A stretch of DNA of 64,000 nucleotides. Source: an uncultured Solibacteraceae bacterium. Lineage in GTDB: Bacteria > Acidobacteriota > Holophagae > Holophagales > Holophagaceae. The notes beneath the pieces were generated by a model. The model ran no database searches. It saw only the letters and a program-made list of their open reading frames with translations, and had not been told where the DNA came from. Both the position numbers and the translations under genes were made by a program. Location of the stretch: the NCBI GenBank assembly GCA_964434895.1, contig CAYSXG010000001.1, positions 1,701 through 65,700 of the forward strand. Reading direction: 5' to 3'. This document shows positions 1 through 64,000 of this stretch, in pieces. How positions within the stretch are numbered: the stretch's first letter is position 1; each line of letters opens with the position of its first letter.

Positions 1-277
1 GGTGCTTGTCCCAGTTCACGATTTGGATGAACCGCAAGCCTGCCACGCTGTACCGGACCAAGAAGCCCCGTAGGGCCAAGCATTGGAGCAGCTCATCCAC
101 ATCCGCCTGGTCATAGGGCAGGCACTGGGCCTTGATCTTGAGGGGGCGATCATCCAGGCGCCCAGCCCGGTCAGCAATCGTCCAGAGGGCGATGAAGAGC
201 AGCCGGGCCAGGGGCGGAACCTCCGCGAGGGTGTCATTCAGAAAGAAGCCGGGCTTGATGTTTCGTGATCTAGCCAT
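1..277 (-). CDS. Conserved phage early protein, N-terminal part only (runs off the left edge)
   Basis: Absent from the ORF track because it has no stop in the window. Hand translation from ATG at 277 gives MARSRNIKPGFFLNDTLAEVPPLARLLFIALWTIADRAGRLDDRPLKIKAQCLPYDQADVDELLQCLALRGFLVRYSVAGLRFIQIVNWDKH. The RxIKPxFF...LW..AD..GRL opening recurs in phage early or replication-region proteins. The start lies 4 nt after the VRR-NUC stop. Confidence 0.5.
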   Translation of the reverse strand, partial: MARSRNIKPGFFLNDTLAEVPPLARLLFIALWTIADRAGRLDDRPLKIKAQCLPYDQADVDELLQCLALRGFLVRYSVAGLRFIQIVNWDKH

Positions 278-280
278 GGT

Positions 281-790
281 TCACGCTCCGCGGCGGAGGC
301 CGCGCTGGAAGGGGAGATGAGGGGAGAGGATGTCCAGGGCGTCGCTCAGGCCCCAGACCACGCCAACCACCGCCCCGCGGCGGTGCATGGCGTCGAGAAA
401 GGCGAGCTGCTCGGGCTCCGGGCGGCCGGCTGGTCGCAGGACCTTCCCGGTTAGGTCGAGCATGGCCGGGCGCTTCACTTCGAGGTAGAGGCCACGGCCT
501 CCTGGTGCGAGGATCCCGGAAATGTCCGAGAACCCTTCCTCCAGGGAGCCGACGAGGGCCGCAGCCACTTCGCGGGAGACACGCTCAGGAAGTCCCAGCC
601 GTTTCATGGTGGCGAGGGCCATCCCTCGGGCAGCCTTGGCGCCGGCGTCGGAAGACCAGGCCATCACCCCCACCCTGGCCAAGCCCTGGAGGGTGTCCTC
701 CTGGACTTTGGCCTCATCCTGTCCGGCCAGAAGGTAGGCCCTGGCGTAGCGTAAGGGGTCGAACTGGTGCGGGAAGGGAAAGAGGGGCAC
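281..790 (-). CDS. VRR-NUC domain nuclease
   Basis: 169-aa ORF. DISGIL...GLYLEVKRP...GRPEPEQLAFLDAMHRRGAVVGVVWGLSDALDIL fits the D...ExK core and C-terminal helix of VRR-NUC (PD-D/ExK fold). Confidence 0.7.
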   Translation of the reverse strand: MPLFPFPHQFDPLRYARAYLLAGQDEAKVQEDTLQGLARVGVMAWSSDAGAKAARGMALATMKRLGLPERVSREVAAALVGSLEEGFSDISGILAPGGRGLYLEVKRPAMLDLTGKVLRPAGRPEPEQLAFLDAMHRRGAVVGVVWGLSDALDILSPHLPFQRGLRRGA

Positions 791-793
791 GAT

Positions 794-1096
794 CTACCCC
801 TGCTTCTTGTCGAGCCGAGCCTGCTTTTTGGCGGCCTTGGCTTCCCTTTTTTTCAGGGCCTTGGCCTCCACGGCGAGTTCCCGGGCGACGTACCAGCGCT
901 CCGAACGCCGGGCACCAGCGCGGACCATGCTCACCTTCCGGGCCTTGGTGAGTTCCAGGATGGCGTAGCGCAGTGTCCTGGCCGAGATTCCGGTGGCCCC
1001 GACCAGATCGTTCGTCTGGATCCCCGAGGCCCCGGCGGCCGTGATGGCTGAAAGGATCTTCTCCAGCATTCGCTCGTGGATTTCGGCCCGGGTCAC
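794..1096 (-). CDS. Small winged-helix DNA-binding protein
   Basis: The track ORF 794..1336 is over-extended. I set the start at GTG 1096, which overlaps the upstream stop (GTGA) and lies about 9 nt after GGAGG. The product is VTRAEIHERMLEKILSAITAAGASGIQTNDLVGATGISARTLRYAILELTKARKV followed by a K/A-rich tail. Confidence 0.55.
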   Translation of the reverse strand: MTRAEIHERMLEKILSAITAAGASGIQTNDLVGATGISARTLRYAILELTKARKVSMVRAGARRSERWYVARELAVEAKALKKREAKAAKKQARLDKKQG

Positions 1097-1620
1097 GGCG
1101 TCACCTCCTCCAGCTCTTGGCGGCAGCCGGCCACCACCCAGGGCTGAAATTCGCCTGCCAGGTCCCCGCTCACGCGGGCCCGAAGGAAGGCGGCATACCG
1201 CCGGTCCAGGTGGCCCAGCACCTCCTCTGCCAGGAAGAGGCGATCCGCCAGGCGGCCCATGGGGTCCTTGCTGTTCACGGGCGGCAGCGCGATGGACTTG
1301 AGGGCGAAGGTGTCCACCTCCAGGGTGAGGACCCAATCCATGTCCCCGGAAATGATTCGGACCTTGGCCTTGGCCGGCCGCATCCCGCGGGCCAGTGCCT
1401 CGAAGGCGGCGCGGCTCTCCGCAGGGTTGCCCTTAGAGAGGCGCAGATCCTTGACCTCCGCCCGCTCGGAAATGAGGGCGATCCCGTCTTCGACGTAGCA
1501 GGCGGAAGAATCTCCATCCACCCCACTAGTCCCGCTGTGCTTGAGGCCGCGCATCCAGAGCCAGAGGAGGAACTCCTCGCCGAGGAATCGGCCTTGTTTG
1601 ATGAGTTCGAGGGGCTTCAC
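1093..1620 (-). CDS. RdgC-like protein, C-terminal-half homologue
   Basis: 175 aa with a GTG start overlapping the upstream stop. FLGEEFLLWLW and KAKVRIISGDMDWVLTLEVDTFALKSIAL resemble the C-terminal third of RdgC recombination-associated proteins by eye. Confidence 0.5.
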   Translation of the reverse strand: MKPLELIKQGRFLGEEFLLWLWMRGLKHSGTSGVDGDSSACYVEDGIALISERAEVKDLRLSKGNPAESRAAFEALARGMRPAKAKVRIISGDMDWVLTLEVDTFALKSIALPPVNSKDPMGRLADRLFLAEEVLGHLDRRYAAFLRARVSGDLAGEFQPWVVAGCRQELEEVTP

Positions 1621-1850
1621 ATGGCCTCCGGAGCAGAAGGGGTGGTGGGTTCAGGGCGACGGAGCCGGGGCGGAACACCGGCATCCGTGATCCGGCGGCG
1701 CAGCGTGGCGTCCTGGACCCAGGCCCGGGCCTCCTGAAGCAGCGGGATCATTTCCTCGCGGCCCTTTTCCTTGCCGGCGTCGTAACCGGCGAAGAAGGCG
1801 TCGCGGGCCTCCTGATCGCTCAGGGTGATGGGGGGGGTTACTTCAGACAT
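1617..1850 (-). CDS. Hypothetical 77-aa protein between the two RdgC-like ORFs
   Basis: Third codon positions are GC-rich, and both ends overlap their neighbours (translational coupling). I recognise no motif. Confidence 0.5.
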   Translation of the reverse strand: MSEVTPPITLSDQEARDAFFAGYDAGKEKGREEMIPLLQEARAWVQDATLRRRITDAGVPPRLRRPEPTTPSAPEAM

Positions 1851-2460
1851 GGAGGGCCTCCTCCACTTCGAGGTCGAGGGGATCCAGGACCATCAGGGCC
1901 GCTACGGGAAGCTCCGGGGCGACGGCCGCAGCCAGGGGCAGCGGGGAGAGCGGGTGCAGCTCCAGGCCCCAGCTCTTCACGAAGAGCCCGACCAGGGTGC
2001 TCTGCATCCCGGCGCTGGTGGCCGTGGTGAGGAGGGTGCCGGCCTTCAGGTTCCAGGCCACCTCAACCACCTTGAGGGTGGGCAGCACCTTCCGGAGCAG
2101 TTCGGCTTTCACATCGTCCTGGAGGGAGATCCGGGCCTCCTTGCCGATGAAGGCCAAATCCTTCTCCGCCTGGAGCTGGCGGAGCCGCATATCCACCTCG
2201 GCCTTGAGCAGCGCCGAGGGGATCCGGCGGCTGTCCACCCGGAGGCTGAAGATGGCGTAGCGATCATGGGTGAGCCAGTCGGGATTGACGGCCAGCTTGG
2301 GGTTGCGCCAGTCACACCAGCCGCAGCGAACCTCCTCCAGCCCGTCCTCAAAGGGACGGAAGGCATCAGCCCTCAGCCCCTCCAGAAGGGTCTCCGCCGA
2401 GGGCACCGTGCCCAGCACCTGGAACCGCAGCAGGTTCAGGGAACCGTTCAGGAGGCTCAT
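1843..2460 (-). CDS. RdgC-like protein, N-terminal/central homologue
   Basis: 205 aa. SLNLLRFQV, CGWCDW, RIPSALLKAEVDMRLRQLQAEKD..LLRKVLP and TSAGMQSTLVGLFVKSWGLELHPLSP line up by eye with about the first 175 residues of RdgC. Confidence 0.55.
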   Translation of the reverse strand: MSLLNGSLNLLRFQVLGTVPSAETLLEGLRADAFRPFEDGLEEVRCGWCDWRNPKLAVNPDWLTHDRYAIFSLRVDSRRIPSALLKAEVDMRLRQLQAEKDLAFIGKEARISLQDDVKAELLRKVLPTLKVVEVAWNLKAGTLLTTATSAGMQSTLVGLFVKSWGLELHPLSPLPLAAAVAPELPVAALMVLDPLDLEVEEALHV

Positions 2461-2840
2461 TCTGCACCTCCAAAGAACTGGCGGAGTCGCCCCATGAAAG
2501 AAGGGGCTTGGCCTGAGGTTTTGGACTCAAGCTCAAGCGCCGCATCCAAGGCTTCCAGAAAATTCCCAAAGAGGTTGTAGTGCTTCACCAACAGATCAAC
2601 CTGATCGAGCTTCACGGGATGCCTGTGATGTTCGATCAGGCTTTTAGTGGCTCCACGAAGATCGTTGGCCTTATGGAGATCCCCCTTCCCGAGAGGGCTA
2701 CATTTCAGGGATTCGCCAGCTTCCATGAACTTTTTCGAGACGAAGGCGCCGTCCTCTCCAGGGATCGCCATTTGGGCCAGCTCGACCAAGGCCTCAGCCA
2801 TGGCAATCGCCTGGTTCTGGAGGTTCAGAAGGAAGTTCAC
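2457..2840 (-). CDS. Hypothetical protein
   Basis: 127-aa ORF with 4-nt overlaps to both neighbours in the left operon. No motif recognised. Confidence 0.5.
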   Translation of the reverse strand: MNFLLNLQNQAIAMAEALVELAQMAIPGEDGAFVSKKFMEAGESLKCSPLGKGDLHKANDLRGATKSLIEHHRHPVKLDQVDLLVKHYNLFGNFLEALDAALELESKTSGQAPSFMGRLRQFFGGAE

Positions 2841-3871
2841 GCCTCACCCCCGAACAGATCGCCGTCGATGACCTCCGAGGAGGCCGCCGCCGGCGCGGCC
2901 GGGGCTTCTTCTGCCTTGGCCTTGGCTTTCATGGAGGCCTTGAGATCCTCCGCCGACTTCGGGGCGCTGGCCCCCTCCCCTTCCGACTTCTTGGGGGCCT
3001 CGCCGCCGTTCTTGGCGATCATGACGGCGTTCCAAGTGGCCTCGCCCTCACGGATCGCAGCGAATACCTGGCGCAGATCCTGGAGCTCCGCCGGGGAGCA
3101 GGCCTCGATGGCGTGTCCGAGGTATTCGACCAGGGCTTCGGGGCTCACGCCGATGGAGTAGAAGGCGTCGCATAGGCGCTTGCGGGCAGCCGCAGGATCC
3201 TCAGCGTCACGGTTGCGAGTCGTGGCGTCCACCTGGTCCATACACTCCTCAAGGATGTCTCCAGGCAGGATCCGCAAAGCCCCGCCACGGATGGCCTTGG
3301 AGGTAAGCGCCGCTTGCTTGACCAGCAGGTCGTCCTCCGTGGCCTCAATGATGTAGACCACCTTGCCCTTCGAGTTGAGGCGCTGGCCTAGAGCAATCTG
3401 GCCCTCCTTCAGGAAGGAGCGCTCCACCTTCTTCTCGATAATGAGGTCTTGGGAGTAGGAGACGTTTTTCTCCAGGTCCATAACCGTGACGCGAATTATG
3501 CGCTTTTCGGCATCGTCGTAGAGAACGATGGTCGCGGTATCGGTATTGCCCAACTCATCCAGGGCCGCCTCCGCGAACCGAATGGAGGGGCCCACCACCT
3601 TCTCCTTCCCGATGGGCTTGGCGTACTTGGCGGTCTCGGCAAAGCGGGGGCGCTTGCAGGCGGCGAGCAGGCGCAACCGGACACCCTCGATGTTTCGGGG
3701 ACGGAGAAGTGCCATCTGGTAGCGGGCCTTGACGGCGGCTTCGGCCTGGGCGGCGGCGGCCGTGCTGGCCGTCTCTAAAGCCATGGCCTGGGTCTGGGTG
3801 CCCATCATATCGACGGGCTGGGTAGGAGGCATGGTGGCCATGCCGTTGCGGGGGGTGATGGTGCCGCTCAT
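2837..3871 (-). CDS. Putative single-strand annealing recombinase (family unresolved)
   Basis: 344 aa, translationally coupled directly downstream of the YqaJ exonuclease (the usual exonuclease plus annealase pair). It has a conserved-looking core (RPRFAETAKYAKPIGKEKVVGPSIRFAEAALDELGN...VMDLEKN) and an acidic A/K-rich tail. Confidence 0.55.
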   Translation of the reverse strand: MSGTITPRNGMATMPPTQPVDMMGTQTQAMALETASTAAAAQAEAAVKARYQMALLRPRNIEGVRLRLLAACKRPRFAETAKYAKPIGKEKVVGPSIRFAEAALDELGNTDTATIVLYDDAEKRIIRVTVMDLEKNVSYSQDLIIEKKVERSFLKEGQIALGQRLNSKGKVVYIIEATEDDLLVKQAALTSKAIRGGALRILPGDILEECMDQVDATTRNRDAEDPAAARKRLCDAFYSIGVSPEALVEYLGHAIEACSPAELQDLRQVFAAIREGEATWNAVMIAKNGGEAPKKSEGEGASAPKSAEDLKASMKAKAKAEEAPAAPAAASSEVIDGDLFGGEA

Positions 3872-4962
3872 GCGGCCTCCTTTCGAGAAGTGGTTTTGGA
3901 TTTGGCCGCCTTGATCGGGTAGATGCGGCCGTAGGGGGTTTTCGGGGTTTCGGTGGTGTGGCTCTGCCGCAGGGCCAGGAGCTCCGCCGGCGGAATGGCG
4001 GCCCGGAGGGCGAGATCGCGGATCACCGCCTCCACGTCCTCATCTCGCTTCTTGCCGAAGCCCTGGAGGGTCCAGCGGTAGGCGGCCCCGTGCAGTTCCT
4101 GGGCGTCGCCCGCGACCAATGCGTTGTCGAGGATGGCCTTGCAGGCCTCCTCCCGGCCCTTCGATGCCTTGATGTCGGCCTGGACTGCGGCGAGATCCAC
4201 CAGGGCCTGGGCCACCTCCCCGGCCGCCTCGATGACGCGCTTTTCTTCGCGCTCCATCCGTTGGAGGAGGAAGTCCCGGGCCTCGCCCAGCATGGTCTGG
4301 CCCTCGGGGCGGACCTGCGGGAGGACGTGGGCCTCCCAGAACCGGATCCCGGCGGCCACTGCCAGCTCGAAAAACTCAGGGTCCGCTTGGAGGTGATAGG
4401 TGCGCTCCTCCACGAGGGCGGCCGCATAGGCCACTTCGTAGGGCAGGCCGCGGCCGATCATGCGCTTGGCCACTTCGAGATCGTAGAAGCCGGCGTGAAG
4501 GTCCCAAAAGGCCCGGCCCGTCAGGCCCATGTACCACTGGCACTGCACCCAGTAGTCCATGGGCACGTCGCCCGAGCCATCGGCGCCCCACTTGGAGTCG
4601 TCCTTCAGCAGGGTCTGTATGTTCGAGGTCTTGATCTCCAGGCCAAGGTCCGCGCGGTCCTGCACCAGGAAATCCGGCGAGCCCAGCAGGAACTCGTGGC
4701 CCGGGTGCCGGACCAGTTCCGGCTTGGTGAGGCTGTACCCCGTGCGGACGGCGTAGCCATGGGCGACCAGCGCTTCCCAGGCGTTCCCCAGATTCATCGC
4801 GAAGGAGGCCGGGGTCTCCAGGCCCTCGACCTTCTTGAGGTAGATGGTGAGGGCGTTCGACCAGGTGGAGGCCCCCAGGATGGCGGCCATGTCCGTGCCG
4901 CCGAGGCCAGTGCGTCGCTCGGCAAGCCAAGCCTCGCGGGACATGGAATTTTCAGCAGACAA
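3868..4962 (-). CDS. YqaJ / lambda-Exo-like recombination exonuclease
   Basis: The track ORF 3868..5397 is over-extended. The homology starts at SREAWLAERRTGLGGTDMAAILG and includes GSPDFLV...LGLEIKT (PD-ExK). I set the start at TTG 4962 just after AAGGAGG; ATG 4944 is the alternative. Confidence 0.8.
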   Translation of the reverse strand: MSAENSMSREAWLAERRTGLGGTDMAAILGASTWSNALTIYLKKVEGLETPASFAMNLGNAWEALVAHGYAVRTGYSLTKPELVRHPGHEFLLGSPDFLVQDRADLGLEIKTSNIQTLLKDDSKWGADGSGDVPMDYWVQCQWYMGLTGRAFWDLHAGFYDLEVAKRMIGRGLPYEVAYAAALVEERTYHLQADPEFFELAVAAGIRFWEAHVLPQVRPEGQTMLGEARDFLLQRMEREEKRVIEAAGEVAQALVDLAAVQADIKASKGREEACKAILDNALVAGDAQELHGAAYRWTLQGFGKKRDEDVEAVIRDLALRAAIPPAELLALRQSHTTETPKTPYGRIYPIKAAKSKTTSRKEAA

Positions 4963-5093
4963 AGCTCCTCCTTGCGGGCTCAAAACCCGCTTCAAAAAGG
5001 GATAAAAATGGCGAAAATCGGTAAAGTGGTAAGTTTTCGGGGTAGACTTTTCGGGAAAGAGTCCGACCTTTGAACCGTTGGGCCTACCGCTGG

Positions 5094-5153
5094 GGTAATT
5101 CCTCCGGCCTTGATGCTTCTGAACCTCGCACTTTTTACCCGGAGGGGAATTCC
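5094..5153. promoter_or_regulatory. Inverted repeat pair in the divergent switch region
   Basis: GGTAATTCCTCCGG (5094..5107) and CCGGAGGGGAATTCC (5139..5153) are near reverse complements. They sit in the AT-richer gap between the left operon and the repressor gene. Confidence 0.3.
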
Positions 5154-5199
5154 TGACGGGACGAACACAGGGTAAACCTGTTGCTAGGTTCGCGCAATA

Positions 5200-5222
5200 A
5201 AATTTCCCTTGAAGGAAAATTT
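5200..5222. promoter_or_regulatory. 23-bp near-palindrome AAATTTCCCTTGAAGGAAAATTT (site 1 of 3), candidate operator
   Basis: 10 of 11 arm positions are symmetric around G5211. It ends 2 nt before the repressor ATG. Closely related copies lie at 10202..10224 and, inverted, at 63614..63636. Confidence 0.45.
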
Positions 5223-5224
5223 CT

Positions 5225-5890
5225 ATGACCACGACCCCTGATCGCCCTGTAGCCGATGGTTGGCTTCCTGGCTGGGGTGAGCGGTGGCGCCAAGTTCGCA
5301 CGAAGGCCCGCCCAAAACTGACCCTGGAGGATGTCGGGCGCACCCTGGGCATCCGGCATACCGCCGTCGCCAAGATCGAGAAGGAGGCTATCGCCACCCC
5401 TCCGAAAGAGGCCTACCTCTGTACTCTGGAATCCGCCTACGGCTGGAGCCCGGACTGGATCAAGCGTGGCGAGCTACCCATGTCCCGCGAGACCTGGAAC
5501 CGCGACAACCTGCGCAAGGCCTTCGAGGCTCAGGCCGGCGGCAAGAGCATTCAGGGCCTGTACGTGGTCCAGGCCGGGCACGGCATGGCCCCGCACCTCC
5601 AAACCGGGGACATCCTGAACTGGGCCCCGGCCGAGCCGGCCCACGGCGCCCTGATCCTCGTGGCGCCCCCCAAGACCAAGGATCTGGTGGCCGATGGGGT
5701 CACTTCCACCAAGGCCATGCCCGGCATTGCCATTCGGACCGAAGGCAAGGCCGGCATCTCCTGGATGCTCTACCGCTCCGAGGACACCCAGAACCCTGGC
5801 TCCTACCGCGCCATCGACCTTTCCGGCTGGAACATCCTCGGGCGTGTCGTAAGCGTAACCCGGGCTCTCCCCGAATCTCTTTTGGCCTAA
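5225..5890 (+). CDS. CI/LexA-like repressor (HTH plus S24-like C-terminal domain)
   Basis: 221 aa. The N-terminal HTH is LTLEDVGRTLGIRHTAVAKIEKE. The C-terminal part, GHGMAPHLQTGDIL...ILGRVVSV, resembles the S24 self-cleavage fold. The gene is divergent from the recombination operon. Confidence 0.7.
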   Translation: MTTTPDRPVADGWLPGWGERWRQVRTKARPKLTLEDVGRTLGIRHTAVAKIEKEAIATPPKEAYLCTLESAYGWSPDWIKRGELPMSRETWNRDNLRKAFEAQAGGKSIQGLYVVQAGHGMAPHLQTGDILNWAPAEPAHGALILVAPPKTKDLVADGVTSTKAMPGIAIRTEGKAGISWMLYRSEDTQNPGSYRAIDLSGWNILGRVVSVTRALPESLLA

Positions 5891-6855
5891 TTTCTCTCAT
5901 TTAGAGAGAAAATCAGGTCTTTCAAGCGATTCTTGGCAATGAGTCGAGCAGTCAGGCCCTCGTAGCCTTGAGCCGCCTGCTCTGCTTCGGCCCGGAATCG
6001 CTGGAGCACATCCGGAGCATGTGCCTCCATGGCCGCGATGGCCCGCTCCCGAAGGTCATTCCAGGCAGGCGAGTCAAGGTCGGCGTTCTTCCAGGCCGTC
6101 ACAGCCGCCCAGATTCCTCCGTCATCCGAAGGCGCAGCCGGGTCGATCAGCCGGCCTAGCCGCCGGGCCCGCTTGGCCTGGAGCAGCACATCCTCGCCCA
6201 TGCCGGTGTCGCCCAGGGCCCCGAGCACCCAACCGAGCGGATCCCGGACGGGGCGGTAGCCTGCCCTGCCCTTCCGCCAGGCCAACGCCGTGCGGGCCGC
6301 GGTCAGGATCCGGAGGGCCTCAGCCCCTCGCCAGGGGCTTTTCTTGGCCACGCCCTCCAGCCGTTGGGAATCCACAGGCCCGAAGGTGGCCAGTTCCTGA
6401 GCGATGTTCCCAAAGACCGATCCCCAAGCCCCTCCAGGTACCGGCGCAGGCGCGGGCGCCTTGCATGTAGAAACCGGAGGTTTCGGCTCTGACCGAAGGG
6501 AAGAGCCGGGAGAAGGGGATTTTTCGCGCCGGGAAGACGAAGAAAAGGCCCAGGCATCCAGGCCCTTGAGCTGGTAGCGGCCGGCCTTTCTGGCGCCAAA
6601 GTTTGGGGCCTCCACTTGGTCCAGCAGGCCCGCCGTCTGAAGCTGAGGAATGGCAAGCCGAACGGTCGTGGCATCGCACTTTCCCGCCTTGGCAAGCTGC
6701 TGGGGGGTCCAATCCTGAGAGAACCCGGCCCGAGCCTCTCGGGCGGTCCAGGTCAAGAGGGCCCCACGGACAGCACGGCCAACGCCAGCCGCGGCGATCC
6801 GGTCCTCAAGGGCCTGGAGCCAGGATCCGAATTTCTTGGAATAGGGCGCAGCCAT
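5887..6855 (-). CDS. wHTH protein, possible replication initiator (positional guess)
   Basis: 322 aa. The N-terminal CDATTVRLAIPQLQTAGLLDQVE segment looks like a winged helix. The gene lies beside the repeat array and parA. No catalytic motif recognised. Confidence 0.4.
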   Translation of the reverse strand: MAAPYSKKFGSWLQALEDRIAAAGVGRAVRGALLTWTAREARAGFSQDWTPQQLAKAGKCDATTVRLAIPQLQTAGLLDQVEAPNFGARKAGRYQLKGLDAWAFSSSSRREKSPSPGSSLRSEPKPPVSTCKAPAPAPVPGGAWGSVFGNIAQELATFGPVDSQRLEGVAKKSPWRGAEALRILTAARTALAWRKGRAGYRPVRDPLGWVLGALGDTGMGEDVLLQAKRARRLGRLIDPAAPSDDGGIWAAVTAWKNADLDSPAWNDLRERAIAAMEAHAPDVLQRFRAEAEQAAQGYEGLTARLIAKNRLKDLIFSLNERN

Positions 6856-7235
6856 GACAGCTCCGCCGGGGGCAGAAACAGTAGACAGGGCCGGCGCGTC
6901 GGCCTACCCTTTGGATGTCAGGTGCAAGTCCGTTCCTACTGTTTTTCCGCCTCCGGTTGAAAAGTGGTTTTGGATGGGGACGGGCCGAGCTGGTAACTCA
7001 GCACCTGACATCCTCACGATCCCCGGGTTGCACCTCGGGGGTTTTGGGTTATGGGTTGAGGATGCTGGCTGGGCAGGCCTGCCGCAAGGGCAAACCCGCA
7101 TGGGACCTCGATTTCCGTCTGTATTACTAGCGGTGTTTTCAGCCTCACCGCCGCCCATCCTTTCGGTCACCAATGAAGTGGTGACTCCGGATGGACGGAC
7201 GAGACTACAGACGGATGGCCAGCTGGAAGTACCGC

Positions 7236-7424
7236 TGACAACACGGCTGGCAAGCAATCGAGCAAGGCGTAGCGCGGTACAGTCGACAAGCAATGAAGCA
7301 TCATGAACGATAGCACAGCCGACAATCTATCCGGCAATACAGCCGACAATCTTGACGACAATTCAAATTGCCGAATTGACGGTAATCGGATTGGGCGCAA
7401 TCTTGGTGTGAGCCAATCGAGCAA
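7236..7424. repeat. Phased short-repeat array upstream of parA (candidate centromere/operator or iterons)
   Basis: YGACAA starts at 7236, 7284, 7320, 7344 and 7356, giving spacings of 48, 36, 24 and 12 bp. ACAGCCGACAATCT occurs twice (7315, 7339) and CAATCGAGCAA twice (7255, 7414). The region is AT-richer. Confidence 0.55.
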
Positions 7425-7441
7425 CCCACCAAGGAGGGAAT

Positions 7442-8137
7442 GTGTCCGCCCGACAATCCAGCAACTCGAAATCCCGCAGGAAACAGGAAAGGGGCCGCGT
7501 CATTGTCATCGCCAACCTCAAGGGCGGCGTAGGGAAAAGCTCAATCGCAAGTTATCTAGCCGCTTACCTGGAGCAGGATCGAGAGGTAGCCATCCTCGAC
7601 CTGGACGATGGCCAACGCGATTCGGAGCGCTACGCCAAGATGCGGGGCGGCATCCAACTCGCGGCGGCCGGGACCCACGCGGAGGTCTACGATGAGGTCC
7701 AAGCCTTGATTTCCCGCGGGGTGGACGTTGTGGTGGACACCCCCCCGGGGGAGGTCACTGCCTCAAAACTGGCGTTCTACCTGGCGGATGCCGTGGTGAT
7801 GCCAGTGCGCCCTGGTGCCAACGACGTGGCGGCCATCGGTCGGCTCATGTCGATGGTTAACGAGATCCGCGATGAGCGTCCCGATCTGCAAGTCTTCACC
7901 ATCTGCAACTTCTTCAAGGGCAGCCGCGAAGCGACCCTCATGGTGGACATCCTCAAGGTCATGACCAACGCCCAATTTGTGGGCCGACTCGCGGACCGAA
8001 AGGACTATTCGGTGGCCCTTTCCGAGGGGAAGACACCCTGGGAAATCGCGCCTGGGAAGCCTGCGGGAGAGGAGATGCTGGCCCTTTGCGCCTGCCTGGA
8101 TCGCATCATTGAGGTGAATAATGCCAAAGCAAGGTGA
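7442..8137 (+). CDS. parA: ParA/Soj-family partition ATPase
   Basis: 231 aa with a GTG start after AAGGAGG. It has the deviant Walker A motif VIVIANLKGGVGKSS and is the size of a small type Ib ParA. Confidence 0.85.
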   Translation: MSARQSSNSKSRRKQERGRVIVIANLKGGVGKSSIASYLAAYLEQDREVAILDLDDGQRDSERYAKMRGGIQLAAAGTHAEVYDEVQALISRGVDVVVDTPPGEVTASKLAFYLADAVVMPVRPGANDVAAIGRLMSMVNEIRDERPDLQVFTICNFFKGSREATLMVDILKVMTNAQFVGRLADRKDYSVALSEGKTPWEIAPGKPAGEEMLALCACLDRIIEVNNAKAR

Positions 8138-8567
8138 AGATGCCCGGCGAGCCCGCCTCCTCTCGCTAATTGACGTAGGGCGGCAGGAGCGAGAAGCCAG
8201 AACCACGAGGCCTCTTGTCGTCGCCACCCACATCGAGGAGGAACCCCACCCAGACAAGGAGACCCCCCCGGCCGAAGCTGAGACGGAAGTTCCGCCCGCC
8301 CAGTACCCCGAGCCTATCTCCGGGGAGGCTATGGACAACCCCATCGCCCATCTTGAGCGCCGCAAGCGGGGGTTGAGGAACGATCCGGGTTGGATCGGGA
8401 CGACCATCTACCTCCGGAAGCCGACCCACAAGGCCGCCAAGAAGGCCGCGGAGTCTCTGGGAATCGACCTCTCCCGCCTTGTGGAGTTCTGTGTGTCCAT
8501 GCAGATGAGAGAGGAGAGCAGGGCCCCCGAACTGCGCGACATGCTGGGCCTCAAGCAGGAGGATTAA
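8121..8567 (+). CDS. Ribbon-helix-helix centromere-binding partner (ParG-like)
   Basis: 148 aa, overlapping the parA 3' end by 17 nt. The C-terminal TTIYLRKPTHKAAKKAAESLGIDLSRLVEF looks like an RHH motif, and the N-terminal part is acidic and Pro-rich. Confidence 0.55.
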   Translation: MPKQGEDARRARLLSLIDVGRQEREARTTRPLVVATHIEEEPHPDKETPPAEAETEVPPAQYPEPISGEAMDNPIAHLERRKRGLRNDPGWIGTTIYLRKPTHKAAKKAAESLGIDLSRLVEFCVSMQMREESRAPELRDMLGLKQED

Positions 8568-8621
8568 CCACGCGAGTGCTGCGCCAAGGTGGCATTCCCG
8601 AGAACCCATGACCCCCATGAT

Positions 8622-8649
8622 GGGATCCCACATGGATCCCGACTTTTCC
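8622..8649 (+). terminator. Rho-independent terminator after the par operon
   Basis: Stem GGGATCC, loop cacat, stem GGATCCC, followed by GACTTTTCC. Confidence 0.55.
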
Positions 8650-8663
8650 ACAGGAAGCGCGGA

Positions 8664-8831
8664 ATGAAAACCATCATATTCCGAGGTAAGACCAACCGCC
8701 GGGGCCGCAAGGCCGACAAGATGCGCCACCGCCGGATGATGGCCCAGACCGAAGAACTCCGGGCCCAGGTCCGATCCAACCCCAACCACACCGCCGGCCC
8801 GAAGGCCTGGTACCCCAGCAGGAGGGGATGA
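8664..8831 (+). CDS. Small basic protein (55 aa)
   Basis: Internal ATG of track ORF 8589..8831, placed after AGGAAG. Third positions are GC-rich. MKTIIFRGKTNRRGRKADKMRHRR... Confidence 0.35.
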   Translation: MKTIIFRGKTNRRGRKADKMRHRRMMAQTEELRAQVRSNPNHTAGPKAWYPSRRG

Positions 8832-9088
8832 TGGAGCTGGCAATTGGGTTGGGCGGCATCCTCGTCGGGGTCCTCGGCCTTGCGGCCACTTTCTACTTCG
8901 GCTTTGAGGCCCGGCGACAGCGCACGGCCAGAGAGAAGGCTGTAATCGGGACCACCGCTGCGATCCATCGGGCCCATGGGCTCCTGGTAGGCCTCAAGGC
9001 GGCGGAAGTCAACGAGAAGATATCCACGGCGATTGGTGACGGGCTGGAGGGCCTGCGACAAGCCAAGCAGATCCTGGAAGAGCTGTAG
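8828..9088 (+). CDS. Small membrane protein (86 aa)
   Basis: ATGA overlap with the upstream ORF. N-terminal TM segment LAIGLGGILVGVLGLAATFYFGF. Confidence 0.45.
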   Translation: MMELAIGLGGILVGVLGLAATFYFGFEARRQRTAREKAVIGTTAAIHRAHGLLVGLKAAEVNEKISTAIGDGLEGLRQAKQILEEL

Positions 9089-9090
9089 CC

Positions 9091-9279
9091 ATGCTCAAGC
9101 CGAAAGAGCCAAAGGACCATGGTAGTGAAACCATAGCGACCAGCATCCTTGCCGAGCGGGAGGCTTGCGCCAGGGTCGCCGACAACGTGGCCGCAGCCCG
9201 GTACAAGGCGGGCGACATGGAAGGGTGGGGGACTGCCTGCCAAGTGGCAAAGTTCATTCGAGAGCGATCTGTGAAATAA
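9091..9279 (+). CDS. Hypothetical 62-aa protein
   Basis: Track ORF starting 3 nt after the previous stop. No motif recognised. Confidence 0.4.
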   Translation: MLKPKEPKDHGSETIATSILAEREACARVADNVAAARYKAGDMEGWGTACQVAKFIRERSVK

Positions 9280-9281
9280 TT

Positions 9282-9680
9282 ATGAAAGCCCAGAAGCCCA
9301 TTACGGCACCAAGGAGGCCAAGAATGGAAAACTCCATACCCCCAGCGTTCGACAAGAACCGCGATTATACAGACTCAAACTCAACTCATTGCGTCCTAAA
9401 AATGCTCTTTGAATCAAAGGGACAGATGGACGCTTCAATGAAGGAGAAGTTGGCCGAGGCTGCGAAGGATGCAACCGGGAATGAGTTGTGCCTCTATTTT
9501 CAAGAAGTTCACTGGAATTTCCGTGTGGCACATGATGCTGAATCAAGGACAGCACCCGTTGATTTAGTTGGGCGCTTGACCATCAACGCCACGGCCATGC
9601 TCCTAGATCAAACGGACTGGGAAGAGGTCGCTCATAAGGTCCCATCCATCTTGGATGGGACGATTTCATTCCGCCTATAG
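9282..9680 (+). CDS. Hypothetical protein in an AT-rich cargo segment
   Basis: Internal ATG (residue 40) of track ORF 9165..9680, giving 132 aa. The segment is visibly lower in GC than its surroundings. No motif recognised. Confidence 0.5.
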   Translation: MKAQKPITAPRRPRMENSIPPAFDKNRDYTDSNSTHCVLKMLFESKGQMDASMKEKLAEAAKDATGNELCLYFQEVHWNFRVAHDAESRTAPVDLVGRLTINATAMLLDQTDWEEVAHKVPSILDGTISFRL

Positions 9681-10107
9681 TCCCAATAAACCACAACAGG
9701 CGCTTGCTATTCAGGGTGACGCCCGGCTTCAGGGCGGGGCTGGAGCCGCCTGTGCGGGGAGCCGAAACCGCATCGCAGCCGCGTAAGGCTCTTCTCCGCA
9801 CTCGGCAGGTAGTGGGTAGACCAGCCCATTCGGCGAATTCCACCACGGAGTCGGGTTCCCGACCAGGATGGGGCACTACCAACAAACGTGCTATGAGGGG
9901 CCATCTGTGGCCTGCGCGTCAGAAACGAACGTATTTGACGCATCAAGGTCGGATGTCCTGGATGGCGACTACCCGGAGAGCGGGCGGTTTGAACCTTCGC
10001 GGCGGGACCTTCTTCCCGAATGCCGGCCTCACGCCGGAGGCCCGCCCAGAGGTCCGCATCCGTGGGGGTCATGCCCAAGGGTAGCGTAAAAAAAGCGAAA
10101 TTTTTCC

Positions 10108-10137
10108 AGTTTCACATACTAGCAGGTATGTGAAACT
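10108..10137. repeat. Perfect 12-bp-arm inverted repeat AGTTTCACATAC-tagcag-GTATGTGAAACT
   Basis: Read directly from an AT-rich intergenic stretch, preceded by TAAAAAAAGCGAAATTTTT. It could be an operator, part of an origin, or a hairpin. Confidence 0.5.
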
Positions 10138-10175
10138 GCGCCGCGTTTAAGCCGGGGCAGGGGGCCCAGTACGGA

Positions 10176-10421
10176 ATGGGTCATTTCAACAGCGAATTTA
10201 TAAAATTCCCTTCAAGGAAAATTTGTATTGCACGAAGCGCCTGCGTGACCTACCGTGAGGGTATCCAAACCACTGCCTGGACCACCACTCCGGGCCACCC
10301 ACTGGAGGCGCTCGTGCGAGCCATACTCTCTACCCTCTCCCTGCACCAAGAAGCCCTGAAAGACGGGGGCGTGGTGCTCATGCTCCTCGCCGGCACCTGG
10401 GCCGCCTGGCTCCTGTTCTGA
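10176..10421 (+). CDS. Doubtful small ORF with a C-terminal hydrophobic segment
   Basis: Track ORF whose 5' part crosses palindrome site 2 and is AT-rich. The 3' part (LEALVRAILSTL...VVLMLLAGTWAAWLLF) looks coding and ends 9 nt before the next start. The true start may be GTG near 10246. Confidence 0.25.
   Translation: MGHFNSEFIKFPSRKICIARSACVTYREGIQTTAWTTTPGHPLEALVRAILSTLSLHQEALKDGGVVLMLLAGTWAAWLLF
10202..10224. promoter_or_regulatory. 23-bp near-palindrome AAAATTCCCTTCAAGGAAAATTT (site 2 of 3)
   Basis: 21 of 23 positions match site 1. It lies about 200 bp upstream of the rightward operon. Confidence 0.45.
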
Positions 10422-10430
10422 GGTGATCTC

Positions 10431-11558
10431 GTGACCACCACCACCCCAACCGACCCCGGCATTCTCCAGGGCGTCCTCGTCCCGGAACCTGAATCCGCCC
10501 ATGGCCTGCTCACCCTCGTCCCGGGCCGGGCGCCCCAAGAGCTCTTCACCGACGCGGACGTGGTGGCCCAGCTCCTCACCTGGGTGCGCCAGGAGGCCCA
10601 GGCCTTCACGCCGGACCTCCGCACGAAGAAGGGCCGCGACGAGATCGCCTCCCGCGCCTACCGCGTCGCCAAGACCAAGGCTTACCTTGACGAGGTTGGG
10701 AAAGACCTGGTGGCGGACCTCAAGGAAGCGCCCAAGCGCGTGGACGCTGGGCGGAAGGTACTGCGTGATGGCTTGGACGCCCTGCGGGACGAGATCCGCC
10801 TGCCCCTCACCGCCTGGGAGGAGCGCCAGGACGTGATGAAGCGCCGAGTGGAGCGGATCCTGGCCCTTCCCGCCACCCTACGGGACGCGGATTCGATCAC
10901 GCTCCAATCCTCCATCAAGGCCCTGGACGCCGACCCCATGCAGGAGTCCTCCGAGTGGGGTGAATTCGCCGGTGAGGCCGCGACCGCCAAGGCGGCCACG
11001 TTGCCCCTCCTGCGCAACATGCTGGCGGATGCCATCCGCCGCGAGGCCGAGGCCGCCGAGTTGGAAGCCCTACGGCGCGAGAAGGCCGCCCAGGAGCAGC
11101 GGGACCGCGAGGAGCGGATCCGCCAGGAGTCCGCCGAACGCGCCCAATCCGAGGCGGAGGCCCGGGCCCGGGCCGAACGGGAGGCCGCGGCCCGGCGGGA
11201 AGCCGAAGCCGTGCTGGCCAAGGAGCGGGCCGAGCGCCAGCTTGAGGAGGAGCGCCGGCAGGCATCGCAGCGCGAAGAGCAGGCCCGCCAGGAGGCTGTG
11301 GAGGCCGAGCGGCGCCGCGCCGAGACCGAGCGCCTGGAGCGGGAGCTCAAGGACACCTTCGAGCGCGAGGAGAAGGAACGCCGTGAGGCCGATCTCCAAC
11401 ACCGCCAGCAGCGCAACCGCGAGGCCCTGACAGACCTCATGGGCGTTCTGGAACGGCAGACGGACACCCTGATCTCCAGCCAAGCGAAGGCCATCATCAC
11501 CGCCATCGTGAAAGGCGAGATCCGTAACGTTGGCATCAACTACGGGGTCCAAGCATGA
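10431..11558 (+). CDS. Coiled-coil phage early protein (DUF1351-like by eye)
   Basis: 375 aa with a GTG start after GAGGTGA. It contains a long E/R/A-rich coiled coil (REAEAAELEALRREKAAQEQRDREERIRQE...). Confidence 0.55.
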   Translation: MTTTTPTDPGILQGVLVPEPESAHGLLTLVPGRAPQELFTDADVVAQLLTWVRQEAQAFTPDLRTKKGRDEIASRAYRVAKTKAYLDEVGKDLVADLKEAPKRVDAGRKVLRDGLDALRDEIRLPLTAWEERQDVMKRRVERILALPATLRDADSITLQSSIKALDADPMQESSEWGEFAGEAATAKAATLPLLRNMLADAIRREAEAAELEALRREKAAQEQRDREERIRQESAERAQSEAEARARAEREAAARREAEAVLAKERAERQLEEERRQASQREEQARQEAVEAERRRAETERLERELKDTFEREEKERREADLQHRQQRNREALTDLMGVLERQTDTLISSQAKAIITAIVKGEIRNVGINYGVQA

Positions 11559-11929
11559 ATCGAATCCAGATCAAGGTCGCGCGAGCGGACGGCCTGCCGG
11601 GCTTCGCCGCCTACCTCGCCGAGACGCTTTCCAGCCTTGGCAAAACCACCATCGACCTGGATCCCAACCAGGCCCTGGTGCTGCTCGACGTGGAGGCTAT
11701 CTTCGATGATGAGGCCGTGGTCAGCGAAGATGGAAGCCCCATCCCGCCATCCACTCCCCAGGAGCGAAGGCGGCACATGATCCAGACCCTCATGCATGAA
11801 TTCGGGCACGTCCTGGAGGAGTTCTTCGGGCAGGAATTCGATGAGGACTGGATCGAGAACGTCGTTCAATCCTGGCGGGACCGCAGCGAGCAGGGCCGTG
11901 TCCTGATAATTCACAACTCGGACACGTAA
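11555..11929 (+). CDS. Small acidic protein with an HExxH motif
   Basis: 124 aa with an ATGA overlap to the upstream ORF. The only recognisable motif is MIQTLMHEFGHVLEEF. Confidence 0.5.
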   Translation: MNRIQIKVARADGLPGFAAYLAETLSSLGKTTIDLDPNQALVLLDVEAIFDDEAVVSEDGSPIPPSTPQERRRHMIQTLMHEFGHVLEEFFGQEFDEDWIENVVQSWRDRSEQGRVLIIHNSDT

Positions 11930-12063
11930 ATCGTCGGTAGGCCGCACAGGGCCTCAGTTCTTTGCAGAGCTACGAAATTATCAGACACGCGGTTTTTCTG
12001 GGAAAAGCCGCGGAAACACTACCAACTTTCCAACCGGAAATACTGTCCATCCTCGGAGCATCC

Positions 12064-12249
12064 GTGATCGCCTACCACTACTGCGCCATCAAAGGACTTC
12101 CGGATGGCTCAACAGCCTACTCGGATGGAATCGTCCAGTCAGACCGTCCGATGATGGCTGGCGACCTCCCCAACCTCCGCGCTGAAATCGGAGCCGGGAA
12201 GGGATGGGAAGCTGGCAGTTTCAACATCCTCTCCCTCACCCGTTTGTGA
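12064..12249 (+). CDS. Hypothetical 61-aa protein
   Basis: GTG start 20 nt after TGTCCATCCTCGGAG. The upstream part of track ORF 11962..12249 has poor third-position GC. Confidence 0.45.
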   Translation: MIAYHYCAIKGLPDGSTAYSDGIVQSDRPMMAGDLPNLRAEIGAGKGWEAGSFNILSLTRL

Positions 12250-12921
12250 ATGTCCAATCCTCTTCCCAACCTGAAAGCCCCTCGCATGCGCCAATGCACC
12301 GAAGTCGAATTTCTTGCCGATGTTGCCGCCCACGTCATGACCGTCGAGCATGACGACGGGGTGTTCCGCCACCTGCGCTTCGCCAAGCCCGGCGCGTACT
12401 GCATGTGCTTCATGCTCACGACATGGCCTGGGCACCTGGCCATCAGCGGGGACATGGGAACCTACGTGTTCGACCGCACCCGGGACATGTTCACGTTCTT
12501 CCGCACCAAGCCCGACCGGAATGAGGAATACCCGATTAATCCTCAGTATTGGGCTGAGAAGTGCGAGGCCATGGACACTCGAACCGGCCTCGATGGAAGT
12601 ATCCGGGTTTTCGATGCAGACAGCCTTCGGGCGAACGCAAGGGAAGCCTGGGAGAGCCACTTTGAAGACGACCTTGAGAGCGAGGCGGCGAAGGAGTGCT
12701 GGGAAGCCATCCAAGACGAAGTGTTGCGGTCAGAAAATGGGTATGAGGCATACGAGTCCGCTAGTAATTTCGAGCACGAAGGTTTCCAATTCCATGATTC
12801 CTGGGAATGGAACAACACCACCTATGCCTTCCGCTTCCTCTGGTGCCTCTACGCGATCACCTGGGGCGTCAGGCAGTACGATTCCGCCACCACGCCCGCG
12901 CCGGCCGAAACCAGCCGCTGA
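12250..12921 (+). CDS. Conserved hypothetical protein (223 aa)
   Basis: Track ORF. VMTVEHDDGVFRHLRFAKPG...TTWPGHLAISGDMGTYVFDRTRDMFTFFR looks like a conserved mobile-element family that I cannot name. The start is either ATG 12250 or ATG 12286. Confidence 0.6.
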   Translation: MSNPLPNLKAPRMRQCTEVEFLADVAAHVMTVEHDDGVFRHLRFAKPGAYCMCFMLTTWPGHLAISGDMGTYVFDRTRDMFTFFRTKPDRNEEYPINPQYWAEKCEAMDTRTGLDGSIRVFDADSLRANAREAWESHFEDDLESEAAKECWEAIQDEVLRSENGYEAYESASNFEHEGFQFHDSWEWNNTTYAFRFLWCLYAITWGVRQYDSATTPAPAETSR

Positions 12922-12941
12922 TGTCCAATACGAGGCGCACG

Positions 12942-13277
12942 ATGCCTGACGATAAAAAAGACCCAGCACTCATCCTCCACGAAGCCATCTTCATCTGCGG
13001 GGACTGCCCGGAGTGTGGCTCCGACAACTGGACCGATTGCGAGCAGTATGGCGAATGCCACTCCTGCGGCACGAGGTTCAACCCAACCATTCCACGGCAA
13101 ATGAAGTTGGCTTCACAGGCGCTGGATGCGATCCGCGCCCGCATCTACGAGCTGGAGGGTCGTTGCCAAGAGGCGGAGACAGAGCGCCGCGCATACCGTG
13201 GAGCGCTCCGCGACATCTCAAACGAGACGACCGAAATTGCCCCGTCCCTCTACGCCTACGCCATCCTCAACCCATAA
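12942..13277 (+). CDS. Zinc-ribbon protein with a coiled-coil tail (111 aa)
   Basis: ATG 20 nt after TGTCCAATACGAGG. Cysteine pairs CGDCPECG...CHSCG. Confidence 0.6.
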   Translation: MPDDKKDPALILHEAIFICGDCPECGSDNWTDCEQYGECHSCGTRFNPTIPRQMKLASQALDAIRARIYELEGRCQEAETERRAYRGALRDISNETTEIAPSLYAYAILNP

Positions 13278-13300
13278 TCCTGTCCAGTACGAGGCACCAC

Positions 13301-13519
13301 ATGCAATGGCAACCGATTGAAACAGCGCCGAAGACGCGAGAATTGAAAATCCTGACTTATGGGGTAGTTCCCGAAAACTACGGCTACACGCAAGAAGAGT
13401 GGCTCATCTCGATTTCGGAATGGTGTGGAAACGGCTGGGCTTCCCAGGCTAGTTCGCCTTACGGGAACCGCTTCCAGCCGACCCACTGGATGCCTTTACC
13501 TGAACCACCCACCTTCTAA
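13301..13519 (+). CDS. DUF551-like small protein (72 aa)
   Basis: ATG 20 nt after the motif. WQPIETAPK...PTHWMPLPEPP is the typical DUF551 signature. Confidence 0.6.
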   Translation: MQWQPIETAPKTRELKILTYGVVPENYGYTQEEWLISISEWCGNGWASQASSPYGNRFQPTHWMPLPEPPTF

Positions 13520-13551
13520 ATCATGTCCATCCTCAGTCCCAGGAGAAGCCC

Positions 13552-13755
13552 ATGACTGAAGACCGTTACCACGACCTCGACAAGGTGGTGAGCGCCGAGG
13601 TGCTCTCCAGTCTCAAGGGGCAGGTCATCCCCGAAGTCTGCCCAGTTTGCCGAGGCGAAGGGAAGGATGGGGAACCCGGCGATGAACCCGGTACGGGCTA
13701 CACCTGGGCATGCGAGAACTGCGGCGGCTCCGGCACCATCAACCGGCAGTATTGA
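13552..13755 (+). CDS. DnaJ-type zinc-finger mini-protein (67 aa)
   Basis: Two CxxCxGxG motifs, CPVCRGEG and CENCGGSG. It is preceded by the long motif variant, including a 10-codon upstream ORF whose stop overlaps this ATG. Confidence 0.6.
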   Translation: MTEDRYHDLDKVVSAEVLSSLKGQVIPEVCPVCRGEGKDGEPGDEPGTGYTWACENCGGSGTINRQY

Positions 13756-13757
13756 TC

Positions 13758-13919
13758 TTGTCCAGTACGGAGCACCCCATCGAAGGCGCGGTCTCTTCCT
13801 TGATTGAGGACGCCATCATCGACCGCGTGCTTTCGATCCACCTAGACTCGGACGAACTAGACCTCACCATCAGACCGCGCTCTGTCTACATCGCCTTCGA
13901 ATCCTCCAATCCCATTTAA
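13758..13919 (+). CDS. Small ORF with a non-ATG start (TTG 13758, or ATC 13779)
   Basis: The motif context matches the copy at 14621, but ATC sits where ATG is expected. An in-frame TTG lies immediately upstream of the motif. Product about 53 aa. Confidence 0.35.
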   Translation: MSSTEHPIEGAVSSLIEDAIIDRVLSIHLDSDELDLTIRPRSVYIAFESSNPI

Positions 13920-13947
13920 CTGCAAATGTCCAGTACGAGGACCACGC

Positions 13948-14193
13948 ATGAGCCCACGATTCAAAATCGCCTACGTCCCCTGGTGGCGCCCCGTTCGGCT
14001 GGCGGCATGGTCCACCGACAATGACGGCAAGCGGACGGGCTTCGAGTTTGTCGGCTGGGTTTGGCGCCAGAAAGCCTACCTCGTCAACAACATCCATTAC
14101 GGCTGGATCGCCTTCGTGGAAGACCAACAGCCCGAGAAACTGGAAGTCTGCCCATCCTGCAAGCGCAACCTTCACCTGCCTGTGGGCGAGTGA
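13948..14193 (+). CDS. Hypothetical 81-aa protein
   Basis: ATG 21 nt after TGTCCAGTACGAGG. It has a C-terminal CPSC. Confidence 0.5.
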   Translation: MSPRFKIAYVPWWRPVRLAAWSTDNDGKRTGFEFVGWVWRQKAYLVNNIHYGWIAFVEDQQPEKLEVCPSCKRNLHLPVGE

Positions 14194-14223
14194 ATGTCCA
14201 TCCTCACCCCCAGGAGCCCCGTC

Positions 14224-14388
14224 ATGGACGCCGACCTCTTGCATGATCTGCAACGTCTTATCGACGATGCACCGATGGAAACCGCAGGGATTGCTCTTGC
14301 GGCAAGGGATCTGATCGCAGAACTGGAACGAGAGAATTTCCAACTCAAGGACCGCCTTGAGAAGCCATGCCCAGGCTGTGGGCTGTGA
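14224..14388 (+). CDS. Hypothetical 54-aa protein
   Basis: ATG after ATGTCCATCCTCACCCCCAGGAG. The C-terminus is CPGCGL. Confidence 0.45.
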   Translation: MDADLLHDLQRLIDDAPMETAGIALAARDLIAELERENFQLKDRLEKPCPGCGL

Positions 14389-14407
14389 TGTCCATGAGCT
14401 ACGCACG

Positions 14408-14617
14408 ATGACCAACATCCTCCAGAATCACCCCAAGGGCGCACCCGGAAGCCCAACTGCCATCAACAACGGCTGCAAGTGTCCTGTGATTGACAACGGG
14501 CACGGGCGCGGGATGTACACCGACACGGATGGCATCGCTGTCTACGCGGTGAACCGTGATTGCCCCATCCACCACAACGAAATCGACTGCTTCCCAATCC
14601 CCTTTGAGGAAATGTGA
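14408..14617 (+). CDS. Cys/His-rich 69-aa protein
   Basis: ATG 19 nt after TGTCCA. NNGCKCPVIDNGHG...DCPIHHNEIDC. Confidence 0.5.
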   Translation: MTNILQNHPKGAPGSPTAINNGCKCPVIDNGHGRGMYTDTDGIAVYAVNRDCPIHHNEIDCFPIPFEEM

Positions 14618-14641
14618 GTCTGTCCAGTACGGAGCACCCCC

Positions 14642-14926
14642 ATGGAACCCAAGATCCGCGTGTACCACGATGACCCGTACGAAATCGCGTACACGGTCCT
14701 ATACAACGAACTCAAAATCGACGTTACGAGTTACAGCTCGGACTACCCAAACACTCATCTAGCCGGAGAGACTCGCGTTTCGTGGTGCTGCGGGTTTGGC
14801 GGGATGCGATCCGACCTCTCGGAAGTGGCTGCGGACCTGGAGTGGATGGCTAAGGCTATCCGCGACATCGGACAACTCGGGGCACGATCATGGCTCACCA
14901 TCATTGCTCATACCGTCTTGTCTTAA
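14642..14926 (+). CDS. Hypothetical 94-aa protein
   Basis: ATG 21 nt after TGTCCAGTACGGAG. Confidence 0.5.
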   Translation: MEPKIRVYHDDPYEIAYTVLYNELKIDVTSYSSDYPNTHLAGETRVSWCCGFGGMRSDLSEVAADLEWMAKAIRDIGQLGARSWLTIIAHTVLS

Positions 14927-14950
14927 TCCTTGCCCATCCTCGGAGCACCC

Positions 14951-15406
14951 TTGCCCACCCGTGACCCCATCCCCACCGGCACACGCATCAAGGACAACGA
15001 TCCCCGCGTCACCTACGACCGCATCCTGGAGGTGGTGGAGAGCCTGACCGACGACCTGCAAATGATCGAGGACGCTCTTGCCCGTTTCGGATGCGAGGAA
15101 GGATCTGCCCTCCGCGTGGCGGTTAATCGGGTTTGGAAGGCTTGCGCTGACCTCAACGCCGCCCCCGCCCCCGACTGGATGATCATCGACGCCACCCGCT
15201 ACGCCCTCGGGCGCCGGACGTACCAGGTGTCCGTCACCTGCGAGTGGCTGCTGGCGAACTGGACGGAGGTTCCGGAAGACGCTCGGGAGATCATCCAACG
15301 GGACATCGAGGAAGCCTTCAGGCGCCGTGGCGGCACGGGCGATCCCTACGACCGTGCCGAATGGGATAAGGTCCGCGCCCTCTGGCTCAATGCCAACTCT
15401 TTTTGA
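14951..15406 (+). CDS. Hypothetical 151-aa protein
   Basis: TTG start 20 nt after TGCCCATCCTCGGAG, by analogy with the copy at 12044. The track ORF starts at 14930. Confidence 0.5.
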   Translation: MPTRDPIPTGTRIKDNDPRVTYDRILEVVESLTDDLQMIEDALARFGCEEGSALRVAVNRVWKACADLNAAPAPDWMIIDATRYALGRRTYQVSVTCEWLLANWTEVPEDAREIIQRDIEEAFRRRGGTGDPYDRAEWDKVRALWLNANSF

Positions 15407-15429
15407 TTTTGTCCAGTACGAGGACCCAG

Positions 15430-15642
15430 ATGGGCGACAACCTCAACACATTCCTTACACGGCTCCCTAACCTTCCTCGCCCTGAACCGGGCTGGAAGCC
15501 CAAACCAATCGTCAAGATTGGGACCGAGACCGAATTTGGGACCGTGGAGGGCATGCGGACGCAGGACGGTGAGCGCTTCTACTTCATCAAAGACGCACAG
15601 GGCACCGTTTCTCTGATGCCCGCCTCAGTAATCGAACCCTAA
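15430..15642 (+). CDS. Hypothetical 70-aa protein
   Basis: ATG 20 nt after TGTCCAGTACGAGG. Confidence 0.5.
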   Translation: MGDNLNTFLTRLPNLPRPEPGWKPKPIVKIGTETEFGTVEGMRTQDGERFYFIKDAQGTVSLMPASVIEP

Positions 15643-15666
15643 CCGCGAATGTCCAGGAGCTGCACT

Positions 15667-16113
15667 ATGGCTTTTTCAAAGACCGGAGGCTACACGGGTC
15701 CCGCTCCTAAAAAGGGGGCTCCTCCGTCCAAGCCGCCCACGACTGCGGGGACGCTTGCCACCAAGCCCGCAATCTCCGGGACGAAGGGGCCGGAGGCCAT
15801 TGCTGATCTGGCCCCCCTTGAAGAGGCACTGCGCCGTGCTGAAAGGGCTGAGGCTCATGCCGCTGCGCTGGCGGATCTGGTTAAGGCGGTTGAAGACTGG
15901 GAGTCGTTCATACTCGCCGTGTCCCCCGAGGGGAGGTGGGCCCCACAGGAAGTCTACCTCTCAGAGGCGCTTCGAGCCGCAACTAGCCGATGGCCGAAAA
16001 CCATTGCGGTGCGCGTGGCTGACGAGCGTGCCCGCTGCATCGCCCATGTGGGCCGGTATCTCGTGGGAGAGATTGAAACGCAGGCCGAGCTGCGGCAGAA
16101 GCTGGAGGGTTGA
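15667..16113 (+). CDS. Hypothetical 148-aa protein
   Basis: ATG 17 nt after TGTCCAGGAG. The N-terminal part is Pro/Lys-rich. Confidence 0.5.
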   Translation: MAFSKTGGYTGPAPKKGAPPSKPPTTAGTLATKPAISGTKGPEAIADLAPLEEALRRAERAEAHAAALADLVKAVEDWESFILAVSPEGRWAPQEVYLSEALRAATSRWPKTIAVRVADERARCIAHVGRYLVGEIETQAELRQKLEG

Positions 16114-16116
16114 CCG

Positions 16117-16323
16117 ATGGCACGCGATTACATCCTGATTTGCCCGTCATGCAGGAAGCGCAAATTCCTTTGTAGCATTGGTGTATTCCAGTCTGGCGAA
16201 TTGGGGAGCCAAGACGTGAATGATGCCGCTGATTTCATTAGTGAGCATCAGAGGCACCCCGGAGGCGTTCGGGCCGTCGATGAGCATGATCCCCTGTACG
16301 ACGAAATTGGGTACGACGACTAG
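16117..16323 (+). CDS. Hypothetical 68-aa protein (CPSC motif)
   Basis: Track ORF, lower in GC than its neighbours. Confidence 0.45.
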   Translation: MARDYILICPSCRKRKFLCSIGVFQSGELGSQDVNDAADFISEHQRHPGGVRAVDEHDPLYDEIGYDD

Positions 16324-16338
16324 TCGGAGAGGAAGACG

Positions 16339-16542
16339 ATGAACCCCACAACAACAGTGAAGGTCGATGGAGAACCGAAAGAGCGTCCCATCGTGGTTCG
16401 AGACGGCAGGCCCGGGCCCGAACTCCGCCCTGGAGAGATCCTTTTTCAAACCATCGGCGGCGACTGCTTCATCATCCAGGGCCCGCCCCAATTCGATCAC
16501 CCCGAAGATCGGCCACCCAGGGCCTTCAGGTATTGGGAGTAG
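16339..16542 (+). CDS. Hypothetical 67-aa protein
   Basis: Track ORF with GGAGAGGAAG upstream of the ATG. Confidence 0.45.
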   Translation: MNPTTTVKVDGEPKERPIVVRDGRPGPELRPGEILFQTIGGDCFIIQGPPQFDHPEDRPPRAFRYWE

Positions 16543-16569
16543 GCACAGTAGGGACTGTGAGGTTACGCG

Positions 16570-16710
16570 ATGCCCCCGAACGTAGATATTCTCGACTTCC
16601 CTATGGACCTAATCTGGCAGCAGGCCAGCGCCTACACGCTCTTCGTGATAGCGGTGGCCTTTGTGGTCGCGCTGGTATGGCTCGACCGGAAAGATAGGGC
16701 CCGAAGATAG
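16570..16710 (+). CDS. Possible 46-aa single-pass membrane peptide
   Basis: Hand-translated, and below the ORF-track size cut-off: MPPNVDILDFPMDLIWQQASAYTLFVIAVAFVVALVWLDRKDRARR. Confidence 0.3.
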   Translation: MPPNVDILDFPMDLIWQQASAYTLFVIAVAFVVALVWLDRKDRARR

Positions 16711-16714
16711 CCCC

Positions 16715-17071
16715 ATGCCCACATCTCCTTCATTCCCTCCGCTTCGCACCCTTGAAGACCTTCACGCGAAGGCCTCTGCGATTGGCTGGCGGTGCTTGGC
16801 GACGGCGTTTCTCGGGGCGGATGTCCCGGTGCCTTGGGAGTGCGGCGAAGGCCACCCGATTGAGGCTTCCCCCAACCACATCCGCTACGGCCATCGTTGC
16901 CGCCTCTGCGCCTTGGGGCTCAGGGCTTCCAGGTCTCCAGCACCTTCTCCTCAGCCAGGAGCGCCCCCACCGCCCGCGAAGGGGACCGTAGAAGCAAAGG
17001 TGAGGCCGAAGAACCGGCCCGAGAGAAGGCCTCGCAAGCGCCCGGTCACATGCAGGGGCGTGATCGCCTAG
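16715..17071 (+). CDS. Zinc-ribbon-type protein (118 aa)
   Basis: Internal ATG of track ORF 16661..17071. WECGEGHPIEASPNHIRYGHRCRLC resembles a common H..CxxC ribbon. The Pro/Arg-rich tail may be an over-extension. Confidence 0.4.
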   Translation: MPTSPSFPPLRTLEDLHAKASAIGWRCLATAFLGADVPVPWECGEGHPIEASPNHIRYGHRCRLCALGLRASRSPAPSPQPGAPPPPAKGTVEAKVRPKNRPERRPRKRPVTCRGVIA

Positions 17072-17307
17072 CCCACAATCGCGTGCCCAGGCAGCGCGAT
17101 CAGGAAGGCCCTATAGTCCGCACGGTCGCAGAGCAGGATCACCTCCACGCCGCGGAATTCGGCCGCCACCAACAGGGCCCAGCCGTCCTCAAAGGGTTCG
17201 GCGCCCACCACCCGACCGCAGGAACTGGCCGGAGGCAGCTCCCTTGAGGGGAAAACACGGCGCCCCAGCAGCAGGGCGACCTCCTCACCCCGGAAGGCGG
17301 CGCTCAC
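17068..17307 (-). CDS. Hypothetical 79-aa protein downstream of the recombinase
   Basis: 4-nt overlap with the recombinase 3' end. No motif recognised. Confidence 0.4.
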   Translation of the reverse strand: MSAAFRGEEVALLLGRRVFPSRELPPASSCGRVVGAEPFEDGWALLVAAEFRGVEVILLCDRADYRAFLIALPGHAIVG

Positions 17308-18227
17308 TGGAGACCCGCCGCCATGGCAGTGGCCACTTGGCCGGCCAAATCCTTCCGGTTGTCGTCGTAGATGACCACGGTGGCGATGGACTTGTGGCGG
17401 CTGAACCGCTGGACCACCCGGATGTCATAGCCCGCATCCAGCGCGGCCGTGATGGCGCTGTGGCGGATCCCGTGGGGCCAGACTCGCTTCACGCCGGCCT
17501 TGACGGAGAGGGTCAGCACCACATGCCAGATGGCCCGCCCCGTGAGCGGGGAGGGGTCTTCCGTGCGCCCTGGGTCCAAACGGTGGAAGAGGGGCCCCTC
17601 GGCATCCCCGCGCCATTCCAGCCACGCCTGGAGGGCCTGGCGGGTGCCGGGCGGCAGGGTGAGATCCGTGCGGTCCTCCTGCCCCTTGCCCAAGATGGCG
17701 ATTCGGGAGGCCTGAAGATTCAAGTCCACGAGGCGCAGGGAGGCAACCTCGCCCCGACGAAGGCCCAGGTCGTACAGGAGGCGAAGCATGGCCACATCCC
17801 GGGCCGCCTTCTCCTCGGCTTGGGCGCGGGCGGCCTGGAGCAGGGCCTGGACAACCTCAGTGCCGGGGCCAGCCGTGTTCCGGTAGTGGCTTACGGTCGG
17901 GTAGACCACATCCAATTCGTAGTCGCACACCCGGCCCAGTTGGGCCAGGCGAACGAGGGACCGGAGCGCCTTCAGGCGGGCGTGGACCGTCTGCGGGGCC
18001 CGTCCAGCTTCCTGGAGGGACTTCTGGAACTCCAGGGTGATGGTGGCCGCCTCCAGGCTCCCGCAGGAGGTCAGGTAGGCCACCGCCTGCACCGGCGAGG
18101 TGCCCAACCAGCGGGCGAAAGCCTTCAGGCCATCCCGGTAGACGGCGGCCGTCGCCGGGCTGAGGCGAAGCAGGAATTGCTCCAACAGCCGCTTATGGGC
18201 GGGTTCAATCGTGCGTAAGGCTTGCAT
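17304..18227 (-). CDS. Tyrosine recombinase (XerC/D-like integrase family)
   Basis: 307 aa with the catalytic pattern LGLRRGE (Arg), HGIRHSAIT (HxxR) and SRHKSIATVVIYDD (His...Tyr). Confidence 0.85.
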   Translation of the reverse strand: MQALRTIEPAHKRLLEQFLLRLSPATAAVYRDGLKAFARWLGTSPVQAVAYLTSCGSLEAATITLEFQKSLQEAGRAPQTVHARLKALRSLVRLAQLGRVCDYELDVVYPTVSHYRNTAGPGTEVVQALLQAARAQAEEKAARDVAMLRLLYDLGLRRGEVASLRLVDLNLQASRIAILGKGQEDRTDLTLPPGTRQALQAWLEWRGDAEGPLFHRLDPGRTEDPSPLTGRAIWHVVLTLSVKAGVKRVWPHGIRHSAITAALDAGYDIRVVQRFSRHKSIATVVIYDDNRKDLAGQVATAMAAGLQ

Positions 18228-18244
18228 GGCGGAAATTTCCCGCC
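18228..18244. promoter_or_regulatory. 17-bp near-palindrome GGCGGAAATTTCCCGCC abutting the recombinase start codon
   Basis: Read directly. It occupies the position where a ribosome-binding site would be expected, and shares GGAAATTTCC with the 23-bp palindrome family. Confidence 0.3.
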
Positions 18245-18266
18245 ATTTTAACGAACGCGCAAGGGG

Positions 18267-18509
18267 TTATTTTTCTCGCCGGAGCTCCGCCACCAAATTC
18301 CGCAGATCCTCCTGGAAGTGGGTGATCGTGGCGTTGAGGGTGCCCACAGCCCCTTCCAGGCGAGAAATGGACTCCGCGTGATCCTTGCGGTCGGACTCCA
18401 GCGCGGTGATGCGATTTCCATGCGACCGGAGGCGCTCAATCAGCATCCCCGCGGTGAAAACCCAACTCACAACCGCAAGCCCCAGCACAACCCAGCCCTG
18501 AATTGTCAT
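18267..18509 (-). CDS. Membrane-anchored coiled-coil protein (lysis-cassette accessory)
   Basis: Internal ATG (residue 65) of track ORF 18267..18701. TM segment WVVLGLAVVSWVFTAGMLI followed by a helical region. Confidence 0.5.
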   Translation of the reverse strand: MTIQGWVVLGLAVVSWVFTAGMLIERLRSHGNRITALESDRKDHAESISRLEGAVGTLNATITHFQEDLRNLVAELRREK

Positions 18510-18510
18510 T

Positions 18511-19203
18511 TTACAGCCTCTTCGCGGCGGCATAGCCCGCGGCCAGGGCCCCGAGGACCAGGAGGCGGCGCTTGGTTTTCTCGGCGTCCAGCGCCTTCTG
18601 GAGATCCTTCCGGGCCCCGGCCTCAAAATCGGCCCGCCGCTGCTCCTCGGACGCGGACGCCTTCCAGGCTTCGCGGGCCTGCGCGGCGGCATCCCGCTCA
18701 AGGGAGACGCTCTGCACCTGGCGCTCCTGGCCAGCGTTGAGTTCCTCGGAGGCGGTCAGGCGGGCCATGAGGGGCGGAACCCGGGCGGCCTCCGCCTGCC
18801 AATCCCAGACCTTGACAGCATCCGCGTGGGCCAGGTTGGATGGCACCAGGCCGGCGTGAATTTGGAGGCCTGAGAGCAGGCCAGCCGAGACCAGCCCCGT
18901 TCCCAGGGAGCCATCGTCCGCCGGGGCCGGGGCGGCCGGAGGCGGCAGGGGGCGGCTCGCCAGCTTGGCCTTGAGGGCGACGTTCTCGGCCGCGATGGCC
19001 TTGGACTGCGCCGCAGCCTCAGCCATGGCGGCGTCCTTGCCCTGGGCAATGCCCTCCAGGGCCTGGGCCCGCCCTTCGGCCAGGGTGGCCTTTTGGACGG
19101 CTTCGGCAGCCTGGCCCTTGTAGTGGGCGGCCACGGCGTAGGAAAGGCCGAGAAGCCCCAGCAGGGCCCCCAGGGCGTAGAGTTGGACACGGCTCGGGAT
19201 CAT
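18511..19203 (-). CDS. Spanin-like bitopic coiled-coil protein
   Basis: Internal ATG (residue 141) of track ORF 18511..19623, with an ATGA overlap to the SLT gene. It has an N-terminal TM, a long A/E/K coiled coil and a C-terminal TM. No lipobox seen. Confidence 0.45.
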   Translation of the reverse strand: MIPSRVQLYALGALLGLLGLSYAVAAHYKGQAAEAVQKATLAEGRAQALEGIAQGKDAAMAEAAAQSKAIAAENVALKAKLASRPLPPPAAPAPADDGSLGTGLVSAGLLSGLQIHAGLVPSNLAHADAVKVWDWQAEAARVPPLMARLTASEELNAGQERQVQSVSLERDAAAQAREAWKASASEEQRRADFEAGARKDLQKALDAEKTKRRLLVLGALAAGYAAAKRL

Positions 19204-19757
19204 GGGCGGTCCTTGGTGAGCAGGATGTTTTTCTCGATGCGGGGCATGTAGCCACCGGTCTGGGCGGCGTTGGCCGGGCCGGTCACGGCCGGCAGGGCGC
19301 GGAGCCACCCGCGGGAATCCGTGAGGCCCAGTTCCCGGGCCTTCTTCGCGGCGCGGAGGATGGGACCGCGGCCCGCGTTGTAGCTGGCCCAGGCCTTCCA
19401 CTGGCCATCCCCCCGGGAGGCCCAAAATGACTCCTCCAGGCTCATGTAGCGGTCCTCGGCCTGCATGGCCGCCAGGGGGTCGAAAGGATCCGCGCCAGCG
19501 GGGATCCACTCCATGGAGATCGCCCAGGCCCACGTCTTCGGCATGAACTGGCAGAGGCCCTTGGCCCCCACCCAGGACACGGCCCGGGGGTTGAGGCTGG
19601 ATTCCTGCTTGGCCTGGGCCCACCGCTTCTTCCAGCGGGGGCCGGCGACGGCCCGGAAATCGGCTTCGTAGGGGAGGGCCTGGCCTTGGGCGTGGAGGGG
19701 GGCGCCCAAGGCCAGGATCGCAGCCCCAAGGGCCGCGATGCGGACGGCGCGGATCAA
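19200..19757 (-). CDS. Secreted lytic transglycosylase (SLT-domain endolysin)
   Basis: 185 aa with a signal-like N-terminus. SLT motifs are QESSLNPRAVSWVGAKGLCQFMPKTW and YNAG. Confidence 0.8.
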   Translation of the reverse strand: MIRAVRIAALGAAILALGAPLHAQGQALPYEADFRAVAGPRWKKRWAQAKQESSLNPRAVSWVGAKGLCQFMPKTWAWAISMEWIPAGADPFDPLAAMQAEDRYMSLEESFWASRGDGQWKAWASYNAGRGPILRAAKKARELGLTDSRGWLRALPAVTGPANAAQTGGYMPRIEKNILLTKDRP

Positions 19758-20218
19758 GGAAGGATCCGGCCGTTGAGGATGGCGAAGGTGACGAGGAAGC
19801 CCAGGAAGACGGCCGCAGCCGCAGCCGCCCGTGCCGCCTTCACGGGCGGAGTGTCGAGGTCGATCCCCACCTCATCCTTGGCGTTGTGGAGCAGGCGCTT
19901 ACCGTGGGCCGTCCGGTCAAAGAGCGAGAAGACGAAGTAGGCCTCCGCGAGGGTCAGCGCCTTGAGACCGCTGGTCGCCCAGAAGCGGAACTTGAAGGCA
20001 CGGGCGGCCAACATGGCCTCGAAGTCCGGTCCGGTCTCCACCGCCTGGACCAAGGACATGAGGTGGATCGACTTCCACACCTTGAAGGCGACGAAAAGGA
20101 GGCCCACCAGCGCCGCCACACCCAGCGCCTGGCGCTGCTTGCGGGTTACGCCGAAGCCCGGAGCCCCGGCGAGCAGGCTCCACAGCCACGAGAAGAGAGA
20201 CAGAACCTTGGCAGCCAC
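19754..20218 (-). CDS. Putative holin (multi-TM)
   Basis: 154 aa with 3-4 hydrophobic segments. It is the first gene of the lysis cassette and overlaps the endolysin gene by 4 nt. Confidence 0.5.
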   Translation of the reverse strand: MAAKVLSLFSWLWSLLAGAPGFGVTRKQRQALGVAALVGLLFVAFKVWKSIHLMSLVQAVETGPDFEAMLAARAFKFRFWATSGLKALTLAEAYFVFSLFDRTAHGKRLLHNAKDEVGIDLDTPPVKAARAAAAAAVFLGFLVTFAILNGRILP

Positions 20219-20355
20219 ACAACCTCCAGAGCTTCCAACGTGGCGCGGGAAGTTCGGGGTGGGTGGCTGCGGCCCCTTTCATGCGGTGTTGGCGAGGGAG
20301 GCGGCTTAGGGTGAAAATAAAGAAGGCCTCAAATACGCCATGATGGTAGGAAAAA

Positions 20356-20640
20356 ATGAAGAGCTTCATCGCCATTGTTCACAAGGACACTGATTCCGAT
20401 TATGGCGTGAGCTTTCCCGACTTCCCGGGCTGCATCACTGCGGGGAGCACCCTAGGAGAAGCTCAGGACATGGCCCAGGCGGCCCTGGAGGCCCACACGG
20501 CCCACATGCTTCGGGAAGGGCAGCTCCTTCCTGAGCCAATGAGCCCGGAGGAGGCTATCCATCAGGCTATAGCGGAAACCCCAGAGGGGTTCGTGGCCGC
20601 CCTCGTCGTTGGTCAAGGACAGAGCCGTTTAGAGGCCTAA
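20356..20640 (+). CDS. hicB: HicB-family antitoxin-like protein
   Basis: 94 aa. FIAIVHKDTDSDYGVSFPDFPGCITAGSTLGEAQDMAQAALEAH is the HicB N-terminal fold signature. No HicA-like ORF is adjacent. Confidence 0.75.
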   Translation: MKSFIAIVHKDTDSDYGVSFPDFPGCITAGSTLGEAQDMAQAALEAHTAHMLREGQLLPEPMSPEEAIHQAIAETPEGFVAALVVGQGQSRLEA

Positions 20641-21170
20641 GATTCGCCTGTGACTAAGGTGAATTCGAGGGACTTTTCCTTCTCGCTCAAATGGTTCTCG
20701 GCATAACGCAACCATCCCTTCCAAACACTTTGAGCAGCCACCGACTGAATGGATGGATCCGTGTCCATCGTGCGGCAGCGAACGTAGTAGGCCGCTGCCC
20801 CCATCGAAATCTTGTGATGCCGTGCCATACCCTCCATGCCGTTCAGCGTGATGGCGATTTCTTGTTCGGGTGCCCCTGTTTGGATCATTGCCGCAACGTA
20901 CTTCCGAACCACACGGTCACGCTTCCACTGCTGCGAAGCCGAGCGTTCCACTGAAGGCAGATCAGGAAGCGGTGTTTCATCCTCCGGCGCGAGGTCGCGC
21001 TTGGGAAGCGGCTGCGATGGCCGTTGAACATCAGCAGCCACCGTCGTGGCCGGCGCATCCTTCGGCGCTCTGGGCACCGGAATAGCCTTTACTGCGATGA
21101 GCCCGTAGGTTGCGCCCCCACCAATTAGCACGCAGGAGAAAAGAGAAGTAACAAGAAGGCCATGTCGCAT
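20637..21170 (-). CDS. Membrane-anchored hypothetical protein (moron-like)
   Basis: 177 aa with an N-terminal TM. It is visibly lower in GC and convergent with hicB. Confidence 0.5.
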   Translation of the reverse strand: MRHGLLVTSLFSCVLIGGGATYGLIAVKAIPVPRAPKDAPATTVAADVQRPSQPLPKRDLAPEDETPLPDLPSVERSASQQWKRDRVVRKYVAAMIQTGAPEQEIAITLNGMEGMARHHKISMGAAAYYVRCRTMDTDPSIQSVAAQSVWKGWLRYAENHLSEKEKSLEFTLVTGES

Positions 21171-21231
21171 AGGGACCCCGGTTCTTTACCGGGATCCTCG
21201 CATGCCCTCACCGAATTGTCGAGGCTGGGAA

Positions 21232-23991
21232 CTATCGCCTAGCTCCAAAGGCTGCGGCTCCAAAATGGGCCGTCATCAAAGGGACTCCCATCGCCCCGGC
21301 CAGAACGTCCTTGAGCGCCTGCCCACTCTCAATCCAGGTGGTCGCCCCCTTCTTGATTTCCTGCACCATGTCACCGGCATACTTCGCGTGAAGCCGAAGC
21401 TGTTCGGCCGCGTTTGCCATGTCCTTCACGGAACGGTCGCGTTGCTTGTCATTTTCGGATTGGGTTTTCAGGTCTGAGGAATCGCGTACATCCTTCCGAG
21501 CCGCGTCGGAAAAGACACCCTCCCGCACATCCTTGGCCATCTTGGCGAAGTCGATGTCCCCACTGTCGATGCGCTTTTTCAGGGCATGGAATTGGCTCGC
21601 CCCGAGGTCGATGCCGAGGCGTTCGCGCTGAATCCACTCGGGCATTCCCGCCATCACGCCGCCCTTGCCCAGGGCCTTGAGCTTGCGCTCCATCACAACG
21701 TCCGGGTTTCCGGCCAGCATGGCCATCCGGTCCCCAGGGTCCATCCGGTCGAAGTCCTCCGCCTCCTTGAGCATGTGGCGCTTGAAAAGATCGCGCTGCT
21801 CCTCCTTGCTCATGCCCATGGTGAGGGCCATGTCCGTCTCGCCCTTGATGGTGCCGAGGCCCATAAGGACCCTGGCACCCTGCTCACCCTTGAGCGCTGG
21901 ATCCCCCGTCTTGTCGAGGGCCTCCAGCAGGTTCGCGTGGAGGTTGCCCGATTCGGGCGTGAGCCGCCCGAGGGCCTCCACCTGGCGCTGGTTGAGCTGG
22001 GCGAGGGACCCCAGGGCGACATTGGCGGCCACGCCGTTGTCCGCCGCCCGCTGGGTGTACCCCGCAATTTGTCCGAGGTAGGTCTCAATCCCTTCCTTCG
22101 ATTTGTCCACCTGACCCGAGGAGATCGCCGCGCCCATGGTTTGGGCCATGGCTTCGGGGCCGACACCGATGAGGTGGGACTTCTCAAAGATGGACTGGCC
22201 TGCCTCGTAGGCATTGATGGGGGCACCCTTGAAGTTCTTAAGGGACACCCCAAGGACGGGCAGCACCGAGCGCATGGCCGCGACGTTGATGCCGCGGTCG
22301 GACACCTCCTCCTTGACGTGGAGACGGTCAGGGTCGTAGAGGTCGCCTCGCCAGTCCCGGCCCATGACCGAACCAAGTTGAACATCTCGAAGGTGGTCGT
22401 CTGCGTCCTGGGCGCGGTCGTCGGCTGCCGCCTTATTGGCACCCCACCCCAGGGCCAACCCACCGCCCACCGCAGCGCCCAGGCCGAGCGCCCCGGCCAC
22501 GCCTCCCACCTCGGCAGTCATCATCTTGGATAGCCGCAGCCATGCGGAATCTGCGGCCCCAAACGCCGCACGACCCGCAAGACCTGGGCCCACCAACTGC
22601 ATCAGACCTGCGCCACTTTCTCCCGGATGCCGCAGGAACTCAAAGAGCCTACGGCCACCCATGGGGATCCGAGTGCCATCCTGGTCGTCTTCAGCGGGAT
22701 GCGGTGCCGCCTGGGGTGCGGGGAGCTGCCCAGCCCCTGCCGCCTTCTCGGTGGCCGCCAGATCCCCCTTGAGGGCGGCGCCCATCTCGCCACCGAGACC
22801 CTCTGCTGCCTTGCGGCCGGACTTCCCAAGCTCGTCCAGGGCGCCCTTGGCCTTGGCCAATTCCTTCGCGGCGCGGCCGGCGTCATCACCTCCGGCGGCA
22901 ATGACCTTCATCAGCTCTGCAACCTTCGCCCCGAGGCCCTCGATCCCTTGCATGGCATCGGTGAAGGTCCGGCCCTCCGGAGTGCCGGCGGCGTCCGCCC
23001 ACTGGCGCTGATCCTTGGCGTCGTCGCCCTTGAGGTCGTGGCCCCAGATGCGCCCGAAGCGGCCCGCCTCCCGGAGGAGGTGGTAGCCGCCACCCGTTTG
23101 CAGCTTCTCCCAGGCCTCGTGAGCCATGTGGCCGCGGCCCTCCGGGCTGAGGTCCGGGTAGTCGACGGGGGTGTCGTACCCACCGCCCTCGAAGCGCTGG
23201 GCCCCGGGCCGGTGGGCCTGGGCCTTCTCGACCTCCTCCAGGAGCTCTGGCGAGATTCCAAGGGCTTCAGCCTGGGCCGAGAGCGTTGCAGGAATCGGCT
23301 GGATGGAGGGGAGGCCCGCCGGGAGCGCCACGGGCGCCGCTGGACGCAGCCGGTCGGGATTGGCCTCCAGGTCCACCAGCTCGGGACCAGGCAGCCGGGG
23401 GCAGAGGTTCGGATTGTTGGCCACGGTGACGGGCCCCGGGGGTACTCCGCGCTCCTCCTCGGCGGGTTTGGCGGCTTCCGGCGCGAGGTCGCGGCCAGCC
23501 GCCTCGAAGATCCCCTCCGCGGCGGGCTTGGCAGCTTCCGGCGCGAGGTCCGCCAGGTGCTGCTGGACCCGCTCGTTCCATGCGAGCCAGGAATCGGTGC
23601 GGCTCTGCCCGCCGAAGAGATCCGCGCCCCATTCCTCCGGCTCGGGGCCGGCCAGGGCGTGGGCCTCTTGGGTAATGGGGGACTCCAGTGGTGCGAGCGT
23701 GGACAGGGTGGCCAAAGACTGGGGCGCCTCCCGCAGATCCTCCCCGAGCGAGGCGCCCATCTCCGGCGGGGCGGCGACTTGAGGAGCCCTCGCGCCATCC
23801 CCCACCCTTCCCGGCAGGCCCTGGGCCGCATGGACCCCATCCCCCACCACGGAAGAGGCGTGGTCCGCAGCCTGGGCCGCCGCCTCTAGATCCTGGCGGA
23901 CCCTGGCGGCAGCCTCTCCCAGCGGCTGGATCGACTCCAGGCCCCGCTGGCGGAGGTTCTCGAAGTTCATGTCTTGGGATGTACCCGCCAT
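21232..23991 (-). CDS. Tape measure protein (putative)
   Basis: 919 aa, downstream of the tube and chaperone genes. It is helical and A/G-rich with Gly-zipper hydrophobic segments, and has an internal DLAPEAAKPA duplication. Confidence 0.6.
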   Translation of the reverse strand: MAGTSQDMNFENLRQRGLESIQPLGEAAARVRQDLEAAAQAADHASSVVGDGVHAAQGLPGRVGDGARAPQVAAPPEMGASLGEDLREAPQSLATLSTLAPLESPITQEAHALAGPEPEEWGADLFGGQSRTDSWLAWNERVQQHLADLAPEAAKPAAEGIFEAAGRDLAPEAAKPAEEERGVPPGPVTVANNPNLCPRLPGPELVDLEANPDRLRPAAPVALPAGLPSIQPIPATLSAQAEALGISPELLEEVEKAQAHRPGAQRFEGGGYDTPVDYPDLSPEGRGHMAHEAWEKLQTGGGYHLLREAGRFGRIWGHDLKGDDAKDQRQWADAAGTPEGRTFTDAMQGIEGLGAKVAELMKVIAAGGDDAGRAAKELAKAKGALDELGKSGRKAAEGLGGEMGAALKGDLAATEKAAGAGQLPAPQAAPHPAEDDQDGTRIPMGGRRLFEFLRHPGESGAGLMQLVGPGLAGRAAFGAADSAWLRLSKMMTAEVGGVAGALGLGAAVGGGLALGWGANKAAADDRAQDADDHLRDVQLGSVMGRDWRGDLYDPDRLHVKEEVSDRGINVAAMRSVLPVLGVSLKNFKGAPINAYEAGQSIFEKSHLIGVGPEAMAQTMGAAISSGQVDKSKEGIETYLGQIAGYTQRAADNGVAANVALGSLAQLNQRQVEALGRLTPESGNLHANLLEALDKTGDPALKGEQGARVLMGLGTIKGETDMALTMGMSKEEQRDLFKRHMLKEAEDFDRMDPGDRMAMLAGNPDVVMERKLKALGKGGVMAGMPEWIQRERLGIDLGASQFHALKKRIDSGDIDFAKMAKDVREGVFSDAARKDVRDSSDLKTQSENDKQRDRSVKDMANAAEQLRLHAKYAGDMVQEIKKGATTWIESGQALKDVLAGAMGVPLMTAHFGAAAFGARR

Positions 23992-23994
23992 GGG

Positions 23995-24603
23995 CTACCT
24001 CTGGGTCCAGTCGATCAGTTTCAGAAGCACCTTTCGCGGCAGGCCTGGGCCGAAGGCCCGGACCTGTCCGGCGTCGCCGACCACCTCGAAGCGCCGCGGG
24101 GCCTGGAAGGCCAACACGGTGGGCACCGCCACGGCGACGCGGCCCCGCGCATCCAGGCCCGGGATCGGCACGGCCACCATGCCGGTGGGGGAGCGGACCT
24201 TCGCCGTCTGGACGGCAGCACCGGCCGGGAGCAGCACGGGGGACGCCGGCATCACCACCCACTCCAAGGCGTCGAGGGCATCCAGGGCCAGCAGTCGGTC
24301 CCCGGAGCGCAGGAGGGCATGGCAGGGGGCGGAAACTGGAACGCTAAGGATGGCGTCGCCCGTGGTGCCGGGGCCCATGGTTTGCCGGAGGGCCTCCAGG
24401 GCCTTGGCGGTGAGGCCCACGAGACCGGCCCGAAAGGGGGCCGTGGGCGGATCCCAGTAGCGTCCCTTGCCCGAGCACACGGGGCAGGCCCGGTCCCCGG
24501 CTCCATCCGGCTGGACGCAGCCGCAGCGGTGGGAGGCCTCCCATGTCAGGCGGGCACTCAGCGGGCCCGTCAGGAGCTGGTCGTAGGAAGCGGCGTCCAT
24601 CAT
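23995..24603 (-). CDS. Tail-module protein with a Cys cluster (202 aa)
   Basis: Track ORF lying between the chaperone and the tape measure. Cys cluster CGCVQPDGAGDRACPVCSGKG. Confidence 0.5.
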   Translation of the reverse strand: MMDAASYDQLLTGPLSARLTWEASHRCGCVQPDGAGDRACPVCSGKGRYWDPPTAPFRAGLVGLTAKALEALRQTMGPGTTGDAILSVPVSAPCHALLRSGDRLLALDALDALEWVVMPASPVLLPAGAAVQTAKVRSPTGMVAVPIPGLDARGRVAVAVPTVLAFQAPRRFEVVGDAGQVRAFGPGLPRKVLLKLIDWTQR

Positions 24604-24882
24604 GGCTTGGGCCTCGTGCTCATGTGTTTATCCATCCAGCCCAGGAGGTCGAAGGCGGCATCGGTGACGGCCTTGGTCCGCTGGGCTTGCCGCGCCTCAC
24701 GCCGAGCCTTGCCGAAGCCTTCGGAGGCCATGAGGCTGGCCCAATGGAGCTGATGGGGGGCGAGGGCCATGGCGTCCGGATGGAAGGGGTGGAGCCCGAG
24801 GGCCTTGCTCCCCACCCAGAGGAGGAGAGCGCGGCCATCGGGCTCCTGGTAGTTCGCTTCGAGGGCCCTAGCCTCGAAAAGA
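24600..24882 (-). other. +1-frame extension of the tail assembly chaperone (candidate programmed frameshift product)
   Basis: The +1 frame stays open across the chaperone stop. It encodes the protein-like sequence FEARALEANYQEPDGRALLLWVGSKALGLHPFHPD...WMDKHMSTRPKP. The slippery site is UCU UUU CGA at 24874..24882. Confidence 0.45.
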
Positions 24883-25266
24883 CCGCCTCCAGGCAAGGAA
24901 GTTGCGATAGCAGGCCTGGAGGCCGTCCCCATCGGGGAAGGTGTCCAGGGCCACTTCAGGCTGGCCGCCCTTGGCCGCGAGGCGGTACCACCCATGCGGC
25001 GCCTTCTGGAGGCAGATCCGCAGGGTGGCGCCCCATTCGGCGATGGCACCCCCACCGGCGGCAAGGGCGAGCCGTTCGATCTCCAGCAGATCCCCGAAGG
25101 TGGGATAGCGGACCTCCACAGGGCCGGCGAGGTCCGGGAAGGGGCTCTCGAAGGCGAAGGTGAAGGTCGGGGGCTTGAGGATCTCGGAAGCCTTGAAGGC
25201 CGCCGGGGCCTCCGGCGCGAGGCCGGAGGCGGACTGGAGGATTTCGGCAGGGGTGAGGTCTTGCAT
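24868..25266 (-). CDS. Tail assembly chaperone (gpG/gpE-like position)
   Basis: 132 aa, lying between the tube gene and the tape measure. Confidence 0.55.
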   Translation of the reverse strand: MQDLTPAEILQSASGLAPEAPAAFKASEILKPPTFTFAFESPFPDLAGPVEVRYPTFGDLLEIERLALAAGGGAIAEWGATLRICLQKAPHGWYRLAAKGGQPEVALDTFPDGDGLQACYRNFLAWRRSFRG

Positions 25267-25676
25267 CAGCGGACTCGGATCGCCTTGAAGTTCGTGGTTT
25301 CAGAGACGAGCTGGCCCGCCTGGACGGCGTTGTTCCGGCCCGAGAGGGTGACGGCCTCGATGTAGGCGATGGTTTCGCCCGAGACCTGATCGGTCACTTC
25401 CAGGTCGAAGAGGCCCTGGCGGAGGATTTTCCCCGGAGTCCGCTTCTTCAGGACGCCATCGGCTTCGTCGCGGATGCGGAAGCGCTGGATGGAGCCCTGG
25501 ACGCGAAACACCGTGGGCTGCTGCTCCATCACCTCGAAGGATCCGACCACCACGGCATCCTGAACCGTGTAGTCGGCGTTGTACTGGACGCCCTGGGCGT
25601 ACCCGATCACGTCGCCATCAACGATGATCTTGGCCAGGTGGCCAGCAAGGACGGCGGCTTCATTCATTCCGGCCAT
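25266..25676 (-). CDS. Tail tube protein
   Basis: 136 aa, immediately downstream of the sheath gene, with a beta-rich composition. Confidence 0.65.
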   Translation of the reverse strand: MAGMNEAAVLAGHLAKIIVDGDVIGYAQGVQYNADYTVQDAVVVGSFEVMEQQPTVFRVQGSIQRFRIRDEADGVLKKRTPGKILRQGLFDLEVTDQVSGETIAYIEAVTLSGRNNAVQAGQLVSETTNFKAIRVR

Positions 25677-25685
25677 GTCGGCTCC

Positions 25686-27425
25686 TTACAGGGAAATGGT
25701 CTGGGGGGTCATCACGATGCGGACGGGGATGTACGCCGTTTCCGTGACGGGGTGGGTGTTCACCTGGATGTCCCAGGCGTCGGCGCCATCGCCAACCACG
25801 CTCAGGCCCTCCCACGCGGGCAGGGTCTGACCGTTCTTGGAGCCCTCGGTGAGGACGCCCTGGGGGTTGCGGGAGCCGCGGATCTCGCTGTCCAAGTAGG
25901 CAGCGACGCGGTTCTTGATGCGGTTGGCCGTCTCCAGATCCATGGGGGCACCCACGAAGTCGGAGAGGATGAACTGGAAGGCCTTTTCCAGCTTGAACTG
26001 GATGCGCAGGCCCTGGAGCTTTCGCATCATCACGTTCGGGCCACCCTGGAAGGTGGTGATGGCCTGGATGATGCGGGTGCCACCGGCGACCGGATCGAGG
26101 GCGATGGGAGAGGCACCGGCGACCAGCAGGGCGTTGATGTCGGAATCCTGCGGCGCCGGGAACTCCACGCCTTCGGCGTAGAGGGTCTTGTTCGTCAGGG
26201 GCTCGGAGGCGGTGAGGCCCGCAGCCAGGCCGCAAATCTGCGCGGCGGTGCCGAGGCTGCCGAGGTTCTCCTTGAGGAGGCCCGTGACCGCATTGGTGAC
26301 GAAGGTGCCGTTCCAGGCATAGACGGCGGGGCCGTCCATGGTCTGAGGCTTGGCGGCGGCCTGGGTGGCCGTTTCGCCGGGGGCACCACCCCCGTAGAAG
26401 ATGCGCCAGCGACGGCGGTTGATGGCTCCCAGGGCGATGCAGTGCTGGATCGCCAAGCTCTGGGTGGCGGCGTTCGCCGTGTCCACCATGAGGTGGTCCA
26501 CGTCGATGCCTTCCAGAAGGGCCAGGGGGGCCACGTAGTCGGAGCTGGTCACCACGTCGAGGGCGGTACCGGCGCCGCCCGCAAGGGCGGTTTCCGTGAC
26601 CGCGGACAGGGCGCCGAAAGTGCCCGGCGTGGAGAGCGCGGCGCCCACCATGGCGTCCTGGTACAGCGCGAAGACCACCGAACCCTGGCCGGCGGTGATG
26701 GCCGTGGCGCTGGTGCCGATGGCCGGGGCCGAGGCCAGCACCGGGTTGTCCATCAGGGACACCGGCATCGAGGGGTTGCCCGCGATGGTGGCCGTCCAGC
26801 CGCTGCGGCCGGTGATCCAGGGGATCAGGTTGGCCAGGGTCACATCGTCGGTCGGGTACGGCAGGACGCTCACGATGCTGCCGTTCTCGTACATGCGGGC
26901 CTCGCGGGCCACATGGTCGAAGACCAGCTTGGGCGTGGTGGCCGTCGAGGTGACGGAGAGGCCGAGGCCCACCATGTAGTTCGCAGTGTAGTTCTCGGAG
27001 CGCTTGCGGATGGTGAGGGTGTAGGCGCCGCCGGCGCCGGCGGTGAGGGCCACGGAAATGGCGTTCGTGTGGCGACCGTAGTCGAGGCTGGCGAAGACCA
27101 GGCCCGAGGCGGTCAAGGAGGCTTGGCCCACCGTGCCCACCCGGGTCCAGCGGACGCGGGAGGCGCCGGGCTGGTCCCCGGAGGGGCGGAACATGCGGGA
27201 GATCAGCGCGAGGGCCGTGCCGCCGCGCAGCACCTTTCGGGCATCGGTGAAGGTGGCGAAGTCGTAGATGAAGCCCGGAACACCGCCGTCAGCGGTGCCC
27301 AGGATGGCGATGGTGCCGCCCGGGCCTGGGCGCACCGGAACCATTTGGGAGACATCCGTGTAGGGGTAGACACCCGGGCGTACAACGTAGGCGCCGCGGA
27401 TCATGATGCCGACATTGCCGGGCAT
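25686..27425 (-). CDS. Contractile tail sheath protein
   Basis: 579 aa. The N-terminal PGVY...TIAILG region and the C-terminal ...LLVAGASPIALDPVAGGTRIIQAITT... region are typical of phage sheath families. Confidence 0.8.
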   Translation of the reverse strand: MPGNVGIMIRGAYVVRPGVYPYTDVSQMVPVRPGPGGTIAILGTADGGVPGFIYDFATFTDARKVLRGGTALALISRMFRPSGDQPGASRVRWTRVGTVGQASLTASGLVFASLDYGRHTNAISVALTAGAGGAYTLTIRKRSENYTANYMVGLGLSVTSTATTPKLVFDHVAREARMYENGSIVSVLPYPTDDVTLANLIPWITGRSGWTATIAGNPSMPVSLMDNPVLASAPAIGTSATAITAGQGSVVFALYQDAMVGAALSTPGTFGALSAVTETALAGGAGTALDVVTSSDYVAPLALLEGIDVDHLMVDTANAATQSLAIQHCIALGAINRRRWRIFYGGGAPGETATQAAAKPQTMDGPAVYAWNGTFVTNAVTGLLKENLGSLGTAAQICGLAAGLTASEPLTNKTLYAEGVEFPAPQDSDINALLVAGASPIALDPVAGGTRIIQAITTFQGGPNVMMRKLQGLRIQFKLEKAFQFILSDFVGAPMDLETANRIKNRVAAYLDSEIRGSRNPQGVLTEGSKNGQTLPAWEGLSVVGDGADAWDIQVNTHPVTETAYIPVRIVMTPQTISL

Positions 27426-27446
27426 GGGCTCTCCTTGAGGAAGGGG

Positions 27447-28274
27447 TTAGGTGGAAATGCGCCCGTACCCGGTGGGCACAGGCGCGGACTGGCACGACCA
27501 AGCAGTGAACGTGAGGGTTGCGGTGACGAGGAAGAGGGGCACTCCGGCCACCTCGTAGTCCTCGCTTTCCTGAATCGAAAAGTCGGGCGCCTCGATCCCG
27601 GCAAAGCGGGCGGCATCCACCAAGACCTCCATGGCCTGGCCCAACCACGGGGCCAGCAGGTCGCGGTCCTCGGGGGTCTCCGCCCATGCGATGAGGTTGA
27701 TGGTGGTGGTGTATTGCCGGGTGCGGGAGCGGTCGGAACCCACCAGGACGCCGGAGTTCTTGAGATCGCCGACCACGGCAGAAGCCGGGGAAAGGCTCGT
27801 CACCTGGACCGAGAGACAGGGGAGGGCAGCGGTGGCCCGCGGGAAGGCGCCGGTGATGGTCAGGGGGCGGTCCCCCAGGGGCGGGGTCTGGGCCTGCACC
27901 TCCTGGAGACGCGCCACCACCCAGGGCTTGCCCCAGGGGAATTCCTGGCTGGTGTAGGTCCAATCCAGGGGCACGTTGGGGACGACTGGGCCGGCCTTCC
28001 AGATGTCAGCCTGCGCGTCTTTGTCCCACTCGAAGGTGAACCAGGAGATCGTGGCGACCCCGCGCAGGGCCCCGAAGGCCGAGGCGGACCACGAGCCATT
28101 CGGCTTCTTCACCAAGTCGTAGAGCTGGCCCGAAGGATCATCGAAGGCAGTGGCGGGGGCCGGAGCGATCACGGCCACCACGCGGAGCGGAATTCCGGCT
28201 CCGAAGGTGGCGTAGAGCTTCGCGGCCCCTCCCAGTGGGAGCGGCTCCGCGAGATAGGAGCGCCATTCCGCCAT
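27447..28274 (-). CDS. Tail protein upstream of the sheath gene (function unclear)
   Basis: 275-aa track ORF, the first gene of the minus-strand tail block. Confidence 0.45.
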   Translation of the reverse strand: MAEWRSYLAEPLPLGGAAKLYATFGAGIPLRVVAVIAPAPATAFDDPSGQLYDLVKKPNGSWSASAFGALRGVATISWFTFEWDKDAQADIWKAGPVVPNVPLDWTYTSQEFPWGKPWVVARLQEVQAQTPPLGDRPLTITGAFPRATAALPCLSVQVTSLSPASAVVGDLKNSGVLVGSDRSRTRQYTTTINLIAWAETPEDRDLLAPWLGQAMEVLVDAARFAGIEAPDFSIQESEDYEVAGVPLFLVTATLTFTAWSCQSAPVPTGYGRIST

Positions 28275-28384
28275 GGAGCGAGGGTCGGGGATTGCTGCGG
28301 CCGGGCGTCGATCCGTCCCGGATCATGCGTGCATGGCCAGGGCCGCTGGAACTGACGGGGCGGGCCTCGGGGGACGCTACCCTC

Positions 28385-29107
28385 ATGACGGGCTCCCGGT
28401 ACGGCCGCATCCTGGCCACCCTTCGGCGACTGATCCCCGGGGTAGCCCCCACGGGCGGATGGCGCTATGCCCGTCAGCGCATCGAGGCCTACGAATTGTC
28501 GGGCCCCATGTCGGACCAAGCCGATGCGGCCGAGCTCCAGCTTGTCTTTCCTGACACCTTGGCCCGCCAGGATGCCGGCGGCTGGGGCGCGGATGCCCAC
28601 ACCTGGCGATTCACTCCCACGCCCAACGCAGGGGCCTCCGATGTCTTCCTGGACCTGTGGGGACGCACCCTGAGCGTTCCTCGGGTGGGCCAGGAATCCG
28701 ATGCGGCCTACGCGCAGCGCATCCTGACCGAACTCACACTGCCCGTGACCAACAACACCGGCATGGCCCAGTGGATCGACCGGGCCCTGGGGACCACCGG
28801 CACTCAGGTCATCGACGCCTGGGACCTGGAGGATCAGAAGCGCCGATTCAACGACGCACCCACCTGGCGCCTCAACGACACCATCCAGCTCGAAGCCCCG
28901 CTGGAGTACCCGGCCAGCTACTACCGGGCGAGTTTCCGGGTGGCCCTGCCCATCCAGATGAGCAACCCGTGGAACGCCTCCCGCCTTACGGCGCTCATCA
29001 ACCGCCGCAAGGCGGCAGGCACCCGCCTCCTCGACATCAAGACCCCGGCCACGGGCGGTAGCACAGGCTACGGCTTCCTCTACGGCCTCCACCAGGGGAG
29101 CAACTGA
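28385..29107 (+). CDS. Baseplate/tail-fibre-associated protein
   Basis: Internal ATG (residue 51) of track ORF 28235..29107. It is the first gene of the plus-strand fibre block. Confidence 0.45.
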   Translation: MTGSRYGRILATLRRLIPGVAPTGGWRYARQRIEAYELSGPMSDQADAAELQLVFPDTLARQDAGGWGADAHTWRFTPTPNAGASDVFLDLWGRTLSVPRVGQESDAAYAQRILTELTLPVTNNTGMAQWIDRALGTTGTQVIDAWDLEDQKRRFNDAPTWRLNDTIQLEAPLEYPASYYRASFRVALPIQMSNPWNASRLTALINRRKAAGTRLLDIKTPATGGSTGYGFLYGLHQGSN

Positions 29108-29109
29108 CC

Positions 29110-30105
29110 ATGCCCAGGCAGACCACGAGCTTTTTCAAGATCCCCTTCGGCTGGAACGCGGGTGAAGACCCCGGCACGGCGGACCTGGACATGTTCCGGT
29201 TCATCGTGGAGGCGGCCATGCCCAAGGGCTTCGCCGTCTCCATCCCGGATAGTTTAGGGCTCGCGCTCGCGGTACAAGGTGGCGTCCTACCGGATGTCAA
29301 CGGCGTCTACCAGGCCATCAGCACCACTACCCTCACCCTCCCGGCCTCCAGCGTCTGCTATGTGGAGCGCACCACCACCGGGGGAGTGAGCTACAACCTG
29401 GCCGGATGGACCGCTGGAAAAGTGCCCATCGCTCTGGTCCAGACTGGAGCCACCACCATCAGCACCGTCACCGATAAGCGGCCTGTGACGGCGGTGGGGA
29501 CGGCGGCCCAGAGTTACTTCCAGCCTTCTGGGAACATTTCTGCGGCCACGGTCCAGGCCGCGATCCAGCAGCTCGACGCCCGCGTGGATGCCCAGGTGGC
29601 GACCTTGAACGCCACGATCACCAGCGCCCAGGCGGCGACCCAGGCCTACGTCAACACCTACGTCACGAATGTCATCCACGTTGGCGACACCATCGACGGG
29701 AACACCACGCATTTCCGCGTCCAGCGCGTCACCCTGACGGCCAACCTTCCGGCCACCGTGGGCCCCGGTGAGCTGCTCATGGACTGGCAGACCTACATCC
29801 TCTATTGCGGGGACCAAGCCGGGAACCGCCAGCCCATCAAGATCCCGTCCGCCAGCGTTATCGGCTTGCCCGACCTCAGCAGCGTGAAGCCTGCCGACAC
29901 CGGAGCCACCGTCACCTACGACAGTCAGGGCCGGGTGAGCATCTACGACCAGACCGTCAGCGGCGTGAGCAACAGCACCAACGTCACCTACCTCTCGGAT
30001 GGCCGGGTGAACGCCGTGGTCTATAAGACCGGCGGCACCGTGACGCGCACCGAAACCATGACCTACGACGCCTCCAACAACCTCACGGGCTACACCGTTT
30101 CCTAA
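29110..30105 (+). CDS. Tail fibre protein
   Basis: 331 aa. AATVQAAIQQLDARVDAQVATLNATITSAQ is the common fibre shaft motif, and the C-terminus is repetitive and beta-rich. Confidence 0.6.
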   Translation: MPRQTTSFFKIPFGWNAGEDPGTADLDMFRFIVEAAMPKGFAVSIPDSLGLALAVQGGVLPDVNGVYQAISTTTLTLPASSVCYVERTTTGGVSYNLAGWTAGKVPIALVQTGATTISTVTDKRPVTAVGTAAQSYFQPSGNISAATVQAAIQQLDARVDAQVATLNATITSAQAATQAYVNTYVTNVIHVGDTIDGNTTHFRVQRVTLTANLPATVGPGELLMDWQTYILYCGDQAGNRQPIKIPSASVIGLPDLSSVKPADTGATVTYDSQGRVSIYDQTVSGVSNSTNVTYLSDGRVNAVVYKTGGTVTRTETMTYDASNNLTGYTVS

Positions 30106-30114
30106 GAGGCCTCC

Positions 30115-31941
30115 ATGCCCTTCGATCCGATCACTTATTCCGCCGTCAAGGCCATCGGGAGCGGGAAGCTGTCCTCCCAAAAGATCGTGGCCAACGGCAA
30201 CTTCACGGCGACGAAAACTGGCTGGCACCTCGTCACACTGGTCGGCGGCGGAGCCGGCGCCACCCCCTACAGCGGTGGGGGAGCCGGCGCGGGGGTGGTC
30301 CGCTACCCCGTCTTCCTCACCGCGAACGACGTCGTGGCCTGCACCATCGGTGCCGCTGGCGTGGGGGCGATCTTCCCGGGCACCCTCGCCACGAGCAGTC
30401 CCTATGCCGTCAAGGTGGATGGTTCCAATGGAATCTACTTCACGGAGGCCAATGGCGGCTCAACGCGATACCGAAGGGCGAACGGGGGCACCATTACCAC
30501 CCAGGCGAACATCGCCTCAACACCGACTGGCCCCATCAACGCCCGCCTCGTGGTGGCAGGGTACCGGGTCCCGTGCGCAGCAACTCTTGTCACCACCCTT
30601 GCCAAAGTCTCAGACACCGACTTCAGCATTTCCAACATCACCCTGAGCCCAAACCTCCCGTCATGCCAGGTGGTTGGCGGTGATACCAGTGGTAACTTTT
30701 ACGCGGTTTCTGGCAACAACCTGCTCTACAAGGTGACTGCGGCTGGGGCCACCACCTTGATCGCTGGCATCTCCTCCAGCACCACCTGCGTGGACGGCAA
30801 CTCGGGAACATCCACCCTATCGACCCTTGGCATAACCATGGGAACAGGCGCACCTTGTGGCAATTACCAGCTTTGCGTGAACCCTGCCACGGGGGACGTT
30901 TTCCACATTGGCACGAACGGCACGGCGATCCGGAAGACCACGGCCGCCGGCGTGACCAGCCTGTTGGCAGGCGATTCTGCCTACACGGCCACCGGCACCT
31001 CGGACGGTACCGGCTCCGCCGCCCGCTTCACCAATATCCGAGCCCTCGTCTTCAACACCGTAGACAACTGCATCTACGCCTGGGACACCACAAGCAACAA
31101 CGCCACCATCTCCATTCGCAAAATCACAACCGCAGGCGTCGTCACTACGATCAAGTCAGGCCTGGCCTTCAACAACGAAGCCACGGCCGTCGCGGACTAC
31201 GGGATTTTCTTCGACACCTCGGGCGACATCCTGATCCCCGCAGGGAACAACGGCTCCATCACCTACGGCATCCAAAAGGTTAAGGTCAGCGATGGCACGG
31301 TCACGGTCCCGAGCAGCGACCAGGAGCTGAAGAGCCTCAACCACCTTCGGGACGCCACGAACCACTACTTCATCGCCAACGGCTCCAGCGCCACCAAGAA
31401 AGGCACCATCTACAGCGTCCCGGTGGCCGGTGGCAGCGCCACCCTCATCGGCGGCGTTGTGAACCAGCCCGCCTACCCTCGGGTCTCGGATGCGGCGACA
31501 GGTCTCTTCCAGGATGGCCCCGGCAACGCCGCCGCCACCGCCGGGGGGACCACCAGCTTCGGCACCTACATTTCCGTGCCGGGCGGCGGCATCTCCATGA
31601 CCCGGGGCACCGGCGCCAGCGGAGGCACCACCGGCATCGCCCAGACCCTTTCCACCTCCCAGACCTTCCAGGTCTTCGGGACGACCATCTACAACGGCGC
31701 CGCCGGGACGGCTAGCAGCGGCTCGGGCGCGAGCCTGGACGTGTTCTTCGGCGGCAGCGGCGGCTGGGGTGGCGGCGCCGCCTTCCTGGGCGTGGGCGGC
31801 AACTTGGGCGTGGCTCCCGTCTCCGGCTTCGGCGGGGGTGGTGGCGGCGGGGTGGATAACACCTTCACCGGCGCGACGGCCGCACCCACGGGCCTGGCCA
31901 ACGGCAACGGCGCCCCGGGCGTCATCATCGTGGAGTGGTAA
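30115..31941 (+). CDS. Glycine-rich-domain tail protein with an inserted beta-propeller-like repeat region
   Basis: 608 aa. The N-terminal LVGGGAGATPYSGGGAGAG and the C-terminal GGSGGWGGGAAFLGVGG...GGGGGGGVDN...GAPGVIIVEW flank NHL-like repeats (LLYKVTAAGATTLIAG, AIRKTTAAGVTSLLAG, IRKITTAGVVTTI). Confidence 0.55.
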   Translation: MPFDPITYSAVKAIGSGKLSSQKIVANGNFTATKTGWHLVTLVGGGAGATPYSGGGAGAGVVRYPVFLTANDVVACTIGAAGVGAIFPGTLATSSPYAVKVDGSNGIYFTEANGGSTRYRRANGGTITTQANIASTPTGPINARLVVAGYRVPCAATLVTTLAKVSDTDFSISNITLSPNLPSCQVVGGDTSGNFYAVSGNNLLYKVTAAGATTLIAGISSSTTCVDGNSGTSTLSTLGITMGTGAPCGNYQLCVNPATGDVFHIGTNGTAIRKTTAAGVTSLLAGDSAYTATGTSDGTGSAARFTNIRALVFNTVDNCIYAWDTTSNNATISIRKITTAGVVTTIKSGLAFNNEATAVADYGIFFDTSGDILIPAGNNGSITYGIQKVKVSDGTVTVPSSDQELKSLNHLRDATNHYFIANGSSATKKGTIYSVPVAGGSATLIGGVVNQPAYPRVSDAATGLFQDGPGNAAATAGGTTSFGTYISVPGGGISMTRGTGASGGTTGIAQTLSTSQTFQVFGTTIYNGAAGTASSGSGASLDVFFGGSGGWGGGAAFLGVGGNLGVAPVSGFGGGGGGGVDNTFTGATAAPTGLANGNGAPGVIIVEW

Positions 31942-32517
31942 ATGGGCGCGAACCGAACCTTCGGGGTGGTCTTCAACAACGAGATCCGCGAGAAGGTGGC
32001 CGCCCCAGCCACGCCCACCTACGGCCCCCCGGCCTGGGTGGTGGATCTCACGGACCTCAACCCTCTGCCCGAGGTGGGCTGGAAGCTGGTGGACGGAGCC
32101 TGGGTGTCCCCGCAGGCGCTGCCCCCCACCCTGCCCCGCCCCAAGATCGTCCTCATGGAGGCCACGGTCAGCGGGCCACACAGCGCAATGGGCCGTGTGG
32201 ACATGAACGCCCAGGAAATAACGATCATCCAGGGCGACGCCATCCACGTCACCGGCGAGCTTCAAGTCATGGGCAAGAAGATCCCCTACAGCGGGGCCTT
32301 TCGGATGCCCGTCCGAAAAAGTGACGGCACCGAGCCCGACCTCGCGGCGGCGTTCATCACCGCCGGCGCCGTGAGCGTGGCTTGGGCCCCCGAGCAGCGT
32401 GGCATCTACAGCATCACGGCGGACCTCCTGAACCGGGAGCTTCCTCCGGATGTCCACATGGACTTCGACGGCATCCGGATCTTCGTGATGGCGCCCCCCG
32501 TACCCCCTCCGGCTTGA
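31942..32517 (+). CDS. Hypothetical tail-fibre-block protein
   Basis: 191-aa track ORF, abutting both neighbours. Confidence 0.45.
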   Translation: MGANRTFGVVFNNEIREKVAAPATPTYGPPAWVVDLTDLNPLPEVGWKLVDGAWVSPQALPPTLPRPKIVLMEATVSGPHSAMGRVDMNAQEITIIQGDAIHVTGELQVMGKKIPYSGAFRMPVRKSDGTEPDLAAAFITAGAVSVAWAPEQRGIYSITADLLNRELPPDVHMDFDGIRIFVMAPPVPPPA

Positions 32518-32525
32518 GGTAGTCC

Positions 32526-34076
32526 ATGACCCAGACCCTGCATCCACTCTACGGCGAGATCGCCACGGACACCGCCATCGCCAAGTCTATCCCGGCCCCG
32601 CCCGGGGTTTATGAAGGCTTCTCGCCCCGGGTCATCGGTTCCCAGCCGGGCACCCTGATCCTGGACCCCGGGCCCCGAGGCTTCTCCAACTGGCGAGCCA
32701 ACGGGGGCACCGTGGCCGACATGATGATTCAGGAGGATGCGATGGTCTCCGTCCCCCTCCAGGCAGCGCCGTCTGCGGGCCAGAAGCGCATCGACATCCT
32801 GGTGGGCCTGTGGTCCTGGCAGGCGGGCCCCGTGAACTGGGCCACGGGAAAGCCCCTGGGCGTGCTTGCCAGCTCCCAGCAGGCCGCCTACGCCATCCTT
32901 CAGGGCACGGCCGCCAGCTCCAACCCCCAGGACCCTGCCATCCCCAGCCCCTTCGACGGCAGTGGGCGCATTGCGGTTCCGCTTGTCCGGATCTCCTACA
33001 TGGGCGGCAATGGGAACCGGCCGGATTGGGTAGAGCTCTGGGATGCTTCAGACCACCGCCGCCAGCGCCGCGCCGAGGCCCAGGTGGCCCTCTGGCAGCG
33101 GGGCGGCGCAGGATGGGCCCTGAGCAATTTCACGGGCCACGCCGATGTCGCTTACGTCAGCAACAACACCATCGTCGTGCTTCGGCAGGGCTATTACCGC
33201 CTGGACGCCTACTCCTCAAACGCCGCCGACGCAGTGACGATCACCGCCCCCGACACCACCGGGACCAACCAGAACTTCACGGGCACCGGAAGCGTGAGCT
33301 GCACCGGGTACATGCGGGCCGGAGGCGTGGTGAACGCCAGTGGCAACAACGCCAGCTCCGTTCTCACGGGCACCATCACCTACCTGGGCGACAACGCGGG
33401 ATCCGTGACCCTGATCCAGGCCTTCTCCATCGACACCCCCGCCAGCCTCACGCTCAACTCCAGCCAGACGACGCCGGATCCGTACTTCACGGGCATCACC
33501 ACCCGCGGGGCCCGGAACCCCGTGACCTTCTCCCTAGGGGCCACCACTCTGCCGGGCGCCGCCATCGACCCCAATTCGGGCTACTTCTCCGCCGCCGTGA
33601 CCACGCACGGGTCCTGGACGGCCACGGTCCAGGCTCTGGACGCCCTGGGCCGTTCCGTCTCCAAGGTCATCACCTTCACCATGCCGGCCCTATCGACCGC
33701 AGGACAGCGCAGCATCCTCCTTGGCAACCCACCCGTGACCTGGCCCAACACCATCGACCTGTCTTTGGGGTGGGATGGGGCCATCGCCCAGGCGCTCCAG
33801 AACTACATCGGGCCCATGATCTGGGCCAGCCCCACCATCGCCCGCAACAACGGGGGCCTAGCCGGGGCCACCTGGACCACCGGCAGCGATCAGGTGAGCG
33901 CGGTGGTGGTGAGCGGGAACACCCTGCGCCTCTCCATCCCCATGGAGCGGCCCGCGACCGCCGTGGTCAACAGCCAGACGGTGCTCTGCGGCTGGTATGA
34001 CATCACCCTTCAGGCCACGGACAGCGCGGGCCAGAGCGTCACGATCCAGGCCCGTGTGGGCTACAGCAGCTTCTGA
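32526..34076 (+). CDS. Tail fibre / receptor-binding-like protein
   Basis: 516 aa with a beta-rich T/S/G/A composition, located in the fibre block. Confidence 0.5.
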   Translation: MTQTLHPLYGEIATDTAIAKSIPAPPGVYEGFSPRVIGSQPGTLILDPGPRGFSNWRANGGTVADMMIQEDAMVSVPLQAAPSAGQKRIDILVGLWSWQAGPVNWATGKPLGVLASSQQAAYAILQGTAASSNPQDPAIPSPFDGSGRIAVPLVRISYMGGNGNRPDWVELWDASDHRRQRRAEAQVALWQRGGAGWALSNFTGHADVAYVSNNTIVVLRQGYYRLDAYSSNAADAVTITAPDTTGTNQNFTGTGSVSCTGYMRAGGVVNASGNNASSVLTGTITYLGDNAGSVTLIQAFSIDTPASLTLNSSQTTPDPYFTGITTRGARNPVTFSLGATTLPGAAIDPNSGYFSAAVTTHGSWTATVQALDALGRSVSKVITFTMPALSTAGQRSILLGNPPVTWPNTIDLSLGWDGAIAQALQNYIGPMIWASPTIARNNGGLAGATWTTGSDQVSAVVVSGNTLRLSIPMERPATAVVNSQTVLCGWYDITLQATDSAGQSVTIQARVGYSSF

Positions 34077-34089
34077 CGAGGAGGAGAGT

Positions 34090-34551
34090 ATGGCCCCAGC
34101 CTTCCAGAACGGCGATGTCGTGATGCTCCGCGGCAAGGGGCCCATCGGTTGGCTGGTCCGCCACTGGACCGCCAGTCCCTGGGCCCACTGCGGCGTGGTC
34201 TACCACTTCGAGGGGCATCCCATGCTCATCGACTGCGCTCCCAAGGTCGGTGCCCGCATGACGGGCCTGGTGCGCTACCAGCCGGCCGCCGTCCTCCAGG
34301 CCGTGGCGCCGCAGTGGACCGATGAGGCATCCCAGATCGTCGCGGACCACCTCGGTGACACCTACAGCGATGTGGATGCCATCCGGGGCGGCCTCGCCCT
34401 CCGGCCCACCTCCCAGGGCCTGGAATGTGCCGAATTCGCGGCCATGATCCTCCGGGGGCTGGGGCATCAAATCCCCGCCGAGGCCGCCACACCGCAAAGC
34501 CTTGGCAAAGTGCTCCTGGAGTCCGGGGCCTACACCCTCCGGATGGCCTAA
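34090..34551 (+). CDS. Permuted papain-fold (YiiX/NlpC-P60-like) peptidase
   Basis: Internal ATG (residue 32) of track ORF 33997..34551. GDVVMLRGKGPIGWLVRHWTASPWAHCGVVY plus GLECAEFAAMIL fit the His...Cys permuted arrangement by eye. Confidence 0.5.
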   Translation: MAPAFQNGDVVMLRGKGPIGWLVRHWTASPWAHCGVVYHFEGHPMLIDCAPKVGARMTGLVRYQPAAVLQAVAPQWTDEASQIVADHLGDTYSDVDAIRGGLALRPTSQGLECAEFAAMILRGLGHQIPAEAATPQSLGKVLLESGAYTLRMA

Positions 34552-34576
34552 AGCCGGACCACGGCGAACTCGGATT

Positions 34577-34593
34577 GCGCTCGTGCCGAGCGC
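34577..34593 (+). terminator. Hairpin after the fibre block (weak terminator candidate)
   Basis: Stem GCGCTCG, loop tgc, stem CGAGCGC, followed by AAAATATT (no clean T-run). A second hairpin, CCTCGTgctacaACGAGG, lies at 34611..34628. Confidence 0.3.
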
Positions 34594-34640
34594 AAAATAT
34601 TGCGCAAAATCCTCGTGCTACAACGAGGTCTGGAGGTCGT

Positions 34641-34853
34641 ATGCGTCCAGTTGACCCACGCAAAAAGGAGGCTCTGGCTGATGCCGAGGCCGTGCTAGGT
34701 GTACCCCTCACCAACCCCAGGCCGTGCCGTGGAGGGTGGATTTTCACGCTCGTGGGCCGCTCCAACGGCCCGGAATTTCGGTTTCGCGTTGCAGAGGACG
34801 ACCCCTCATGGCGGGACCGGATTTTCCCGCCAGAGTGGCGGGCCTCCCTCTAA
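34641..34853 (+). CDS. Hypothetical 70-aa protein
   Basis: Internal ATG of track ORF 34425..34853, after GGAGG. MRPVDPRKKEALADAEAVLG... Confidence 0.4.
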   Translation: MRPVDPRKKEALADAEAVLGVPLTNPRPCRGGWIFTLVGRSNGPEFRFRVAEDDPSWRDRIFPPEWRASL

Positions 34854-35686
34854 CCTCCCGCGATCACGAGGCCCAGGGTGGTCGCCACATCGGCCTCGAA
34901 GGCCCTCTCCAGGGCGGCCATGTTTTCTGCCAAGGCCAGGTCGATGGCTTGGCGCAGCGGGAAGAACCCCGGCATCGCCGGGCGGATCCATCCCTTGGAC
35001 TTCTCGCTCATGACCCGGAAAGTGAGGTAGCCGGAGGAGCGGCCGTCATGGCCCTTCATCCGGTACATCCCGGCGAATTTCTTGATGTCCCCAGCGTCGA
35101 ACCCCTGTTTCTCCATCCAGGCCTTGTCCACGGAATCGTTCCAGCGGTACGAGAAGCGCGGCACGGTCCATCCGGTGGCCGAGGTGCGGTTCATGGGGGC
35201 TCCCAGGGAGCGGGACCACTTGAACTTCACCACGCGGTCATAGAGGCTCTGCGGCATGGCGGCCATGCCCCGGGTGCCCGGGGTGCCATGGCGAAAGGGG
35301 ATGATGAGGTAGAGCTGGCCGTCCTTCCCGCGCCGAACCCGTTTCGCGTTCGGGAGCATGGCCTTCATGTCGCGCTCGGGGCTCCCCTCCTCCAATGCCT
35401 TGGCCACTGGCGATGGGTTGAAGATCCGCCAAGTCAGGAGGCCCGACTCCTCGCGCCGGACACCCCGCGCCGTGGCGCCCGTGGGATGCTTCACCGCCCG
35501 GCCGTTGGGCGTGACCTCGCGGCCCGAAAGGAAGCCGCGGTAGTGCTCCTCCGCCTTGGCCGAGGCAAACTCAGCCGCCGCGACGAACTCCGGGAAGTCG
35601 GCAGGCCCCAGGCGCTGGGCCAGGGCACCCAAGTCCTCCAGGTTCGCGTTGAACCGGCTCCACTGGATCGCCAGCGTCCCCGTCAT
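34850..35686 (-). CDS. Virion-module protein (278 aa, unknown role)
   Basis: Internal ATG (residue 140) of track ORF 34850..36103, with an ATGA overlap to the spike gene. Confidence 0.45.
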   Translation of the reverse strand: MTGTLAIQWSRFNANLEDLGALAQRLGPADFPEFVAAAEFASAKAEEHYRGFLSGREVTPNGRAVKHPTGATARGVRREESGLLTWRIFNPSPVAKALEEGSPERDMKAMLPNAKRVRRGKDGQLYLIIPFRHGTPGTRGMAAMPQSLYDRVVKFKWSRSLGAPMNRTSATGWTVPRFSYRWNDSVDKAWMEKQGFDAGDIKKFAGMYRMKGHDGRSSGYLTFRVMSEKSKGWIRPAMPGFFPLRQAIDLALAENMAALERAFEADVATTLGLVIAGG

Positions 35687-36441
35687 CCTGTGGGTCCCTT
35701 GAACGTGGCGGGCGAGATCGAGGAGGCCGGGGGCTGAGAGGATGGCTGGCCGGAAGTGCCCCCGCCGGACACCACGCCGGTGTGGGTGTGGGTCTTCGCC
35801 CAGTCCAGGAGGGGGCGCATGCAGAACTCCGCCGCCGCGGACTCGAAGAACGTGTGGGCGAAGCCGGAGAAATCCAACTCGCCCGCCGGCGTGATGGTGA
35901 TGGTGCCGCCGGACGCATGGGCCAGCACCACGCCCCCGCCCTTCTGGAGGGTCAGGGTGCCTGCCGCGGGGTGGGCGACCTGGACCGAAGGCACGGCCAT
36001 GGCAGGCCCCGGCGGCGCGATGCCGGTGCCGTTGCGCTCCAGGTCCGGAAGGGCGGAACCGTCCGGGCTCACTGTCACCCGGAGGCCGGAGGGGTGGGAC
36101 CATTCGGCGCGGCCGTCGCCATGAAGGCGGGACTGGACGCCCGAATCGTGGCGGTGCATCTCCAGGCTGGGCTCTGGGTCGATGAAGTTCCGGTCGCCCC
36201 AGTGGAGGGCCCCGAGCCAGACCAGCAGCCCCTCCAGTTCCGCCACCACGCCCAGCTCCCCAGGCCGGGGGAGGGACACGGCGGCGCCGTGGTGGCCGTG
36301 GGCCCGGGGCACCAGGACCCGCACGAAGCCCTGGGGGTCCGCCGTGGAGCGGTAGGAGCCCACGCCGTCCCGGAACACCACCGAGACCCCATGGGAATCC
36401 GGGTGGACCTCGAAGACGGACGCCAGGTGAAGATCAGCCAC
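35683..36441 (-). CDS. Baseplate central spike (gpV/VgrG-like)
   Basis: GTG start 9 nt after GGAGG. An OB-like N-terminus is followed by a short repetitive beta segment (GGVVLAHASGGTITITPAG). It lies next to the hub gene. Confidence 0.5.
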   Translation of the reverse strand: MADLHLASVFEVHPDSHGVSVVFRDGVGSYRSTADPQGFVRVLVPRAHGHHGAAVSLPRPGELGVVAELEGLLVWLGALHWGDRNFIDPEPSLEMHRHDSGVQSRLHGDGRAEWSHPSGLRVTVSPDGSALPDLERNGTGIAPPGPAMAVPSVQVAHPAAGTLTLQKGGGVVLAHASGGTITITPAGELDFSGFAHTFFESAAAEFCMRPLLDWAKTHTHTGVVSGGGTSGQPSSQPPASSISPATFKGPTG

Positions 36442-38467
36442 GGGACAGCCCTCCAAAAGCCCCCTGGGCCTTGCTCACATCCACCGCAGACCCGTAAGGG
36501 GAGAGACCGGCATTGGTCCAGCCGTTGGACTGCCCCGCGTTCCCGGCCGTGCCGGGGCCCCGGTTGTAGGCGTCGGAGACGTAGCGCCAGAAGTTGGGGT
36601 CCGATTCGGAGCAGCCCTTCGCCTTGATGGCGTCCTTGCAGACCTTGAGGTAAGCGGCGCCTGCGTCGATGGATTTCTTGTCATCCAAGAGGTCGTCCTT
36701 GGTGATCGGAGTGCCGTCCTGGTTCTTGTAGCCCCGGGCCTGGAGGTCCGCGAGGGCGCCGCTTGGGCCGGTGTTGAGCTGCATGAAGCCCAGATCCCCC
36801 GTGCCATTGACCTTCTTGTAGTTCGGGTTGCGGCCCAGGCTGGATTCCTTGCGGGCAGTCTCGGCCACCAGCCACGCCGGCACGCCGTTCCGGGCGGCGG
36901 CGGCGGCCATCTCCTTCGCGTAGGGCACCCCGGAGGCCCCTGCCCCGCCCTTGTCCCGGCTGGGCTCGGGGTCCCGGCCCGTCTCGTGGGCCTCCATGGC
37001 CTTCTGGTGCGGGGCCTTTTCGTCGCCGCGGTCCTGGTATTGCTTGGGCTGGACGTTGACCAGCGACGCGACCGCGCCGGCGTACCCCGCCACCTTCACA
37101 CCATCCATGGCCCGGGCCAGGCCCAGCGTCGTGGCGGCTCGGAGCCCCTCTTCGGTCCACTGGAAGCTGTGCGAGACCGTGGTGAGGTAGGCCGTGGTGG
37201 GGGAACCAAAGCTGGAATCCTCCACGCGGGTTCCAGGCCGGGCCCCCGGGATGGGGCGGTCGTACTGGCGGCTCTGGTGGCCGAGGAGGTGCAGGGGCGC
37301 CTCCTGAAGGGCCACCCGCTTGAGCACCTCGTTGATGAGCTTCTGGTAGTTCGAGCCCTGGGCCGGATTCAGGTTGCTCCGGACCTGGCGCGGGGCGAAC
37401 CCGTAGCGGTCCATGCCGATTTGGTCCGCCTGCCAGCCGAGATCCATCTTGTAGAACAGGGCCGAGGGGAAACCGTCCACGAAACAGCCCGCCCCCCAAT
37501 GGAAGGCGTTGACCCGGCTCGCGTCTGAAACCTCGTCCATGAGGGCCAGGGCCGAAGGGGCACCGTCCTGTCCCAGGGTAAGGGTCGGGAGCGCGTTCCA
37601 GTCGTCCGTGTCGCCACCGGCCGGGAAGGGGCGCGGACGATGGACCAGGCGATGGCCCTCCTGCCCAGGGTCCCCTCCGTAGACGAGGAAGAGCTCGTGG
37701 AGATCCGGCTCCGCCAGCCCCTGGAGCAGCTCCCAGTAGCTGCCGGACCAGGTGGTGAGCACCCGCTCGGCGGAGTAGGGCCAGGTGCCCTTGTAGTAGC
37801 TCTTCCAGGTGCCGAAGCCGAAGCCGTCCTTGACGGGGCCTGCGGCGGTGGCGAGCTGGATGGTGGGGCCACTTTTCCCGTCGAGGCCCAGGGCGATGGT
37901 CACGAAGGCCTTGATGATCTCGTGGGGGGCCTTGAAGAGCCCGTCCTTCACCAGCTCCTGATAGGCGGGATAGGCCTGCTTGATCCCGTCCGCCACGGCG
38001 CTTCCGAGGCCCAAGGCCCCTTGCCAGTTGTAGACGGCCTGGGAGAAGAGCTTCTTGAACCCTTCGGCTGCGATGGTGAGGCCGAATCGCACCCCACGGG
38101 CCTCCGCTTGGCGCTGGCGCTTGCGCGAGGACACGAAGCCGTCATGGGCGAGGCGGAGCTCACCCTCACCGCTGTAGCCGAACTCGATGCGGAGGTGGTC
38201 ATTGGGCCGAACCAGCTCCGCGAGCTTTTGGGAAAGAGGGGACCATCCGAATTGCAGGGTGCCCGACTGGCCCTCCAGCGCCTCGGAGGTGTGGATGGCC
38301 GTGAGGCCCGAAGGGGCCCCCTCAAAGAGCACATCCGACCCCACCACCAGCTTCGCTCCCTCCCAAGACGTGAAGGTGAAGACGTAGGGCTTCTGGCCCG
38401 GCAGAGTCGGGCTGGTGCTCTCCAGGATCACTTTGAGCCGGAGGAGCAGGACTTCGGGTCCGCTCAC
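36434..38467 (-). CDS. Baseplate hub-like protein with a C-terminal lytic transglycosylase domain
   Basis: GTG 38467 overlaps the upstream stop. The C-terminal SLT motifs are ETARKESSLGRNPNY...GDLGFMQLN...AYNRGPG. Confidence 0.6.
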   Translation of the reverse strand: MSGPEVLLLRLKVILESTSPTLPGQKPYVFTFTSWEGAKLVVGSDVLFEGAPSGLTAIHTSEALEGQSGTLQFGWSPLSQKLAELVRPNDHLRIEFGYSGEGELRLAHDGFVSSRKRQRQAEARGVRFGLTIAAEGFKKLFSQAVYNWQGALGLGSAVADGIKQAYPAYQELVKDGLFKAPHEIIKAFVTIALGLDGKSGPTIQLATAAGPVKDGFGFGTWKSYYKGTWPYSAERVLTTWSGSYWELLQGLAEPDLHELFLVYGGDPGQEGHRLVHRPRPFPAGGDTDDWNALPTLTLGQDGAPSALALMDEVSDASRVNAFHWGAGCFVDGFPSALFYKMDLGWQADQIGMDRYGFAPRQVRSNLNPAQGSNYQKLINEVLKRVALQEAPLHLLGHQSRQYDRPIPGARPGTRVEDSSFGSPTTAYLTTVSHSFQWTEEGLRAATTLGLARAMDGVKVAGYAGAVASLVNVQPKQYQDRGDEKAPHQKAMEAHETGRDPEPSRDKGGAGASGVPYAKEMAAAAARNGVPAWLVAETARKESSLGRNPNYKKVNGTGDLGFMQLNTGPSGALADLQARGYKNQDGTPITKDDLLDDKKSIDAGAAYLKVCKDAIKAKGCSESDPNFWRYVSDAYNRGPGTAGNAGQSNGWTNAGLSPYGSAVDVSKAQGAFGGLSRG

Positions 38468-39663
38468 GCCAGGACCCAGGTGGCGGTGTCCAGGGCGCAG
38501 CGCCAGCCCAGCGTGACGACCGAACCCACGCTGTAGGGGGCGATGTCGGCGGCGACCGGGGGCGCGGTGAAGCTCGGGGCTCCATCCACCACCCGCCAAA
38601 GGTAGAGGTCCACCTCGGCCACATCGGGGTCCGCAGCCTGGAGGATGGAGGAGAGGCGCTGGTAGGAGCAGGTTGCCCCGGCACCCAAGCTCCCAAAGTA
38701 GGCCTGGGCCGTGGCGGTGAGGGCGGCCTGGATGTCGTCCCAGCGGGCCGAGCCGCCGGGGACCAGCTTCACGGCGCCCTGGACCCGCAGGGGCACCCGC
38801 TGGACGCTCATGAGGTTCACCCGGACCCCCGCCACCTTCCAGCCGGGGACTTGGCTGCCATCGTTGGCGATGTAGCCGTTGACCGTGCGCAGGACGGCCG
38901 TGGCCACGTCCGGCTGGACCGAAAGCCCGCCGATCCCATCGTCCACGAAGAGCCAGACCAGGCCCGCATAGGGCACCCCGTCCGGTGTCGGCGTGAGCTG
39001 GCAGGGGTCCACCGTCTTCGCGGAGAGCACCATGCCGGTGCTGAGGGCGGCGTACTCCAGGGCCTCCGCCGTGCCGCGGACCAGGGTGGACACGAAGGCC
39101 TGGAAGCGCACGGCCCGCGCCTCTTCCGTTTCCTCGTTCGCCCCGCCCACAGCAGGGTCCGGGTTCGTCACCAGATCCACACCAGCCACAGGAACGACCA
39201 TGCGGGTCAGCGTGGCGGCCGGGATGTTGCCAGCCGGGCCGGCCTCCAGGGCCTCGGCCATCACCGCAGCCGATACCGCAGCCACCGCAGGGATGGTGGC
39301 ATCGGCCAGGGTGACGAAGCGGGTGCCGCTGGTGGAGATGAGCGCGGCACCCGCTGGCACCGTCAGATCACTGGCGGGGGGCACCAGCGCGGTGAACAGC
39401 ACCGAGACGCGGGCCTTCACCGGAGGCAGGAGGGAGAAGCCGAAGGCGGCGTAGCAGGCCTGGGGAATCGCTTGGGCCAGGGCCTGGGCGGTGCGGACCT
39501 CGTGTTCCTCGATGGAGACGGCCACCGCTTCCAGGTGGGCCCGCTCCAGGGAGCCCGGTACCAGGTCGGACGGGAGCACCCCATCCGCGAGGTCGGGATT
39601 CCCGGCCAGCCAGTTCACCATGTCAAGGGTGATGCTCGAAAAGTCCCGGGGCACGAAGGTCAA
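38464..39663 (-). CDS. Baseplate J-like protein
   Basis: 399 aa. EAGPAGNIPAATLTRMVVPVAGVDLVTNPDPAVGGANEETEEARAVRF is the gpJ/gp6 signature. Confidence 0.75.
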   Translation of the reverse strand: MTFVPRDFSSITLDMVNWLAGNPDLADGVLPSDLVPGSLERAHLEAVAVSIEEHEVRTAQALAQAIPQACYAAFGFSLLPPVKARVSVLFTALVPPASDLTVPAGAALISTSGTRFVTLADATIPAVAAVSAAVMAEALEAGPAGNIPAATLTRMVVPVAGVDLVTNPDPAVGGANEETEEARAVRFQAFVSTLVRGTAEALEYAALSTGMVLSAKTVDPCQLTPTPDGVPYAGLVWLFVDDGIGGLSVQPDVATAVLRTVNGYIANDGSQVPGWKVAGVRVNLMSVQRVPLRVQGAVKLVPGGSARWDDIQAALTATAQAYFGSLGAGATCSYQRLSSILQAADPDVAEVDLYLWRVVDGAPSFTAPPVAADIAPYSVGSVVTLGWRCALDTATWVLA

Positions 39664-40244
39664 GGGTTCACCTGTCCAGAAAGGGCGATCCGGCCCAGCA
39701 CCGTGTCCACCTCGGCCGTGATGCTGAGGGCGTCAAGACCCGCGAGGACCGCCACGGAAAGCACCTCCACCACGCGGGGATCCGACCGGAGCACGGAAGC
39801 CACCTCCAGGCGGGCCTGGATCGCCAGAGGGACGTCCAGGGGGCGGCCCAGGAAGGCCTGGAGGCCGCTTCCATAGGTGGGGTGCTGGGGCAGATAGCCT
39901 CGCGGGGTCTGGAGGCGGCGCAGCAGGGCGCCGGCGAGGTTTTCAAGGGAGCGCACCAAGCGATCCGGGCCGGTTTCGCTCAGGTCCGTCCCTACGAGGT
40001 CCACCTCGGGGGCGAGCGTCTCCACGCCAGGCTCCCCCGGCACCACCAGGAAGTCGCCCGCGCCGAGAACCTGGCCCCGGGCCGGGATGACCCCAGGAGC
40101 GCCACCCAGTCCCGAAAAATCGAGGTAGGGCCAGACGAGGCCATTGAGGTCCACGATCTCCGGCCAGCGGGCCATGTCGCCCAGCTCCCGGGCCGCGATG
40201 GCCTGAAGGGTGTTCCCCGCGAAGATGGCAACGCGCTTAGACAC
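39660..40244 (-). CDS. LysM-like plus gp25/gpW-like baseplate wedge protein
   Basis: 194 aa. The N-terminal NTLQAIAARELGDMARWPEIVDLNGL resembles LysM. The C-terminal RRLQTPRGYLPQHPTYGSGLQAFLGRPL resembles gp25/gpW. Confidence 0.6.
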   Translation of the reverse strand: MSKRVAIFAGNTLQAIAARELGDMARWPEIVDLNGLVWPYLDFSGLGGAPGVIPARGQVLGAGDFLVVPGEPGVETLAPEVDLVGTDLSETGPDRLVRSLENLAGALLRRLQTPRGYLPQHPTYGSGLQAFLGRPLDVPLAIQARLEVASVLRSDPRVVEVLSVAVLAGLDALSITAEVDTVLGRIALSGQVNP

Positions 40245-41265
40245 GCCGCCCCCCCTGGGCCGCCCGCTTGATCTCGCCGGCGAGGCGCTGGGCGTCCCGG
40301 GCCGCCTTCCGGATGTCGGCGATGTTGGAGCCCGTCACGGCCCGCACGTCCCGGATCGCGTTGCGTGTGTCGTAGAGGATCCCGGTGGCCGCCTGGGCCA
40401 GGGCGTGGGCCTGGTCCGTGATGCCTTGGACGAAAACCTTGCCTTGAGCCAAAGCCGCCTGGGCCTTGGAGCGGATGGCTTTCACGTTCTGGACCATGGT
40501 CTGGAGGTTGGCGAAGAGGCCCTTGTTCTTGTCCCAGGGCTTGAGCCCCAGCTTGTCGAGGGCCGAACTCAGGGCGTCAGCCTTCTGGGCGATGGAGGCC
40601 GCAGTGCCCGCCAGGGGGCCTCCCACCGGATCCTTCTTGGCCGGATCCTTGGTCTCCTCTCCGAGAACCAGGAAGCTCCAGTCCCAGTCCCACGCCATGG
40701 GGTTGGCGTTGGAGCGGGTCCAAGAGGGCGCCGACTCTGGCTGGATCCAGAGGAGGCGGTATTGGAGTTCCGAAGGGCCGCCCCCCGTGATGAGGAACTG
40801 GAGGCGGAGGGCGGCCTTGTTCTCCTGGAGGCGCTTCTGGTTGGCCGCGGCAAAGTCCACAAAGAAGGCCTGGACATCCTCGGCCGCCGCGAGGCCCAGC
40901 GTCTTCTCCGCGTCGCGATTCTTGTTGTCCGGGCCCATGGGGCCCCAGACGCCATGCGTCCCGTTGATCGACCAGCGCCCCAGGCCGGGGCCGCCATCCA
41001 AGGCGCTCACCTTGCCGGCGGCGTCCACAGTGGCCTGGCCACGCCAGGGGCGCACAGCGTTCAGGCTCTGCGGCGGCATGAGGAAGGCCACCTTGTTCAC
41101 TTCCTTCCCTGCCTCGTCCACGGAGCGGATGAGGTAGGAGGCCAGCTTGGGCGCCGTGCCCGCTTTGGAGGCCTCGCCCGTCACCGCCACGGTGGCTCCC
41201 GGGATCGACGGTAGGCCCGGCACCTTCGAGGCGAAGGACCCAAGGATTGCTCCGAAGTCAGGCAT
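40237..41265 (-). CDS. Virion protein (342 aa, unknown role)
   Basis: Track ORF lying between the head and baseplate genes, with a helical C-terminus. Confidence 0.45.
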   Translation of the reverse strand: MPDFGAILGSFASKVPGLPSIPGATVAVTGEASKAGTAPKLASYLIRSVDEAGKEVNKVAFLMPPQSLNAVRPWRGQATVDAAGKVSALDGGPGLGRWSINGTHGVWGPMGPDNKNRDAEKTLGLAAAEDVQAFFVDFAAANQKRLQENKAALRLQFLITGGGPSELQYRLLWIQPESAPSWTRSNANPMAWDWDWSFLVLGEETKDPAKKDPVGGPLAGTAASIAQKADALSSALDKLGLKPWDKNKGLFANLQTMVQNVKAIRSKAQAALAQGKVFVQGITDQAHALAQAATGILYDTRNAIRDVRAVTGSNIADIRKAARDAQRLAGEIKRAAQGGRRV

Positions 41266-42044
41266 CAGAGCACCATGAGATCGGGGCCGTCCCAGAGGCC
41301 GAGGAGGTGATCGCGCACCATGTCCGCCTCAGCCTGGAGGCGGTCCTCCAAGTCCTTGTAAACGAAGCCGGAGGCGCGGGATTGGGAGAGGCCATCCGCC
41401 GAGAGGCTGGTGAGAATCTCAGGGTTCGCCAGCAGTGAGAGCTGGGGCAGCACCTGGATGGAGGCCCGCAGGGCCACCAGGCGGCCCACCTGGGGCCACT
41501 TGGCCAGCCCCGCAGGACCGAGGCCGGCTGTGTAGTTCAACAGAACGGCGTCCGGAAGCTGGCGGCCCGTGAGGCCGATGACCGGGCCTGCCATGCCGGT
41601 GAACATGAAGGGAGCCCCCATGGGACTGGGGGCGATGAGGACTTCACCCGGAATGTGGTCCACCCGGAACCAGGAGAGGGGCATCGCCACGGGGGACTGG
41701 ATGCCGCCCGGGAAACTCAGGGTCACGCCCTTGAGCTCCACCAGGGGCCGGACCTTGGAGCGCAGCCGCGGGAAGCCATCCGAGGGAATGGAGCCGGGCC
41801 AGACGTAGGGCCCTTCCTGCTCAGGGTCCGCCGCAGCGTCCCAGGGGCCTACCCCCATGCCGGACTGGAATTCCTTGATCTGGAGACGGGTCGAAAGCTC
41901 CTGCTCCACCCACGCTTCCGCCTCCAGGATCGCCCCGTCCAAGTCCCCGTTCGAGATGGACTCGAAGCGGGCCCCAGGCCCAATGAGGCCCGAGAGGAGC
42001 CCGGCCCGGAGGGTGGCGGCAGTGATCCCGGAGGCGTCGCTCAT
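41265..42044 (-). CDS. Virion protein (259 aa, possible head-tail connector)
   Basis: Track ORF. The assignment rests on position only. Confidence 0.4.
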   Translation of the reverse strand: MSDASGITAATLRAGLLSGLIGPGARFESISNGDLDGAILEAEAWVEQELSTRLQIKEFQSGMGVGPWDAAADPEQEGPYVWPGSIPSDGFPRLRSKVRPLVELKGVTLSFPGGIQSPVAMPLSWFRVDHIPGEVLIAPSPMGAPFMFTGMAGPVIGLTGRQLPDAVLLNYTAGLGPAGLAKWPQVGRLVALRASIQVLPQLSLLANPEILTSLSADGLSQSRASGFVYKDLEDRLQAEADMVRDHLLGLWDGPDLMVL

Positions 42045-42047
42045 GGG

Positions 42048-42431
42048 CTACTTCTTCCGGCCCTTGGCCTGGTCGAGCTTGGCCTGATCCTCGGCCAGCT
42101 TGGCCTTGGCAGCCTCCTCGGCGGCGGCATCCTGGGCAGCCTCGGCGGCGGCCACCGCCTGGGCGTCAGCATCCACCGCGGCCTGGTCGGCGGCAATCTC
42201 GGCGTCCAGGGAACCCTCGTCCTCCGCCGGAGCCGGGGGATTCGGCTCGAAGAAGGTCAGGGAGCCGCCGAATGGCTTGAAGGCGGGCACCCGCAGGAGG
42301 TGCTCGGCCTGTTCGGACGTGGCCATGCCCACGAAGATGCCGTCCTCCTTCTCGGCGAAGTGGATGTCGTTGACGATGGGGGGATCGCAGGGGGCGCCCA
42401 GATGGGCGATGGGAACGAGCTCCTGGCTCAT
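42048..42431 (-). CDS. Head-associated protein (127 aa)
   Basis: Internal ATG (residue 51) of track ORF 42048..42581, after GGAGG. The tail is acidic and A/K-rich. Confidence 0.45.
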   Translation of the reverse strand: MSQELVPIAHLGAPCDPPIVNDIHFAEKEDGIFVGMATSEQAEHLLRVPAFKPFGGSLTFFEPNPPAPAEDEGSLDAEIAADQAAVDADAQAVAAAEAAQDAAAEEAAKAKLAEDQAKLDQAKGRKK

Positions 42432-42495
42432 GGGTCCTCCAGAAAGGAAATCGCCGGGGCAGGAAGCCCCACCCCGGCGCAGTTGAGGGAAGGCC

Positions 42496-43941
42496 TTAGT
42501 TGAAGGGCTTCCAGGCAGCGTTGGACGGCAGGACGTTCCGGATGACGCCGTGCTTGCGGGCATCGGGCACCCGCAGGGCACCGAGCAGCATCACCAGCCA
42601 GTTCAGGGAGGCGTCCGTCTGGGCCAGGGGGAACTGGGTCAGCGGCAGCATCTGAAGCCAGGTCATCGCGTTCAGGTTGGGGGCGGAGGTCAGCATGAAG
42701 ACCTCGGAAGTGCCCGGGATGGTGGTGTTCAGGTCGCGCCAGACGGTGGTGCCGCCGGTCTTGGCCACGCGGGCCACCAGGCGCATGTCGGAGGCGGCAT
42801 TGGTGCCACCCAGACGGCCGCGGTAGATCGCGTAGTAGGTTTCGGTACCCCCGGCCGTGATGGTCACGTCGATGGCGCCGCCCGCAGCGACCGTTGCGGC
42901 CGAGACCGTGACGGCGGTGGGGGACACCTGGCCGGCAGACCAGGCCTCCACGCGGTAGTAGTAGGCACCGGCCTGGGCGTTGATCCAGGAGGAGTTCGCC
43001 ACGGTGGGGGCGACGGCCGCGCAGGCCACGGTGGGGGCGGTCAGGGTGGGCGCGTTGGGGTTCGTCACCTCGACGGGGACCTTGTTCTCTTCCACGTAGG
43101 CGTGGGGGATGATCTCGGCGTAGCCCTGGCCGATGCCAACGGCGCTGTAGTTGAAGCCCTTGACCGGGACGCCAGTGACCGTGTTGGGAACGGCGGTGTC
43201 CAGGTTCACGCGGTAGCCGCTGATGAGGCTCTTATCCAGGTCGTACTTGACGTTGGAGCTGGTGTAGAGGAGATCGGGCTTGCCGAACTGGGGGCGCTTG
43301 GCGATGCGCTGGGCGAGGTCCGCGAGCTGCGTGTGGTCGCTGAAGGTCGTGCCCTTCATGTCGATCACGTTTCCGGCGGCGCCGTTCTGGATCAGGGCCT
43401 GGAGGCCGTTGATCTCATAGGTGCTCACGGTGCGGTCGCCGTAGAAGAGGCCCCACTCGATGGTTTCCAGAAGGGTCAGGGCGGCGTTGACGTTCTCCTC
43501 GGAGACCGTGGAGAAATTGGTGGCGCCAGCGCGGTTCTGGAGAACGCCCTGGAGGGCCGTCACCAGGGACACGGAGCGCCGGTCCATGAAGACGCCGAGC
43601 TCCGTCAGCAGGCGCTGATAGTCGCCCTGGCGGTCGGGGCGGCCGGTGCCCTGTTCCGTGGAGAAGGCGCTGCCGGGGAAGCCGCCGATGCCCTTCTTGA
43701 TGATCTGCTGGTCCAGCATGGAGAAGCTGTCCCGCTTGTGGGGCAGCAGGCGGTTGAAGAGGTCGAAGTGCTTGTTCTCGACCGTGACCGAAAAAAGCAC
43801 GGGGTCGAGGTTTTCGACACGGAGCGCACCAGCGCCAGTGAGAGCGGAGAGGTCGGTCCCGGCGCCCTTCGTTCCAGTCAGCGACTTGACGATTTCACGC
43901 GCAGGGCCGCCAAGGGCGGAAAGGATTTCGAGGGGATCCAC
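42496..43941 (-). CDS. Major capsid protein (HK97-fold type, with an Ig/FN3-like insertion)
   Basis: 481 aa, following the protease and scaffold genes. It contains an inserted beta-sandwich-like segment (YYYRVEAWSAGQVSPTAVTVSAATVAAGGAIDVTITAGGTETYYAIYRG). Confidence 0.65.
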   Translation of the reverse strand: MDPLEILSALGGPAREIVKSLTGTKGAGTDLSALTGAGALRVENLDPVLFSVTVENKHFDLFNRLLPHKRDSFSMLDQQIIKKGIGGFPGSAFSTEQGTGRPDRQGDYQRLLTELGVFMDRRSVSLVTALQGVLQNRAGATNFSTVSEENVNAALTLLETIEWGLFYGDRTVSTYEINGLQALIQNGAAGNVIDMKGTTFSDHTQLADLAQRIAKRPQFGKPDLLYTSSNVKYDLDKSLISGYRVNLDTAVPNTVTGVPVKGFNYSAVGIGQGYAEIIPHAYVEENKVPVEVTNPNAPTLTAPTVACAAVAPTVANSSWINAQAGAYYYRVEAWSAGQVSPTAVTVSAATVAAGGAIDVTITAGGTETYYAIYRGRLGGTNAASDMRLVARVAKTGGTTVWRDLNTTIPGTSEVFMLTSAPNLNAMTWLQMLPLTQFPLAQTDASLNWLVMLLGALRVPDARKHGVIRNVLPSNAAWKPFN

Positions 43942-44002
43942 GGGTTTCTCCTTTGAGGTTCCGGACGATTCCGGGCTGGGGTGGATGCGGGGTTGAGGAG
44001 CC

Positions 44003-44770
44003 TCAGTCAGCGGCTCGCTGGCAGAGGAGGGCGACTTCGAGGGAGGAGAGCTTTCCGCTCTCCGCCAGGGCCTGGACCTGGGCGCGGCTCAGCGGCGCGT
44101 CCGCGCCATCGGAGCCCAGGGCCTTGGTGATTGCGCGGGGGGCGGCGGAAGCCGGCACGGTCTCGTGGAGCTTGTCGAACCGGGACTGAAGCGTGGCGTT
44201 GTCAGCCAGGGCCTTCTTGAGCTCGCGGCCCTGACCCTTGAAACCCGCCTCCAGCTCGGCCACGGTCTGGGTCAGCTTGGCGATGATGTTGTTCTGGCTC
44301 TTCAGCTCCTGGAGGAGTTCCAGGAAGAGGGCGTTCATGTCGGGTTCGGTGATGTCCTCCAGGGTGTCCGTGGGCTCCATATGGCCCACCTCGGCGAGGC
44401 CCTTCTTGATCTCGCGTCCCTCGTCGTCACCTTCGTCGTCGGCGGATTCTTTGTCCGGCTTGGACTCGGCCGCAGCGTCATCACCACCGAATTCCTCGGG
44501 GTCCATGTCCTTGTGGCCGAACTCGTTGAAGTCGTCGCCCTGGTCCGCGTCAGCACCGGCGTCATCCCCGGATTCCTTGGCCTTGTCCAAATCCTCGGAG
44601 GTCGGCGAAGCGTCGCCCACACGGGAGTCGAGGCGGTCGGGATCGGCCGGGGGCTCCGGGACGGGATTCTTCTTCTGGTCCTCGGCCTGGTCCTTGCCCT
44701 CGCCCTTCGCCTCACCCTCGTTGAGGGACTTGAGGATGGAGCGGGCCTTTTCGGCGAGATTGGCGAACAT
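44003..44770 (-). CDS. Scaffolding protein
   Basis: 255 aa, highly acidic and helical, lying between the protease and the capsid gene. Confidence 0.6.
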   Translation of the reverse strand: MFANLAEKARSILKSLNEGEAKGEGKDQAEDQKKNPVPEPPADPDRLDSRVGDASPTSEDLDKAKESGDDAGADADQGDDFNEFGHKDMDPEEFGGDDAAAESKPDKESADDEGDDEGREIKKGLAEVGHMEPTDTLEDITEPDMNALFLELLQELKSQNNIIAKLTQTVAELEAGFKGQGRELKKALADNATLQSRFDKLHETVPASAAPRAITKALGSDGADAPLSRAQVQALAESGKLSSLEVALLCQRAAD

Positions 44771-44778
44771 CGAGCCTC

Positions 44779-45648
44779 CTAAGCGGCGGCGCCCAACAGG
44801 GCGAGCAGGACCGCGAACGTGTGGTTCTGGGGGACGCCCTGGGCCTGCATGGCCTCAAAGAGGGCGGAAGGGGACGCAATCCGGCCTTCGGCGAGGGCCT
44901 CCAGAACGGACTGGACGGTTTGCGCGTTGAGGTCGCCGGGCAGGTCCGACTGGGCCAGTTGGGAGCCGCGAAGGTCGCGCAGCACGGCGGCCAGACCTTG
45001 GGCACTACCGAGGGCCTTAGCGAAGGTGCGAAGCGGGAGGGTGGTGAGCGCGGGCACATCCGGGTTCACCGGCGTCCGGGATAGCCCCACGCTCTGCCAG
45101 AGCAGGCCACCGATTTCCGTGGTGGGCAGGCCCGATGGGTCCACCACGCCGGCCTCGTTCGTGACCATGCCGTGGACGGAGGGATACCAAAGCACCGGCG
45201 GCGCCGTATGCAGACTGTCCCAGAACAGGTCCGCCGCTTCGGTCCAGCGATTGCCGTCCTGCGCGGAGGAGAAGATGGCGGCCTTCACCATGACGGAATC
45301 GCCCTCGGGGCGGGCGTCCAGGGGGCGACCAATTTCCCAGGCGTAGGGGTCCACGCGCTGCCCGCGAATCTGGCCGATCACCGAGGCATGGTCCAGGTCG
45401 ATGCGGCCGTGGCGGAGGAAGTAGGGAATGGACCCAATGAGGGCCCGCGCCAGGATCCGCTCACCCTGCACATCACGGGACTGGGTGGAGGCCTGGAAGT
45501 AGACGCAGCGGACGCCACCTTCAACGTGGGGCGTCGCCTTCATCAGCAGGCGGCCCGTCTCCACCCGGAAGGGGATGCCAGGCTGATCCGCACCGCTGGC
45601 CAGGGCCATGAGGCCGACCGCCGCGGCTGTGGTGAGGGGACTCGCCAT
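44779..45648 (-). CDS. Prohead maturation protease (HK97/S78-like)
   Basis: 289 aa. DVQGERILARAL...HGRIDLDHAS..VIGQI and LWQSVGLSRTPVNPDVPAL match the His and Ser regions of the family by eye. Confidence 0.6.
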   Translation of the reverse strand: MASPLTTAAAVGLMALASGADQPGIPFRVETGRLLMKATPHVEGGVRCVYFQASTQSRDVQGERILARALIGSIPYFLRHGRIDLDHASVIGQIRGQRVDPYAWEIGRPLDARPEGDSVMVKAAIFSSAQDGNRWTEAADLFWDSLHTAPPVLWYPSVHGMVTNEAGVVDPSGLPTTEIGGLLWQSVGLSRTPVNPDVPALTTLPLRTFAKALGSAQGLAAVLRDLRGSQLAQSDLPGDLNAQTVQSVLEALAEGRIASPSALFEAMQAQGVPQNHTFAVLLALLGAAA

Positions 45649-45775
45649 GGGGCGAGAGTCAGCCGATTCAAAGCCCCCGTGCCGAGCCGTCCCGCGCCAT
45701 TACGCGATGACGCGAGGCGCCGGGAAATGGGGCCGGAGCACCCGGGGACGCTGGACAGGCAAGAGGAGCGACCGC

Positions 45776-48700
45776 GTGACGCACATCAAGGCCTTCTACC
45801 GCAAAGTCAACGGCCGGGTGGTCTATGTGTCGGATCACGATGACAAGCGGACCACCGCGACTCTTCATCAAGCCGCGAGCACGCGCACCCCCAAGGCGCA
45901 CCCTCCGAAGGCCCTTCGCCATGGGATCACGCCTGGATCACACCGGGACGGAAGCCACTTCCTCCGGGCTGGCAGCCGAGAGGGCGCCGAAGCCATCCAG
46001 GAAGCCGCCCGAAAGCACGGGATCTCCCTCTCCCACCGCAAATCCCCGGCCATCCACCAGGGACAGCGCGACGTCTTCAGCCACTTCCATCACGCGGATC
46101 TTAAGGCCATCAAGGCGGTCCACACGGAACTCCAGACCCAGCAGATCCAGAAGGACTCGAATGAGGTCTTCGGGGACCAGGAGAAGGCCCGAAAGGCCTA
46201 CGAGGCCCATCCGGAGAGCAAGGGCGGGAAAAAGATCGACGTGGACGAGGCCCGTGAGCTGGTCCCCAGCTACCGGGAGAACCGGACCCTCGGGGCAGCG
46301 ATTGTCCACGCCGACGCCTCGAAGTTCGCCAAGGAGCAGTTCGAGCACCGGATGGCCATGCCCAAGCAGGAGCGGAACGAGGTTGTGGCCTTCATGGCCG
46401 GCGGCGGAGGCTCAGGCAAGGGCACGGCCGCAGACAAGTTCCAACTTGAGGACGCCGCTCATACCATCGTGGACGGCGCCTTTTCCAACTTCGAGAAGGC
46501 CAAGGCTCAGATCGAGCGGGCCCGCGCCTCGAAGAGAAGGGTGGAAATCAATTTCGTGTACCGGCCGATTGAGAAGGCCGTGGCCGGGATGGTGGGCCGG
46601 GCCCACGGAACGGGGCGCATCGTTCCCCTGGACGTGCTGGCCGAGGCGCACCGGGGCGCCCACGAAACCATCCGCAAGCTCATCGAGCACTACGGCGAAT
46701 CGAACCCCATGGTCCGCATCCGCATCTTCGACAACAGTGGGGACAGCATCCATGACGTGACCGCCGTGCCGCGCCAGGACATGCTCAAGTTCCTCGACAA
46801 AACCGCCTACGACGACACCATTGCGGATCGCGTCGCCGGGGCCTATCGTGAGGTTAGGGAGAAAGGCTATGAGCACAAAGGACAACGACATCAAACTGAA
46901 TCCCGAATCACCGATCACCTCGACCGAGGATTGCGAGCCCTGGACGGACGAGGAATTCGACACCCGCACGGAGCAGCTACTGGGCATCCTTCGGGGGACG
47001 AAGGCGGCAACCAAGCACGACGCCCCAGAGACGAAGGCGAGCTAGACCCGAAGAAGCCCGGGAGGGGCATCGCCAAGGCCCTCCGCGAGATCTTCAAGGC
47101 TCATATCAAGGGCCACATTCGCGTGATCGACGGCAAGACCGTCTGGATCGCCGCGCACGAGGACAAGCGCCAGGGCCGAGAGGCCCGGCTGCACGAGCGC
47201 ACGGTCAGGGGCGAGACCAGGGGCGGCCTGCACTACCTCCGCGCCAGCGACGCCGACGATGCGGCCACCATCCGGAAGGTTGCCCACCGGGCGGGGATCT
47301 TCCCGGTCGAGCAGAAGGGCAACGCCAACCACCTGGGCCGGGAGGGGAACTACACCCACTTCCATTTCCAGTTCCCGGGGCAGGCCGAGGCCGTACACCA
47401 GGCCCTGCGCGACCAGCAGGAGGCCCCTGAGCCGATTCAGGCCGGGCTATTTGATGAAGTGCCAGAGCAAATCGGTGGCCCCACCGAAATGGTCCCGGCC
47501 GAGCGTGCGGTAGCAGAACCCAAGGAAGACGGCCCCAAGGACAGGGCTCCGCACTGCATGTATCCCTCTCTCGTGGATGACGTGCAGCGGGAAAAAATTG
47601 AACAATGGCACAGGGATGGCGCAGACCCCGCACGAAGGCCCGCTGAGAGGGCTATTTACCTACCTGGAATGTCAAAGGGGAAACTCGACAGACTTCTTCA
47701 AAAAAACACCATGACCCTAGACGAAATTGAGGGCCTCAAGGACTACAAGTATCTAATCCTGGCGCAGCCTAACGATGCTTGGGAAATGGGCTTCATGACC
47801 CGCTACGCAAGCGATCATGGCGATGTATTGGCCCCCAAGAACAAGTTTCTACTTACGAACATTGACGCCAAGCTAGAAGGGGTATCGAACCCTCCGCAAG
47901 AGGGCCCCAAGGAAGGCGACCGCAACGAGGAACGCCTCGTCTTCCATGACGGCCGCTGGCACCGCGATAATCCCGCCCCTTCCGATCCGCCAAGCGTGGA
48001 AACGGATACGGGGGCGCCCGAGCCCGTGCCGGCGCCCCCAGCCTCCGACCCCATCGCCCTCGAAACTCGGCGGGCCCTCCTGGAGCGCATCGACCAGGGG
48101 ACCATCACCCCGGCGGAGCTGGTCCAGGCCTGGGAGGCCTTCCAGGTGGCCAAGCCCGGACTCAAGGCCGAGCTGGATGGCCTCAGCAAGGCCAAGTGCA
48201 TCGAGCGGATCCGCCCCCTCGGATTCAATGTGGACCCCAAGACCAAGATGACCAAGGACAGCATCATCAAGGCCGTCCTGGACCGGATGACCAAGCCCTT
48301 CAACGTCCAGGGCGTGATGAGCTGGTCCCCGTTCTCCGAGACCTACGAGGCCGCCCTGGACCGCGTGGTTCGCGCCACCACCCCCGAGCAGATCGCCACC
48401 CACGCCGCAGAGGTGGCCCAGGCCAAGGAGAACCGCAAGGCCGCGCTGGAGAAGATCCAGAAGGCCATCGAGAACCCGGAGACCCTGGAGGACTTCGAGC
48501 TCCGGGCCAAACAGGAGGCCCCCGATCTCACCGCCGAGCAGCGCCGGCGGTGGGAGGAACTCAAGGCCGACGCCCAGCGCCAGGCCACCGGCGCGAAGGC
48601 TCCCACACCGGCGGCCAGCATGGACGGCCTGGACCTGGAACTCCACGATACAAAGCACACCAAGACCGGCGAGACGCTCCACGTCGTCACCATCAGCCAG

Positions 48701-50155
48701 CGGGTGGACCGCAGCATCTACGAGCAGCTCCTGGCCAAGGCCAAGGGCCTGGGCGGGTGGTACAGCTCCTACCGCGGGAACGGAGCCATCCCGGGCTTCA
48801 CCTTCAAGACCCCAGAGGCCGCCAAGGCATTTATGGGGCAAACCAGCGAGGAGGGCGCCATAGCCCCGGTCCCCGCCGCTGAGGAGCGCCAGGCCGTCCG
48901 CCAGGAGAAGGTGAGCAGCAAGCTCCGGGACATGGCCGAGAAGATGAAGGAACAGGCCGAGGGCTCCCTAGTCCAGGACCGCCGCACCGGCACCCACCGC
49001 CAGGCCCGAATGGCCGCCAGCGCCGAAGCCGTAGCCCATGGCCAGATCGCCATGGCCAACACCATGACCAACCTGGCCGCCGCCATCGAAGAGGGGAAGG
49101 CCAAGCACTTGGCCGGACTCACCACCAGGACCCAGATCGAGACCCTGAACAGCATCCTCAGCCAGGCCATCCGTGAACACCAGAGGGCCCAGGGCCTCAG
49201 CTACGCCCAGAAGCAGGCCGAGGAAGGCCGCGCCGCCAATCAGGAGGACGTGGACCACGCCGAATACCCCTACCCGGAAATCTGGGATCACATCTTCGGG
49301 AACATCACACGGGAAGCCACGCACGTCCCAGGGACAAAACGAGCCCTTGCCCGGCTCGCCACCGCGCTCCATGGCAAGGAGCACATCAAGCTGGACACCC
49401 CGGACCTCATCGAGGCCGGGACCACCCTGGCCCAGAAGATCGGGAACACATCCATCGGGAAGCGCCTCAAGGATCTCCTCACCCGCTACACCCGCCTCCA
49501 GGCCGCCAGGATCCAAAGCCCTGAGCAGCTCCGGGCTGCCCTGCGCGAGTACCTGGTCTACAAGTCCATGGCCCCGGGCGCGGACCCCATCAAGACTGCC
49601 GAGCGCTCCCTCATCGGCGCCAAGATCCCAGGCTACTTCCCAACCCCCTCGGCCCTGGCCCAGGAGGTGGTGGACAAGGCCGACATCGCCCCCGGCATGA
49701 AGATCCTGGAGCCCTCCGCCGGCAAGGGGAGCCTCATCGACGCCATCCACGAGGCCTACGGCAAGGACGCCGTGGAGGTGGAGGCCATCGAGCCCGTCTC
49801 CAGCCTTCGGACCATCCTGGAGGCCAAGGGCCACAAGCTGGTGGGCCGGGACATCATGGAGCATGAGGCCCTGGAAGGGTACGACCGCGTGGTGATGAAC
49901 CCACCCTTCGAGAACGGCCAGGACATGGAACACGTCCGGAAGGCCTTTGAACTCCTGAAGCCAGGCGGCCGCCTGGTGGCCATCACCTCTCCGGCCCCCT
50001 TCTTCCACCAGAGCAAGAAGGCCCAAGCCTTCCGCGAATGGTTCGATAGCCTGGGCGGAGTCCAGGAGAAGAACCCCGACGGCAGTTTCAAGGCGAGCGA
50101 CAACCCCACAGGCGTTGCCACCCACACCCTCATCATCGACAAGCCCGCGGCCTAG
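45776..50155 (+). CDS. Giant polyvalent-type protein: repeated LPD-like modules, Zeta-toxin-like P-loop kinase domain, C-terminal N6-adenine DNA methyltransferase
   Basis: The track ORF is 45608..50155. I prefer GTG 45776 (8 nt after AGGAG), with ATG 45707 as the alternative. Walker A is FMAGGGGSGKGT, near 46391. MTase motif I is ILEPSAGKG (about 49703) and motif IV is NPPF (about 49897). Continuity across 46869..47045 is doubtful. Confidence 0.55.
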   Translation: MTHIKAFYRKVNGRVVYVSDHDDKRTTATLHQAASTRTPKAHPPKALRHGITPGSHRDGSHFLRAGSREGAEAIQEAARKHGISLSHRKSPAIHQGQRDVFSHFHHADLKAIKAVHTELQTQQIQKDSNEVFGDQEKARKAYEAHPESKGGKKIDVDEARELVPSYRENRTLGAAIVHADASKFAKEQFEHRMAMPKQERNEVVAFMAGGGGSGKGTAADKFQLEDAAHTIVDGAFSNFEKAKAQIERARASKRRVEINFVYRPIEKAVAGMVGRAHGTGRIVPLDVLAEAHRGAHETIRKLIEHYGESNPMVRIRIFDNSGDSIHDVTAVPRQDMLKFLDKTAYDDTIADRVAGAYREVREKGYEHKGQRHQTESRITDHLDRGLRALDGRGIRHPHGAATGHPSGDEGGNQARRPRDEGELDPKKPGRGIAKALREIFKAHIKGHIRVIDGKTVWIAAHEDKRQGREARLHERTVRGETRGGLHYLRASDADDAATIRKVAHRAGIFPVEQKGNANHLGREGNYTHFHFQFPGQAEAVHQALRDQQEAPEPIQAGLFDEVPEQIGGPTEMVPAERAVAEPKEDGPKDRAPHCMYPSLVDDVQREKIEQWHRDGADPARRPAERAIYLPGMSKGKLDRLLQKNTMTLDEIEGLKDYKYLILAQPNDAWEMGFMTRYASDHGDVLAPKNKFLLTNIDAKLEGVSNPPQEGPKEGDRNEERLVFHDGRWHRDNPAPSDPPSVETDTGAPEPVPAPPASDPIALETRRALLERIDQGTITPAELVQAWEAFQVAKPGLKAELDGLSKAKCIERIRPLGFNVDPKTKMTKDSIIKAVLDRMTKPFNVQGVMSWSPFSETYEAALDRVVRATTPEQIATHAAEVAQAKENRKAALEKIQKAIENPETLEDFELRAKQEAPDLTAEQRRRWEELKADAQRQATGAKAPTPAASMDGLDLELHDTKHTKTGETLHVVTISQRVDRSIYEQLLAKAKGLGGWYSSYRGNGAIPGFTFKTPEAAKAFMGQTSEEGAIAPVPAAEERQAVRQEKVSSKLRDMAEKMKEQAEGSLVQDRRTGTHRQARMAASAEAVAHGQIAMANTMTNLAAAIEEGKAKHLAGLTTRTQIETLNSILSQAIREHQRAQGLSYAQKQAEEGRAANQEDVDHAEYPYPEIWDHIFGNITREATHVPGTKRALARLATALHGKEHIKLDTPDLIEAGTTLAQKIGNTSIGKRLKDLLTRYTRLQAARIQSPEQLRAALREYLVYKSMAPGADPIKTAERSLIGAKIPGYFPTPSALAQEVVDKADIAPGMKILEPSAGKGSLIDAIHEAYGKDAVEVEAIEPVSSLRTILEAKGHKLVGRDIMEHEALEGYDRVVMNPPFENGQDMEHVRKAFELLKPGGRLVAITSPAPFFHQSKKAQAFREWFDSLGGVQEKNPDGSFKASDNPTGVATHTLIIDKPAA
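46869..47045 (+). CDS. 58-codon +1-frame ORF embedded in the giant ORF (acidic mini-protein, or the ancestral frame)
   Basis: ATG after AGGGAGAAAGG. MSTKDNDIKLNPESPITSTEDCEPWTDEEFDTRTEQLLGILRGTKAATKHDAPETKAS. My hand count of third-position GC is about 80% in this frame and about 50% in the main frame, which has 7 CGA codons here. Confidence 0.4.
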   Translation: MSTKDNDIKLNPESPITSTEDCEPWTDEEFDTRTEQLLGILRGTKAATKHDAPETKAS

Positions 50156-50177
50156 CCGCCACCCTCCAAGGAGCCCC

Positions 50178-51365
50178 ATGACCACCGAAGCCAAAGGCCT
50201 TCCCGGCGAAGAGGCCGCCCTGCACGAGCGGACCGCCTGCGGGGCGCACAAGGACGGGTCCTTCTACCTCCGTGCTTGCGACGAGGAGGACGCGGGCCAC
50301 ATCGAGGCCGCCGGCAAGAAGCATGGCATCAGCATGGAGAAGCGCAGCGCCGAGGCCGAGCACCACGGCCGCAAAGGCGTTTACCCCCACTTCCACAGCA
50401 AGGACGCCGCAGGCCTCAAGAAGGTGCTGGAGAGCCTGAAGCCCGAAGGGGAGGCCCAGGAGGAAGGCACTGACACCCCCACAGATACCCACGATGGCGG
50501 CAAGCACATCCACCTCCACCTTCACGAAGGCGAAGGCCGGGAAGTGAAGAAGAGCCACATCGCCGACTACGCACAGACGCGAGGCGGGAAGTTGGTCCAA
50601 GTTCGCAGCCACGAGCGGCACCCCATCGACCACCAACTCCGGCACATCTTCGAGTCGATCCGAAAGGGCCATCGCGCACGGGCCGAGGGCCGAATCCTGA
50701 CCCACGAGGAGGTCAAAAAGCACCTCTCCCGCTTTGACGAGTCTCCCCGCCAGACCACCGTTGACGAAGCGATTCATGACGCCGAGAAGAAGGACGGTCT
50801 CAGCCACGAGGAGACTGGGGCACGGTACAGCGAGGCGGCCAATCGGGCAGAGGGTCTAAGCCAGGCCAACTACGAAGGGGTGCCCAAGGCCGAGGACGAA
50901 TACGCTGCCCACGAGGCCCATACCGAAGCCGCCAAGCGGGCGCGGGAACACGCCGAGGCCTTGGGGGACGGGAAGGAGCAGCATGGCGGCACCGCGTCCG
51001 ACTACCACAAGGCCGCCGCCGACCATGACAAAGCCGCGGCCTGGCACAAGTACCTGGGTGACGCGAAGATGAAGGGCCGCCCCGTGAAGAAGTCCTTGGA
51101 TCCAGCCCAGGCTGACGCCTTGGCCGAGGTCTTGGGAGCCGCCCAGCGATGGAACGCCGAAAGCAGCAACCCCCGCTCCATCACCAAGGCCCTGGGCGAG
51201 ATGGACGAAGCCCAGAAGGCCTTGGACGCCATCTTTCAGGCCGCCCAGACCGGGCTCGACCACGGCACCGTGCTTGACGCCATCAACCTCGCCACCGGCG
51301 GCGCCGCCAAGTTCCATTCGGCGGTGGACGAACTCCTGAAACAGAAACCAAGCGCCATGCCGTGA
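50178..51365 (+). CDS. His-rich polyvalent-associated protein carrying the third copy of the repeated module
   Basis: ATG after AAGGAG (residue 22 of track ORF 50115..51365). Module sequences are LHERTACGAHKDGSFYLRACDEEDAGHIEAAGKKHGI...YPHFH and KKSHIADYAQTRGGKLVQVRSHERH. Confidence 0.55.
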   Translation: MTTEAKGLPGEEAALHERTACGAHKDGSFYLRACDEEDAGHIEAAGKKHGISMEKRSAEAEHHGRKGVYPHFHSKDAAGLKKVLESLKPEGEAQEEGTDTPTDTHDGGKHIHLHLHEGEGREVKKSHIADYAQTRGGKLVQVRSHERHPIDHQLRHIFESIRKGHRARAEGRILTHEEVKKHLSRFDESPRQTTVDEAIHDAEKKDGLSHEETGARYSEAANRAEGLSQANYEGVPKAEDEYAAHEAHTEAAKRAREHAEALGDGKEQHGGTASDYHKAAADHDKAAAWHKYLGDAKMKGRPVKKSLDPAQADALAEVLGAAQRWNAESSNPRSITKALGEMDEAQKALDAIFQAAQTGLDHGTVLDAINLATGGAAKFHSAVDELLKQKPSAMP

Positions 51366-51385
51366 ACCCAACTGATCCATGAAAT

Positions 51386-51410
51386 GGCCCGGGTTTCCGG
51401 GCCATTTTTG
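51386..51410 (+). terminator. Rho-independent terminator
   Basis: Stem GGCCCGG, loop gttt, stem CCGGGCC, followed by ATTTTTG. It starts 21 nt after the stop at 51365. Confidence 0.7.
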
Positions 51411-51421
51411 CGTCTGAACTA

Positions 51422-51452
51422 CTAATTTTGACTTCTGTTAGAAGCAAATTAG
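51422..51452. promoter_or_regulatory. AT-rich interrupted palindrome upstream of the SNF2 gene
   Basis: CTAATTT-tga-CTTCT-gtt-AGAAG-ca-AAATTAG, read directly. It contains TTGACT. Confidence 0.3.
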
Positions 51453-51543
51453 CAGTTCCACTCCAGCCCCGGGATCCCGCGCCACGAGGTGACGGCAAGG
51501 GCTAGAGACCGTCCACGCTTCCTCCGGCTTCGACCCTGGACCC

Positions 51544-54500
51544 ATGGACGGCCTTCTCTTCCGCGACCCCTCTGGGGAGGTTCTACCTCTGGAGGTGGTG
51601 GGCTGGGACGAGCTTGACCTCCGCGAGATCACGAAGGGAGGCGACGCCGCTCCGCCAGGCGCCCGCTGGATCACCGTCCACCCCCATGGGAGCGATGGGC
51701 CCGGCCGCCCCGTCCTCATCCGCGAGGTGAAGGGCAGCCACGGCGTCTTCCACATCGTCGGCGGCGCCTCCGGCAAGCTGAACGGCCTCCGCCTCCAGAA
51801 CGTGAAGAGCCCCGAGGAATACAAGGCCGCCGCGAAGGATCGCGCCAAGGAACTCAAGGCCAAGCGCAAGGAAGCGGAGAAGAGCCTCACGCCCGAAGAG
51901 CGCGAGAGCCGCAAGCTGGACAAGCAGGCCGCGCATTCAGCCGTGAAGGACGCGGAGAAGCGCCTCATCGAGGCCACCCTCAAGGCCAAGGGCCTGGATC
52001 CGGCACAGGCCGAACTGGACACCGACAACAACCTGGCGCGGGTAAAACATCACCGGGCCCTGCTCTCCGAGGCCATGAAGAGCGCCGCCCAGGCGGAGAA
52101 GTCCCTGGTGCTGGACGCCCAGGCCCGCATGGAGGCCGGCCTTGAGACCGTGGGCGGCGACCAGCAGCTTGACGCGGATACCGTGCTCACCACCAAGGAC
52201 GTGGAGGCCGGCGCCGGCTACCAGCGTGGCCTGAAACAGAAGGCCGAGGAGGCCGGGCTCACCCAGCAGGGGCTGGCCGACACTGCGGCCGAGCTTCGGG
52301 AGCAGGCCGCCAAGAACCGCGTGGAGGCGGGCGACTTCACCGACTACCACACCAAACTCGGGGGCGGGGATCCCGTCCTCGGCATCCAGATCGTCGGCGC
52401 CCGCATGGGCGAGCTGAACCGCCAGGCCCACCAGCAGGCGAAGGCCGCCCAGGGCCACGCCACCCAGAACACCCGCGAGGCCATGAAAGCGGCGGCCACC
52501 GACAACCAGGCCCTGGCCGAGATCCTTGCTGCCCGGAAAGCCTTGCGGGAGGCCCTGAAGGGGGCCAAGCAGGGCAAGCCCCCCATCTTCGCCAAGGCCT
52601 TCCAGGCTCACCTGGAAGAGCTCACCGATGGAGCAATCCAGGACATCGAGGACCAACTCCGCACCGAACGGTTCCAGGGGTTCCTGGATGAGGTGGAGAA
52701 ATCCTTCCCCGAGCCCACGAGCACCATCGACCCGGACCACATCCCCGAGGATGGGCTCCACGCCAGCCGCCACACCGGCGCCTTCGACGCCCTCCACGAG
52801 ATCGGCCTGGGCGTCATGGGCCAGGGCGCCATCAGCCGCGAGGCCGTGGAAGTCCTGGGGCCGGATGGCGCCGCCACCATCCTGGCCCGCGCCCTCAAGA
52901 GCGGCTACACCCACGAGGAGCAGGCCGAAATCCTGGAGGCCCTTGAAGGCGTCCACCAGGACGAGCAGGAGAAGGATCTCCCCCAGGCCATGGCCTATGC
53001 CTCTCAGCTTCGGGACGAGGCGGCCAAGGTCGGGGAAGAACTGGCCGAGAATGCCAAGGATCTGGCCATCGCCGCCGAGATGCAGCGCAACAAGGTGGCC
53101 TTGCTCAAGGAAGCCCGGCGCACCGTGGGCGCGATGCTGGGGCGCATGGAGGCCCGGGCGGCCCTCATCGCCGCCATGCAGGGCGCCCCCAGCGACCGCC
53201 TGACGGTCCCCATCGGGAAGAACCGGGAGACCGCCATCCAGGCCGCCTACGCCCTGGGCCTGGAGAATGGGGACTACCACCTGGACCAGGACCGGGGCGA
53301 GGTGCTCCTCCATCTCACCGGCCAAGGGCAGAATCGCCTCATTCGCCCCGTAGACCAGGCTGCCCTCGCCGAGCGCGAGACGGCCATGGCCATCAAGCGC
53401 GGCGACCTTGACGAGGACGGCTGGATCCCCAAGGGGTTCACCCGCCGCACCGCCCTCCGGAGCGATGACCCACTCCTGGAGCCCCCCATGTTCCGCCAGC
53501 CGTTCCAGGTGGCCCCCGATGCCACGCCGGAGCAGCTCCAGGAATCCATCGAGGACTACATCGGGGCCCGCTACGCAGACGGCGACCGCGCCACGGACAT
53601 CCTCCAGAGCCTCAACAACGCCAGCCGGTTGGATTCTGTTCCGGAGCCCCTCTGGGAGACCTACCAGGAGAAGGTCCGCCAGGCCCTGCCCCTCCGAGAG
53701 GCCGTCCTAGACGCCGAGGGAAACCAGGCCTTCGACGTGGACGAGGACAGCGACGAGCAGCTCCCCCGCACCCGTGCCGCCAAGGCCGAGACCATCGACC
53801 GGGCCGCCCAGGCCATGGCCGAGCGCTACTTCGAGCGCAAGGGCCTCCGGGGCGACCTAGCCTTCTACCGTCAGGGCATCGACCCGGATAGCGATGCCTT
53901 CCGAGAGAGCGCCCACCGGGCCCTGGCCAAGAACCCGCGGGCCTCCGCGGCCTTCACCCCTGTCGGAGAGCTCACCAGCGACCAGCAGCGGGACCTGCGG
54001 GAGCACTTTTACGAGAGTCTGGCCCAGCAGAGCGCCAAGAAGGAGACCCGGGCCCAGAACAACGAGGCCGCCGCTAAGGATGCGGCCGGGCCGGAGCCCC
54101 CGGAGTACGAGCTCGATATGTTCGGGGAGCAAAGCCACACCCCGGAATGGCTGGAATGGCACGAGCGCGTCCAGACAAACCTGGCCGCCGAGCAGGGCCA
54201 GGCCGAGGGCGCCGCGCCAGCCGAGGACCCGGAAACGCCATGGGCCCGCTTCGTGGAGACCATGGGCGGGCTCAAGGACGCCCAGAGGGCCGTCCAGGAC
54301 CACATGGCCAGCGAGTTCCTCGGGAACTTCGCCGAGAGCTACCAGAACGCCACGGGCCAGAAATTCAAACAGGGCCAGGCCAAGGTCCATATGGCCGACA
54401 AGTTCATCAAGGCCACCGGGACTGCGGAGCAGAAGGCCCAGGCCCGGGCCGAGCGCCAGGCAGAGGTGGAAGCCAACCGTGGGCGCGGACCTGGCGGGAA

Positions 54501-56382
54501 GTTCAAAGAGGGCTCCATCAATGCCCGCATTGAGGAGAAGCGCCAGCGCGGCGCCACGGCCGAGGCCGAGGCCGGTGGACTCTTCGATCTGGGCGACTTC
54601 ACCCAGGCCCCTGCCCCGGCCCCCGAGGAGGCCCAAAAACCCTTTGCCCTGGCCCCGGGCTACCGCCTGAGCTTCGGCCCCCGACTGGAGGCCCAGCTCC
54701 GCCAGGCCCTGCCTGCGGCCGCCGCCATGATGCAGGGGCAGAAGAAGGCCGTCGCCCTCAAGTCCAACCTCAACATGAGCGGGCGATTCATCGCCCAACA
54801 GCGCGGCATCAAGGCCATCACCCACTTGCACCGGATCGGCCTTTTCTACGGGGCCGGGAGCGGCAAGACGAGCGTGGTGCAGGGCGCCCATGCCGAGCTT
54901 CACGCCGCCGGCAAGGTCCAGAAGGCGATCTACGCAGTCCCCTCCGCCGTCCAAGCCCAGTTCGGGGCCGAGGCGGCCATGTTCATCGACCCGAGCTCTG
55001 GCCTCCACATCCACGCCAAGCCGGGCGAGACATTCGAGGAACGGATCCGCACCTACCAGGCCCCCGACATCCACGGCGTCGTCGTCACCCACCAGGCCCT
55101 GCGGGACGACACCCTGAAGGTGCTCGGCCAGCATGTCGGTAAGGAGGGCGAGGCCCTAAAAGCCTGGGTCCACGGCGCCAAGCGCCAGGAGCTGGCCCAG
55201 GCCGTCAAGGACGCCTGGGGCAAGGCCAGCGTGAACTACCAGGCCCTTTTCCTGGACGAGGGGCACAACGCCCTGAACCGGGCTGGGAAGGAGGACAGCA
55301 CCCTCGCCAAGATCATCGACGCAGTTGGCGACACCTCCACCTACTACGCCGGCGCCACCGGCGACCCCATCAAGAACGACCCCTCTGAAGCCTACGACTG
55401 GCTCACGAAGATCGACCCCCGGCGCTACCCGCCCGAGGGCCGCGACGAGTTCATGCGGCGCTTCGGGGGCAACACGGCCGCCACCCGGCGCAGCCTCAAG
55501 GCCGAGCTGGCCCGCTATTACTTCGCCGAGCGCGTGGACCCCGGAGTTCAGGCCCACCACGAAATCGTGAAGGCCAAGGTCACGCCAGAGCAGCAGCAGA
55601 CCCTGGCGGCGCTGGACGCGAACATGAACCGCCTCCGCACCGCCAGGACCCCGGAGGAGGTGCTGGAGCGGGCCAAGGCCTTCGCGCCCGAGGCCTTCGA
55701 GGGCAAGGACGGGATGGAGCCGCAGGCCATCGCCGACAGCGTGAAGAAGGCCGTGGGCACCTTCAAGGAAGCGGCCTACAACCGGATCCTCAACTGCGAT
55801 CCCAAGGGCGGCAAGGTCCAGGAGACCGTGGCCCAAGCCAAGGCCTCCATCGCAGACGGCCGCCCTCCCATCATCTTCGCCCGCAACCTGGCAGCCGTGG
55901 AGGCCATCCACCAGGCCATGGAGGCGGCCGGAATCCATGTCACGACCCTCACCGGCAAGCACAGCGCCGCGGAGAAGGCCGAGCGCATCAAGACCTTCCA
56001 GCCCACGAACTGGAACCACCCCGATCCGGCCCAGCGGGCCAAGCCGGGCGCGGAGGCCATCGTCATGTCCGACGCAGGAGCCACGGGCATCAACCTCCAG
56101 AGGGGCGCGGACGTGATCCACCACGACATCCCCCAGACCCACATGACCCACAGCCAGCGCACCGCCCGGGCCCACCGGCTGGGCCAGACCCGGGACGTGC
56201 GGGTGAAGACCATCGCCGCCGACCACGCCTTCGACCAGAACAACCTCCAGCGCCTGAAGCGCAAGGAGGCCTTGGCCGGGATCTTCAAGAGCCCCGAGGG
56301 CTTCCTGGACGACTCCGGCATCGCCGAGCGCATGAGGGCCCTGCGCCAGCGCCGCCTTTCCACCCAAACCACCGCCGCCTAA
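51544..56382 (+). CDS. Giant protein with a C-terminal SNF2-family helicase
   Basis: 1612 aa. The N-terminus has ARWITVHPHG...PVLIRE...GGASGKLNGLRL. Helicase motifs are GAGSGKT (about 54851), LDEGHN (about 55252) and THSQRTARAHRLGQTRDV (about 56150). Confidence 0.8.
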   Translation: MDGLLFRDPSGEVLPLEVVGWDELDLREITKGGDAAPPGARWITVHPHGSDGPGRPVLIREVKGSHGVFHIVGGASGKLNGLRLQNVKSPEEYKAAAKDRAKELKAKRKEAEKSLTPEERESRKLDKQAAHSAVKDAEKRLIEATLKAKGLDPAQAELDTDNNLARVKHHRALLSEAMKSAAQAEKSLVLDAQARMEAGLETVGGDQQLDADTVLTTKDVEAGAGYQRGLKQKAEEAGLTQQGLADTAAELREQAAKNRVEAGDFTDYHTKLGGGDPVLGIQIVGARMGELNRQAHQQAKAAQGHATQNTREAMKAAATDNQALAEILAARKALREALKGAKQGKPPIFAKAFQAHLEELTDGAIQDIEDQLRTERFQGFLDEVEKSFPEPTSTIDPDHIPEDGLHASRHTGAFDALHEIGLGVMGQGAISREAVEVLGPDGAATILARALKSGYTHEEQAEILEALEGVHQDEQEKDLPQAMAYASQLRDEAAKVGEELAENAKDLAIAAEMQRNKVALLKEARRTVGAMLGRMEARAALIAAMQGAPSDRLTVPIGKNRETAIQAAYALGLENGDYHLDQDRGEVLLHLTGQGQNRLIRPVDQAALAERETAMAIKRGDLDEDGWIPKGFTRRTALRSDDPLLEPPMFRQPFQVAPDATPEQLQESIEDYIGARYADGDRATDILQSLNNASRLDSVPEPLWETYQEKVRQALPLREAVLDAEGNQAFDVDEDSDEQLPRTRAAKAETIDRAAQAMAERYFERKGLRGDLAFYRQGIDPDSDAFRESAHRALAKNPRASAAFTPVGELTSDQQRDLREHFYESLAQQSAKKETRAQNNEAAAKDAAGPEPPEYELDMFGEQSHTPEWLEWHERVQTNLAAEQGQAEGAAPAEDPETPWARFVETMGGLKDAQRAVQDHMASEFLGNFAESYQNATGQKFKQGQAKVHMADKFIKATGTAEQKAQARAERQAEVEANRGRGPGGKFKEGSINARIEEKRQRGATAEAEAGGLFDLGDFTQAPAPAPEEAQKPFALAPGYRLSFGPRLEAQLRQALPAAAAMMQGQKKAVALKSNLNMSGRFIAQQRGIKAITHLHRIGLFYGAGSGKTSVVQGAHAELHAAGKVQKAIYAVPSAVQAQFGAEAAMFIDPSSGLHIHAKPGETFEERIRTYQAPDIHGVVVTHQALRDDTLKVLGQHVGKEGEALKAWVHGAKRQELAQAVKDAWGKASVNYQALFLDEGHNALNRAGKEDSTLAKIIDAVGDTSTYYAGATGDPIKNDPSEAYDWLTKIDPRRYPPEGRDEFMRRFGGNTAATRRSLKAELARYYFAERVDPGVQAHHEIVKAKVTPEQQQTLAALDANMNRLRTARTPEEVLERAKAFAPEAFEGKDGMEPQAIADSVKKAVGTFKEAAYNRILNCDPKGGKVQETVAQAKASIADGRPPIIFARNLAAVEAIHQAMEAAGIHVTTLTGKHSAAEKAERIKTFQPTNWNHPDPAQRAKPGAEAIVMSDAGATGINLQRGADVIHHDIPQTHMTHSQRTARAHRLGQTRDVRVKTIAADHAFDQNNLQRLKRKEALAGIFKSPEGFLDDSGIAERMRALRQRRLSTQTTAA

Positions 56383-56394
56383 AGGAGCGAGACC

Positions 56395-56784
56395 ATGACC
56401 CTTTCCGTCACCGTCGCCACGAAGAACGCCCAGCTCAATGCCTATGGGGCGAACTTCAATTCCGGACTCCTGAAAATCTACGCCGGCACCGTTCCTGCCG
56501 ATGCGGATGCCGCGCTCACGAGCCAAACACTGCTGGGCACGCAGACCATGGGCGCCACCGCCTTCGCGGCTGCGGCAGCCGGCTCCATGTCGGCGAACCC
56601 CATCACCCAGGGCAACGCCGTGGCCACCGGAACCGCCAGCTTTTACCGCGCTTACAAGGGCGACGGCACCACGGTCATCGAGCAGGGCACGGTCGGCACC
56701 TCTGGCGCTGATCTGAACCTCAACACCACAAGCATCGTGAACGGCGGCCCCATCCAGATCACGTCTTTCGTCCGGAACATGTAG
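56395..56784 (+). CDS. Small virion-like protein (129 aa)
   Basis: Track ORF with an A/T/G-rich, beta-type composition. It looks like a recurring phage family that I cannot name. Confidence 0.45.
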   Translation: MTLSVTVATKNAQLNAYGANFNSGLLKIYAGTVPADADAALTSQTLLGTQTMGATAFAAAAAGSMSANPITQGNAVATGTASFYRAYKGDGTTVIEQGTVGTSGADLNLNTTSIVNGGPIQITSFVRNM

Positions 56785-56792
56785 GCCCACCA

Positions 56793-57890
56793 ATGCCTAC
56801 GCCTTCCTTCACCTTCGTCACCGTCGCAGCCGCCACATCCGGCCTCAAGATGGATGTGGCCGAGCTGGTCAACGGCCCAAACACCGTCGAGCGCCAGGTG
56901 GTCGTCTTCGGCGACCCTTCCACCGCTGCGGCCGTGGCAGGCGTGATGAACTCCGCACCGACAGGGACGGAGTATGGCGTGGTGGTCCGGAACATCCCAA
57001 GCGGCCAGCAGCCCATCATCGGGGTGCAGGACGCCCGGGTGACGGGGGCCATCACCACGGCCACCGGAACCGTGCTGGCGGCCATGACCAACCGGAATGT
57101 GGCCACCTTCACGGTCTGGGGCACCTACGCCGGGGTGACGTACATCTTCGAGGCCTCGGATGACGGCGGCACCACCTGGTTCACGGTCCAAGCGGTGAAC
57201 AACGCCACGGGACAGGTCGGATCCACTTGGACCCCAGGCACCAACGCCAGCGCCTCCTACGACATGGTGGTGGGCGGATTCACGCATGTCCGCCTACGCG
57301 CGACCGCCTGGACCAGCGGCACCATGAACGTGGGCATCACCGCCCAGGTCTTCGCCTACGAACCTGCTGGTGCCGTACTGGCCCAGGGCACGGCTGCCTC
57401 TGGTTCGCCTGCCCTGGGGAATCCCGTGCTGATGGCGGGCCTGGAGGGCGCGAATGCGCGGGCGCTGACGATGAAAGCCGCCAGCACCGCCGCGGCTGCT
57501 GCGGACCCCGCCGCGGTGGTGGCCCTGAGCCCCAACTCACCCATCACGCTGACCACGCCCACCGCCCATACACTGAACAGCGCCGCCACCACCAACGCCA
57601 CCAGCGTGAAGGCCAGCGCGGGAACGCTCTACGGCATCGCCGTGAGCAACGTCTCCGCCAGCACGCGGTATTTCAAGCTCTACAACAAGGCCAGCGCCCC
57701 GACCGTGGGCACCGATACCCCGGTGCTCGTCATTCCCATTGCCGCGGGCGGCGTCGCAAACTTTCCCCTTGGAACCCTGGGGCTTCGCTTTGGGACCGGT
57801 CTCGCCTACGCGATCACGGGGGCTGCGGCCGACACGGACACCACCGCCATCGCCGCCGGCGATTGCAAGGTGTTCTTGAGCTACCTGTAA
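56793..57890 (+). CDS. Virion-like protein with two beta-sandwich-like halves (365 aa)
   Basis: Track ORF. The call rests on composition and context only. Confidence 0.45.
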   Translation: MPTPSFTFVTVAAATSGLKMDVAELVNGPNTVERQVVVFGDPSTAAAVAGVMNSAPTGTEYGVVVRNIPSGQQPIIGVQDARVTGAITTATGTVLAAMTNRNVATFTVWGTYAGVTYIFEASDDGGTTWFTVQAVNNATGQVGSTWTPGTNASASYDMVVGGFTHVRLRATAWTSGTMNVGITAQVFAYEPAGAVLAQGTAASGSPALGNPVLMAGLEGANARALTMKAASTAAAAADPAAVVALSPNSPITLTTPTAHTLNSAATTNATSVKASAGTLYGIAVSNVSASTRYFKLYNKASAPTVGTDTPVLVIPIAAGGVANFPLGTLGLRFGTGLAYAITGAAADTDTTAIAAGDCKVFLSYL

Positions 57891-57899
57891 GGCGCCACG

Positions 57900-59435
57900 G
57901 TGCTCCTCACCCTGCAAACCCAGGCATTCTTCGGCACCTCCTCGGCTAGCCTCGGCCTGGGCGGAAGCGCGGCGGGAGCCCATGGGGAGACAGGTAGCAG
58001 CACAATCGCCTTGGCCCTCAGCGGCAGCTCCGGTGGAAGCCAAGGGGTTGCGGGGGCGGCCACGGGGGCCATCTTGGTGGCCGGGAACGCCTCCGGAAGC
58101 CACGGAACCACTGGAACCTCTTCCAGCGTCCTCGCCATCACCGGAGCCGCCTCCGGGGCCCAAGCTGAGAGCGGGAGTTCCTCTTCCACCCTCGCCCTTG
58201 CGGGCAGCGGAACCGGCACCCATGGCGTGGCCGGGCCAAACACCGCCCTCCTTCCCCTTGCAGGTACCGCAGCAGGCCTCCAGGCCATCGCCGGGTCCAG
58301 TTCGGCCACTCTGGCCATCGGAGGGGCTGCTACCGGAACCCTGGGGACCTCCGGGAACTCTTCCCGACCGCTGGTGCTCGGCGGTGCTGCCGCAGGAGCC
58401 CAAGCAGAAACCGGGGGCAGTTCCGCGTCGATGCCCTCCCTCACGGGCTCCGGGTTTGGGGCCCATGGCGCCGTGGGGACTTCGACCGCCACCCTTTCCC
58501 TCTCAGGCTCTGCCGCGGGTGTCATCGTCACAGCCGGGGCCAGCCTCGGAGCCCTCGCCCTGCTGGGTTCGGCCTCGGGGGCCCAGGGCGCAACGGGAAC
58601 CTCCACCAAGACCATCGCCCTCAGCGGGGCCGCCACGGGGACTCAGGGCCTTTCAGGCTCCAGTAATCTGGCCCTGAGCATGGCATGGGCAGCCCTAGGC
58701 GCTCATGGCACTACGGCCACCAGTACCGCCTCCCTGAGCCTTGGAGGAGCCATCGCGGCCCTTCAAGGCGAGACAGGTGCCTCCTCCGGCGCCTTGAGCC
58801 TCGGCGGGGCCACCTTGGGCACCCACGGGGCCTCTGGCACAGCCTCCAGCAGCCTCCAGATTCTTGGGACAGCTTCGGGGCAGGCACTGGGGCTGGCGGA
58901 CATCGGCACCTCAACAGCAGCATTGCCCTTCCAAGGGAGCGCCACCGGCACCCACGGCACGGACGGAGGGTCCTCGGCTGCGCTTTCCCTCTTCGGAACC
59001 AGCAGCGGGCACCATGGGGAGGCGGGGGCCAGCACCGCAGTTCTCTCGCTTTCAGGGGCTGGCATTGGCCTTCATGGAGCCACCGGATCAGTCCTCGGTG
59101 GCCTCCACCTTCAGGGCTCCGCCACAGGTGCGCATGGCGCCGCCGGAACCAGCAGCGCCGGGCTGATCATCCAGGCTCTTGGAGCCGGGGGCCACGGGGT
59201 CACAGGGGCCAGCTCAGGCCCCCTGACGCCCATGGGCTATGCCGAGGGGTTCGCCTTCGCTCCCACTTCCCACGCGGACCCAATCAGAACCAGCACCATC
59301 CCCGCCGAGACCAGGGCCGCGAGGGTCGCTCCCGACCTGCGCACGGCGGCAGTGCAAAAAGAGGAGAGGCGCACGGCCATCCCGGCCGAGGTCCGCGTCC
59401 AGACCGTTCACGCCGAGCCCCGGAGGATCGCTTGA
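57900..59435 (+). CDS. Tandem-repeat fibre-like protein (21 x ~20 aa)
   Basis: GTG start, 511 aa. Repeat consensus is G-[ST]-A-x-G-x-[HQ]-G-x-x-G-x-S-[ST]-x-x-L-x-L-x. The C-terminal tail has IPAExR repeats. Confidence 0.6.
   Translation: MLLTLQTQAFFGTSSASLGLGGSAAGAHGETGSSTIALALSGSSGGSQGVAGAATGAILVAGNASGSHGTTGTSSSVLAITGAASGAQAESGSSSSTLALAGSGTGTHGVAGPNTALLPLAGTAAGLQAIAGSSSATLAIGGAATGTLGTSGNSSRPLVLGGAAAGAQAETGGSSASMPSLTGSGFGAHGAVGTSTATLSLSGSAAGVIVTAGASLGALALLGSASGAQGATGTSTKTIALSGAATGTQGLSGSSNLALSMAWAALGAHGTTATSTASLSLGGAIAALQGETGASSGALSLGGATLGTHGASGTASSSLQILGTASGQALGLADIGTSTAALPFQGSATGTHGTDGGSSAALSLFGTSSGHHGEAGASTAVLSLSGAGIGLHGATGSVLGGLHLQGSATGAHGAAGTSSAGLIIQALGAGGHGVTGASSGPLTPMGYAEGFAFAPTSHADPIRTSTIPAETRAARVAPDLRTAAVQKEERRTAIPAEVRVQTVHAEPRRIA
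57963..59234 (+). repeat. Coding tandem repeat, about 60-nt period, 21 units
   Basis: Residues 22-445 of the protein parse into units of 20 aa, except one of 21 and one of 23. The nucleotide copies have diverged. Confidence 0.7.
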
Positions 59436-59710
59436 GCATCGCCGCCTATCTGAAAGCCCCGGGGGCCACGCTGGACTTCGGCAACGACTGGGGCTCCTGG
59501 CTCCACGCCGGCGAGACCATCACCGCCAGCACCTGGGCGGCGAGCGGCACCGGGCTCATCGTGGCCGGCTCCAGCGTGGCCAGCGGCACCGCCATCGCAT
59601 GGCTGTCCGGCGGCACCGTGGGCACCACCTACACCGTCGCCAACCGCATCACCACCTCCCAGGGTCGCACCGACGAGCGCACTTTTACGGTCCAGGTGGT
59701 GGCCCGGTGA
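59432..59710 (+). CDS. Small Ig-like fibre/adhesin-family protein (92 aa)
   Basis: TTG start overlapping the upstream stop (TTGA). LDFGNDWGSWLHAGETITASTW...LSGGTVGTTYTVANRITTSQGRTDERTFTVQV is a recurrent phage family pattern. Confidence 0.5.
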   Translation: MSIAAYLKAPGATLDFGNDWGSWLHAGETITASTWAASGTGLIVAGSSVASGTAIAWLSGGTVGTTYTVANRITTSQGRTDERTFTVQVVAR

Positions 59711-60555
59711 GCGATCCCTCCCAGGCCTTCGCCCGCGAGGTGCTCAAGAACCTCCACCGCATTCACGGCCACCCCTTCCACCTTCACGGGGAGACCTTCT
59801 GGCGGGAGGAACACTGGGCCCAGCGGCCCGAACACGGGGGTGCCCCAACAAACTCGACACCAGCCGCCATTTCTCGGGGAGCCCCGTCCCTGTTGATGTC
59901 TGAGCAAGGGTGTTCCATAAACGAGGGATTGCGTGACACCCAGGGAAGCGGCTCTGATGAGGCTGTTTCGCGTCCTGTAACCCGTCACAAATTCAAGGTC
60001 ACAGGAACGGTGCTGCGTGTCCGGGAGAAATGGCGGCTCATTGCACGTTTGTTGGGGTTACCCGAACACGGGGTCCAGGTTGAGAAGGGGCCAGGGGGCT
60101 GCGGGCGCCGCTGGACTCCCGAAGAAGAGAAGCGCTGGCGGAATCACCGCATCATGGCCAACCCCGAGGTCTACCGGCTCACGGGCGCAGCATCCGCCCC
60201 CATCAAGGCCGACTGTCTGGCCCTTTTCGAGAAGCGGGAGCGCAAGGACATCCAGATTTTCAGGAGCCCCGCCGACATTCAGGCCGCCGTGGACGAGGTG
60301 CTCACGCGGCCCGCGCTCATCCACCAAGCCACCAAGGACGAATGGTGGGCCGTGGTGCGCCATTCCGATGGCCTCATCAAACTTGTGGCCATCGACTTGA
60401 CCTCGCCAACGCGGCAGTACCAAGTCCGCAGCGTCCACCTGATCGACCCAGGCCAACTCGAATACCAAAGGCGCCCTGAGCGGGATGTGCTCAAGGCGCT
60501 TGAAGCGACTGACGGGCCCGCCGTTAACCTCGGGGTTCTGGGATGCAGGGGATGA
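59707..60555 (+). CDS. Hypothetical protein interrupted in frame by a foldback element
   Basis: GTG start (GTGA overlap), 282 aa. Residues encoded by about 59840..60060 look non-native. Confidence 0.4.
   Translation: MSDPSQAFAREVLKNLHRIHGHPFHLHGETFWREEHWAQRPEHGGAPTNSTPAAISRGAPSLLMSEQGCSINEGLRDTQGSGSDEAVSRPVTRHKFKVTGTVLRVREKWRLIARLLGLPEHGVQVEKGPGGCGRRWTPEEEKRWRNHRIMANPEVYRLTGAASAPIKADCLALFEKRERKDIQIFRSPADIQAAVDEVLTRPALIHQATKDEWWAVVRHSDGLIKLVAIDLTSPTRQYQVRSVHLIDPGQLEYQRRPERDVLKALEATDGPAVNLGVLGCRG
59827..60073. mobile_element. MITE-like foldback element flanked by 13-bp direct repeats
   Basis: The direct repeat CCCGAACACGGGG occurs at 59827 and 60061. Terminal inverted repeats are CCCCAACAAAC (59843) with GTTTGTTGGGG (60047), and AGCCGCCATTTCTC (59862) with GAGAAATGGCGGCT (60025). 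The repeat-to-repeat distance is 234 nt, or 78 codons. Confidence 0.45.
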
Positions 60556-60643
60556 ACCACGCAGCACGACCCAGGTACTCGGATCTCCGTGCCTCACGGT
60601 CACGGATCGTCGTCAGCACCCCCAGCATGGAGCGAGAAATCAC

Positions 60644-60862
60644 ATGGCGCAAGACCCTTTAGCCCCGGCCCGCCGCCTACTGGCCGAACTGGACGCGGAG
60701 ACGCGCCAGGCGGAAGCCCACCTCCAGGCCCTCGTGAAGGAGGGCGGCGACCACTTCCGCCAGGTCCACCAGGACGCCCTGCCCCACCTCACACCCGACA
60801 ATGTGGAGACCTGGAGCGCCCAAGCCGGGGCCCTGGCCTCCCTGGAGGATCTGCATGGGTAA
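60644..60862 (+). CDS. Hypothetical 72-aa helical protein
   Basis: Internal ATG (residue 54) of track ORF 60485..60862. Confidence 0.4.
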   Translation: MAQDPLAPARRLLAELDAETRQAEAHLQALVKEGGDHFRQVHQDALPHLTPDNVETWSAQAGALASLEDLHG

Positions 60863-62132
60863 GACCCTGCCCCACGACACCTTCAAGGCCCAACTCATCG
60901 CCGAGTTCCAGCGCCTGACCGTCAAGCTGGGCCGCATCCCCACCCGCCGGGAATTCCGGGAGATGGCAGCACCCATCGGACGCACCTTCGAGCGGGCCTT
61001 CCTTTCCTGGAAGGACTTCGTGGCCGAGGCTGAGGCCTGCCTGCCCGCAGCTCCGGCGCGTCCCGCCGACGCGCCCTTAGACCTCGCCCTCGCCAAGGAC
61101 GAGGTGCGGGCCCTCCGTGCCCAGCTCCAGGCCCGCTCCAAGGAGGAACTCTCCGAAAAAATGGTCCGCCGGGAAATCTTCAAGCTGGCCGAGGCCTCCC
61201 CCGAACCGCCGGCGTGGCTCCTGGCCCACAAGAAGGGCAAGAGCGCCCCCGGCGTCCCCACCCTCTTCTCCAGCGACTGGCACTGGGGCGAGGTCGTGGA
61301 CGGCCGCCAGGTGGGTGACGTGAACCGCTACGACCTGGAGGTGGCCCAGCAGCGGGCCCGGACCATGATCGAGACGGCCATCGACCTCCTAACCCGGCAC
61401 ATGGCCAACCCGGACTACCCCGGCATCGTCTTCGCCCTGGGCGGCGACATGGTGAGCGGCGACATCCACGAGGAGCTCATGGCCACCAACCAGGCCGAAA
61501 TGATGCCCATTTTCGTGGACCTCTTCGGGGTGCTCATCTGGTGCATCGACCGCCTGTCCGACGCCTTCGGACACGTCTTCGTGCCATGCGTCAGCGGCAA
61601 CCACGGCCGCATGACCCACAAGATTCGAGCGAAGGGACGGAACTTCACCAACTTCGACTGGTTGCTCTACACCCTTCTGGAGAAGCACTACATCGCCAAG
61701 AAGGATAAGCGGGTGCAGTTCTTCATCCCGGACGGCCCTGACGCCCTCTTCCGCATTTACGGCCACCGCTACCTGCTCACCCACGGCGATCAGTTCAGAG
61801 GTGGTGACGGGATGGTCGGGGCTCTAGGGCCTCTTGTGCGAGGCGATCATAAGAAGCGCGGACGCAATGCCCAGGTCAACATGGCCTACGACACGATGCT
61901 TTGCGGTCACTGGCACCAGCTCATCCAGCTAAAGCGCCTCATCGTGAACGGCAGCCTCAAGGGTTACGACGAATACGCCTACAGCAACAACTTCGGATTC
62001 GAGCGCCCCCAGCAGGCCCTCTGGATCACCCACCCAGACCACGGCATTACCTTCTCCATGCCGGTCCACGCCGAACACCACCAGGCCCGGGAAACGACAC
62101 CCTGGGTCTCCTTCCAGCAGGCAAGCGCGTGA
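60855..62132 (+). CDS. Calcineurin-like metallophosphoesterase with an N-terminal HNH-associated-repeat-like helix bundle
   Basis: Internal ATG (residue 19) of track ORF 60801..62132. Motifs are SDWHWGE, GGDMVSGD, GNHG, THGDQ and GHWH. Confidence 0.75.
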   Translation: MGKTLPHDTFKAQLIAEFQRLTVKLGRIPTRREFREMAAPIGRTFERAFLSWKDFVAEAEACLPAAPARPADAPLDLALAKDEVRALRAQLQARSKEELSEKMVRREIFKLAEASPEPPAWLLAHKKGKSAPGVPTLFSSDWHWGEVVDGRQVGDVNRYDLEVAQQRARTMIETAIDLLTRHMANPDYPGIVFALGGDMVSGDIHEELMATNQAEMMPIFVDLFGVLIWCIDRLSDAFGHVFVPCVSGNHGRMTHKIRAKGRNFTNFDWLLYTLLEKHYIAKKDKRVQFFIPDGPDALFRIYGHRYLLTHGDQFRGGDGMVGALGPLVRGDHKKRGRNAQVNMAYDTMLCGHWHQLIQLKRLIVNGSLKGYDEYAYSNNFGFERPQQALWITHPDHGITFSMPVHAEHHQARETTPWVSFQQASA

Positions 62133-62407
62133 GCCAACACGAATCTATCCTCTTGGAGGCCGAGGGCCTCATCAACGGCGACCGCCAGGCTTCCTACGGC
62201 ACCCCCGAGGCCAACTTCGCCCGCTGGGCCAAACTCTGCCAGGCCGTGGGCATTCTGCTCACCCCGTCCGAACTGGCCATGGTCATGGCCCTCGGGAAGA
62301 TCGCCCGCGAGGCCAACCGGCACAAGCGGGACAACACCGTGGACGGCGCCGCCTATCTGGACATCTACGAACGCCTGAAGACCATCGAACTCAGCCCGGA
62401 GGCCTGA
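62129..62407 (+). CDS. DUF6378-like small phage protein
   Basis: GTG start overlapping the upstream stop. INGDRQASYGTPEANFARWA...LGKIAREANRHKRDNTVDGAAYLDIY. Confidence 0.5.
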   Translation: MSQHESILLEAEGLINGDRQASYGTPEANFARWAKLCQAVGILLTPSELAMVMALGKIAREANRHKRDNTVDGAAYLDIYERLKTIELSPEA

Positions 62408-62408
62408 C

Positions 62409-62642
62409 ATGGCCTGGGCGATCATGCAGCACCACGAGGAGGAGTGGGCCATCCTCGAAATCCAGGGGATCGACGCCCGCCAGCGTTTCTTCTCTACCAG
62501 CTACGGGGACGCCCTGCTCCTAGTCCAGGCCCTGGAAACCCAGGCCCTCCTTGAGAGCGGCTTGCCGGTGGGTGCGGCGCAGCCAACTCCAGCCCGGCTC
62601 GACCCCAAGGCGAAACCTCGGGCCTTCCGACGAAGCGCATAA
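62409..62642 (+). CDS. Hypothetical 77-aa protein
   Basis: Track ORF, followed directly by a terminator. Confidence 0.4.
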   Translation: MAWAIMQHHEEEWAILEIQGIDARQRFFSTSYGDALLLVQALETQALLESGLPVGAAQPTPARLDPKAKPRAFRRSA

Positions 62643-62670
62643 AAAAGGGCCCCAAAAGGGGCCCTTCGCT
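62641..62670. terminator. Bidirectional rho-independent terminator
   Basis: AAAAAA, stem GGGCCCC, loop aaaa, stem GGGGCCC, then TTCGCTT. On the minus strand this gives a clean hairpin plus a T6 run after the tRNA. Confidence 0.7.
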
Positions 62671-62720
62671 TCTACGCCGGGACACCCCAGGGAAGCCTCC
62701 GCATTCGTAGCTGCGGATCT

Positions 62721-62795
62721 TGGTGGCGGGGGCCGGACTTGAACCGGCAGCCTTGGGCGTATGAGACCCCTGCTCTGCCATTGAGCTACCCCGCA
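62721..62795 (-). tRNA. tRNA with a CAU anticodon (Met; Ile2 or fMet not excluded), CCA encoded
   Basis: Hand fold gives acceptor GCGGGG/CCCCGC, U8, D arm GCUC-AAUGGCA-GAGC and anticodon loop CUCAUAC. The T arm is GCCGG-UUCAAGU-CCGGC, followed by discriminator A and CCA. Position 1:72 is a U:C mismatch in this fold. Confidence 0.8.
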
Positions 62796-62859
62796 TCAGG
62801 TTTTCAAAGAGGCCGTGGAGATCCCGAGAACCCCCACGGCCCCGGAACAGCCGAGAGGC

Positions 62860-63165
62860 TTACTTCGTCTCGGGGGTGCCGAGGTTGAAGCCGATCTGGG
62901 TGGCGGCGCTGCCGGTCACCTGAATGGCCTGGATGGCCGTGAGGTTGCCATCGGTGACGCTGATCTGGGCCGTGCCCAGGGGGCCGACCGCAGCGATCTC
63001 GGCGCTCAGGCCATCGGCAGCAGGGGTCACGGTCAGGATGGACGGATCGGATGTCGTCCAGGTGGGGGTGCCGGAGACCTCCGCGGCATTGCCGGCGGCG
63101 TCCTTGAAGGACAGGGAAGCGGCGACCTTCTGAACATCGGTCAGCACGAAGAGGATGTCGGCCAT
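62860..63165 (-). CDS. Bacterial Ig-like (Big_2-type) domain protein
   Basis: ATG 63165 after AAGGAG, 101 aa. SGTPTWTTSDPSILTVTPAADGLSAEIAAVGPLGTAQISVTDGNLTA. An in-frame upstream ATG at 63291 is the alternative start. Confidence 0.6.
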   Translation of the reverse strand: MADILFVLTDVQKVAASLSFKDAAGNAAEVSGTPTWTTSDPSILTVTPAADGLSAEIAAVGPLGTAQISVTDGNLTAIQAIQVTGSAATQIGFNLGTPETK

Positions 63166-63613
63166 GGTTGGCTCCTTGAGGGGGGTGAAAGACGCGGGTC
63201 CCGTAACGGGCCCGAGGGTGAAGGTCAGGGTTCTTGCGGGCTTCCGGCGGATGCAGAAGAGCCTCAAGAGCCAGGAGAGCAGCGCGTTCATGGGGACTCC
63301 GGGATCAGGCAGGACTGGAACCACCACGGGCCGGGGTCGCGGTCTCGCCGGCCCCGCTCAGGCAGAGCCGAGGAGCGCTCCATCAGGAGTCCGCGGTCGC
63401 CTGCCTTCGGCATCCCCCGAGGGATCGAACCCGCGGTGATCTTGGCGCTGCGGGGCATGGGCCTCGCAACTTGAACGGTGGGATCCACGGCCCGACAAGG
63501 CCCGCTGGACCCCGTGCAAGGAGTTGGGCCAGTAGGCCAGCCCGGAACAGGCATGAGGCGAAGGTAAGACATTTTCCCCTCACGGTCAATTTCAAATTTG
63601 TTTGATCGCATAT

Positions 63614-63636
63614 TTTTTTACCTTGAAGGGATTTTG
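63614..63636. promoter_or_regulatory. 23-bp palindrome family, site 3 (inverted orientation)
   Basis: The reverse complement is CAAAATCCCTTCAAGGTAAAAAA. It shares the TCCCTTCAAGG core with site 2, and a half-site CCCTTGAAAAA follows at about 63648. Confidence 0.4.
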
Positions 63637-63761
63637 ATTCGTACATACCCTTGAAAAACACGAGGAGAGCCCTGCATGAAATCCCCCGAATCCACTGCGC
63701 TTTCCAGTCCTCCGGCCCATGGACCTTCATGGAGTTTGGCGGTCCCCAATGGAGATCGAGC

Positions 63762-63959
63762 GTGATCCCCGGAATCACCGTGGTCGTGGTGGCCAGCCTC
63801 CTCGCCCTGAACTTCGTGCTGGGCCTCTTTTTCATTGGAATGGCGATTCGCTTCGCCATTCTCCCGGGCCTGCGCGGCGCCAGCCTCCGCAACCGTTCCA
63901 GGGCCCTCAAGCAGGGCCGCAAACCTCGCCCGGCGTGGATCGCCTGGCTCATCCCGTGA
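63762..63959 (+). CDS. Small membrane protein (65 aa)
   Basis: GTG start after GGAG, overlapping the stop of a possible 29-codon ORF (63676..63765). TM segment VIPGITVVVVASLLALNFVLGLFFIGMAI. Third positions are GC-rich. Confidence 0.4.
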   Translation: MIPGITVVVVASLLALNFVLGLFFIGMAIRFAILPGLRGASLRNRSRALKQGRKPRPAWIAWLIP

Positions 63960-63966
63960 GGTCCGC

Positions 63967-64000
63967 ATGACCACCCTGAACGAACTCGTCGCAGGCAAGC
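63967..64000 (+). CDS. Start of an ORF running off the right edge
   Basis: ATG after GAGG, giving MTTLNELVAGK. It is too short to call. Confidence 0.2.
   Translation, partial: MTTLNELVAGK

Follow-up and report, generated by a model that had tools for sequence, protein, structure and literature searches.

In phage lambda, the spanin gene Rz1 is embedded in the +1 frame of Rz, and the pair functions in lysis. In the epsilon/zeta and PezAT systems, the epsilon and PezA genes lie upstream of the toxin gene and do not overlap it. EzeT is a Zeta toxin with a cis-acting antitoxin domain at its N-terminus, in the same frame (PMC4826407). The polyvalent proteins of phages and conjugative elements include Zeta-toxin-like kinases (Iyer et al. 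2017, PMC5512222); a term search of that paper found neither ‘overlapping’ nor ‘frameshift’. Phages that produce toxic effector domains and load them into virions must avoid premature death of the producing cell. The locus described here bears on how they do so, and a partner protein that is genetically inseparable from the toxin domain is one possible answer and a testable candidate. We analyzed a 64,000-nucleotide stretch of phage DNA (the window) in which a giant ORF carries a Zeta-like kinase. The original prediction held that coding switches to the +1 frame just after this domain. Our results indicate that 46869-47045 is probably dual-coding, the +1 frame there holding a conserved overlapping gene which travels with the kinase domain.

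The host ORF and its kinase domain

The main-frame features of the locus are as follows.

45776..50155, + strand: giant polyvalent-protein gene, host of the overlap (ORF list and sequence)
45776..46135, + strand: N-terminal module copy 1, with the motif (M)THIKAFYRKVNGRVVYVSDHDDKR and then a ..HFLRA...HFHH domain (self tblastn, translation)
46163..46954, + strand: Zeta-toxin-like kinase domain, main frame (Pfam, PDB, homologues, alignment A1)
46232-46261, + strand: D-x-D-x-A-R motif of the kinase, invariant in alignment A1
46391-46426, + strand: kinase Walker A FMAGGGGSGKGT, with GGGGSGK invariant in alignment A1
46955..47065, + strand: main-frame flexible linker (IRHPHGAATGHPSGDEGGNQARRPRDEGELDPKKPGR), which joins the kinase cassette to the next module and underlies the conserved half of the small gene
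47066..47419, + strand: module copy 2, GIAKALREIFKAHIKGHIRVIDGK... to ...HFHFQFPGQAEAVHQALRDQQ, homologous to the N-terminus of the stand-alone proteins P0019, P0028, P0036, P0106 and P0118
49700..49990, + strand: methyltransferase domain at the C-terminus of the host ORF (Pfam MTS, E = 1e-5, residues 1365-1461)

The frame of this 1515-codon ORF is open from ATG 45608. Its start is probably GTG 45776, because GAGGAG (45763-45768) precedes this codon, no clear frame signal is seen in the first 56 codons, which overlap a divergent gene (44779-45648), and homologous proteins begin at the HIK/HVK module; this would correct the annotation of the window. Like a polyvalent protein, the ORF brings together a Zeta-like kinase, a methyltransferase and repeated modules; its surroundings are those of a phage, with Baseplate_J and SLT genes, and it adjoins a helicase-containing giant ORF. 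Its relatives span 2,000-5,500 aa, and those of 2,500-5,500 aa carry LPD domains; residues 791-1514 match 5,500-aa ORFs at two loci (L003 and L004) as well as P0019. At a syntenic locus, L005, the module-to-methyltransferase gene stands alone with its own SD and ATG and has no kinase cassette, and the synteny places the cassette as an addition at the 5′ end of a P0019-like gene. Judged by this synteny, the host ORF is a genuine in-frame accretion of module, kinase and nested gene onto a methyltransferase gene that stands alone in the relative. We looked for a start codon belonging to module copy 2 in the window and found none. The original prediction had seen no canonical start before GTG 47123, and indeed frame 0 between 47045 and that codon contains no ATG, GTG or TTG. 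ATC 47069 was considered as a non-canonical start of the downstream part and rejected: GGGAGGGG is spaced only ~3 nt from it, and the read-through frame is open and conserved.

Close relatives of the whole ORF were sought in several ways. Neither the host ORF nor 20 kb of the window had a megablast match among phages and plasmids, the 1515-aa product had no identical entry on record, and a word-indexed protein search with residues 301-631 gave nothing; tblastn of residues 57-760 against 50,697 phage records returned one weak kinase match only.

The kinase itself is readily placed. Both its Walker A P-loop and its acidic motif are intact; by comparison with zeta and PezT, we take GGGGSGK to be Walker A and D-x-D-x-A-R to be the substrate-activating motif. 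The domain matches Pfam Zeta_toxin (PF06414) with E = 7e-14 and 52.2 bits against a cut-off of 22.3, and the zeta_1 toxin of PDB 6eph/6epg with E = 1.3e-18, and 1,882 homologues of the kinase family are detectable. Homologues sharing 35-46% identity follow the main-frame peptide, with the conserved pattern Y..v.E.GYE..G...........L(D/E).(G/R)G, and for those at 35-43% the main-frame alignment covers 46844-46954, as in window AYREVREKGYEHKGQRHQTESRITDHLDRGLRALDGRG versus P0004 TYRDIAERGYENQKGQHQTLKPAVKDTLEASSRRLEGRG, where E, G, Y and G are invariant (alignment A1); the conserved C-terminal helix ends in ..LDGRG at 46954. Coding thus does not switch frames here, since the main frame is still coding, and the main-frame peptide that had been called odd is, on these alignments, the conserved C-terminal helix and Gly-rich linker of the kinase family.

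Codon usage and conservation in the two frames

The elements of the candidate nested gene are as follows.

46856..46860, + strand: SD-like GGGAG of the nested ORF, 8 nt upstream of its ATG (7 nt from the GGAG core)
46869..47045, + strand: nested +1-frame small gene of 58 codons plus TAG, MSTKDNDIKLNPESPITSTEDCEPWTDEEFDTRTEQLLGILRGTKAATKHDAPETKAS (codon scan, homologue conservation)
46938..46997, + strand: small-protein core, a PWTDEE motif plus a predicted amphipathic helix DEEFDTRTEQLLGILRG (alignment A2, AlphaFold2)

What the original prediction reported of the two frames was confirmed by recounting. The main frame does lose its coding signature, with a GC3 of 0.47 and seven CGA codons among the 60 codons of 46868-47047; in the rest of the phage, CGA accounts for 5.6% of Arg codons. 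The +1 frame, described as having ~80% GC3, an SD-like sequence, an ATG and 58 aa up to a TAG ending at 47045, has GC1/2/3 values of 0.53/0.47/0.81 across 46869-47042, typical of genes here; AGGGAGAAAGGCT precedes ATG 46869 and the stop is TAG 47043-47045. All three signals are assembled from main-frame codons: the SD-like GGGAG from AGG GAG, the ATG from a rare TAT (Tyr) followed by G, and the TAG from a rare CTA (Leu) followed by G. A codon-usage log-likelihood scan over 10,489 windows of 59 codons, using 28 confident genes of the window, found two places only in which +1 outscores the annotated frame: 46796-47089 (minimum -35.8 nats) and the start of ORF 36434-38599, which is mis-set. The best-fitting switch points, 46845-46878 and 47030-47045 (gain 41 nats), coincide with the +1 ATG and TAG. 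This frame-specific signal far exceeds chance. The host ORF has a second main-frame GC3 dip at 47415-47900, where the frame preference is not flipped; the objection that such dips might be common in the ORF therefore does not apply, the flip being unique save for the mis-set start. As a candidate for a second frame anomaly, 47415-47900 was discarded: the main frame wins the codon score, and the main-frame translation of the segment is 69% identical to P0132.

Conservation of the +1 ORF extends across the kinase family, and it occupies the corresponding position at every homologue locus that could be assessed. An ORF of 48-58 codons lies at the same site in 9/9 group-1 loci (L006, L007, L008, L009, L010/11, L012, L021, L022 and the window), all nine with GGAG 6-7 nt upstream of the ATG, and its stop falls at a consistent distance across homologues. 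Because the lineages are related, probabilities multiplied over them overstate significance, and the following values should be read in that light: the Tyr codon overlapping the start is TAT in 8/8 independent lineages (product of expected frequencies 6e-6), the preceding codon ends in G, which keeps GGAG, in 8/8 (chance 1e-3), and the +1 frame stays open under synonymous reshuffling with a probability product of 8.5e-5 over 8 lineages. Part of the +1 conservation is also an automatic by-product of main-frame conservation; for example, Trp arises from Leu (CTG/TTG) before a G-initial codon, and the SD from an invariant Glu GAG.

Measures that compare the frames point the same way. In the second half of the overlap, identity is 0.40 in the +1 frame versus 0.27 in the main frame, and when the codon alignment is guided by the main frame, +1 identity is 0.50 of the main-frame value over the kinase core and 0.93 and 1.20 times that value over the two halves of the overlap. 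Where residues are identical, synonymous differences amount to 0.07-0.25 within the overlap, compared with 0.36-0.52 in flanking sequence (Fisher p = 3e-5, 3e-3 and 0.06). Main-frame GC3 in the overlap is below both flanks in 24/25 lineages and below the flank mean in 25/25 (p = 6e-8). The locus thus displays what marks an overprinted gene: an ORF kept open, initiation signals kept, synonymous constraint in the host frame and excess amino-acid conservation in the +1 frame. Among the options first offered for the anomaly, it is the overprinted small gene that these data favor, with ORF, ATG and SD conserved in every homologue examined.

A comparable arrangement accompanies more distant kinases. 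In the IPxV subfamily the host residue at the start codon is N, D, H or Y, always encoded by NAT and followed by G, so that the ATG is kept while the residue changes. In the stand-alone kinases of L039, L046, L047 and L049, the +1 ORF straddles the kinase stop, with 30-37 codons before it and 35-74 codons beyond. An orphan copy (P0151, at L052) on a phage contig is a called 85-aa gene with no kinase upstream, and its +1 ORF persists over a host frame interrupted by stops. Evidence that the two kinase subfamilies have homologous small peptides is only suggestive, at an hhalign probability of 61% and with best E values of 0.006-0.06 (L020, L046 and L048) in an unbiased six-frame HMM search, and group 2 is therefore treated as the same arrangement rather than as proven orthologues; outside the IPxV set, its +1 starts were picked by eye.

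Within the small protein, W25, L41 and G43 are invariant (alignment A2), the invariant Trp codon of the PWTDEE motif being 46941-46943. AlphaFold2 predicts one helix of 17 residues (27-43), with a mean pLDDT of 84 for residues 21-30 and 88 for residues 31-40. The C-terminal tail of the window’s peptide is divergent and acidic, and the peptide as a whole has a pI of 4.5 versus 6.1-10.4 in homologues, so the acidity is not conserved. Searches of the small peptides against Pfam, PHROG and PDB gave nothing significant, the 58-aa peptide matched none of 50,697 phage records by tblastn, and a viral-contig scan with one small peptide re-found only L010 and L011. The small-protein profile had one match only among 5.8 billion called proteins. 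One called protein, set against a +1 ORF at every assessable kinase homologue locus, suggests that gene callers overlook this family.

Alternative explanations for the frame signal

Viewed from the window alone, +1 codon usage that looks native and a main frame full of rare codons would fit two compensating indels, real and recent or introduced in assembly, that displaced an ancestral +1 stretch and left a meaningless main-frame peptide. This had been one option of the original prediction, and the alignments speak against it: independently assembled homologues match the main-frame peptide, not the frame-shifted one, across 46844-46954. The dual-frame pattern moreover recurs in 8 or more unrelated assemblies, which errors cannot explain, and the region has no homopolymer longer than 4 nt; we regard compensating indels as scarcely conceivable. 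Another option was that a kinase gene whose stop used to be TAG 47045 was joined by a single indel to its downstream neighbor, the main frame then crossing out-of-frame sequence by chance. It draws on the syntenic relative, where module 2 through methyltransferase is a separate gene with SD and ATG while the window lacks a start there, and on the stand-alone kinases, where the +1 ORF passes the kinase stop. The main frame is conserved beyond the proposed indel site, however, and in L006, L007, L009 and L012 it also traverses the small ORF into unrelated downstream domains, so that read-through is the family norm and not a local accident. Nor does the +1 ORF continue the kinase frame: its ATG and SD are its own and conserved, and in L006 the +1 frame ahead of that ATG stays open for just 4 codons. 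Main-frame conservation in homologues effectively rules out compensating indels and an indel-made fusion alike, and we rate the latter as extremely unlikely; in evolutionary terms, the synteny with L005 does uphold the idea that the giant ORF is a chimera. A third possibility is a recent mosaic piece from a lower-GC phage, the high +1 GC3 then reflecting only that the codons of a Gly/Arg/Asp/Glu/His-rich peptide tend to begin with G or C. In the overlap, GC1 of the main frame is indeed 0.80, and the host ORF contains another low-GC3 cassette, at ~47540-47900, that looks acquired. We dropped this explanation as exceedingly improbable because 24/25 lineages, with genomic GC ranging from 52% to 66%, show the GC3 dip at the corresponding position; further, the full codon-usage score, beyond GC3, prefers +1 only here, and the rare codons are exactly those that make the +1 start, stop and SD.

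Two further explanations were considered. In prfB, an SD-like sequence a few nt upstream of the shift site stimulates frameshifting. A programmed +1 frameshift near 46860 would yield, besides the full-length protein, a truncated kinase with an alternative tail ending at TAG 47045, and in the window the 36 codons ahead of the ATG are free of +1 stops. In L006, L007 and L008, however, the +1 frame is closed 4-11 codons upstream, and the conserved ATG and initiation-type SD spacing of 6-7 nt are needless for a frameshift. We found no slippery heptamer (phased XXXYYYZ), stop-stimulated site or run longer than 4 nt in the region, and a frameshift appears very unlikely. Slightly less remote, though still improbable, is a non-coding function that holds the constraint, whether RNA structure, an SD-driven pause or rare-codon slowing between domains, with the +1 ORF incidental. 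The region lies at a domain boundary and is rich in rare codons, internal SD sequences can pause ribosomes, and synonymous constraint alone is no proof of a second protein. Such a function nevertheless fails to explain why the ATG is kept through NAT codons while the host residue varies, why the +1 frame stays open with its stop at a consistent distance, why +1 amino-acid conservation exceeds that of the host frame, and why the orphan +1 ORF persists where the host frame has stops.

Proposed role and comparison with known systems

In the reading that we favor, a conserved overlapping gene, the main frame would encode the last helix of the Zeta-toxin-like kinase and a flexible linker inside a giant phage polyvalent protein, and the +1 frame a distinct protein of 58 residues, with a GGAG and an ATG of its own for initiation. 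We infer from the sequence that the small protein is expressed, the gene call of the orphan copy P0151 being the single indirect hint of translation; internal starts inside translated ORFs are often weak. In the first half of the overlap the kinase helix would dominate, the small protein there being a low-complexity Ser/Thr/Lys-rich tail, and in the second half the Trp motif and amphipathic helix of the small protein would dominate over a main frame that is merely linker. Because main-frame third positions are +1 second positions, they would be fixed by the residues of the small protein, which accounts for a main-frame GC3 of ~0.47, and the rare main-frame codons (TAT, CTA, AGG and seven CGA) would provide the +1 start, stop and SD. 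Where a polyvalent protein holds the kinase internally, the small gene lies entirely within its coding sequence, and in stand-alone kinases a comparable +1 ORF overruns the kinase stop. At this locus, then, a frame-resolved codon-usage anomaly within a long ORF need not be an error and can mark a real second gene, and the locus would add a deeply conserved case of out-of-frame dual coding in tailed phages.

As for its role, we tentatively prefer a cognate partner that may neutralize or chaperone the toxic kinase in the producing cell, in the manner of an immunity protein or antitoxin. Embedding the small gene in the kinase domain would guarantee co-inheritance upon domain shuffling. That the product of the nested ORF is strictly an immunity protein or antitoxin cognate to the Zeta-like kinase, with toxin and antidote in the same nucleotides, is a more doubtful proposition. 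If it is true, the kinase domain would be a self-contained ‘toxin plus antidote’ cassette, which could be shuffled anywhere in a polyvalent protein delivered by the virion and yet spare the producing cell, and orphan copies such as that of L052 would protect phages or hosts from kinases injected by competitors.

Comparison with the known systems sets this proposal in context. The likeness to epsilon/zeta, PezAT and the gonococcal epsilon1/zeta1 pair (PMC5923241; PDB 6eph) lies in a Zeta-family P-loop kinase with a small co-encoded protein. The likeness goes no further where the partner is concerned: the small ORF lies inside or 3′ of the kinase in the +1 frame rather than upstream, its product has no Pfam, PHROG or PDB relatives, shows no similarity to epsilon or PezA and is predicted to form one helix, and the acidity is peculiar to the window. 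The epsilon/zeta analogy raised in the original prediction stands as a hypothesis. EzeT (PMC4826407) offers a precedent for tying an antidote physically and inseparably to a Zeta-type kinase, whereas the candidate partner here would be a separate polypeptide from another frame. With polymorphic and phage MuF toxins (PMC5576092) the locus shares the order of a toxin domain and then a small ORF, overlapping the kinase 3′ end by 30-37 codons in L039, L046, L047 and L049 and nested where the kinase is internal, and the orphan copy at L052 recalls orphan immunity genes. It differs in that the toxin domain is internal in polyvalent proteins and the small ORF is nested out of frame, and the immunity role is putative. 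The host ORF is one of the polyvalent proteins (PMC5512222) by its Zeta-like kinase, methyltransferase and repeated modules. In genetic layout the locus is like lambda Rz/Rz1: a larger phage gene wholly contains a small +1-frame ORF that has its own start, conservation is seen in both frames, and the inner gene is prone to be missed in annotation. Sequence and function are unrelated, however; the host here is one domain of a multidomain polyvalent protein, and the inner gene tracks this kinase domain across architectures, overlapping it only partly in stand-alone kinases.

A frame-specific coding anomaly at the end of the kinase domain

The giant ORF lies in a tailed-phage region of 66% GC, with Baseplate_J and SLT genes upstream on the minus strand. 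Its relevant features are as follows.

45608–50155, plus strand: 1515-codon ORF, whose frame is the main frame
Residues 286–383 of ORF 45608–50155, plus strand: Zeta_toxin match (E = 7e-14)
Residues 1365–1461 of ORF 45608–50155, plus strand: methyltransferase match
46869–47045, plus strand: +1 ORF of 58 codons, from ATG 46869 to TAG 47045, with AGGGAGAAAGGCT before the ATG; peptides of its predicted product include DNDIKLNPESPITSTEDCEPWTDEEFDTR, TEQLLGILR and N-terminal (M)STK

Frame-resolved composition revealed that main-frame GC3 falls from ~0.9 to 0.43–0.50 across about 46845–47030 and then returns to 0.93, while the +1 frame of this stretch has GC1/2/3 of 0.53/0.47/0.81. CGA accounts for 7 of 60 main-frame codons in the stretch, as against 5.6% of Arg codons elsewhere. 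These values uphold the hand counts of the original prediction (main-frame GC3 of ~50%, seven CGA codons in 60, +1 GC3 of ~80%), and the SD-like sequence, ATG and terminal TAG 47045 that it had assigned to the +1 ORF are present in the sequence. In a codon-usage log-likelihood scan (10,489 windows, 28 confident genes), the +1 frame outscored the annotated frame at 46796–47089 (minimum −35.8 nats) and at one mis-set gene start, and nowhere else, and the best-fitting frame-switch points coincided with the ATG and TAG of the +1 ORF. Such dips are thus not common in the giant ORF, a possibility that had been raised against the anomaly: a second main-frame GC3 dip at 47415–47900 leaves the frame preference unflipped. 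The mis-set gene start is that of the SLT-domain ORF (36434–38599, minus strand): a different frame scores higher over its first few windows, its 5′ end runs into gene 38464–39663, and its true start is probably well downstream of TTG 38599.

Conservation of both reading frames among kinase relatives

An exhaustive HMMER search with residues 57–731 of the giant ORF returned 1,882 kinase relatives. The nearest of these, proteins P0001–P0006 (38–46% identity), align to the main-frame peptide all through the first half of the anomaly, with E, G, Y and G invariant.

Window, main-frame peptide: AYREVREKGYEHKGQRHQTESRITDHLDRGLRALDGRG
P0004, main-frame peptide: TYRDIAERGYENQKGQHQTLKPAVKDTLEASSRRLEGRG
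P0003, main-frame peptide: TYDGIRERGYEAKDGSQNPIRQDIQEVLDRSRNRLDEGG

The original prediction held that coding switches to the +1 frame here, and named main-frame conservation as the finding that would count against it; because the homologues do keep the main-frame peptide, a switch is contradicted, and compensating indels, assembly error and a gene fusion made by an indel are all excluded. Its remaining option, an overprinted small gene, is supported by homologue DNA, including that of additional relatives, drawn from collections of viral, metagenomic and genomic sequence. Wherever the main frame has the motif G-Y-[E/D] (L006, L007, L008, L009, L010/11, L012, L021, L022 and the window), the locus keeps a +1 ORF of 48–58 codons with an SD, starting at an ATG formed by the Tyr codon and the next G. 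All of the small peptides have one Trp that does not vary and an amphipathic helix at the C-terminus.

L010, small-peptide core: ...NEWTPEQLKLHGDKVLAALKAGLKAAGAK
L009, small-peptide core: ...KPWTDEERATRGQAVLEALRLGLEKKGV
Window, small-peptide core: ...EPWTDEEFDTRTEQLLGILRGTK...

Codon choice in the host frame preserves these signals. The Tyr codon is TAT in 8/8 lineages treated as independent (product of expected probabilities 6e-6), the codon before it ends in G, giving GGAG 6–7 nt upstream of the ATG (1e-3), and the product for a +1 frame left open after synonymous reshuffling is 8.5e-5; the eight lineages are related, so that each product overstates significance. In the window's phage TAT makes up 9.8% of Tyr codons, and CTA, the source of the +1 TAG, 2.8% of Leu codons. 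Within the overlap, which spans the 3′ end of the kinase domain and the linker behind it, identity in the first half is slightly higher in the main frame (0.30 vs 0.27), and in the second half clearly higher in the +1 frame (0.40 vs 0.27). When codons are aligned with the main frame as guide, the ratio of +1 to main-frame identity is 0.50 in the kinase core versus 0.93 and 1.20 in the overlap halves. In L010, L021 and L022, which are closer relatives, synonymous differences at identical residues drop to 0.07–0.25 in the overlap from 0.36–0.52 in the flanks (Fisher p reaching 3e-5), and in 24 of 25 lineages main-frame GC3 is lower in the overlap than in either flank. Both reading frames of 46869–47045 are under selection: conservation extends to the start, SD, length and core motif of the +1 ORF, and synonymous sites of the host frame are constrained in the overlap. 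From these sequence features we infer that translation of the small protein begins at its own start codon. The rival explanations (an RNA or pausing element, a programmed +1 frameshift, indels or a mosaic origin) are unlikely even when taken together.

The arrangement is not confined to the G-Y-[E/D] loci. A more distant subfamily with the main-frame motif EEIP-x-V shows the same dual-frame layout with an earlier +1 start. Here x is N, D, H or Y, exactly the four residues having NAT codons, and is always encoded by NAT followed by G, with GGAG/GAGG supplied by Glu codons upstream; the ATG thus survives changes of the host residue. At the sequence level, the case for homology between the two subfamilies' small peptides is no more than suggestive: hhalign gave a probability of 61%, and an unbiased six-frame search ranked the +1 ORFs of L020, L046 and L048 (E = 0.006–0.06) highest among non-training matches after L052. 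The contig L052 encodes P0151 (85 aa), the one called protein among 5.8 billion matched by the small-peptide profile.

L052, 1410–1667: P0151, an ordinary gene call between two 122-aa genes, C-terminus ...GWTKAEADAHGAKVLAALKAGLKKAGVK

On L052 no kinase lies upstream of P0151, and stop codons interrupt what is left of the host (kinase-linker) frame, which makes P0151 an orphan copy. Four loci from bacterial MAGs and metagenomes (L039, L046, L047 and L049) have stand-alone kinases. In these, the +1 ORF begins 30–37 codons before the kinase stop and runs 35–74 codons past it, an ordinary order of toxin then small downstream ORF; those of L046, L047 and L049 have comparable Ser/Thr-rich heads followed by a helix. 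This layout suggests how nesting arose: once the kinase domain became internal, its frame would have read through the small neighbouring ORF. In L026/L044, the +1 frame past the kinase (about 1500–2300) shows two consecutive stretches, each with a helix motif and an ETP* end (...PPKWARLALANLKAGLTKNVETP* and ...PPKWAQEVLDRLNRNVKAGMETP*), which suggests that the overlapped unit was duplicated in tandem.

Architecture of the giant ORF

The mechanical start of the giant ORF, ATG 45608, overlaps a divergent minus-strand gene (44779–45648), and the first 56 codons from it, rich in Arg and Gly, give no clear indication of frame. The true start is likely GTG 45776.

GTG 45776, plus strand: GAGGAG 7 nt upstream; the HIK motif is then N-terminal, as in homologous proteins
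45776 to about 47065, plus strand: accreted part (module 1, kinase and nested gene)
45776–46135, 47066–47419 and 50205–50462, plus strand: ~120-aa module; gene 50178–51365 also has an internal SHIADYAQTRGGKLVQVRSHERH motif

The relative L005 is syntenic with window 39660–45648 and carries, at the equivalent position, the gene P0019 (1,149 aa), which has an SD and an ATG of its own. P0019 is the counterpart of that part of the window's ORF which reaches from module 2 to the methyltransferase; the kinase cassette is absent from L005. In the window's ORF, module 1, kinase and nested gene have thus been added in frame to a P0019-like gene, which accounts for the missing start codon of module 2, a lack that the original prediction had correctly observed. 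The module, occurring three times across two adjacent genes, comprises an H-[IV]-K..(x)..G+.V.V..H..+R motif and then an LHERT...HYLRA...HFH domain; it has no Pfam match and stands at the extreme N-terminus of P0019, P0028, P0036, P0106 and P0118. The module might serve in targeting or packaging, or polyvalent proteins might use it as a DNA-binding head.

Further along the ORF, 47540–47900 has lower GC at all three codon positions (main GC3 0.47–0.63) and encodes YPSLVDDVQREKIEQWH...NIDAKLEG. This segment matches P0132 (158 aa) at 69% identity, is missing from the syntenic P0019 and looks like a recently acquired cassette. Two IMG/VR contigs, L003 (5–16624) and L004 (125–16579), are single ORFs of 5,539 and 5,484 codons with a region 35–36% identical to residues 791–1514 of the giant ORF, which places the same C-terminal block in far larger polyvalent proteins of other phages. 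After the kinase/methyltransferase gene come two further large plus-strand genes, 50178–51365 and 51544–56382, each in another frame. The latter (1612 aa) has a Helicase_C domain and the matching downstream genes of L005 carry LPD1, InPase and Helicase_C, so that the whole block is a split polyvalent-protein array.

Possible role of the small protein and known systems

Searches of Pfam, PHROG and PDB with the small peptides found no relatives, and AlphaFold2 predicts a disordered head and a single helix at residues 27–43. The acidic 58-aa product of the original prediction holds for the window (pI 4.5), whereas homologues range from pI 6.1 to 10.4, so acidity is no family trait. The host domain matches the PDB zeta_1 toxin (E = 1e-18) with Walker A and D-x-D-x-A-R motifs intact, and Zeta toxins and phage polymorphic toxins are normally accompanied by a small protein that protects against them (PMC5923241, PMC5576092). 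By this analogy we tentatively favour an immunity or antitoxin-like partner, or a chaperone, of the kinase as one possible role. Nesting would let kinase and small gene be inherited together through domain shuffling.

By the definition of Iyer et al. 2017 (PMC5512222), who noted Zeta-like kinases within such proteins, the host ORF encodes a polyvalent protein; neither overlapping genes nor frameshifts came up in a term search of that paper. Nor did full-text searches on overlapping genes with Zeta toxins or polyvalent proteins turn up a description of the small gene. Kinase and small gene are not an epsilon/zeta pair, from which they differ in gene order, sequence and predicted fold; the suggested likeness is hypothetical. 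The Rz1 gene lies nested within Rz, and the small gene in the kinase is overprinted in the same manner. It joins a known class, the conserved out-of-frame overlapping genes of phages; the more novel reading, that a toxin and its antidote share one set of nucleotides, is possible but less likely than not.

Follow-up and report, generated by a model that had tools for sequence, protein, structure and literature searches.

A head-gene-linked block encoding putative polyvalent cargo proteins and a giant SNF2-type helicase in an uncultivated myovirus or prophage

Three plus-strand genes at positions 45776-56382 of the window (the whole 64,000-nucleotide stretch of DNA that was analysed, from an uncultured Solibacteraceae bacterium) probably represent a late, head-module-linked operon for polyvalent, capsid-delivered cargo of an uncultivated myovirus or its prophage, a reading to which a probability of about 0.6 is assigned. 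Capsid delivery of the three products and a role in counter-defence are suggested by their domain identities, the conserved synteny of the locus, the swapping of cargo within a fixed slot and a segment that is homologous to part of a virion protein.

The gene block and its head-gene neighbours

ORF1 (45776-50155, GTG start) codes for a kinase- and methyltransferase-containing polyvalent protein of 1459 aa, ORF2 (50178-51365, ATG start) for a 395-aa protein with 8% His in which profile searches (Pfam, PHROG, NCBIfam and PADLOC) detected no enzyme domain, and ORF3 (51544-56382) for a conserved giant helicase of 1612 aa. The first-pass annotation of this DNA had described three giant open reading frames of 1459, 395 and 1612 codons, all of which were recovered on the plus strand with identical coordinates, but ORF2 is not giant. 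One enzyme per frame had been implied, whereas the kinase (aa ~142-330) and the methyltransferase (aa ~1286-1459) both lie within ORF1. Nor do the proteins carry little besides enzymatic modules and long linkers, as had been supposed: approximately two thirds of their residues belong to conserved non-enzymatic domains, namely an ~80-aa module occurring twice in ORF1 and once in ORF2, an ~540-aa stretch with homology to virion proteins of the F116/H66 type, and the conserved N-terminal ~1050 aa of ORF3. Products identical to those of all three genes are present in NCBI/Logan records from a 65,710-bp contig, and the GC content at the third and second codon positions (GC3 0.82-0.90; GC2 about 0.45), together with the homologues, indicates that these are real genes rather than chance open reading frames in high-GC DNA.

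As the first-pass annotation had noted, the block stands back-to-back with the gene for the prohead (head maturation) protease (minus strand, 44779-45648) and diverges from the head genes. The protease gene is the first of a protease-scaffold-MCP operon, continued on the minus strand by a scaffold-like gene (44003-44770) and the MCP gene (42496-43941; phrog_752, 1e-62). Its product shares 61% identity with the protease of the related locus L006, and 39% and 38% with the 'head maturation protease' of phage PHB04 and the 'putative prohead protease' of phage Mecenats66, respectively (both E about 1e-36), and matches phrog_1028 weakly. A GAGGAG Shine-Dalgarno sequence precedes the ORF1 GTG start in the 127-bp divergent intergenic region (45649-45775), in which no sigma-70 consensus was found and which shares no conserved motif with the intergenic regions of L006, L008 and L009. 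Directly 3' of the ORF2 stop, a plus-strand GC-rich hairpin followed by a T-run (51374-51414) resembles an intrinsic terminator; its predicted RNA fold has an energy of -23.9 kcal/mol (z -4.5), which none of 200 shuffled sequences equalled in stability, and a consensus terminator scan did not pick it up. Given this hairpin and the 178-bp gap between ORF2 and ORF3, the three genes need not form one unit. A gene for a 129-aa virion structural protein (56395-56784, plus strand; phrog_3758 'virion structural protein', 1e-30) begins 12 nt downstream of the ORF3 stop codon, has an AAGGAG of its own and links ORF3 to late/structural transcription. Neither a portal nor a terminase gene was identified within the window. 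Other nucleic-acid metabolism genes in the window code for a RecE-like exonuclease (3868-5397) and a further exonuclease (60801-62132).

Domain content of the three proteins

ORF1 is built as two module-headed cassettes, one joining a module to a zeta1-type kinase and the other a module to a helical region and a methyltransferase. The kinase call is upheld by Pfam and PDB profile matches (Pfam Zeta_toxin, 7e-14; PDB ng_zeta1, 9e-10 over 180 aa), which place the domain (46199-46756, plus strand) among the Zeta-toxin-like P-loop kinases of the permuted ng_zeta1 subclass, and the kinase-related motifs quoted earlier (FMAGGGGSGKGT, RRVEINFVYRP and GRIVPLDV) are all present. In the best solved relative, the Zeta_1 toxin 6EPH/6EPG (9e-10), the predicted catalytic Asp157 (46244-46246) and Lys215 (46418-46420) of the P-loop GGGGSGKGT align with Asp56 and Lys115 of 6EPH, whose roles in ng_zeta1 were taken from Rocker et al. 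2018 (PMC5923241). Both proteins have the same swapped block order, the catalytic Asp segment preceding the P-loop Lys. In Neisseria gonorrhoeae, ng_zeta1 belongs to the plasmid-borne epsilon1/zeta1 toxin-antitoxin system, where it is paired with an epsilon antitoxin, and it has a second domain. The kinase of ORF1 lies inside a giant phage protein, and no small gene is apparent upstream of it because of this internal position. The P-loops also differ (GSGKGT in ORF1, GSGKTS in ng_zeta1), in that a Gly follows the Lys in ORF1, where a Mg-binding Ser/Thr is normal; judged by this residue, the enzyme may be atypical or have impaired activity. A zeta domain is also found in a second giant head-module protein, P0006 of locus L007.

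The C-terminus of ORF1 is a TaqI-like N6-adenine methyltransferase domain (49631-50152, plus strand). Matches to Pfam MTS (1.1e-5), the PHROG 'DNA methyltransferase' family (1.6e-197) and the PADLOC methyltransferase models mad2 (1.8e-17) and MTase_II (5.5e-8) bear out this call, and the best PDB match, M.TaqI, is weak (E 0.016). The proposed gamma class agrees with the motif order, GYFPTP (X-like) at aa 1286 being followed by ILEPSAGKG (motif I) at aa 1310 and NPPF (motif IV) at aa 1375, the latter two as previously quoted. No TRD lies between motifs I and IV, and a C-terminal TRD is likewise lacking, because only ~80 aa (81) separate NPPF from the stop. MTS is a small-methyltransferase family of which rRNA and protein methyltransferases are also members; the ORF1 enzyme likely acts on DNA.

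Preceding the methyltransferase is a mostly helical region (48014-49630, plus strand) that matches phrog_15406 (1.6e-197) and phrog_11358 (1.6e-166), has no PDB sequence match and is homologous to the middle of the giant virion proteins of the F116/H66 gp60 type. Together with the methyltransferase, ORF1 aa 762-1459 shares 36-43% identity with aa ~1337-2137 of gp60 of Pseudomonas phage H66 (tblastn), and the methyltransferase itself 39-43% with the SAM-methyltransferase segment of the gp60-type proteins. The GenBank annotation of H66 gp60 calls it a virion component confirmed by mass spectrometry, and Hardies et al. 2016 (PMC4819975) regard gp60 as an internal virion (ejection) protein that bears an intracellular enzymatic domain. 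It is a podovirus protein of 3787 aa, whereas ORF1 belongs to a myovirus and additionally carries the kinase and two modules. Whatever T7 IVP-D-type homology gp60 has outside the shared segment is not found in ORF1, because ORF1 matches the central ~800 aa only, and the NCBIfam PLxRFG model likewise gave no match to ORF1. An EGPKEGDR..LVFHDGRWHR motif (47900-47965, plus strand) is common to ORF1 and the slot protein P0005, in which it occurs in two copies.

ORF2 comprises a module (50205-50441, detected by hmmsearch with the module profile), a hairpin motif downstream of it (50556-50621) and a predicted, conserved C-terminal helical domain (51087-51341), all on the plus strand; in the AF2 model the pLDDT is 94-98 for the module and above 90 for the C-terminal bundle. 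Its orthologues are P0002, L6_748, L8_370, L9_632 and L15_565, and among the slot genes ORF2 is the conserved 'core' one. Its assignment as Ulx was rejected (E 1.8 against PHB04 Ulx), and the profile of the ORF2-family C-terminal domain gave probabilities of 0.05% and 0.34% for P1 Ulx and PHB04 Ulx, respectively.

ORF3 opens with a small N-terminal beta motif (ARWITVHPHG..., 51661-51690), after which come an ~1000-aa helical region whose fold has no known match and an SNF2-type ATPase core (54793-56277), again all on the plus strand. The core motifs GAGSGKT (54850-54870), DEGH (55255-55266) and QRTARAHRLGQ (56155-56187) are those of the first-pass annotation, and its helicase call is corroborated by Helicase_C (7e-9), the phrog_62 helicase family (4e-68) and SNF2-family structures (about 1e-5). 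The PDB matches of ORF3 are SNF2-family remodelers without exception (8e-6 to 1e-3), and Pfam SNF2-rel_dom is recorded in the homologues P0023, P0028 and others, not in ORF3. The N-terminal ~1050 aa are conserved, are modelled with a mean pLDDT of 76 and have no structural neighbour in the PDB. Full-length homologues are encoded by the Bordetella phage PHB04 (gp025; 32% identity over 90% of the length), the Morganella phage Mecenats66 (ORF61) and the Thermus phages phiMa, Cumys and Lalka, and the L006 orthologue is 52% identical. Many metagenomic relatives possess an extra N-terminal InPase that ORF3 is without. The family consists of 42 clusters, the helicase being conserved throughout the clade and beyond, and an intein occupies the Walker A position of the L006 orthologue; inteins are typically found in ATPases that are indispensable. 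Rather than a variable gene, the helicase is a conserved core gene that also occurs in module-free relatives (PHB04, Mecenats66, L013 and L014), and it could therefore serve replication, transcription or packaging, not counter-defence.

A fixed slot and a recurrent N-terminal module

A layout in which MCP, scaffold and protease genes diverge from one to three or more cargo genes, followed by the helicase gene, is common to L006, L008, L009/L010, L012 and L016/L017 and in part to L011 and L015. These relatives are uncultivated myoviruses, one of them a prophage in an Acidobacteria MAG. The giant helicase genes of PHB04, Mecenats66 and the Thermus phages phiMa, Cumys and Lalka adjoin the prohead protease gene as the ORF3 block does, but in those phages the helicase gene is co-oriented between portal and protease, with no cargo genes bearing the module ahead of it. 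The payload of the slot between protease and helicase differs among the relatives: zeta kinase and methyltransferase in the window, an HExxH motif (noted on visual inspection) in P0005, InPase in L011, WGR in L012, PBECR3 in a separate slot gene in L016, and LPD1 with ART-PolyVal in P0060, where the gene order (giant protein, ORF2-like protein, helicase) is that of the window. The Pfam PolyVal domains recorded in same-slot or module-bearing proteins are InPase (9), LPD1, ART-PolyVal and PBECR3. The architecture, which had not been recognised at first, is accordingly less unprecedented than thought, since the relatives show equal gene order with other payloads.

The slot proteins are united by their N-termini. 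A basic beta-hairpin-like motif (motif A, HIKAFYRKVNGRVVYVSDHDDKR; 45782-45850, plus strand) lies at the extreme N-terminus of ORF1, also opens the 370-aa and 632-aa slot proteins of L008 and L009, and is visible in the consensus of a 65-member family alignment. Module copy A (~80 aa; 45908-46138, plus strand; hmmsearch domain E 1.1e-33) follows and matches the ORF2 copy with an E of 2e-15 (blastp). Beyond a Gly/Pro/Arg-rich linker, ORF1 contains hairpin motif B (47102-47170) and module copy B (47174-47413; hmmsearch domain E 6.6e-36), also on the plus strand, a region sharing 52% identity with the N-terminus of P0005. Pfam contains no model of the module. Sixty-four clusters bear it in a library of 1.84 billion proteins, usually at residues ~20-120 of proteins 184-1750 aa in length, and all tested slot genes have it at or near the N-terminus (E 1e-13 to 1e-40); its profile found no match in PHB04, Mecenats66, L013 or L014, all of which have the helicase. 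The fold is generic ferredoxin/ACT/PII-like (probability up to 0.92, TM 0.44), with no informative structural neighbour, the structural matches (E > 0.07) not being significant. Conserved residues include R18, R32, D38, H62, H71 and an 'HHGRxGxYxHFH' motif, while the Cys of ORF2-type modules is missing from ORF1 copy B and P0005, the adjacent His being missing from copy B as well.

Position and context hint at a targeting role towards capsid or helicase. It is tentatively proposed, at less than even odds, that the hairpin and the ferredoxin-like module make up an undescribed portable address domain that docks swappable effectors onto the procapsid or onto the helicase, in the latter case at its large helical N-terminal region. 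Were this so, ORF1 would consist of two fused tagged cassettes, and the myoviruses of this clade would run a modular cargo delivery in which a new payload need only be placed behind the tag. No consensus has been detected in the N-termini of P1 Dar proteins, and both T4 and P1 use short N-terminal signals; the module would correspond to the short signals that target T4 internal protein IPIII and P1 DarB to the capsid, but as an element of domain size that can be recognised by its sequence. The module may instead be an effector or regulatory domain, such as a His-rich metal- or ligand-binding domain, a DNA-binding domain or one that is auto-inhibitory until delivery. The conserved Arg, Asp and His residues do resemble a binding or active site, the likeness to ACT/PII ligand-binding domains, of low significance, points the same way, and the neighbouring hairpin motif is strongly basic. 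This explanation is nevertheless considered improbable, as the Cys and His losses noted above and the non-significant structural matches speak against it, and a near-invariable N-terminal position before unrelated payloads suits trafficking better. Targeting and effector or regulatory roles are not mutually exclusive and could coexist. The rules for loading large enzymes into capsids for injection are known for only a few model phages; a fixed slot, a shared recognisable tag on every cargo gene and natural payload swaps make the targeting hypothesis directly testable, and should it prove right, foreign proteins could be loaded into capsids by means of the tag.

Proposed role and comparison with known systems

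Under the favoured reading, ORF1, ORF2 and ORF3 would be synthesised alongside the capsid proteins, ORF1 and ORF2 would be recruited by the shared hairpin and module into the procapsid or onto ORF3, for which the DarB signal offers a precedent, and all three would exit the capsid together with the DNA upon infection. Once inside the new host, the kinase might phosphorylate UDP-sugar cell-wall precursors or a related nucleotide-sugar, by which the envelope or host metabolism would be weakened or reprogrammed, while the TRD-less methyltransferase, which the SNF2-type translocase (or a partner) would carry along the DNA, would methylate the entering genome in cis and so blunt restriction.

The three products could, rather, be unpackaged cytoplasmic enzymes, comprising a methyltransferase that, like orphan phage methyltransferases, modifies progeny DNA ahead of packaging, a core replication, recombination or transcription helicase and a kinase acting late on host metabolism, with the proximity to head genes an accident of inversion. 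The conservation of the helicase within the clade and outside it (42 clusters), the Walker A intein of the L006 orthologue, the missing TRD and the terminator-like hairpin between ORF2 and ORF3 would all fit such enzymes. They would leave an N-terminal tag common to unrelated payloads hard to explain, however, and the methyltransferase segment is homologous to a virion protein, other nucleic-acid metabolism genes sit elsewhere in the window (3868-5397 and 60801-62132), and the slot genes of the relatives bear InPase, ART-PolyVal, LPD1 and PBECR3, domains attributed to delivered polyvalent proteins by Iyer et al. 2017, so that this account is regarded as rather unlikely. Far less credible still is a prophage-encoded host defence or exclusion system, in which the zeta toxin would mediate abortive infection and the methyltransferase and SNF2 helicase form a restriction-like module in the manner of DISARM, BREX or MADS. 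PADLOC does match mad2 (1.8e-17), MTase_II and the helicases DpdE, BrxHII, DrmD and ZorD, there are weak NCBIfam matches to anti-phage helicases, and one relative is the Acidobacteria MAG prophage; the helicase matches, however, cover the generic C-terminal SF2 lobe only and fall far under curated cut-offs (e.g. 31 vs 1100 bits). Moreover, Pfam, NCBIfam and PADLOC revealed no nuclease or signature component in ORF1-3, no epsilon antitoxin is apparent in the ORF layout around the kinase, the genes lie inside the structural module and not at a prophage end, and homologues occur in the isolated, cultured phages PHB04 and Mecenats66.

Capsid-delivered cargo, the reading preferred here, has its closest general counterpart in the polyvalent proteins, the class already suggested by the first-pass annotation. 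According to the survey by Iyer, Burroughs, Anand, de Souza and Aravind (2017; PMC5512222), their repertoire contains adenine methyltransferases, SWI2/SNF2 ATPases, a methyltransferase-SNF2 dyad and a zeta-toxin-like kinase, and PolyVal domains occur in the slot relatives. At least two unrelated domains, the hallmark of this class, are combined in ORF1 (kinase and methyltransferase) and in ORF3 (SNF2-type ATPase and the ~1050-aa region), the late/packaging-gene context is shared by the block and at least five related loci, and the cassette-like variation of payload among relatives described there recurs in the slot. ORF1-3 gave no match to the Pfam LPD, MuF, MPTase-PolyVal, ART-PolyVal, InPase and PBECR models. 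They differ from the polyvalent proteins of the survey in that methyltransferase and SNF2 ATPase occupy separate polypeptides with one gene between them, and in the recurrent N-terminal ~80-aa module, which is not in Pfam; a fusion of zeta kinase and methyltransferase finds no mention in the part consulted. The joining of a predicted ng_zeta1-type UDP-sugar kinase to a virion-type methyltransferase, and a conserved giant SNF2 helicase with ~1050 N-terminal residues lacking a PDB neighbour, are added observations. Even without packaging, the block would be a well-delimited example of the polyvalent theme, from a phage lineage that is poorly sampled and to which an Acidobacteria MAG prophage belongs.

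The echo of P1 DarB perceived earlier holds for gene arrangement, darB also diverging from portal/protease genes (prt/pro), but the block is not DarB split in two. DarB (250 kDa, about 40 copies per P1 virion) is packaged via a capsid-targeting signal in its N-terminal 30 residues and shields DNA in cis from type I restriction; an N-terminal LPD36 is followed by an EcoKI/TaqI-like adenine methyltransferase joined C-terminally to an SF2/SNF2 helicase. In the window the two enzymes are, as the first-pass annotation had it, on separate polypeptides, the methyltransferase ending ORF1 and the helicase residing in ORF3, and Pfam found no LPD36 in ORF1-3. The ORF1 methyltransferase was rejected as a DarB methyltransferase (E 0.24) and groups instead with the methyltransferase segment of the F116/H66 gp60 type. 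ORF3 resembles the DarB helicase weakly and in the motif regions only (3e-9 over 71 aa; 3e-6 over 333 aa at 22% identity; 9e-8 by tblastn), and a comparison of ORF1-3 and of the module profile against P1 1-50 kb showed no relatives of DarA, Hdf, DdrA or DdrB. In PHB04, an ORF3 homologue stands beside a complete DarB-like protein and Ulx, and the Lalka phages, which also bear ORF3 homologues, have been reported to carry a DarB-like protein and Ulx; since PHB04 possesses a true DarB-like protein and Ulx alongside its ORF3 homologue, ORF3 constitutes a separate family and not half of a DarB. By analogy, the best reading is that the block may work like the P1 Dar system without being a split DarB.

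Setting of the divergent gene block

The window has a high GC content (about 66%) and derives from a tailed phage or prophage, with recognisable genes for the tail sheath (25686-27425), the major capsid protein (MCP; 42496-43941), the baseplate, an SLT-domain protein, a scaffold-like protein and the prohead protease. Diverging from the protease, scaffold and MCP genes are three ORFs, found exactly where the first-pass annotation had located them: ORF1 (45776-50155, + strand, GTG start; 1459 aa), ORF2 (50178-51365, + strand, ATG start; 395 aa) and ORF3 (51544-56382, + strand; 1612 aa). The same three products are recorded in NCBI/Logan, all from a single contig of 65,710 bp. Their third codon position GC content (GC3 0.82-0.90), the good Shine-Dalgarno sequences ahead of ORF1 and ORF2 and their many homologues identify them as genes. 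Long antisense ORFs (427-545 aa) overlap them at 55156-56793 (-), 51937-53325 (-) and 48968-50251 (-) and are considered high-GC shadow ORFs rather than genes, as those for which it was computed combine a GC1 of 0.90-0.91 with a GC3 of 0.63-0.76.

No sigma-70 consensus promoter was found in 44500-58000, and a comparison of four loci revealed no motif common to their divergent intergenic regions. ORF2 and ORF3 are separated by a 178-bp gap and a strong terminator-like hairpin (51374-51414; -23.9 kcal/mol, z -4.5). Across 46000-56000 the AT skew lies at about +0.28 to +0.33, compared with values of roughly -0.09 to +0.18 in the rest of the window, which sets the block apart in composition from the structural genes and likely reflects its Ala/Glu/Lys/Gln-rich helical proteins. 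Two further ORFs (56793-59435, + strand) directly follow the gene for a 129-aa structural protein. The first codes for a fibre-like, Ala/Thr/Gly-rich protein of 365 aa with no Pfam or PHROG match, and the second for a 511-aa protein without a PHROG match, in which degenerate Gly/Ser/Ala/Thr repeats (L-x-L-x-G-x-A-x-G-x-x-G...) take up nearly the whole length; no tandem repeat occurs at the DNA level, and GC2 reaches an unusually high 0.70. Queries with the portal and terminase of the related loci L008 and L009, Bordetella phage PHB04 and Morganella phage Mecenats66 gave no tblastn match anywhere in the window, and PHROG and Pfam searches with its other large ORFs (e.g. 21232-23991, 28235-30105 and 32526-34076) returned no matches; no portal or terminase was recognised. 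In L008 and L009, portal and terminase-like genes lie just past the helicase gene on the opposite strand.

Enzymatic regions and a shared N-terminal module

The first-pass annotation had called a kinase, an adenine methyltransferase (MTase) and an SNF2 helicase, implying one enzyme per ORF. All of the motifs it quoted are present in ORF1 and ORF3 and the three enzyme calls are supported by profiles, but the kinase and MTase are both encoded in ORF1, and no enzyme domain is recognised in ORF2 by Pfam, PHROGs, NCBIfam or PADLOC. The ORF1 kinase matches Pfam Zeta_toxin (7e-14), and its closest solved relative is the Zeta_1 toxin of Neisseria gonorrhoeae (6EPH; 9e-10 across 180 residues). This toxin defines the ng_zeta1 subclass, where a swap of two sequence blocks puts Asp56, the catalytic residue, ahead of Lys115 of the P-loop (PMC5923241). 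The ORF1 kinase shows this block order, D157 and K215 aligning with Asp56 and Lys115, respectively, and its P-loop (GSGKGT) carries a glycine after the lysine, where serine or threonine is normal. The MTase makes up the last ~175 residues of ORF1 (motifs GYFPTP, ILEPSAGKG and NPPF, in a gamma-like order) and is supported by Pfam MTS (1.1e-5), the PHROG 'DNA methyltransferase' (1.6e-197), PADLOC MTase models and a weak match to M.TaqI. As just 81 residues follow NPPF, it lacks a target-recognition domain (TRD). ORF1 residues 747-1458 match giant-protein PHROGs, and this stretch shares 36-43% identity with residues ~1337-2137 of gp60 from Pseudomonas phage H66. A PDB sequence search with residues 547-1285 was empty. 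H66 gp60 is annotated as 'verified by mass spectrometry as part of the virion' and has been described as an internal virion protein, reminiscent of N4 gp50, whose enzyme has to work inside the cell (Hardies et al., PMC4819975).

The C-terminal SF2 ATPase of ORF3 (GAGSGKT, DEGH and QRTARAHRLGQ) has exclusively SNF2-family remodelers as its closest solved relatives. Residues 1-1080 are conserved across 42 clusters and are modelled as a folded, mostly helical region (mean pLDDT 76), for which every PDB match has an E value of 0.7 or above. The ORF3 orthologue in locus L006 (L006:17195-22177) carries an intein at the Walker A position (Pfam Intein_splicing, aa 1295-1618) and an N-terminal InPase domain that is absent from ORF3 of the window.

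The block had been described as containing little besides enzymatic modules joined by long linkers. This is incorrect, given the gp60-like region, the conserved ORF3 N-terminus and a module of ~80 residues present in three copies. Self-comparison (E 1e-13 to 2e-15) places these copies at residues ~45-121 and ~467-546 of ORF1 and ~10-88 of ORF2 (profile domain E 1e-33 to 1e-39), each accompanied by a basic hairpin-like motif, H-I-K-x-x-x-R-x-x-x-G-x-x-V-x-V-x-x-H-x-x-x-R. The module corresponds to no Pfam model; a scan of ten segments from the unassigned parts against Pfam (E <= 1) gave no credible LPD, MuF or MPTase domain, the sole hint being a weak DUF3801 match (E 0.08) to module copy A. 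AlphaFold2 (42-sequence alignment) predicts a beta-beta-alpha-beta-beta-alpha unit (pLDDT 94-98), for which Foldseek on the ORF2 model found only insignificant ACT/PII-like neighbours, all PDB and BFVD matches having E values of 0.07 or above. The module profile picks up only 64 clusters from 1.84 billion representative proteins. It mostly lies within residues ~20-120 of its host proteins, which are 184-1750 aa long, and co-occurs with InPase (nine members), WGR (six), DUF5710, LPD1, ART-PolyVal and PBECR3 domains. ORF1 is the only module protein with a zeta kinase. Genomic context covers five of the 64 clusters, P0001, P0002, P0060, P0061 and P0098 (without DNA), plus P0005 from a word-indexed search. 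The module was not found in PHB04, Mecenats66, H66, P1 (1-50 kb) or the compared loci L007, L013 and L014.

ORF1 can be read as two fused cassettes, each with its own tag: module plus kinase, and module plus helical region and MTase, with a Gly/Pro/Arg-rich linker between them. ORF2 has the module and a conserved C-terminal helical domain, the latter common to P0002, L6_748, L8_370, L9_632 and L15_565 (the last four named by locus and protein length); tblastn against phages yielded no ORF2 relatives, and a word-indexed search yielded just one. Histidine makes up 8% of ORF2, with a tract, GGKHIHLHLHEGEG, within a stretch (aa 97-129) that is disordered in the AF2 model; P0002 also carries a tract, as GGKHIHIHLHEGG. 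A candidate role for ORF2 as Ulx, the partner of P1 DarB, was ruled out by BLASTP and by profile-profile searches that set the C-terminal domain of the ORF2 family against Ulx from P1 and from PHB04.

Exchange of cargo genes among related loci

Searches with ORF1, ORF2, ORF3 and the module retrieved the relatives L005, L006, L008, L009/L010, L011, L012, L015 and L016/L017, one of which (L010) is placed as a prophage in an Acidobacteria MAG, on a contig of 331 kb. Where the sequence extends far enough, their layout is that of the window: the baseplate, MCP, scaffold and protease genes occupy one strand, and the other holds an ORF3-type helicase gene, preceded by one, two, three or more genes headed by the module. 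Compared with the window, the proteases are 50-61% identical, the MCPs 51-66% and the helicases 39-52%. The slot between protease and helicase, which holds products of 1459 and 395 aa in the window, codes for a single 370-aa protein in L008, one of 632 aa in L009, and proteins of 1340 (HExxH motif), 748 and 181 aa in L006. It codes for proteins of 626, 820 (WGR) and 458 aa, and more, in L012; 957 (InPase) and 472 aa, and more, in L011; 1750 (LPD1 and ART-PolyVal) and 565 aa in L015; and 1582, 502 and 173 aa along with PBECR3 in L016. ORF2 is the conserved member of this slot, and ORF1 sits where an 'extra' giant cargo gene is located in the relatives.

The 101-kb metagenomic phage contig L008 also encodes adjacent DarT (PF14487) and Macro (PF01661) proteins, a DarTG-like pair, beside its terminase/portal region (L008:21860-23579). 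On an unrelated 107-kb contig (L007:1793-13567), there are three consecutive giant genes. The first codes for a 1421-aa Portal_Mu fusion, the product of the second (1257 aa) has a weak match resembling anthrax lethal factor, and that of the third (1188 aa) carries a zeta-like kinase at its C-terminus, the three forming another head-module giant-protein array with a recruited zeta kinase.

Proposed function and comparison with known systems

On the identities, synteny, payload swapping and virion-protein homology observed here, the block is read, with a probability of about 0.6, as a late operon of capsid-delivered effectors, whose packaging, substrates and phenotype are predicted. Cargo proteins tagged with the hairpin-like motif and module would be recruited during head assembly and would leave the capsid together with the DNA. 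Inside the new host, and by analogy with ng_zeta1, UDP-sugar precursors may be the target of the kinase. The TRD-less MTase and the SNF2 translocase could modify the incoming DNA in cis, as proposed by analogy with DarB. In a more speculative reading, judged somewhat less likely than not, the module is a portable tag by which exchangeable cargo docks to the capsid or the helicase; that it is instead a functional domain in its own right appears improbable.

Several features speak against this effector-operon reading: the helicase is core rather than variable and occurs without the module in remoter relatives, a terminator-like hairpin and a gap separate ORF2 from ORF3, the kinase P-loop is atypical and the MTase substrate is only predicted. 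The main rival explanation, that the block codes for ordinary cytoplasmic phage enzymes, is judged rather unlikely. A prophage defence system is very unlikely, since the PADLOC/NCBIfam matches are limited to generic MTase and helicase lobes and fall far below the cut-offs.

Three elements are new: an unnamed N-terminal module that heads all tested cargo genes in a fixed slot, a kinase of the ng_zeta1 type fused to an H66 gp60-type MTase segment, and a conserved giant helicase with an unassignable N-terminal region of ~1050 residues. In PHB04, an ORF3 homologue is encoded between the portal and protease genes, beside a DarB-like MTase-helicase (gp027) and a Ulx-like gene. ORF3 homologues are also present in the Thermus Lalka phages, where a DarB-like protein and Ulx are packaged according to the authors' proposal (PMC11437467). 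The suggestion that ORF1 and ORF3 together represent a split DarB does not hold, as the MTase is unrelated to that of DarB and PHB04 possesses a DarB-like protein alongside its ORF3 homologue. ORF1 likewise falls outside the PLxRFG/IVP-D proteins in the NCBIfam membership test. P1 DarB is packaged at about 40 copies via its N-terminal 30 residues (PMC9024508), and darB diverges from prt/pro just as the block does from the protease-side head genes; the block differs from it in lacking an MTase-helicase fusion and Ulx and in having an MTase of another clade. The block belongs to the polyvalent-protein theme and, by analogy, may work like P1 Dar.

Follow-up and report, generated by a model that had tools for sequence, protein, structure and literature searches.

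A probable Tn3-derived miniature element in frame within a gene of a phage genome

The locus and its repeats

The window, by which we mean the whole 64-kb stretch of DNA analysed here, is by its gene content a phage genome. Its phage markers are a major head protein (phrog_752, 1e-62), a tail fibre assembly match, a YqaJ recombinase, an SLT domain and an exonuclease. Two very large ORFs occupy 45608-50155 and 51544-56382, one of 1515 aa with a Zeta-toxin domain and a DNA methyltransferase and the other of 1612 aa with a helicase C-terminal domain. A tRNA-Met gene lies on the minus strand of the phage window at 62721-62795. At 10107-10138, in AT-rich intergenic DNA upstream of ORF 10431..11558 (phrog_1376), there is a perfect 13-nt palindrome, CAGTTTCACATAC-N6-GTATGTGAAACTG, that looks like an operator or other regulatory site.

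The ORF under study (Table 1) begins with a GTG that overlaps the stop codon of the gene upstream (GTGA), and AGGTGG stands 7 nt upstream. To its left, at 57900-59435, is a 511-aa ORF made up nearly wholly of degenerate repeats rich in Gly, Ser, Ala and Thr. It matches nothing in Pfam or PHROG, its DNA shows no tandem repeat, and its product may be a fibre-like structural protein. To its right, at 60801-62132, is the exonuclease gene (phrog_284), whose N-terminal part of about 90 aa carries a 'homing endonuclease associated repeat' (PF18780). This part is absent in 79 of the 80 viral relatives of the exonuclease, their matches starting at residue 70-131; the exception, L113, matches from residue 32.

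Within the ORF under study the 13-mer CCCGAACACGGGG stands twice, 234 nt apart from start to start, and the window holds it nowhere else, even with one mismatch. Between the two copies are an 11-nt inverted pair, CCCCAACAAAC (59843-59853) with GTTTGTTGGGG (60047-60057), and a 14-nt inverted pair, AGCCGCCATTTCTC (59862-59875) with GAGAAATGGCGGCT (60025-60038). An earlier sequence-only reading of this DNA had reported all these repeats, and its coordinates, its sequences and the 234-nt spacing proved exact.

That reading had also called chance an unlikely source of the repeats. The inverted repeats are indeed far beyond chance: their arms reach 57 nt at 70% complementarity, and the z-score for the fold of the 247-nt segment is -4.5 on the plus strand and -5.9 on the minus strand, none of 200 shuffles being as good. 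The 13-mer by itself is weakly unusual, as at least two matches arose in 8 of 100 shuffles with one mismatch allowed. The long hairpin and the lower GC of the interior, at 58% against 68% in the flanks, are likewise as the sequence-only reading had described them. Simple chance was rejected as an account of the repeats, the inverted repeat family recurring elsewhere.

Table 1. Positions of the ORF, the predicted miniature element and its parts, and a related terminal repeat in the window
Feature	Position	Strand	Details
Target ORF	59707..60555	+	283 codons, 282 aa as found; 204 aa without the element
13-bp repeat, left copy	59827..59839	+	Target CCCG, duplication AACAC, IR tip GGGG
Predicted target duplication, left copy	59831..59835	.	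AACAC; register from L011
Whole predicted miniature element	59836..60064	.	229 bp, IR tip to tip; from IR register and length
Left 38-bp terminal IR	59836..59873	+	GGGGGTGCCCCAACAAACTCGACACCAGCCGCCATTTC ('TCGACACCAG' variant), starts GGGG
Non-coding core	59874..60026	.	58% GC; first ~70 nt homologous to L036/L033 transposon ends
Right 38-bp terminal IR	60027..60064	-	Reverse complement CGGGTAACCCCAACAAACGTGCAATGAGCCGCCATTTC ('GTGCAATGAG' variant)
13-bp repeat, right copy	60061..60073	+	IR tip CCCG, duplication AACAC, target GGGG
Predicted target duplication, right copy	60065..60069	.	AACAC
Shorter public product P0001	60154..60555	+	133 aa, starting at the first ATG past the element; matches residues 150-282 at 100% identity
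Solitary diverged IR copy	9870..9907	+	GGGGCACTACCAACAAACGTGCTATGAGGGGCCATCTG; in ~750-bp low-GC intergenic DNA; 18/22 over the tip, 30/41 overall

Terminal repeats and Tn3-family relatives

The sequence-only reading had the inverted repeats (IRs) begin 3 nt inward of the direct repeats. The IRs are in fact 38 bp long, and their tips overlap the 13-bp repeat. The left and right IRs are identical at 28 of 38 positions, and the right tip reads CGGG instead of GGGG, with C for G at position 1. In a 41-nt scan register (60024-60064) this position is the sole deviation of the right IR from the consensus described below.

We searched for relatives with a pattern taken from two conserved arm blocks, CCCAACAAAC-N7-9-AGCCGCCATT. 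It matched 10 loci in species-representative genomes and 28 metagenome contigs. The genome loci comprised three in Holophagaceae MAGs, one each in MAGs labelled Acidobacteria, Solibacteraceae, Singulisphaera and Silvanigrellaceae, and three that are chance matches (L006, L007 and L008). These three were rejected as IR copies together with L026, L030, L038 and L039, all being chance matches that lack the IR tip. In viral contigs the strict pattern had no match (0), and the only locus given there by a looser pattern, L014, has no GGGG tip and was rejected as a chance match as well.

The loci yield a terminal consensus of 38-41 nt, GGGGTAACCCCAACAAACGTGCAATGAGCCGCCATTTC(TCC), that is seen in about 30 different flank contexts. 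At several of them other elements adjoin the IR exactly after position 38. In the 41-nt register the IR of L027 is exactly the consensus and that of L002 departs from it at 1-2 positions, and the left IR of our element matches those of L036, L021, L016, L034, L022 and L041. The two ends of the element are two IR variants, each of which bounds an element on both sides elsewhere, the left type in L041 and the right type in L002.

Some of these loci have a further repeat next to the IR. In L003 (6389-6429), L018 (1468-1508) and L042 (382-422), the 38-bp IR is followed at once by a second, variant IR (…CAAGGGATCAAGTAGCG) in the same orientation and then by a gene whose translation suggests a putative MerR-like regulator. 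The flank contexts of the three differ, and the arrangement is that of a double-ended transposon terminus. In L020 (~1150-1185) and L021 (~860-1210), a small inverted-repeat element with the ends GGTCACGGCACCGAAGGGRAATTTAC sits exactly where the 38-bp IR ends on its inner side.

A 38-bp IR starting with GGGG is a hallmark of the Tn3 family, and the same IR bounds complete transposons of that family. The one in L041 (1170..4937) has the IR at both ends and encodes a 995-aa protein with DDE_Tnp_Tn3 (PF01526, 7e-138) and DUF4158, together with a serine resolvase (2e-48). The one in L017 (398..4133) encodes the same two kinds of protein, a Tn3 transposase (PF01526, 8e-140) and a resolvase. Its transposase-proximal end carries the IR (398-438), and its resolvase end (4093-4133) carries a variant that has only the first ~24 nt in common with the consensus. 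In L002 (4369..5079) both IRs flank two Tn3 transposase fragments in a decayed 711-bp derivative, whose interior matches genes annotated 'Tn3 family transposase' in 69 plasmid records.

Because the element ends in sequence homologous to the IRs of complete transposons of the Tn3 family, we assign it to this family. With high confidence, segment 59836-60064 is a 229-bp non-autonomous Tn3-family derivative, namely a MITE of the TIME type. The same homology, a coding signature that the flanks have and the element lacks, and the absence of the segment from homologues of the protein bear out the main proposal of the sequence-only reading, a miniature foldback element lying in frame within the ORF. 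Mobile elements of this kind are known, and what is unusual is the location; no new kind of system is involved.

The classical Tn3 and Tn21 subgroups have an inner IR motif ending in ...ACGYTAAG. The IR of our element ends in ...AGCCGCCATTTC, and the inner TAAG motif of the classical IRs is absent from it, which places the element in a different lineage of the Tn3 family. Among annotated TnpA proteins the closest, at 67% identity to that of L041, are those of Pelobacter propionicus pPRO1 and Solidesulfovibrio carbinolicus pDCAR1.

The sequence-only reading had also proposed a structured RNA embedded in the gene, which could be a regulatory RNA, an intron-like RNA or an ncRNA gene with the hairpin as its functional unit. 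The strongly negative folding z-scores on both strands would suit such an RNA, and stable predicted transcript folds are noted also for the TIMEs (PMC4133298). However, inverted repeats in DNA should fold with equal strength on either strand, which is the case here, and the paired arms are predicted transposase-binding IRs, which elsewhere terminate complete transposons. In a permissive Rfam scan of 58500-61500, no match below E = 9 overlapped the element. Pairing of the two 38-bp IRs is what gives the long hairpin. The RNA proposal gained no positive support, and we consider it extremely unlikely.

The promoter and terminator scan had nothing within the element. An intein was rejected, the segment being too short and having no domain match, and so was a group I or II intron, which had no Rfam match.

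Target site and reading frame

The sequence-only reading had suggested that the 13-bp direct repeat could be an unusually long target duplication. The register of the duplication can be set at 5 bp because in the pDCAR1 transposon (L011) its duplication TGCAT directly adjoins GGGG, and the same register gives AACAC at our locus. Counting the first base of the right tip, a C, as target and not as IR gives a 6-bp option, GAACAC from 59830. The remaining 7-8 bp of the repeat are the IR tips (GGGG, and CCC or CCCG) coinciding with the target's own flanks. Judged by this comparison, the duplication is the family-typical 5 bp (or 6 bp) and not 13 bp.

Both the left and the right copy read CCCG/AACAC/GGGG, and therefore the site before insertion would have been ...CGG CCC GAA CAC GGG GTC... 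The CCCG-N5-GGGG context occurs at 4 sites in the window and CCC-N6-GGGG at 15. Ordinary Tn3-family target choice does not account for the 7-8 extra matching bases, which are unexplained by it. A target so like the element's own tips may have been hit by rare coincidence or may reflect a preference for such targets, and in any case makes this insertion a striking instance.

The apparent 13-bp duplication could point to a MITE from another family, of the IS type, whose target duplications are long. However, 38-bp GGGG IRs bound elements that encode PF01526 Tn3 transposases and no IS transposase is linked to this IR, which leaves that origin a practically negligible chance.

Another account of the repeat is a small cassette that entered by site-specific or microhomology-mediated recombination, with the 13-bp repeat as an att-like crossover core and with precise excision possible. 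The repeat is perfect and, at 13 bp, exceeds any Tn3-family duplication, its CCCG-N5-GGGG context is rare, and removal of one repeat with the interior restores the open 204-aa ORF. But 8 of the 13 bases belong to IR tips, and about 30 other copies, as well as L011, set the register of these tips independently. Elsewhere the flanks of this IR are unrelated, other insertions of the family never share the 13-mer, and no recombinase gene is associated with the element. The excisable cassette that the sequence-only reading had offered as an option is hence without positive support, and we regard it as very improbable. DNA-level loss by slippage between the 13-bp repeats is possible.

As to a target preference of the Tn3-family element, Tn4430 is reported to have a weak preference for C-TnnnA-G (bioRxiv 10.64898/2026.05.30.728999). 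At L011 there is a small extension of a like kind, C-TGCAT-GG. When the flanks of 30 distinct IR ends were tabulated, the tip-adjoining pentamer was A/T-rich and CCC stood at -8..-6 in 3 of the 30. One may speculate that the transposases of this Tn3 lineage prefer dyad-symmetric targets resembling two abutted IR tips (CCC-N5/6-GGG), an exaggeration of the weak preference of Tn4430. The long direct repeat and the 229-bp foldback could then lead to frequent precise excision by replication slippage, and the insertion would serve as a reversible switch or variant-generator in a phage gene. We think this whole scheme very unlikely.

The element and one 5-bp duplication add 234 bp, that is 78 codons, between codons 43 and 44 of the ORF. 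The insertion falls within an N-terminal extension peculiar to the lineage, and the conserved domain begins just downstream. The ORF stays open with and without the segment, and the encoded stretch is non-native, both as had been proposed. The GC content of the three codon positions is 0.74/0.40/0.88 upstream of the element, 0.70/0.46/0.80 downstream of it and 0.60/0.58/0.58 inside, where there is no coding bias. Both flanks are in one shared frame and resemble the neighbouring genes, and the element is unlike them.

The element is free of stop codons in only one of its six frames, which is that of the target ORF. A shuffled element is open in a given frame in 5.5% of cases, and with the 1/3 chance of adding whole codons this comes to ~1.8-2% for a random insertion. 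The low figure would favour the 78 codons being an original, lineage-specific part of the protein, with the repeats incidental. This reading is scarcely credible and is already contradicted: the codon-position GC bias is strong on both sides and absent inside, the DNA of the segment is homologous to transposon ends in unrelated organisms, and the homologues of the protein lack the segment.

The distant homologues P0002, P0003 and P0007 (135-150 aa; phmmer), and larger proteins with the same domain, align from about residue 136-145 of the 282-aa ORF, downstream of the element only. None of them covers the 78 residues of the element or the first 43 residues. The 282-aa product has no Pfam or PHROG family, and the ORF as a protein query had no match in viral contigs or in a 5.8-billion-protein index. 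The ORF restored by removing the element had no match in metagenomes. Of the 80 viral relatives reached through the neighbouring exonuclease (56-68% identity), none has a homologue of the ORF or of the genes next to it on the upstream side. As no empty site was found in any related genome, the insertion is deduced from its anatomy and not from a before-and-after comparison.

An exhaustive phmmer search returned the window's own product only as the public gene call. This call starts downstream of the element, and its product, P0001, lacks a KRWRN stretch that is conserved in the homologues and lies upstream of the annotated ATG. This 133-aa call is probably truncated by the insertion. No in-frame start codon lies between the element and the ATG at 60154, and the right arm has three in frame, GTG at 60010 and TTG at 60049 and 60052. 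The 78 added codons contain no stop, and therefore ribosomes starting at the native GTG can still read on into the conserved C-terminal domain and make a fusion. Alternatively, the GTG and TTG codons in the right arm could restart translation. In-frame fusions made by intragenic MITEs are not unusual (PMC10969869).

Origin of the insertion and known systems

The sequence-only reading had suggested a search for further copies and for empty sites. Partial copies were found, but no second full copy of the 229-bp element and no empty site. The left ~110 nt, that is the IR and ~70 nt more, are 86% identical over 95 nt to metagenome contig L036 and 81% over 100 nt to metagenome contig L033, where the sequence runs on into larger, different elements in differing contexts. 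The core beyond these ~110 nt had no match, and only the left ~110 nt and the IRs recur. The element had no match in the phage collection (blastn), nor had the 14 kb around it in the plasmid and phage collections (megablast).

The window contains one complete copy of the element and one solitary IR, at 9870, for which no partner was found. The solitary IR suggests that the same transposon family struck this phage lineage at least twice. Tblastn searches of the window with TnpA of L041 and L017 and with TnpR of L041 returned nothing, and cognate autonomous elements exist in L041 and L017. Because the phage window lacks a Tn3 transposase, we infer that the element was mobilised in trans by a cognate Tn3-family transposase encoded outside the phage.

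In the insertion that we envisage, a Tn3-type DDE transposase of the host cell, not of the phage, would bind both IRs. The replicating phage genome would be cut with a stagger of 5 (or 6) bp, the IRs would be joined to the cut ends, and AACAC would be duplicated. Replicative insertion into replicating phage DNA is proposed because Tn3-family elements insert preferentially into phages and plasmids (PMC11417375). The cointegrate would be resolved by homologous recombination and a single copy left in the phage. This route of resolution is presumed because the element has no resolvase gene and its short core shows no homology to a known resolution region.

The preserved frame is probably why the insertion has been tolerated. 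Survivorship is a likely background to it, as a compact phage genome would keep only those insertions that leave the downstream domain translated. The element is an example of one that resides in a gene without ending its translation. Whether it can still move at the present day is uncertain, given that its IRs are identical at only 28 of 38 positions and are of two variants.

The Tn3-derived miniature elements have so far come mainly from Pseudomonas and enterobacterial plasmids. The present one adds to them an uncharacterised lineage of the Tn3 family, from environments rich in Acidobacteriota, and a phage genome as carrier. The practical gain is modest and consists in a better annotation of the target gene and in a defined 38-bp IR consensus for tracing the lineage.

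The nearest known systems are the TIMEs, ~260 bp long, whose IRs are of the Tn3 type and ~40 bp in length and whose target duplications are of 5 or 6 bp. They are usually single-copy, are mobilised in trans and have a stable predicted fold (PMC4133298). The same paper, of 2014, also names small Tn3-type relatives such as IS101. Our element is like the TIMEs in its small size (229 bp against 256-262 bp), its lack of a transposase gene, its imperfect IRs of ~38-40 bp of the Tn3 type and its 5- or 6-bp duplication. It resembles them also in its low copy number, its predicted stable foldback and a GC content below that of its surroundings.

It differs from the Pseudomonas TIMEs in that its IR is unrelated to their IRs of the Tn5044/Tn5563 type. 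Its source is an uncharacterised Tn3 lineage found in MAGs of Holophagaceae and other Acidobacteriota, in other MAGs and in peat or lake metagenomes. Moreover, it lies in frame within a phage gene, and its two IRs come from two variants.

Among autonomous elements, the unnamed Tn3-family transposons of pDCAR1 and pPRO1, annotated with 'Tn3 family transposase' and a recombinase, have IRs that share the first ~20 nt with ours (GGGGTAAACCCAACAttCGTG). The one in pDCAR1 is ~3.8 kb long and makes a family-typical 5-bp duplication, and of the pPRO1 copy one IR was located. Unlike our element they are autonomous, and the inner half of their IR differs in that it holds the stop codon of TnpA.

The Rickettsia palindromic elements (RPEs) and the intragenic MITEs are alike in that a palindromic element sits in an ORF, keeps the frame and adds a foreign peptide (PMC10969869). 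The RPEs carry a conserved peptide into many genes, whereas here there is one insertion that has no coding signature and is Tn3-derived.
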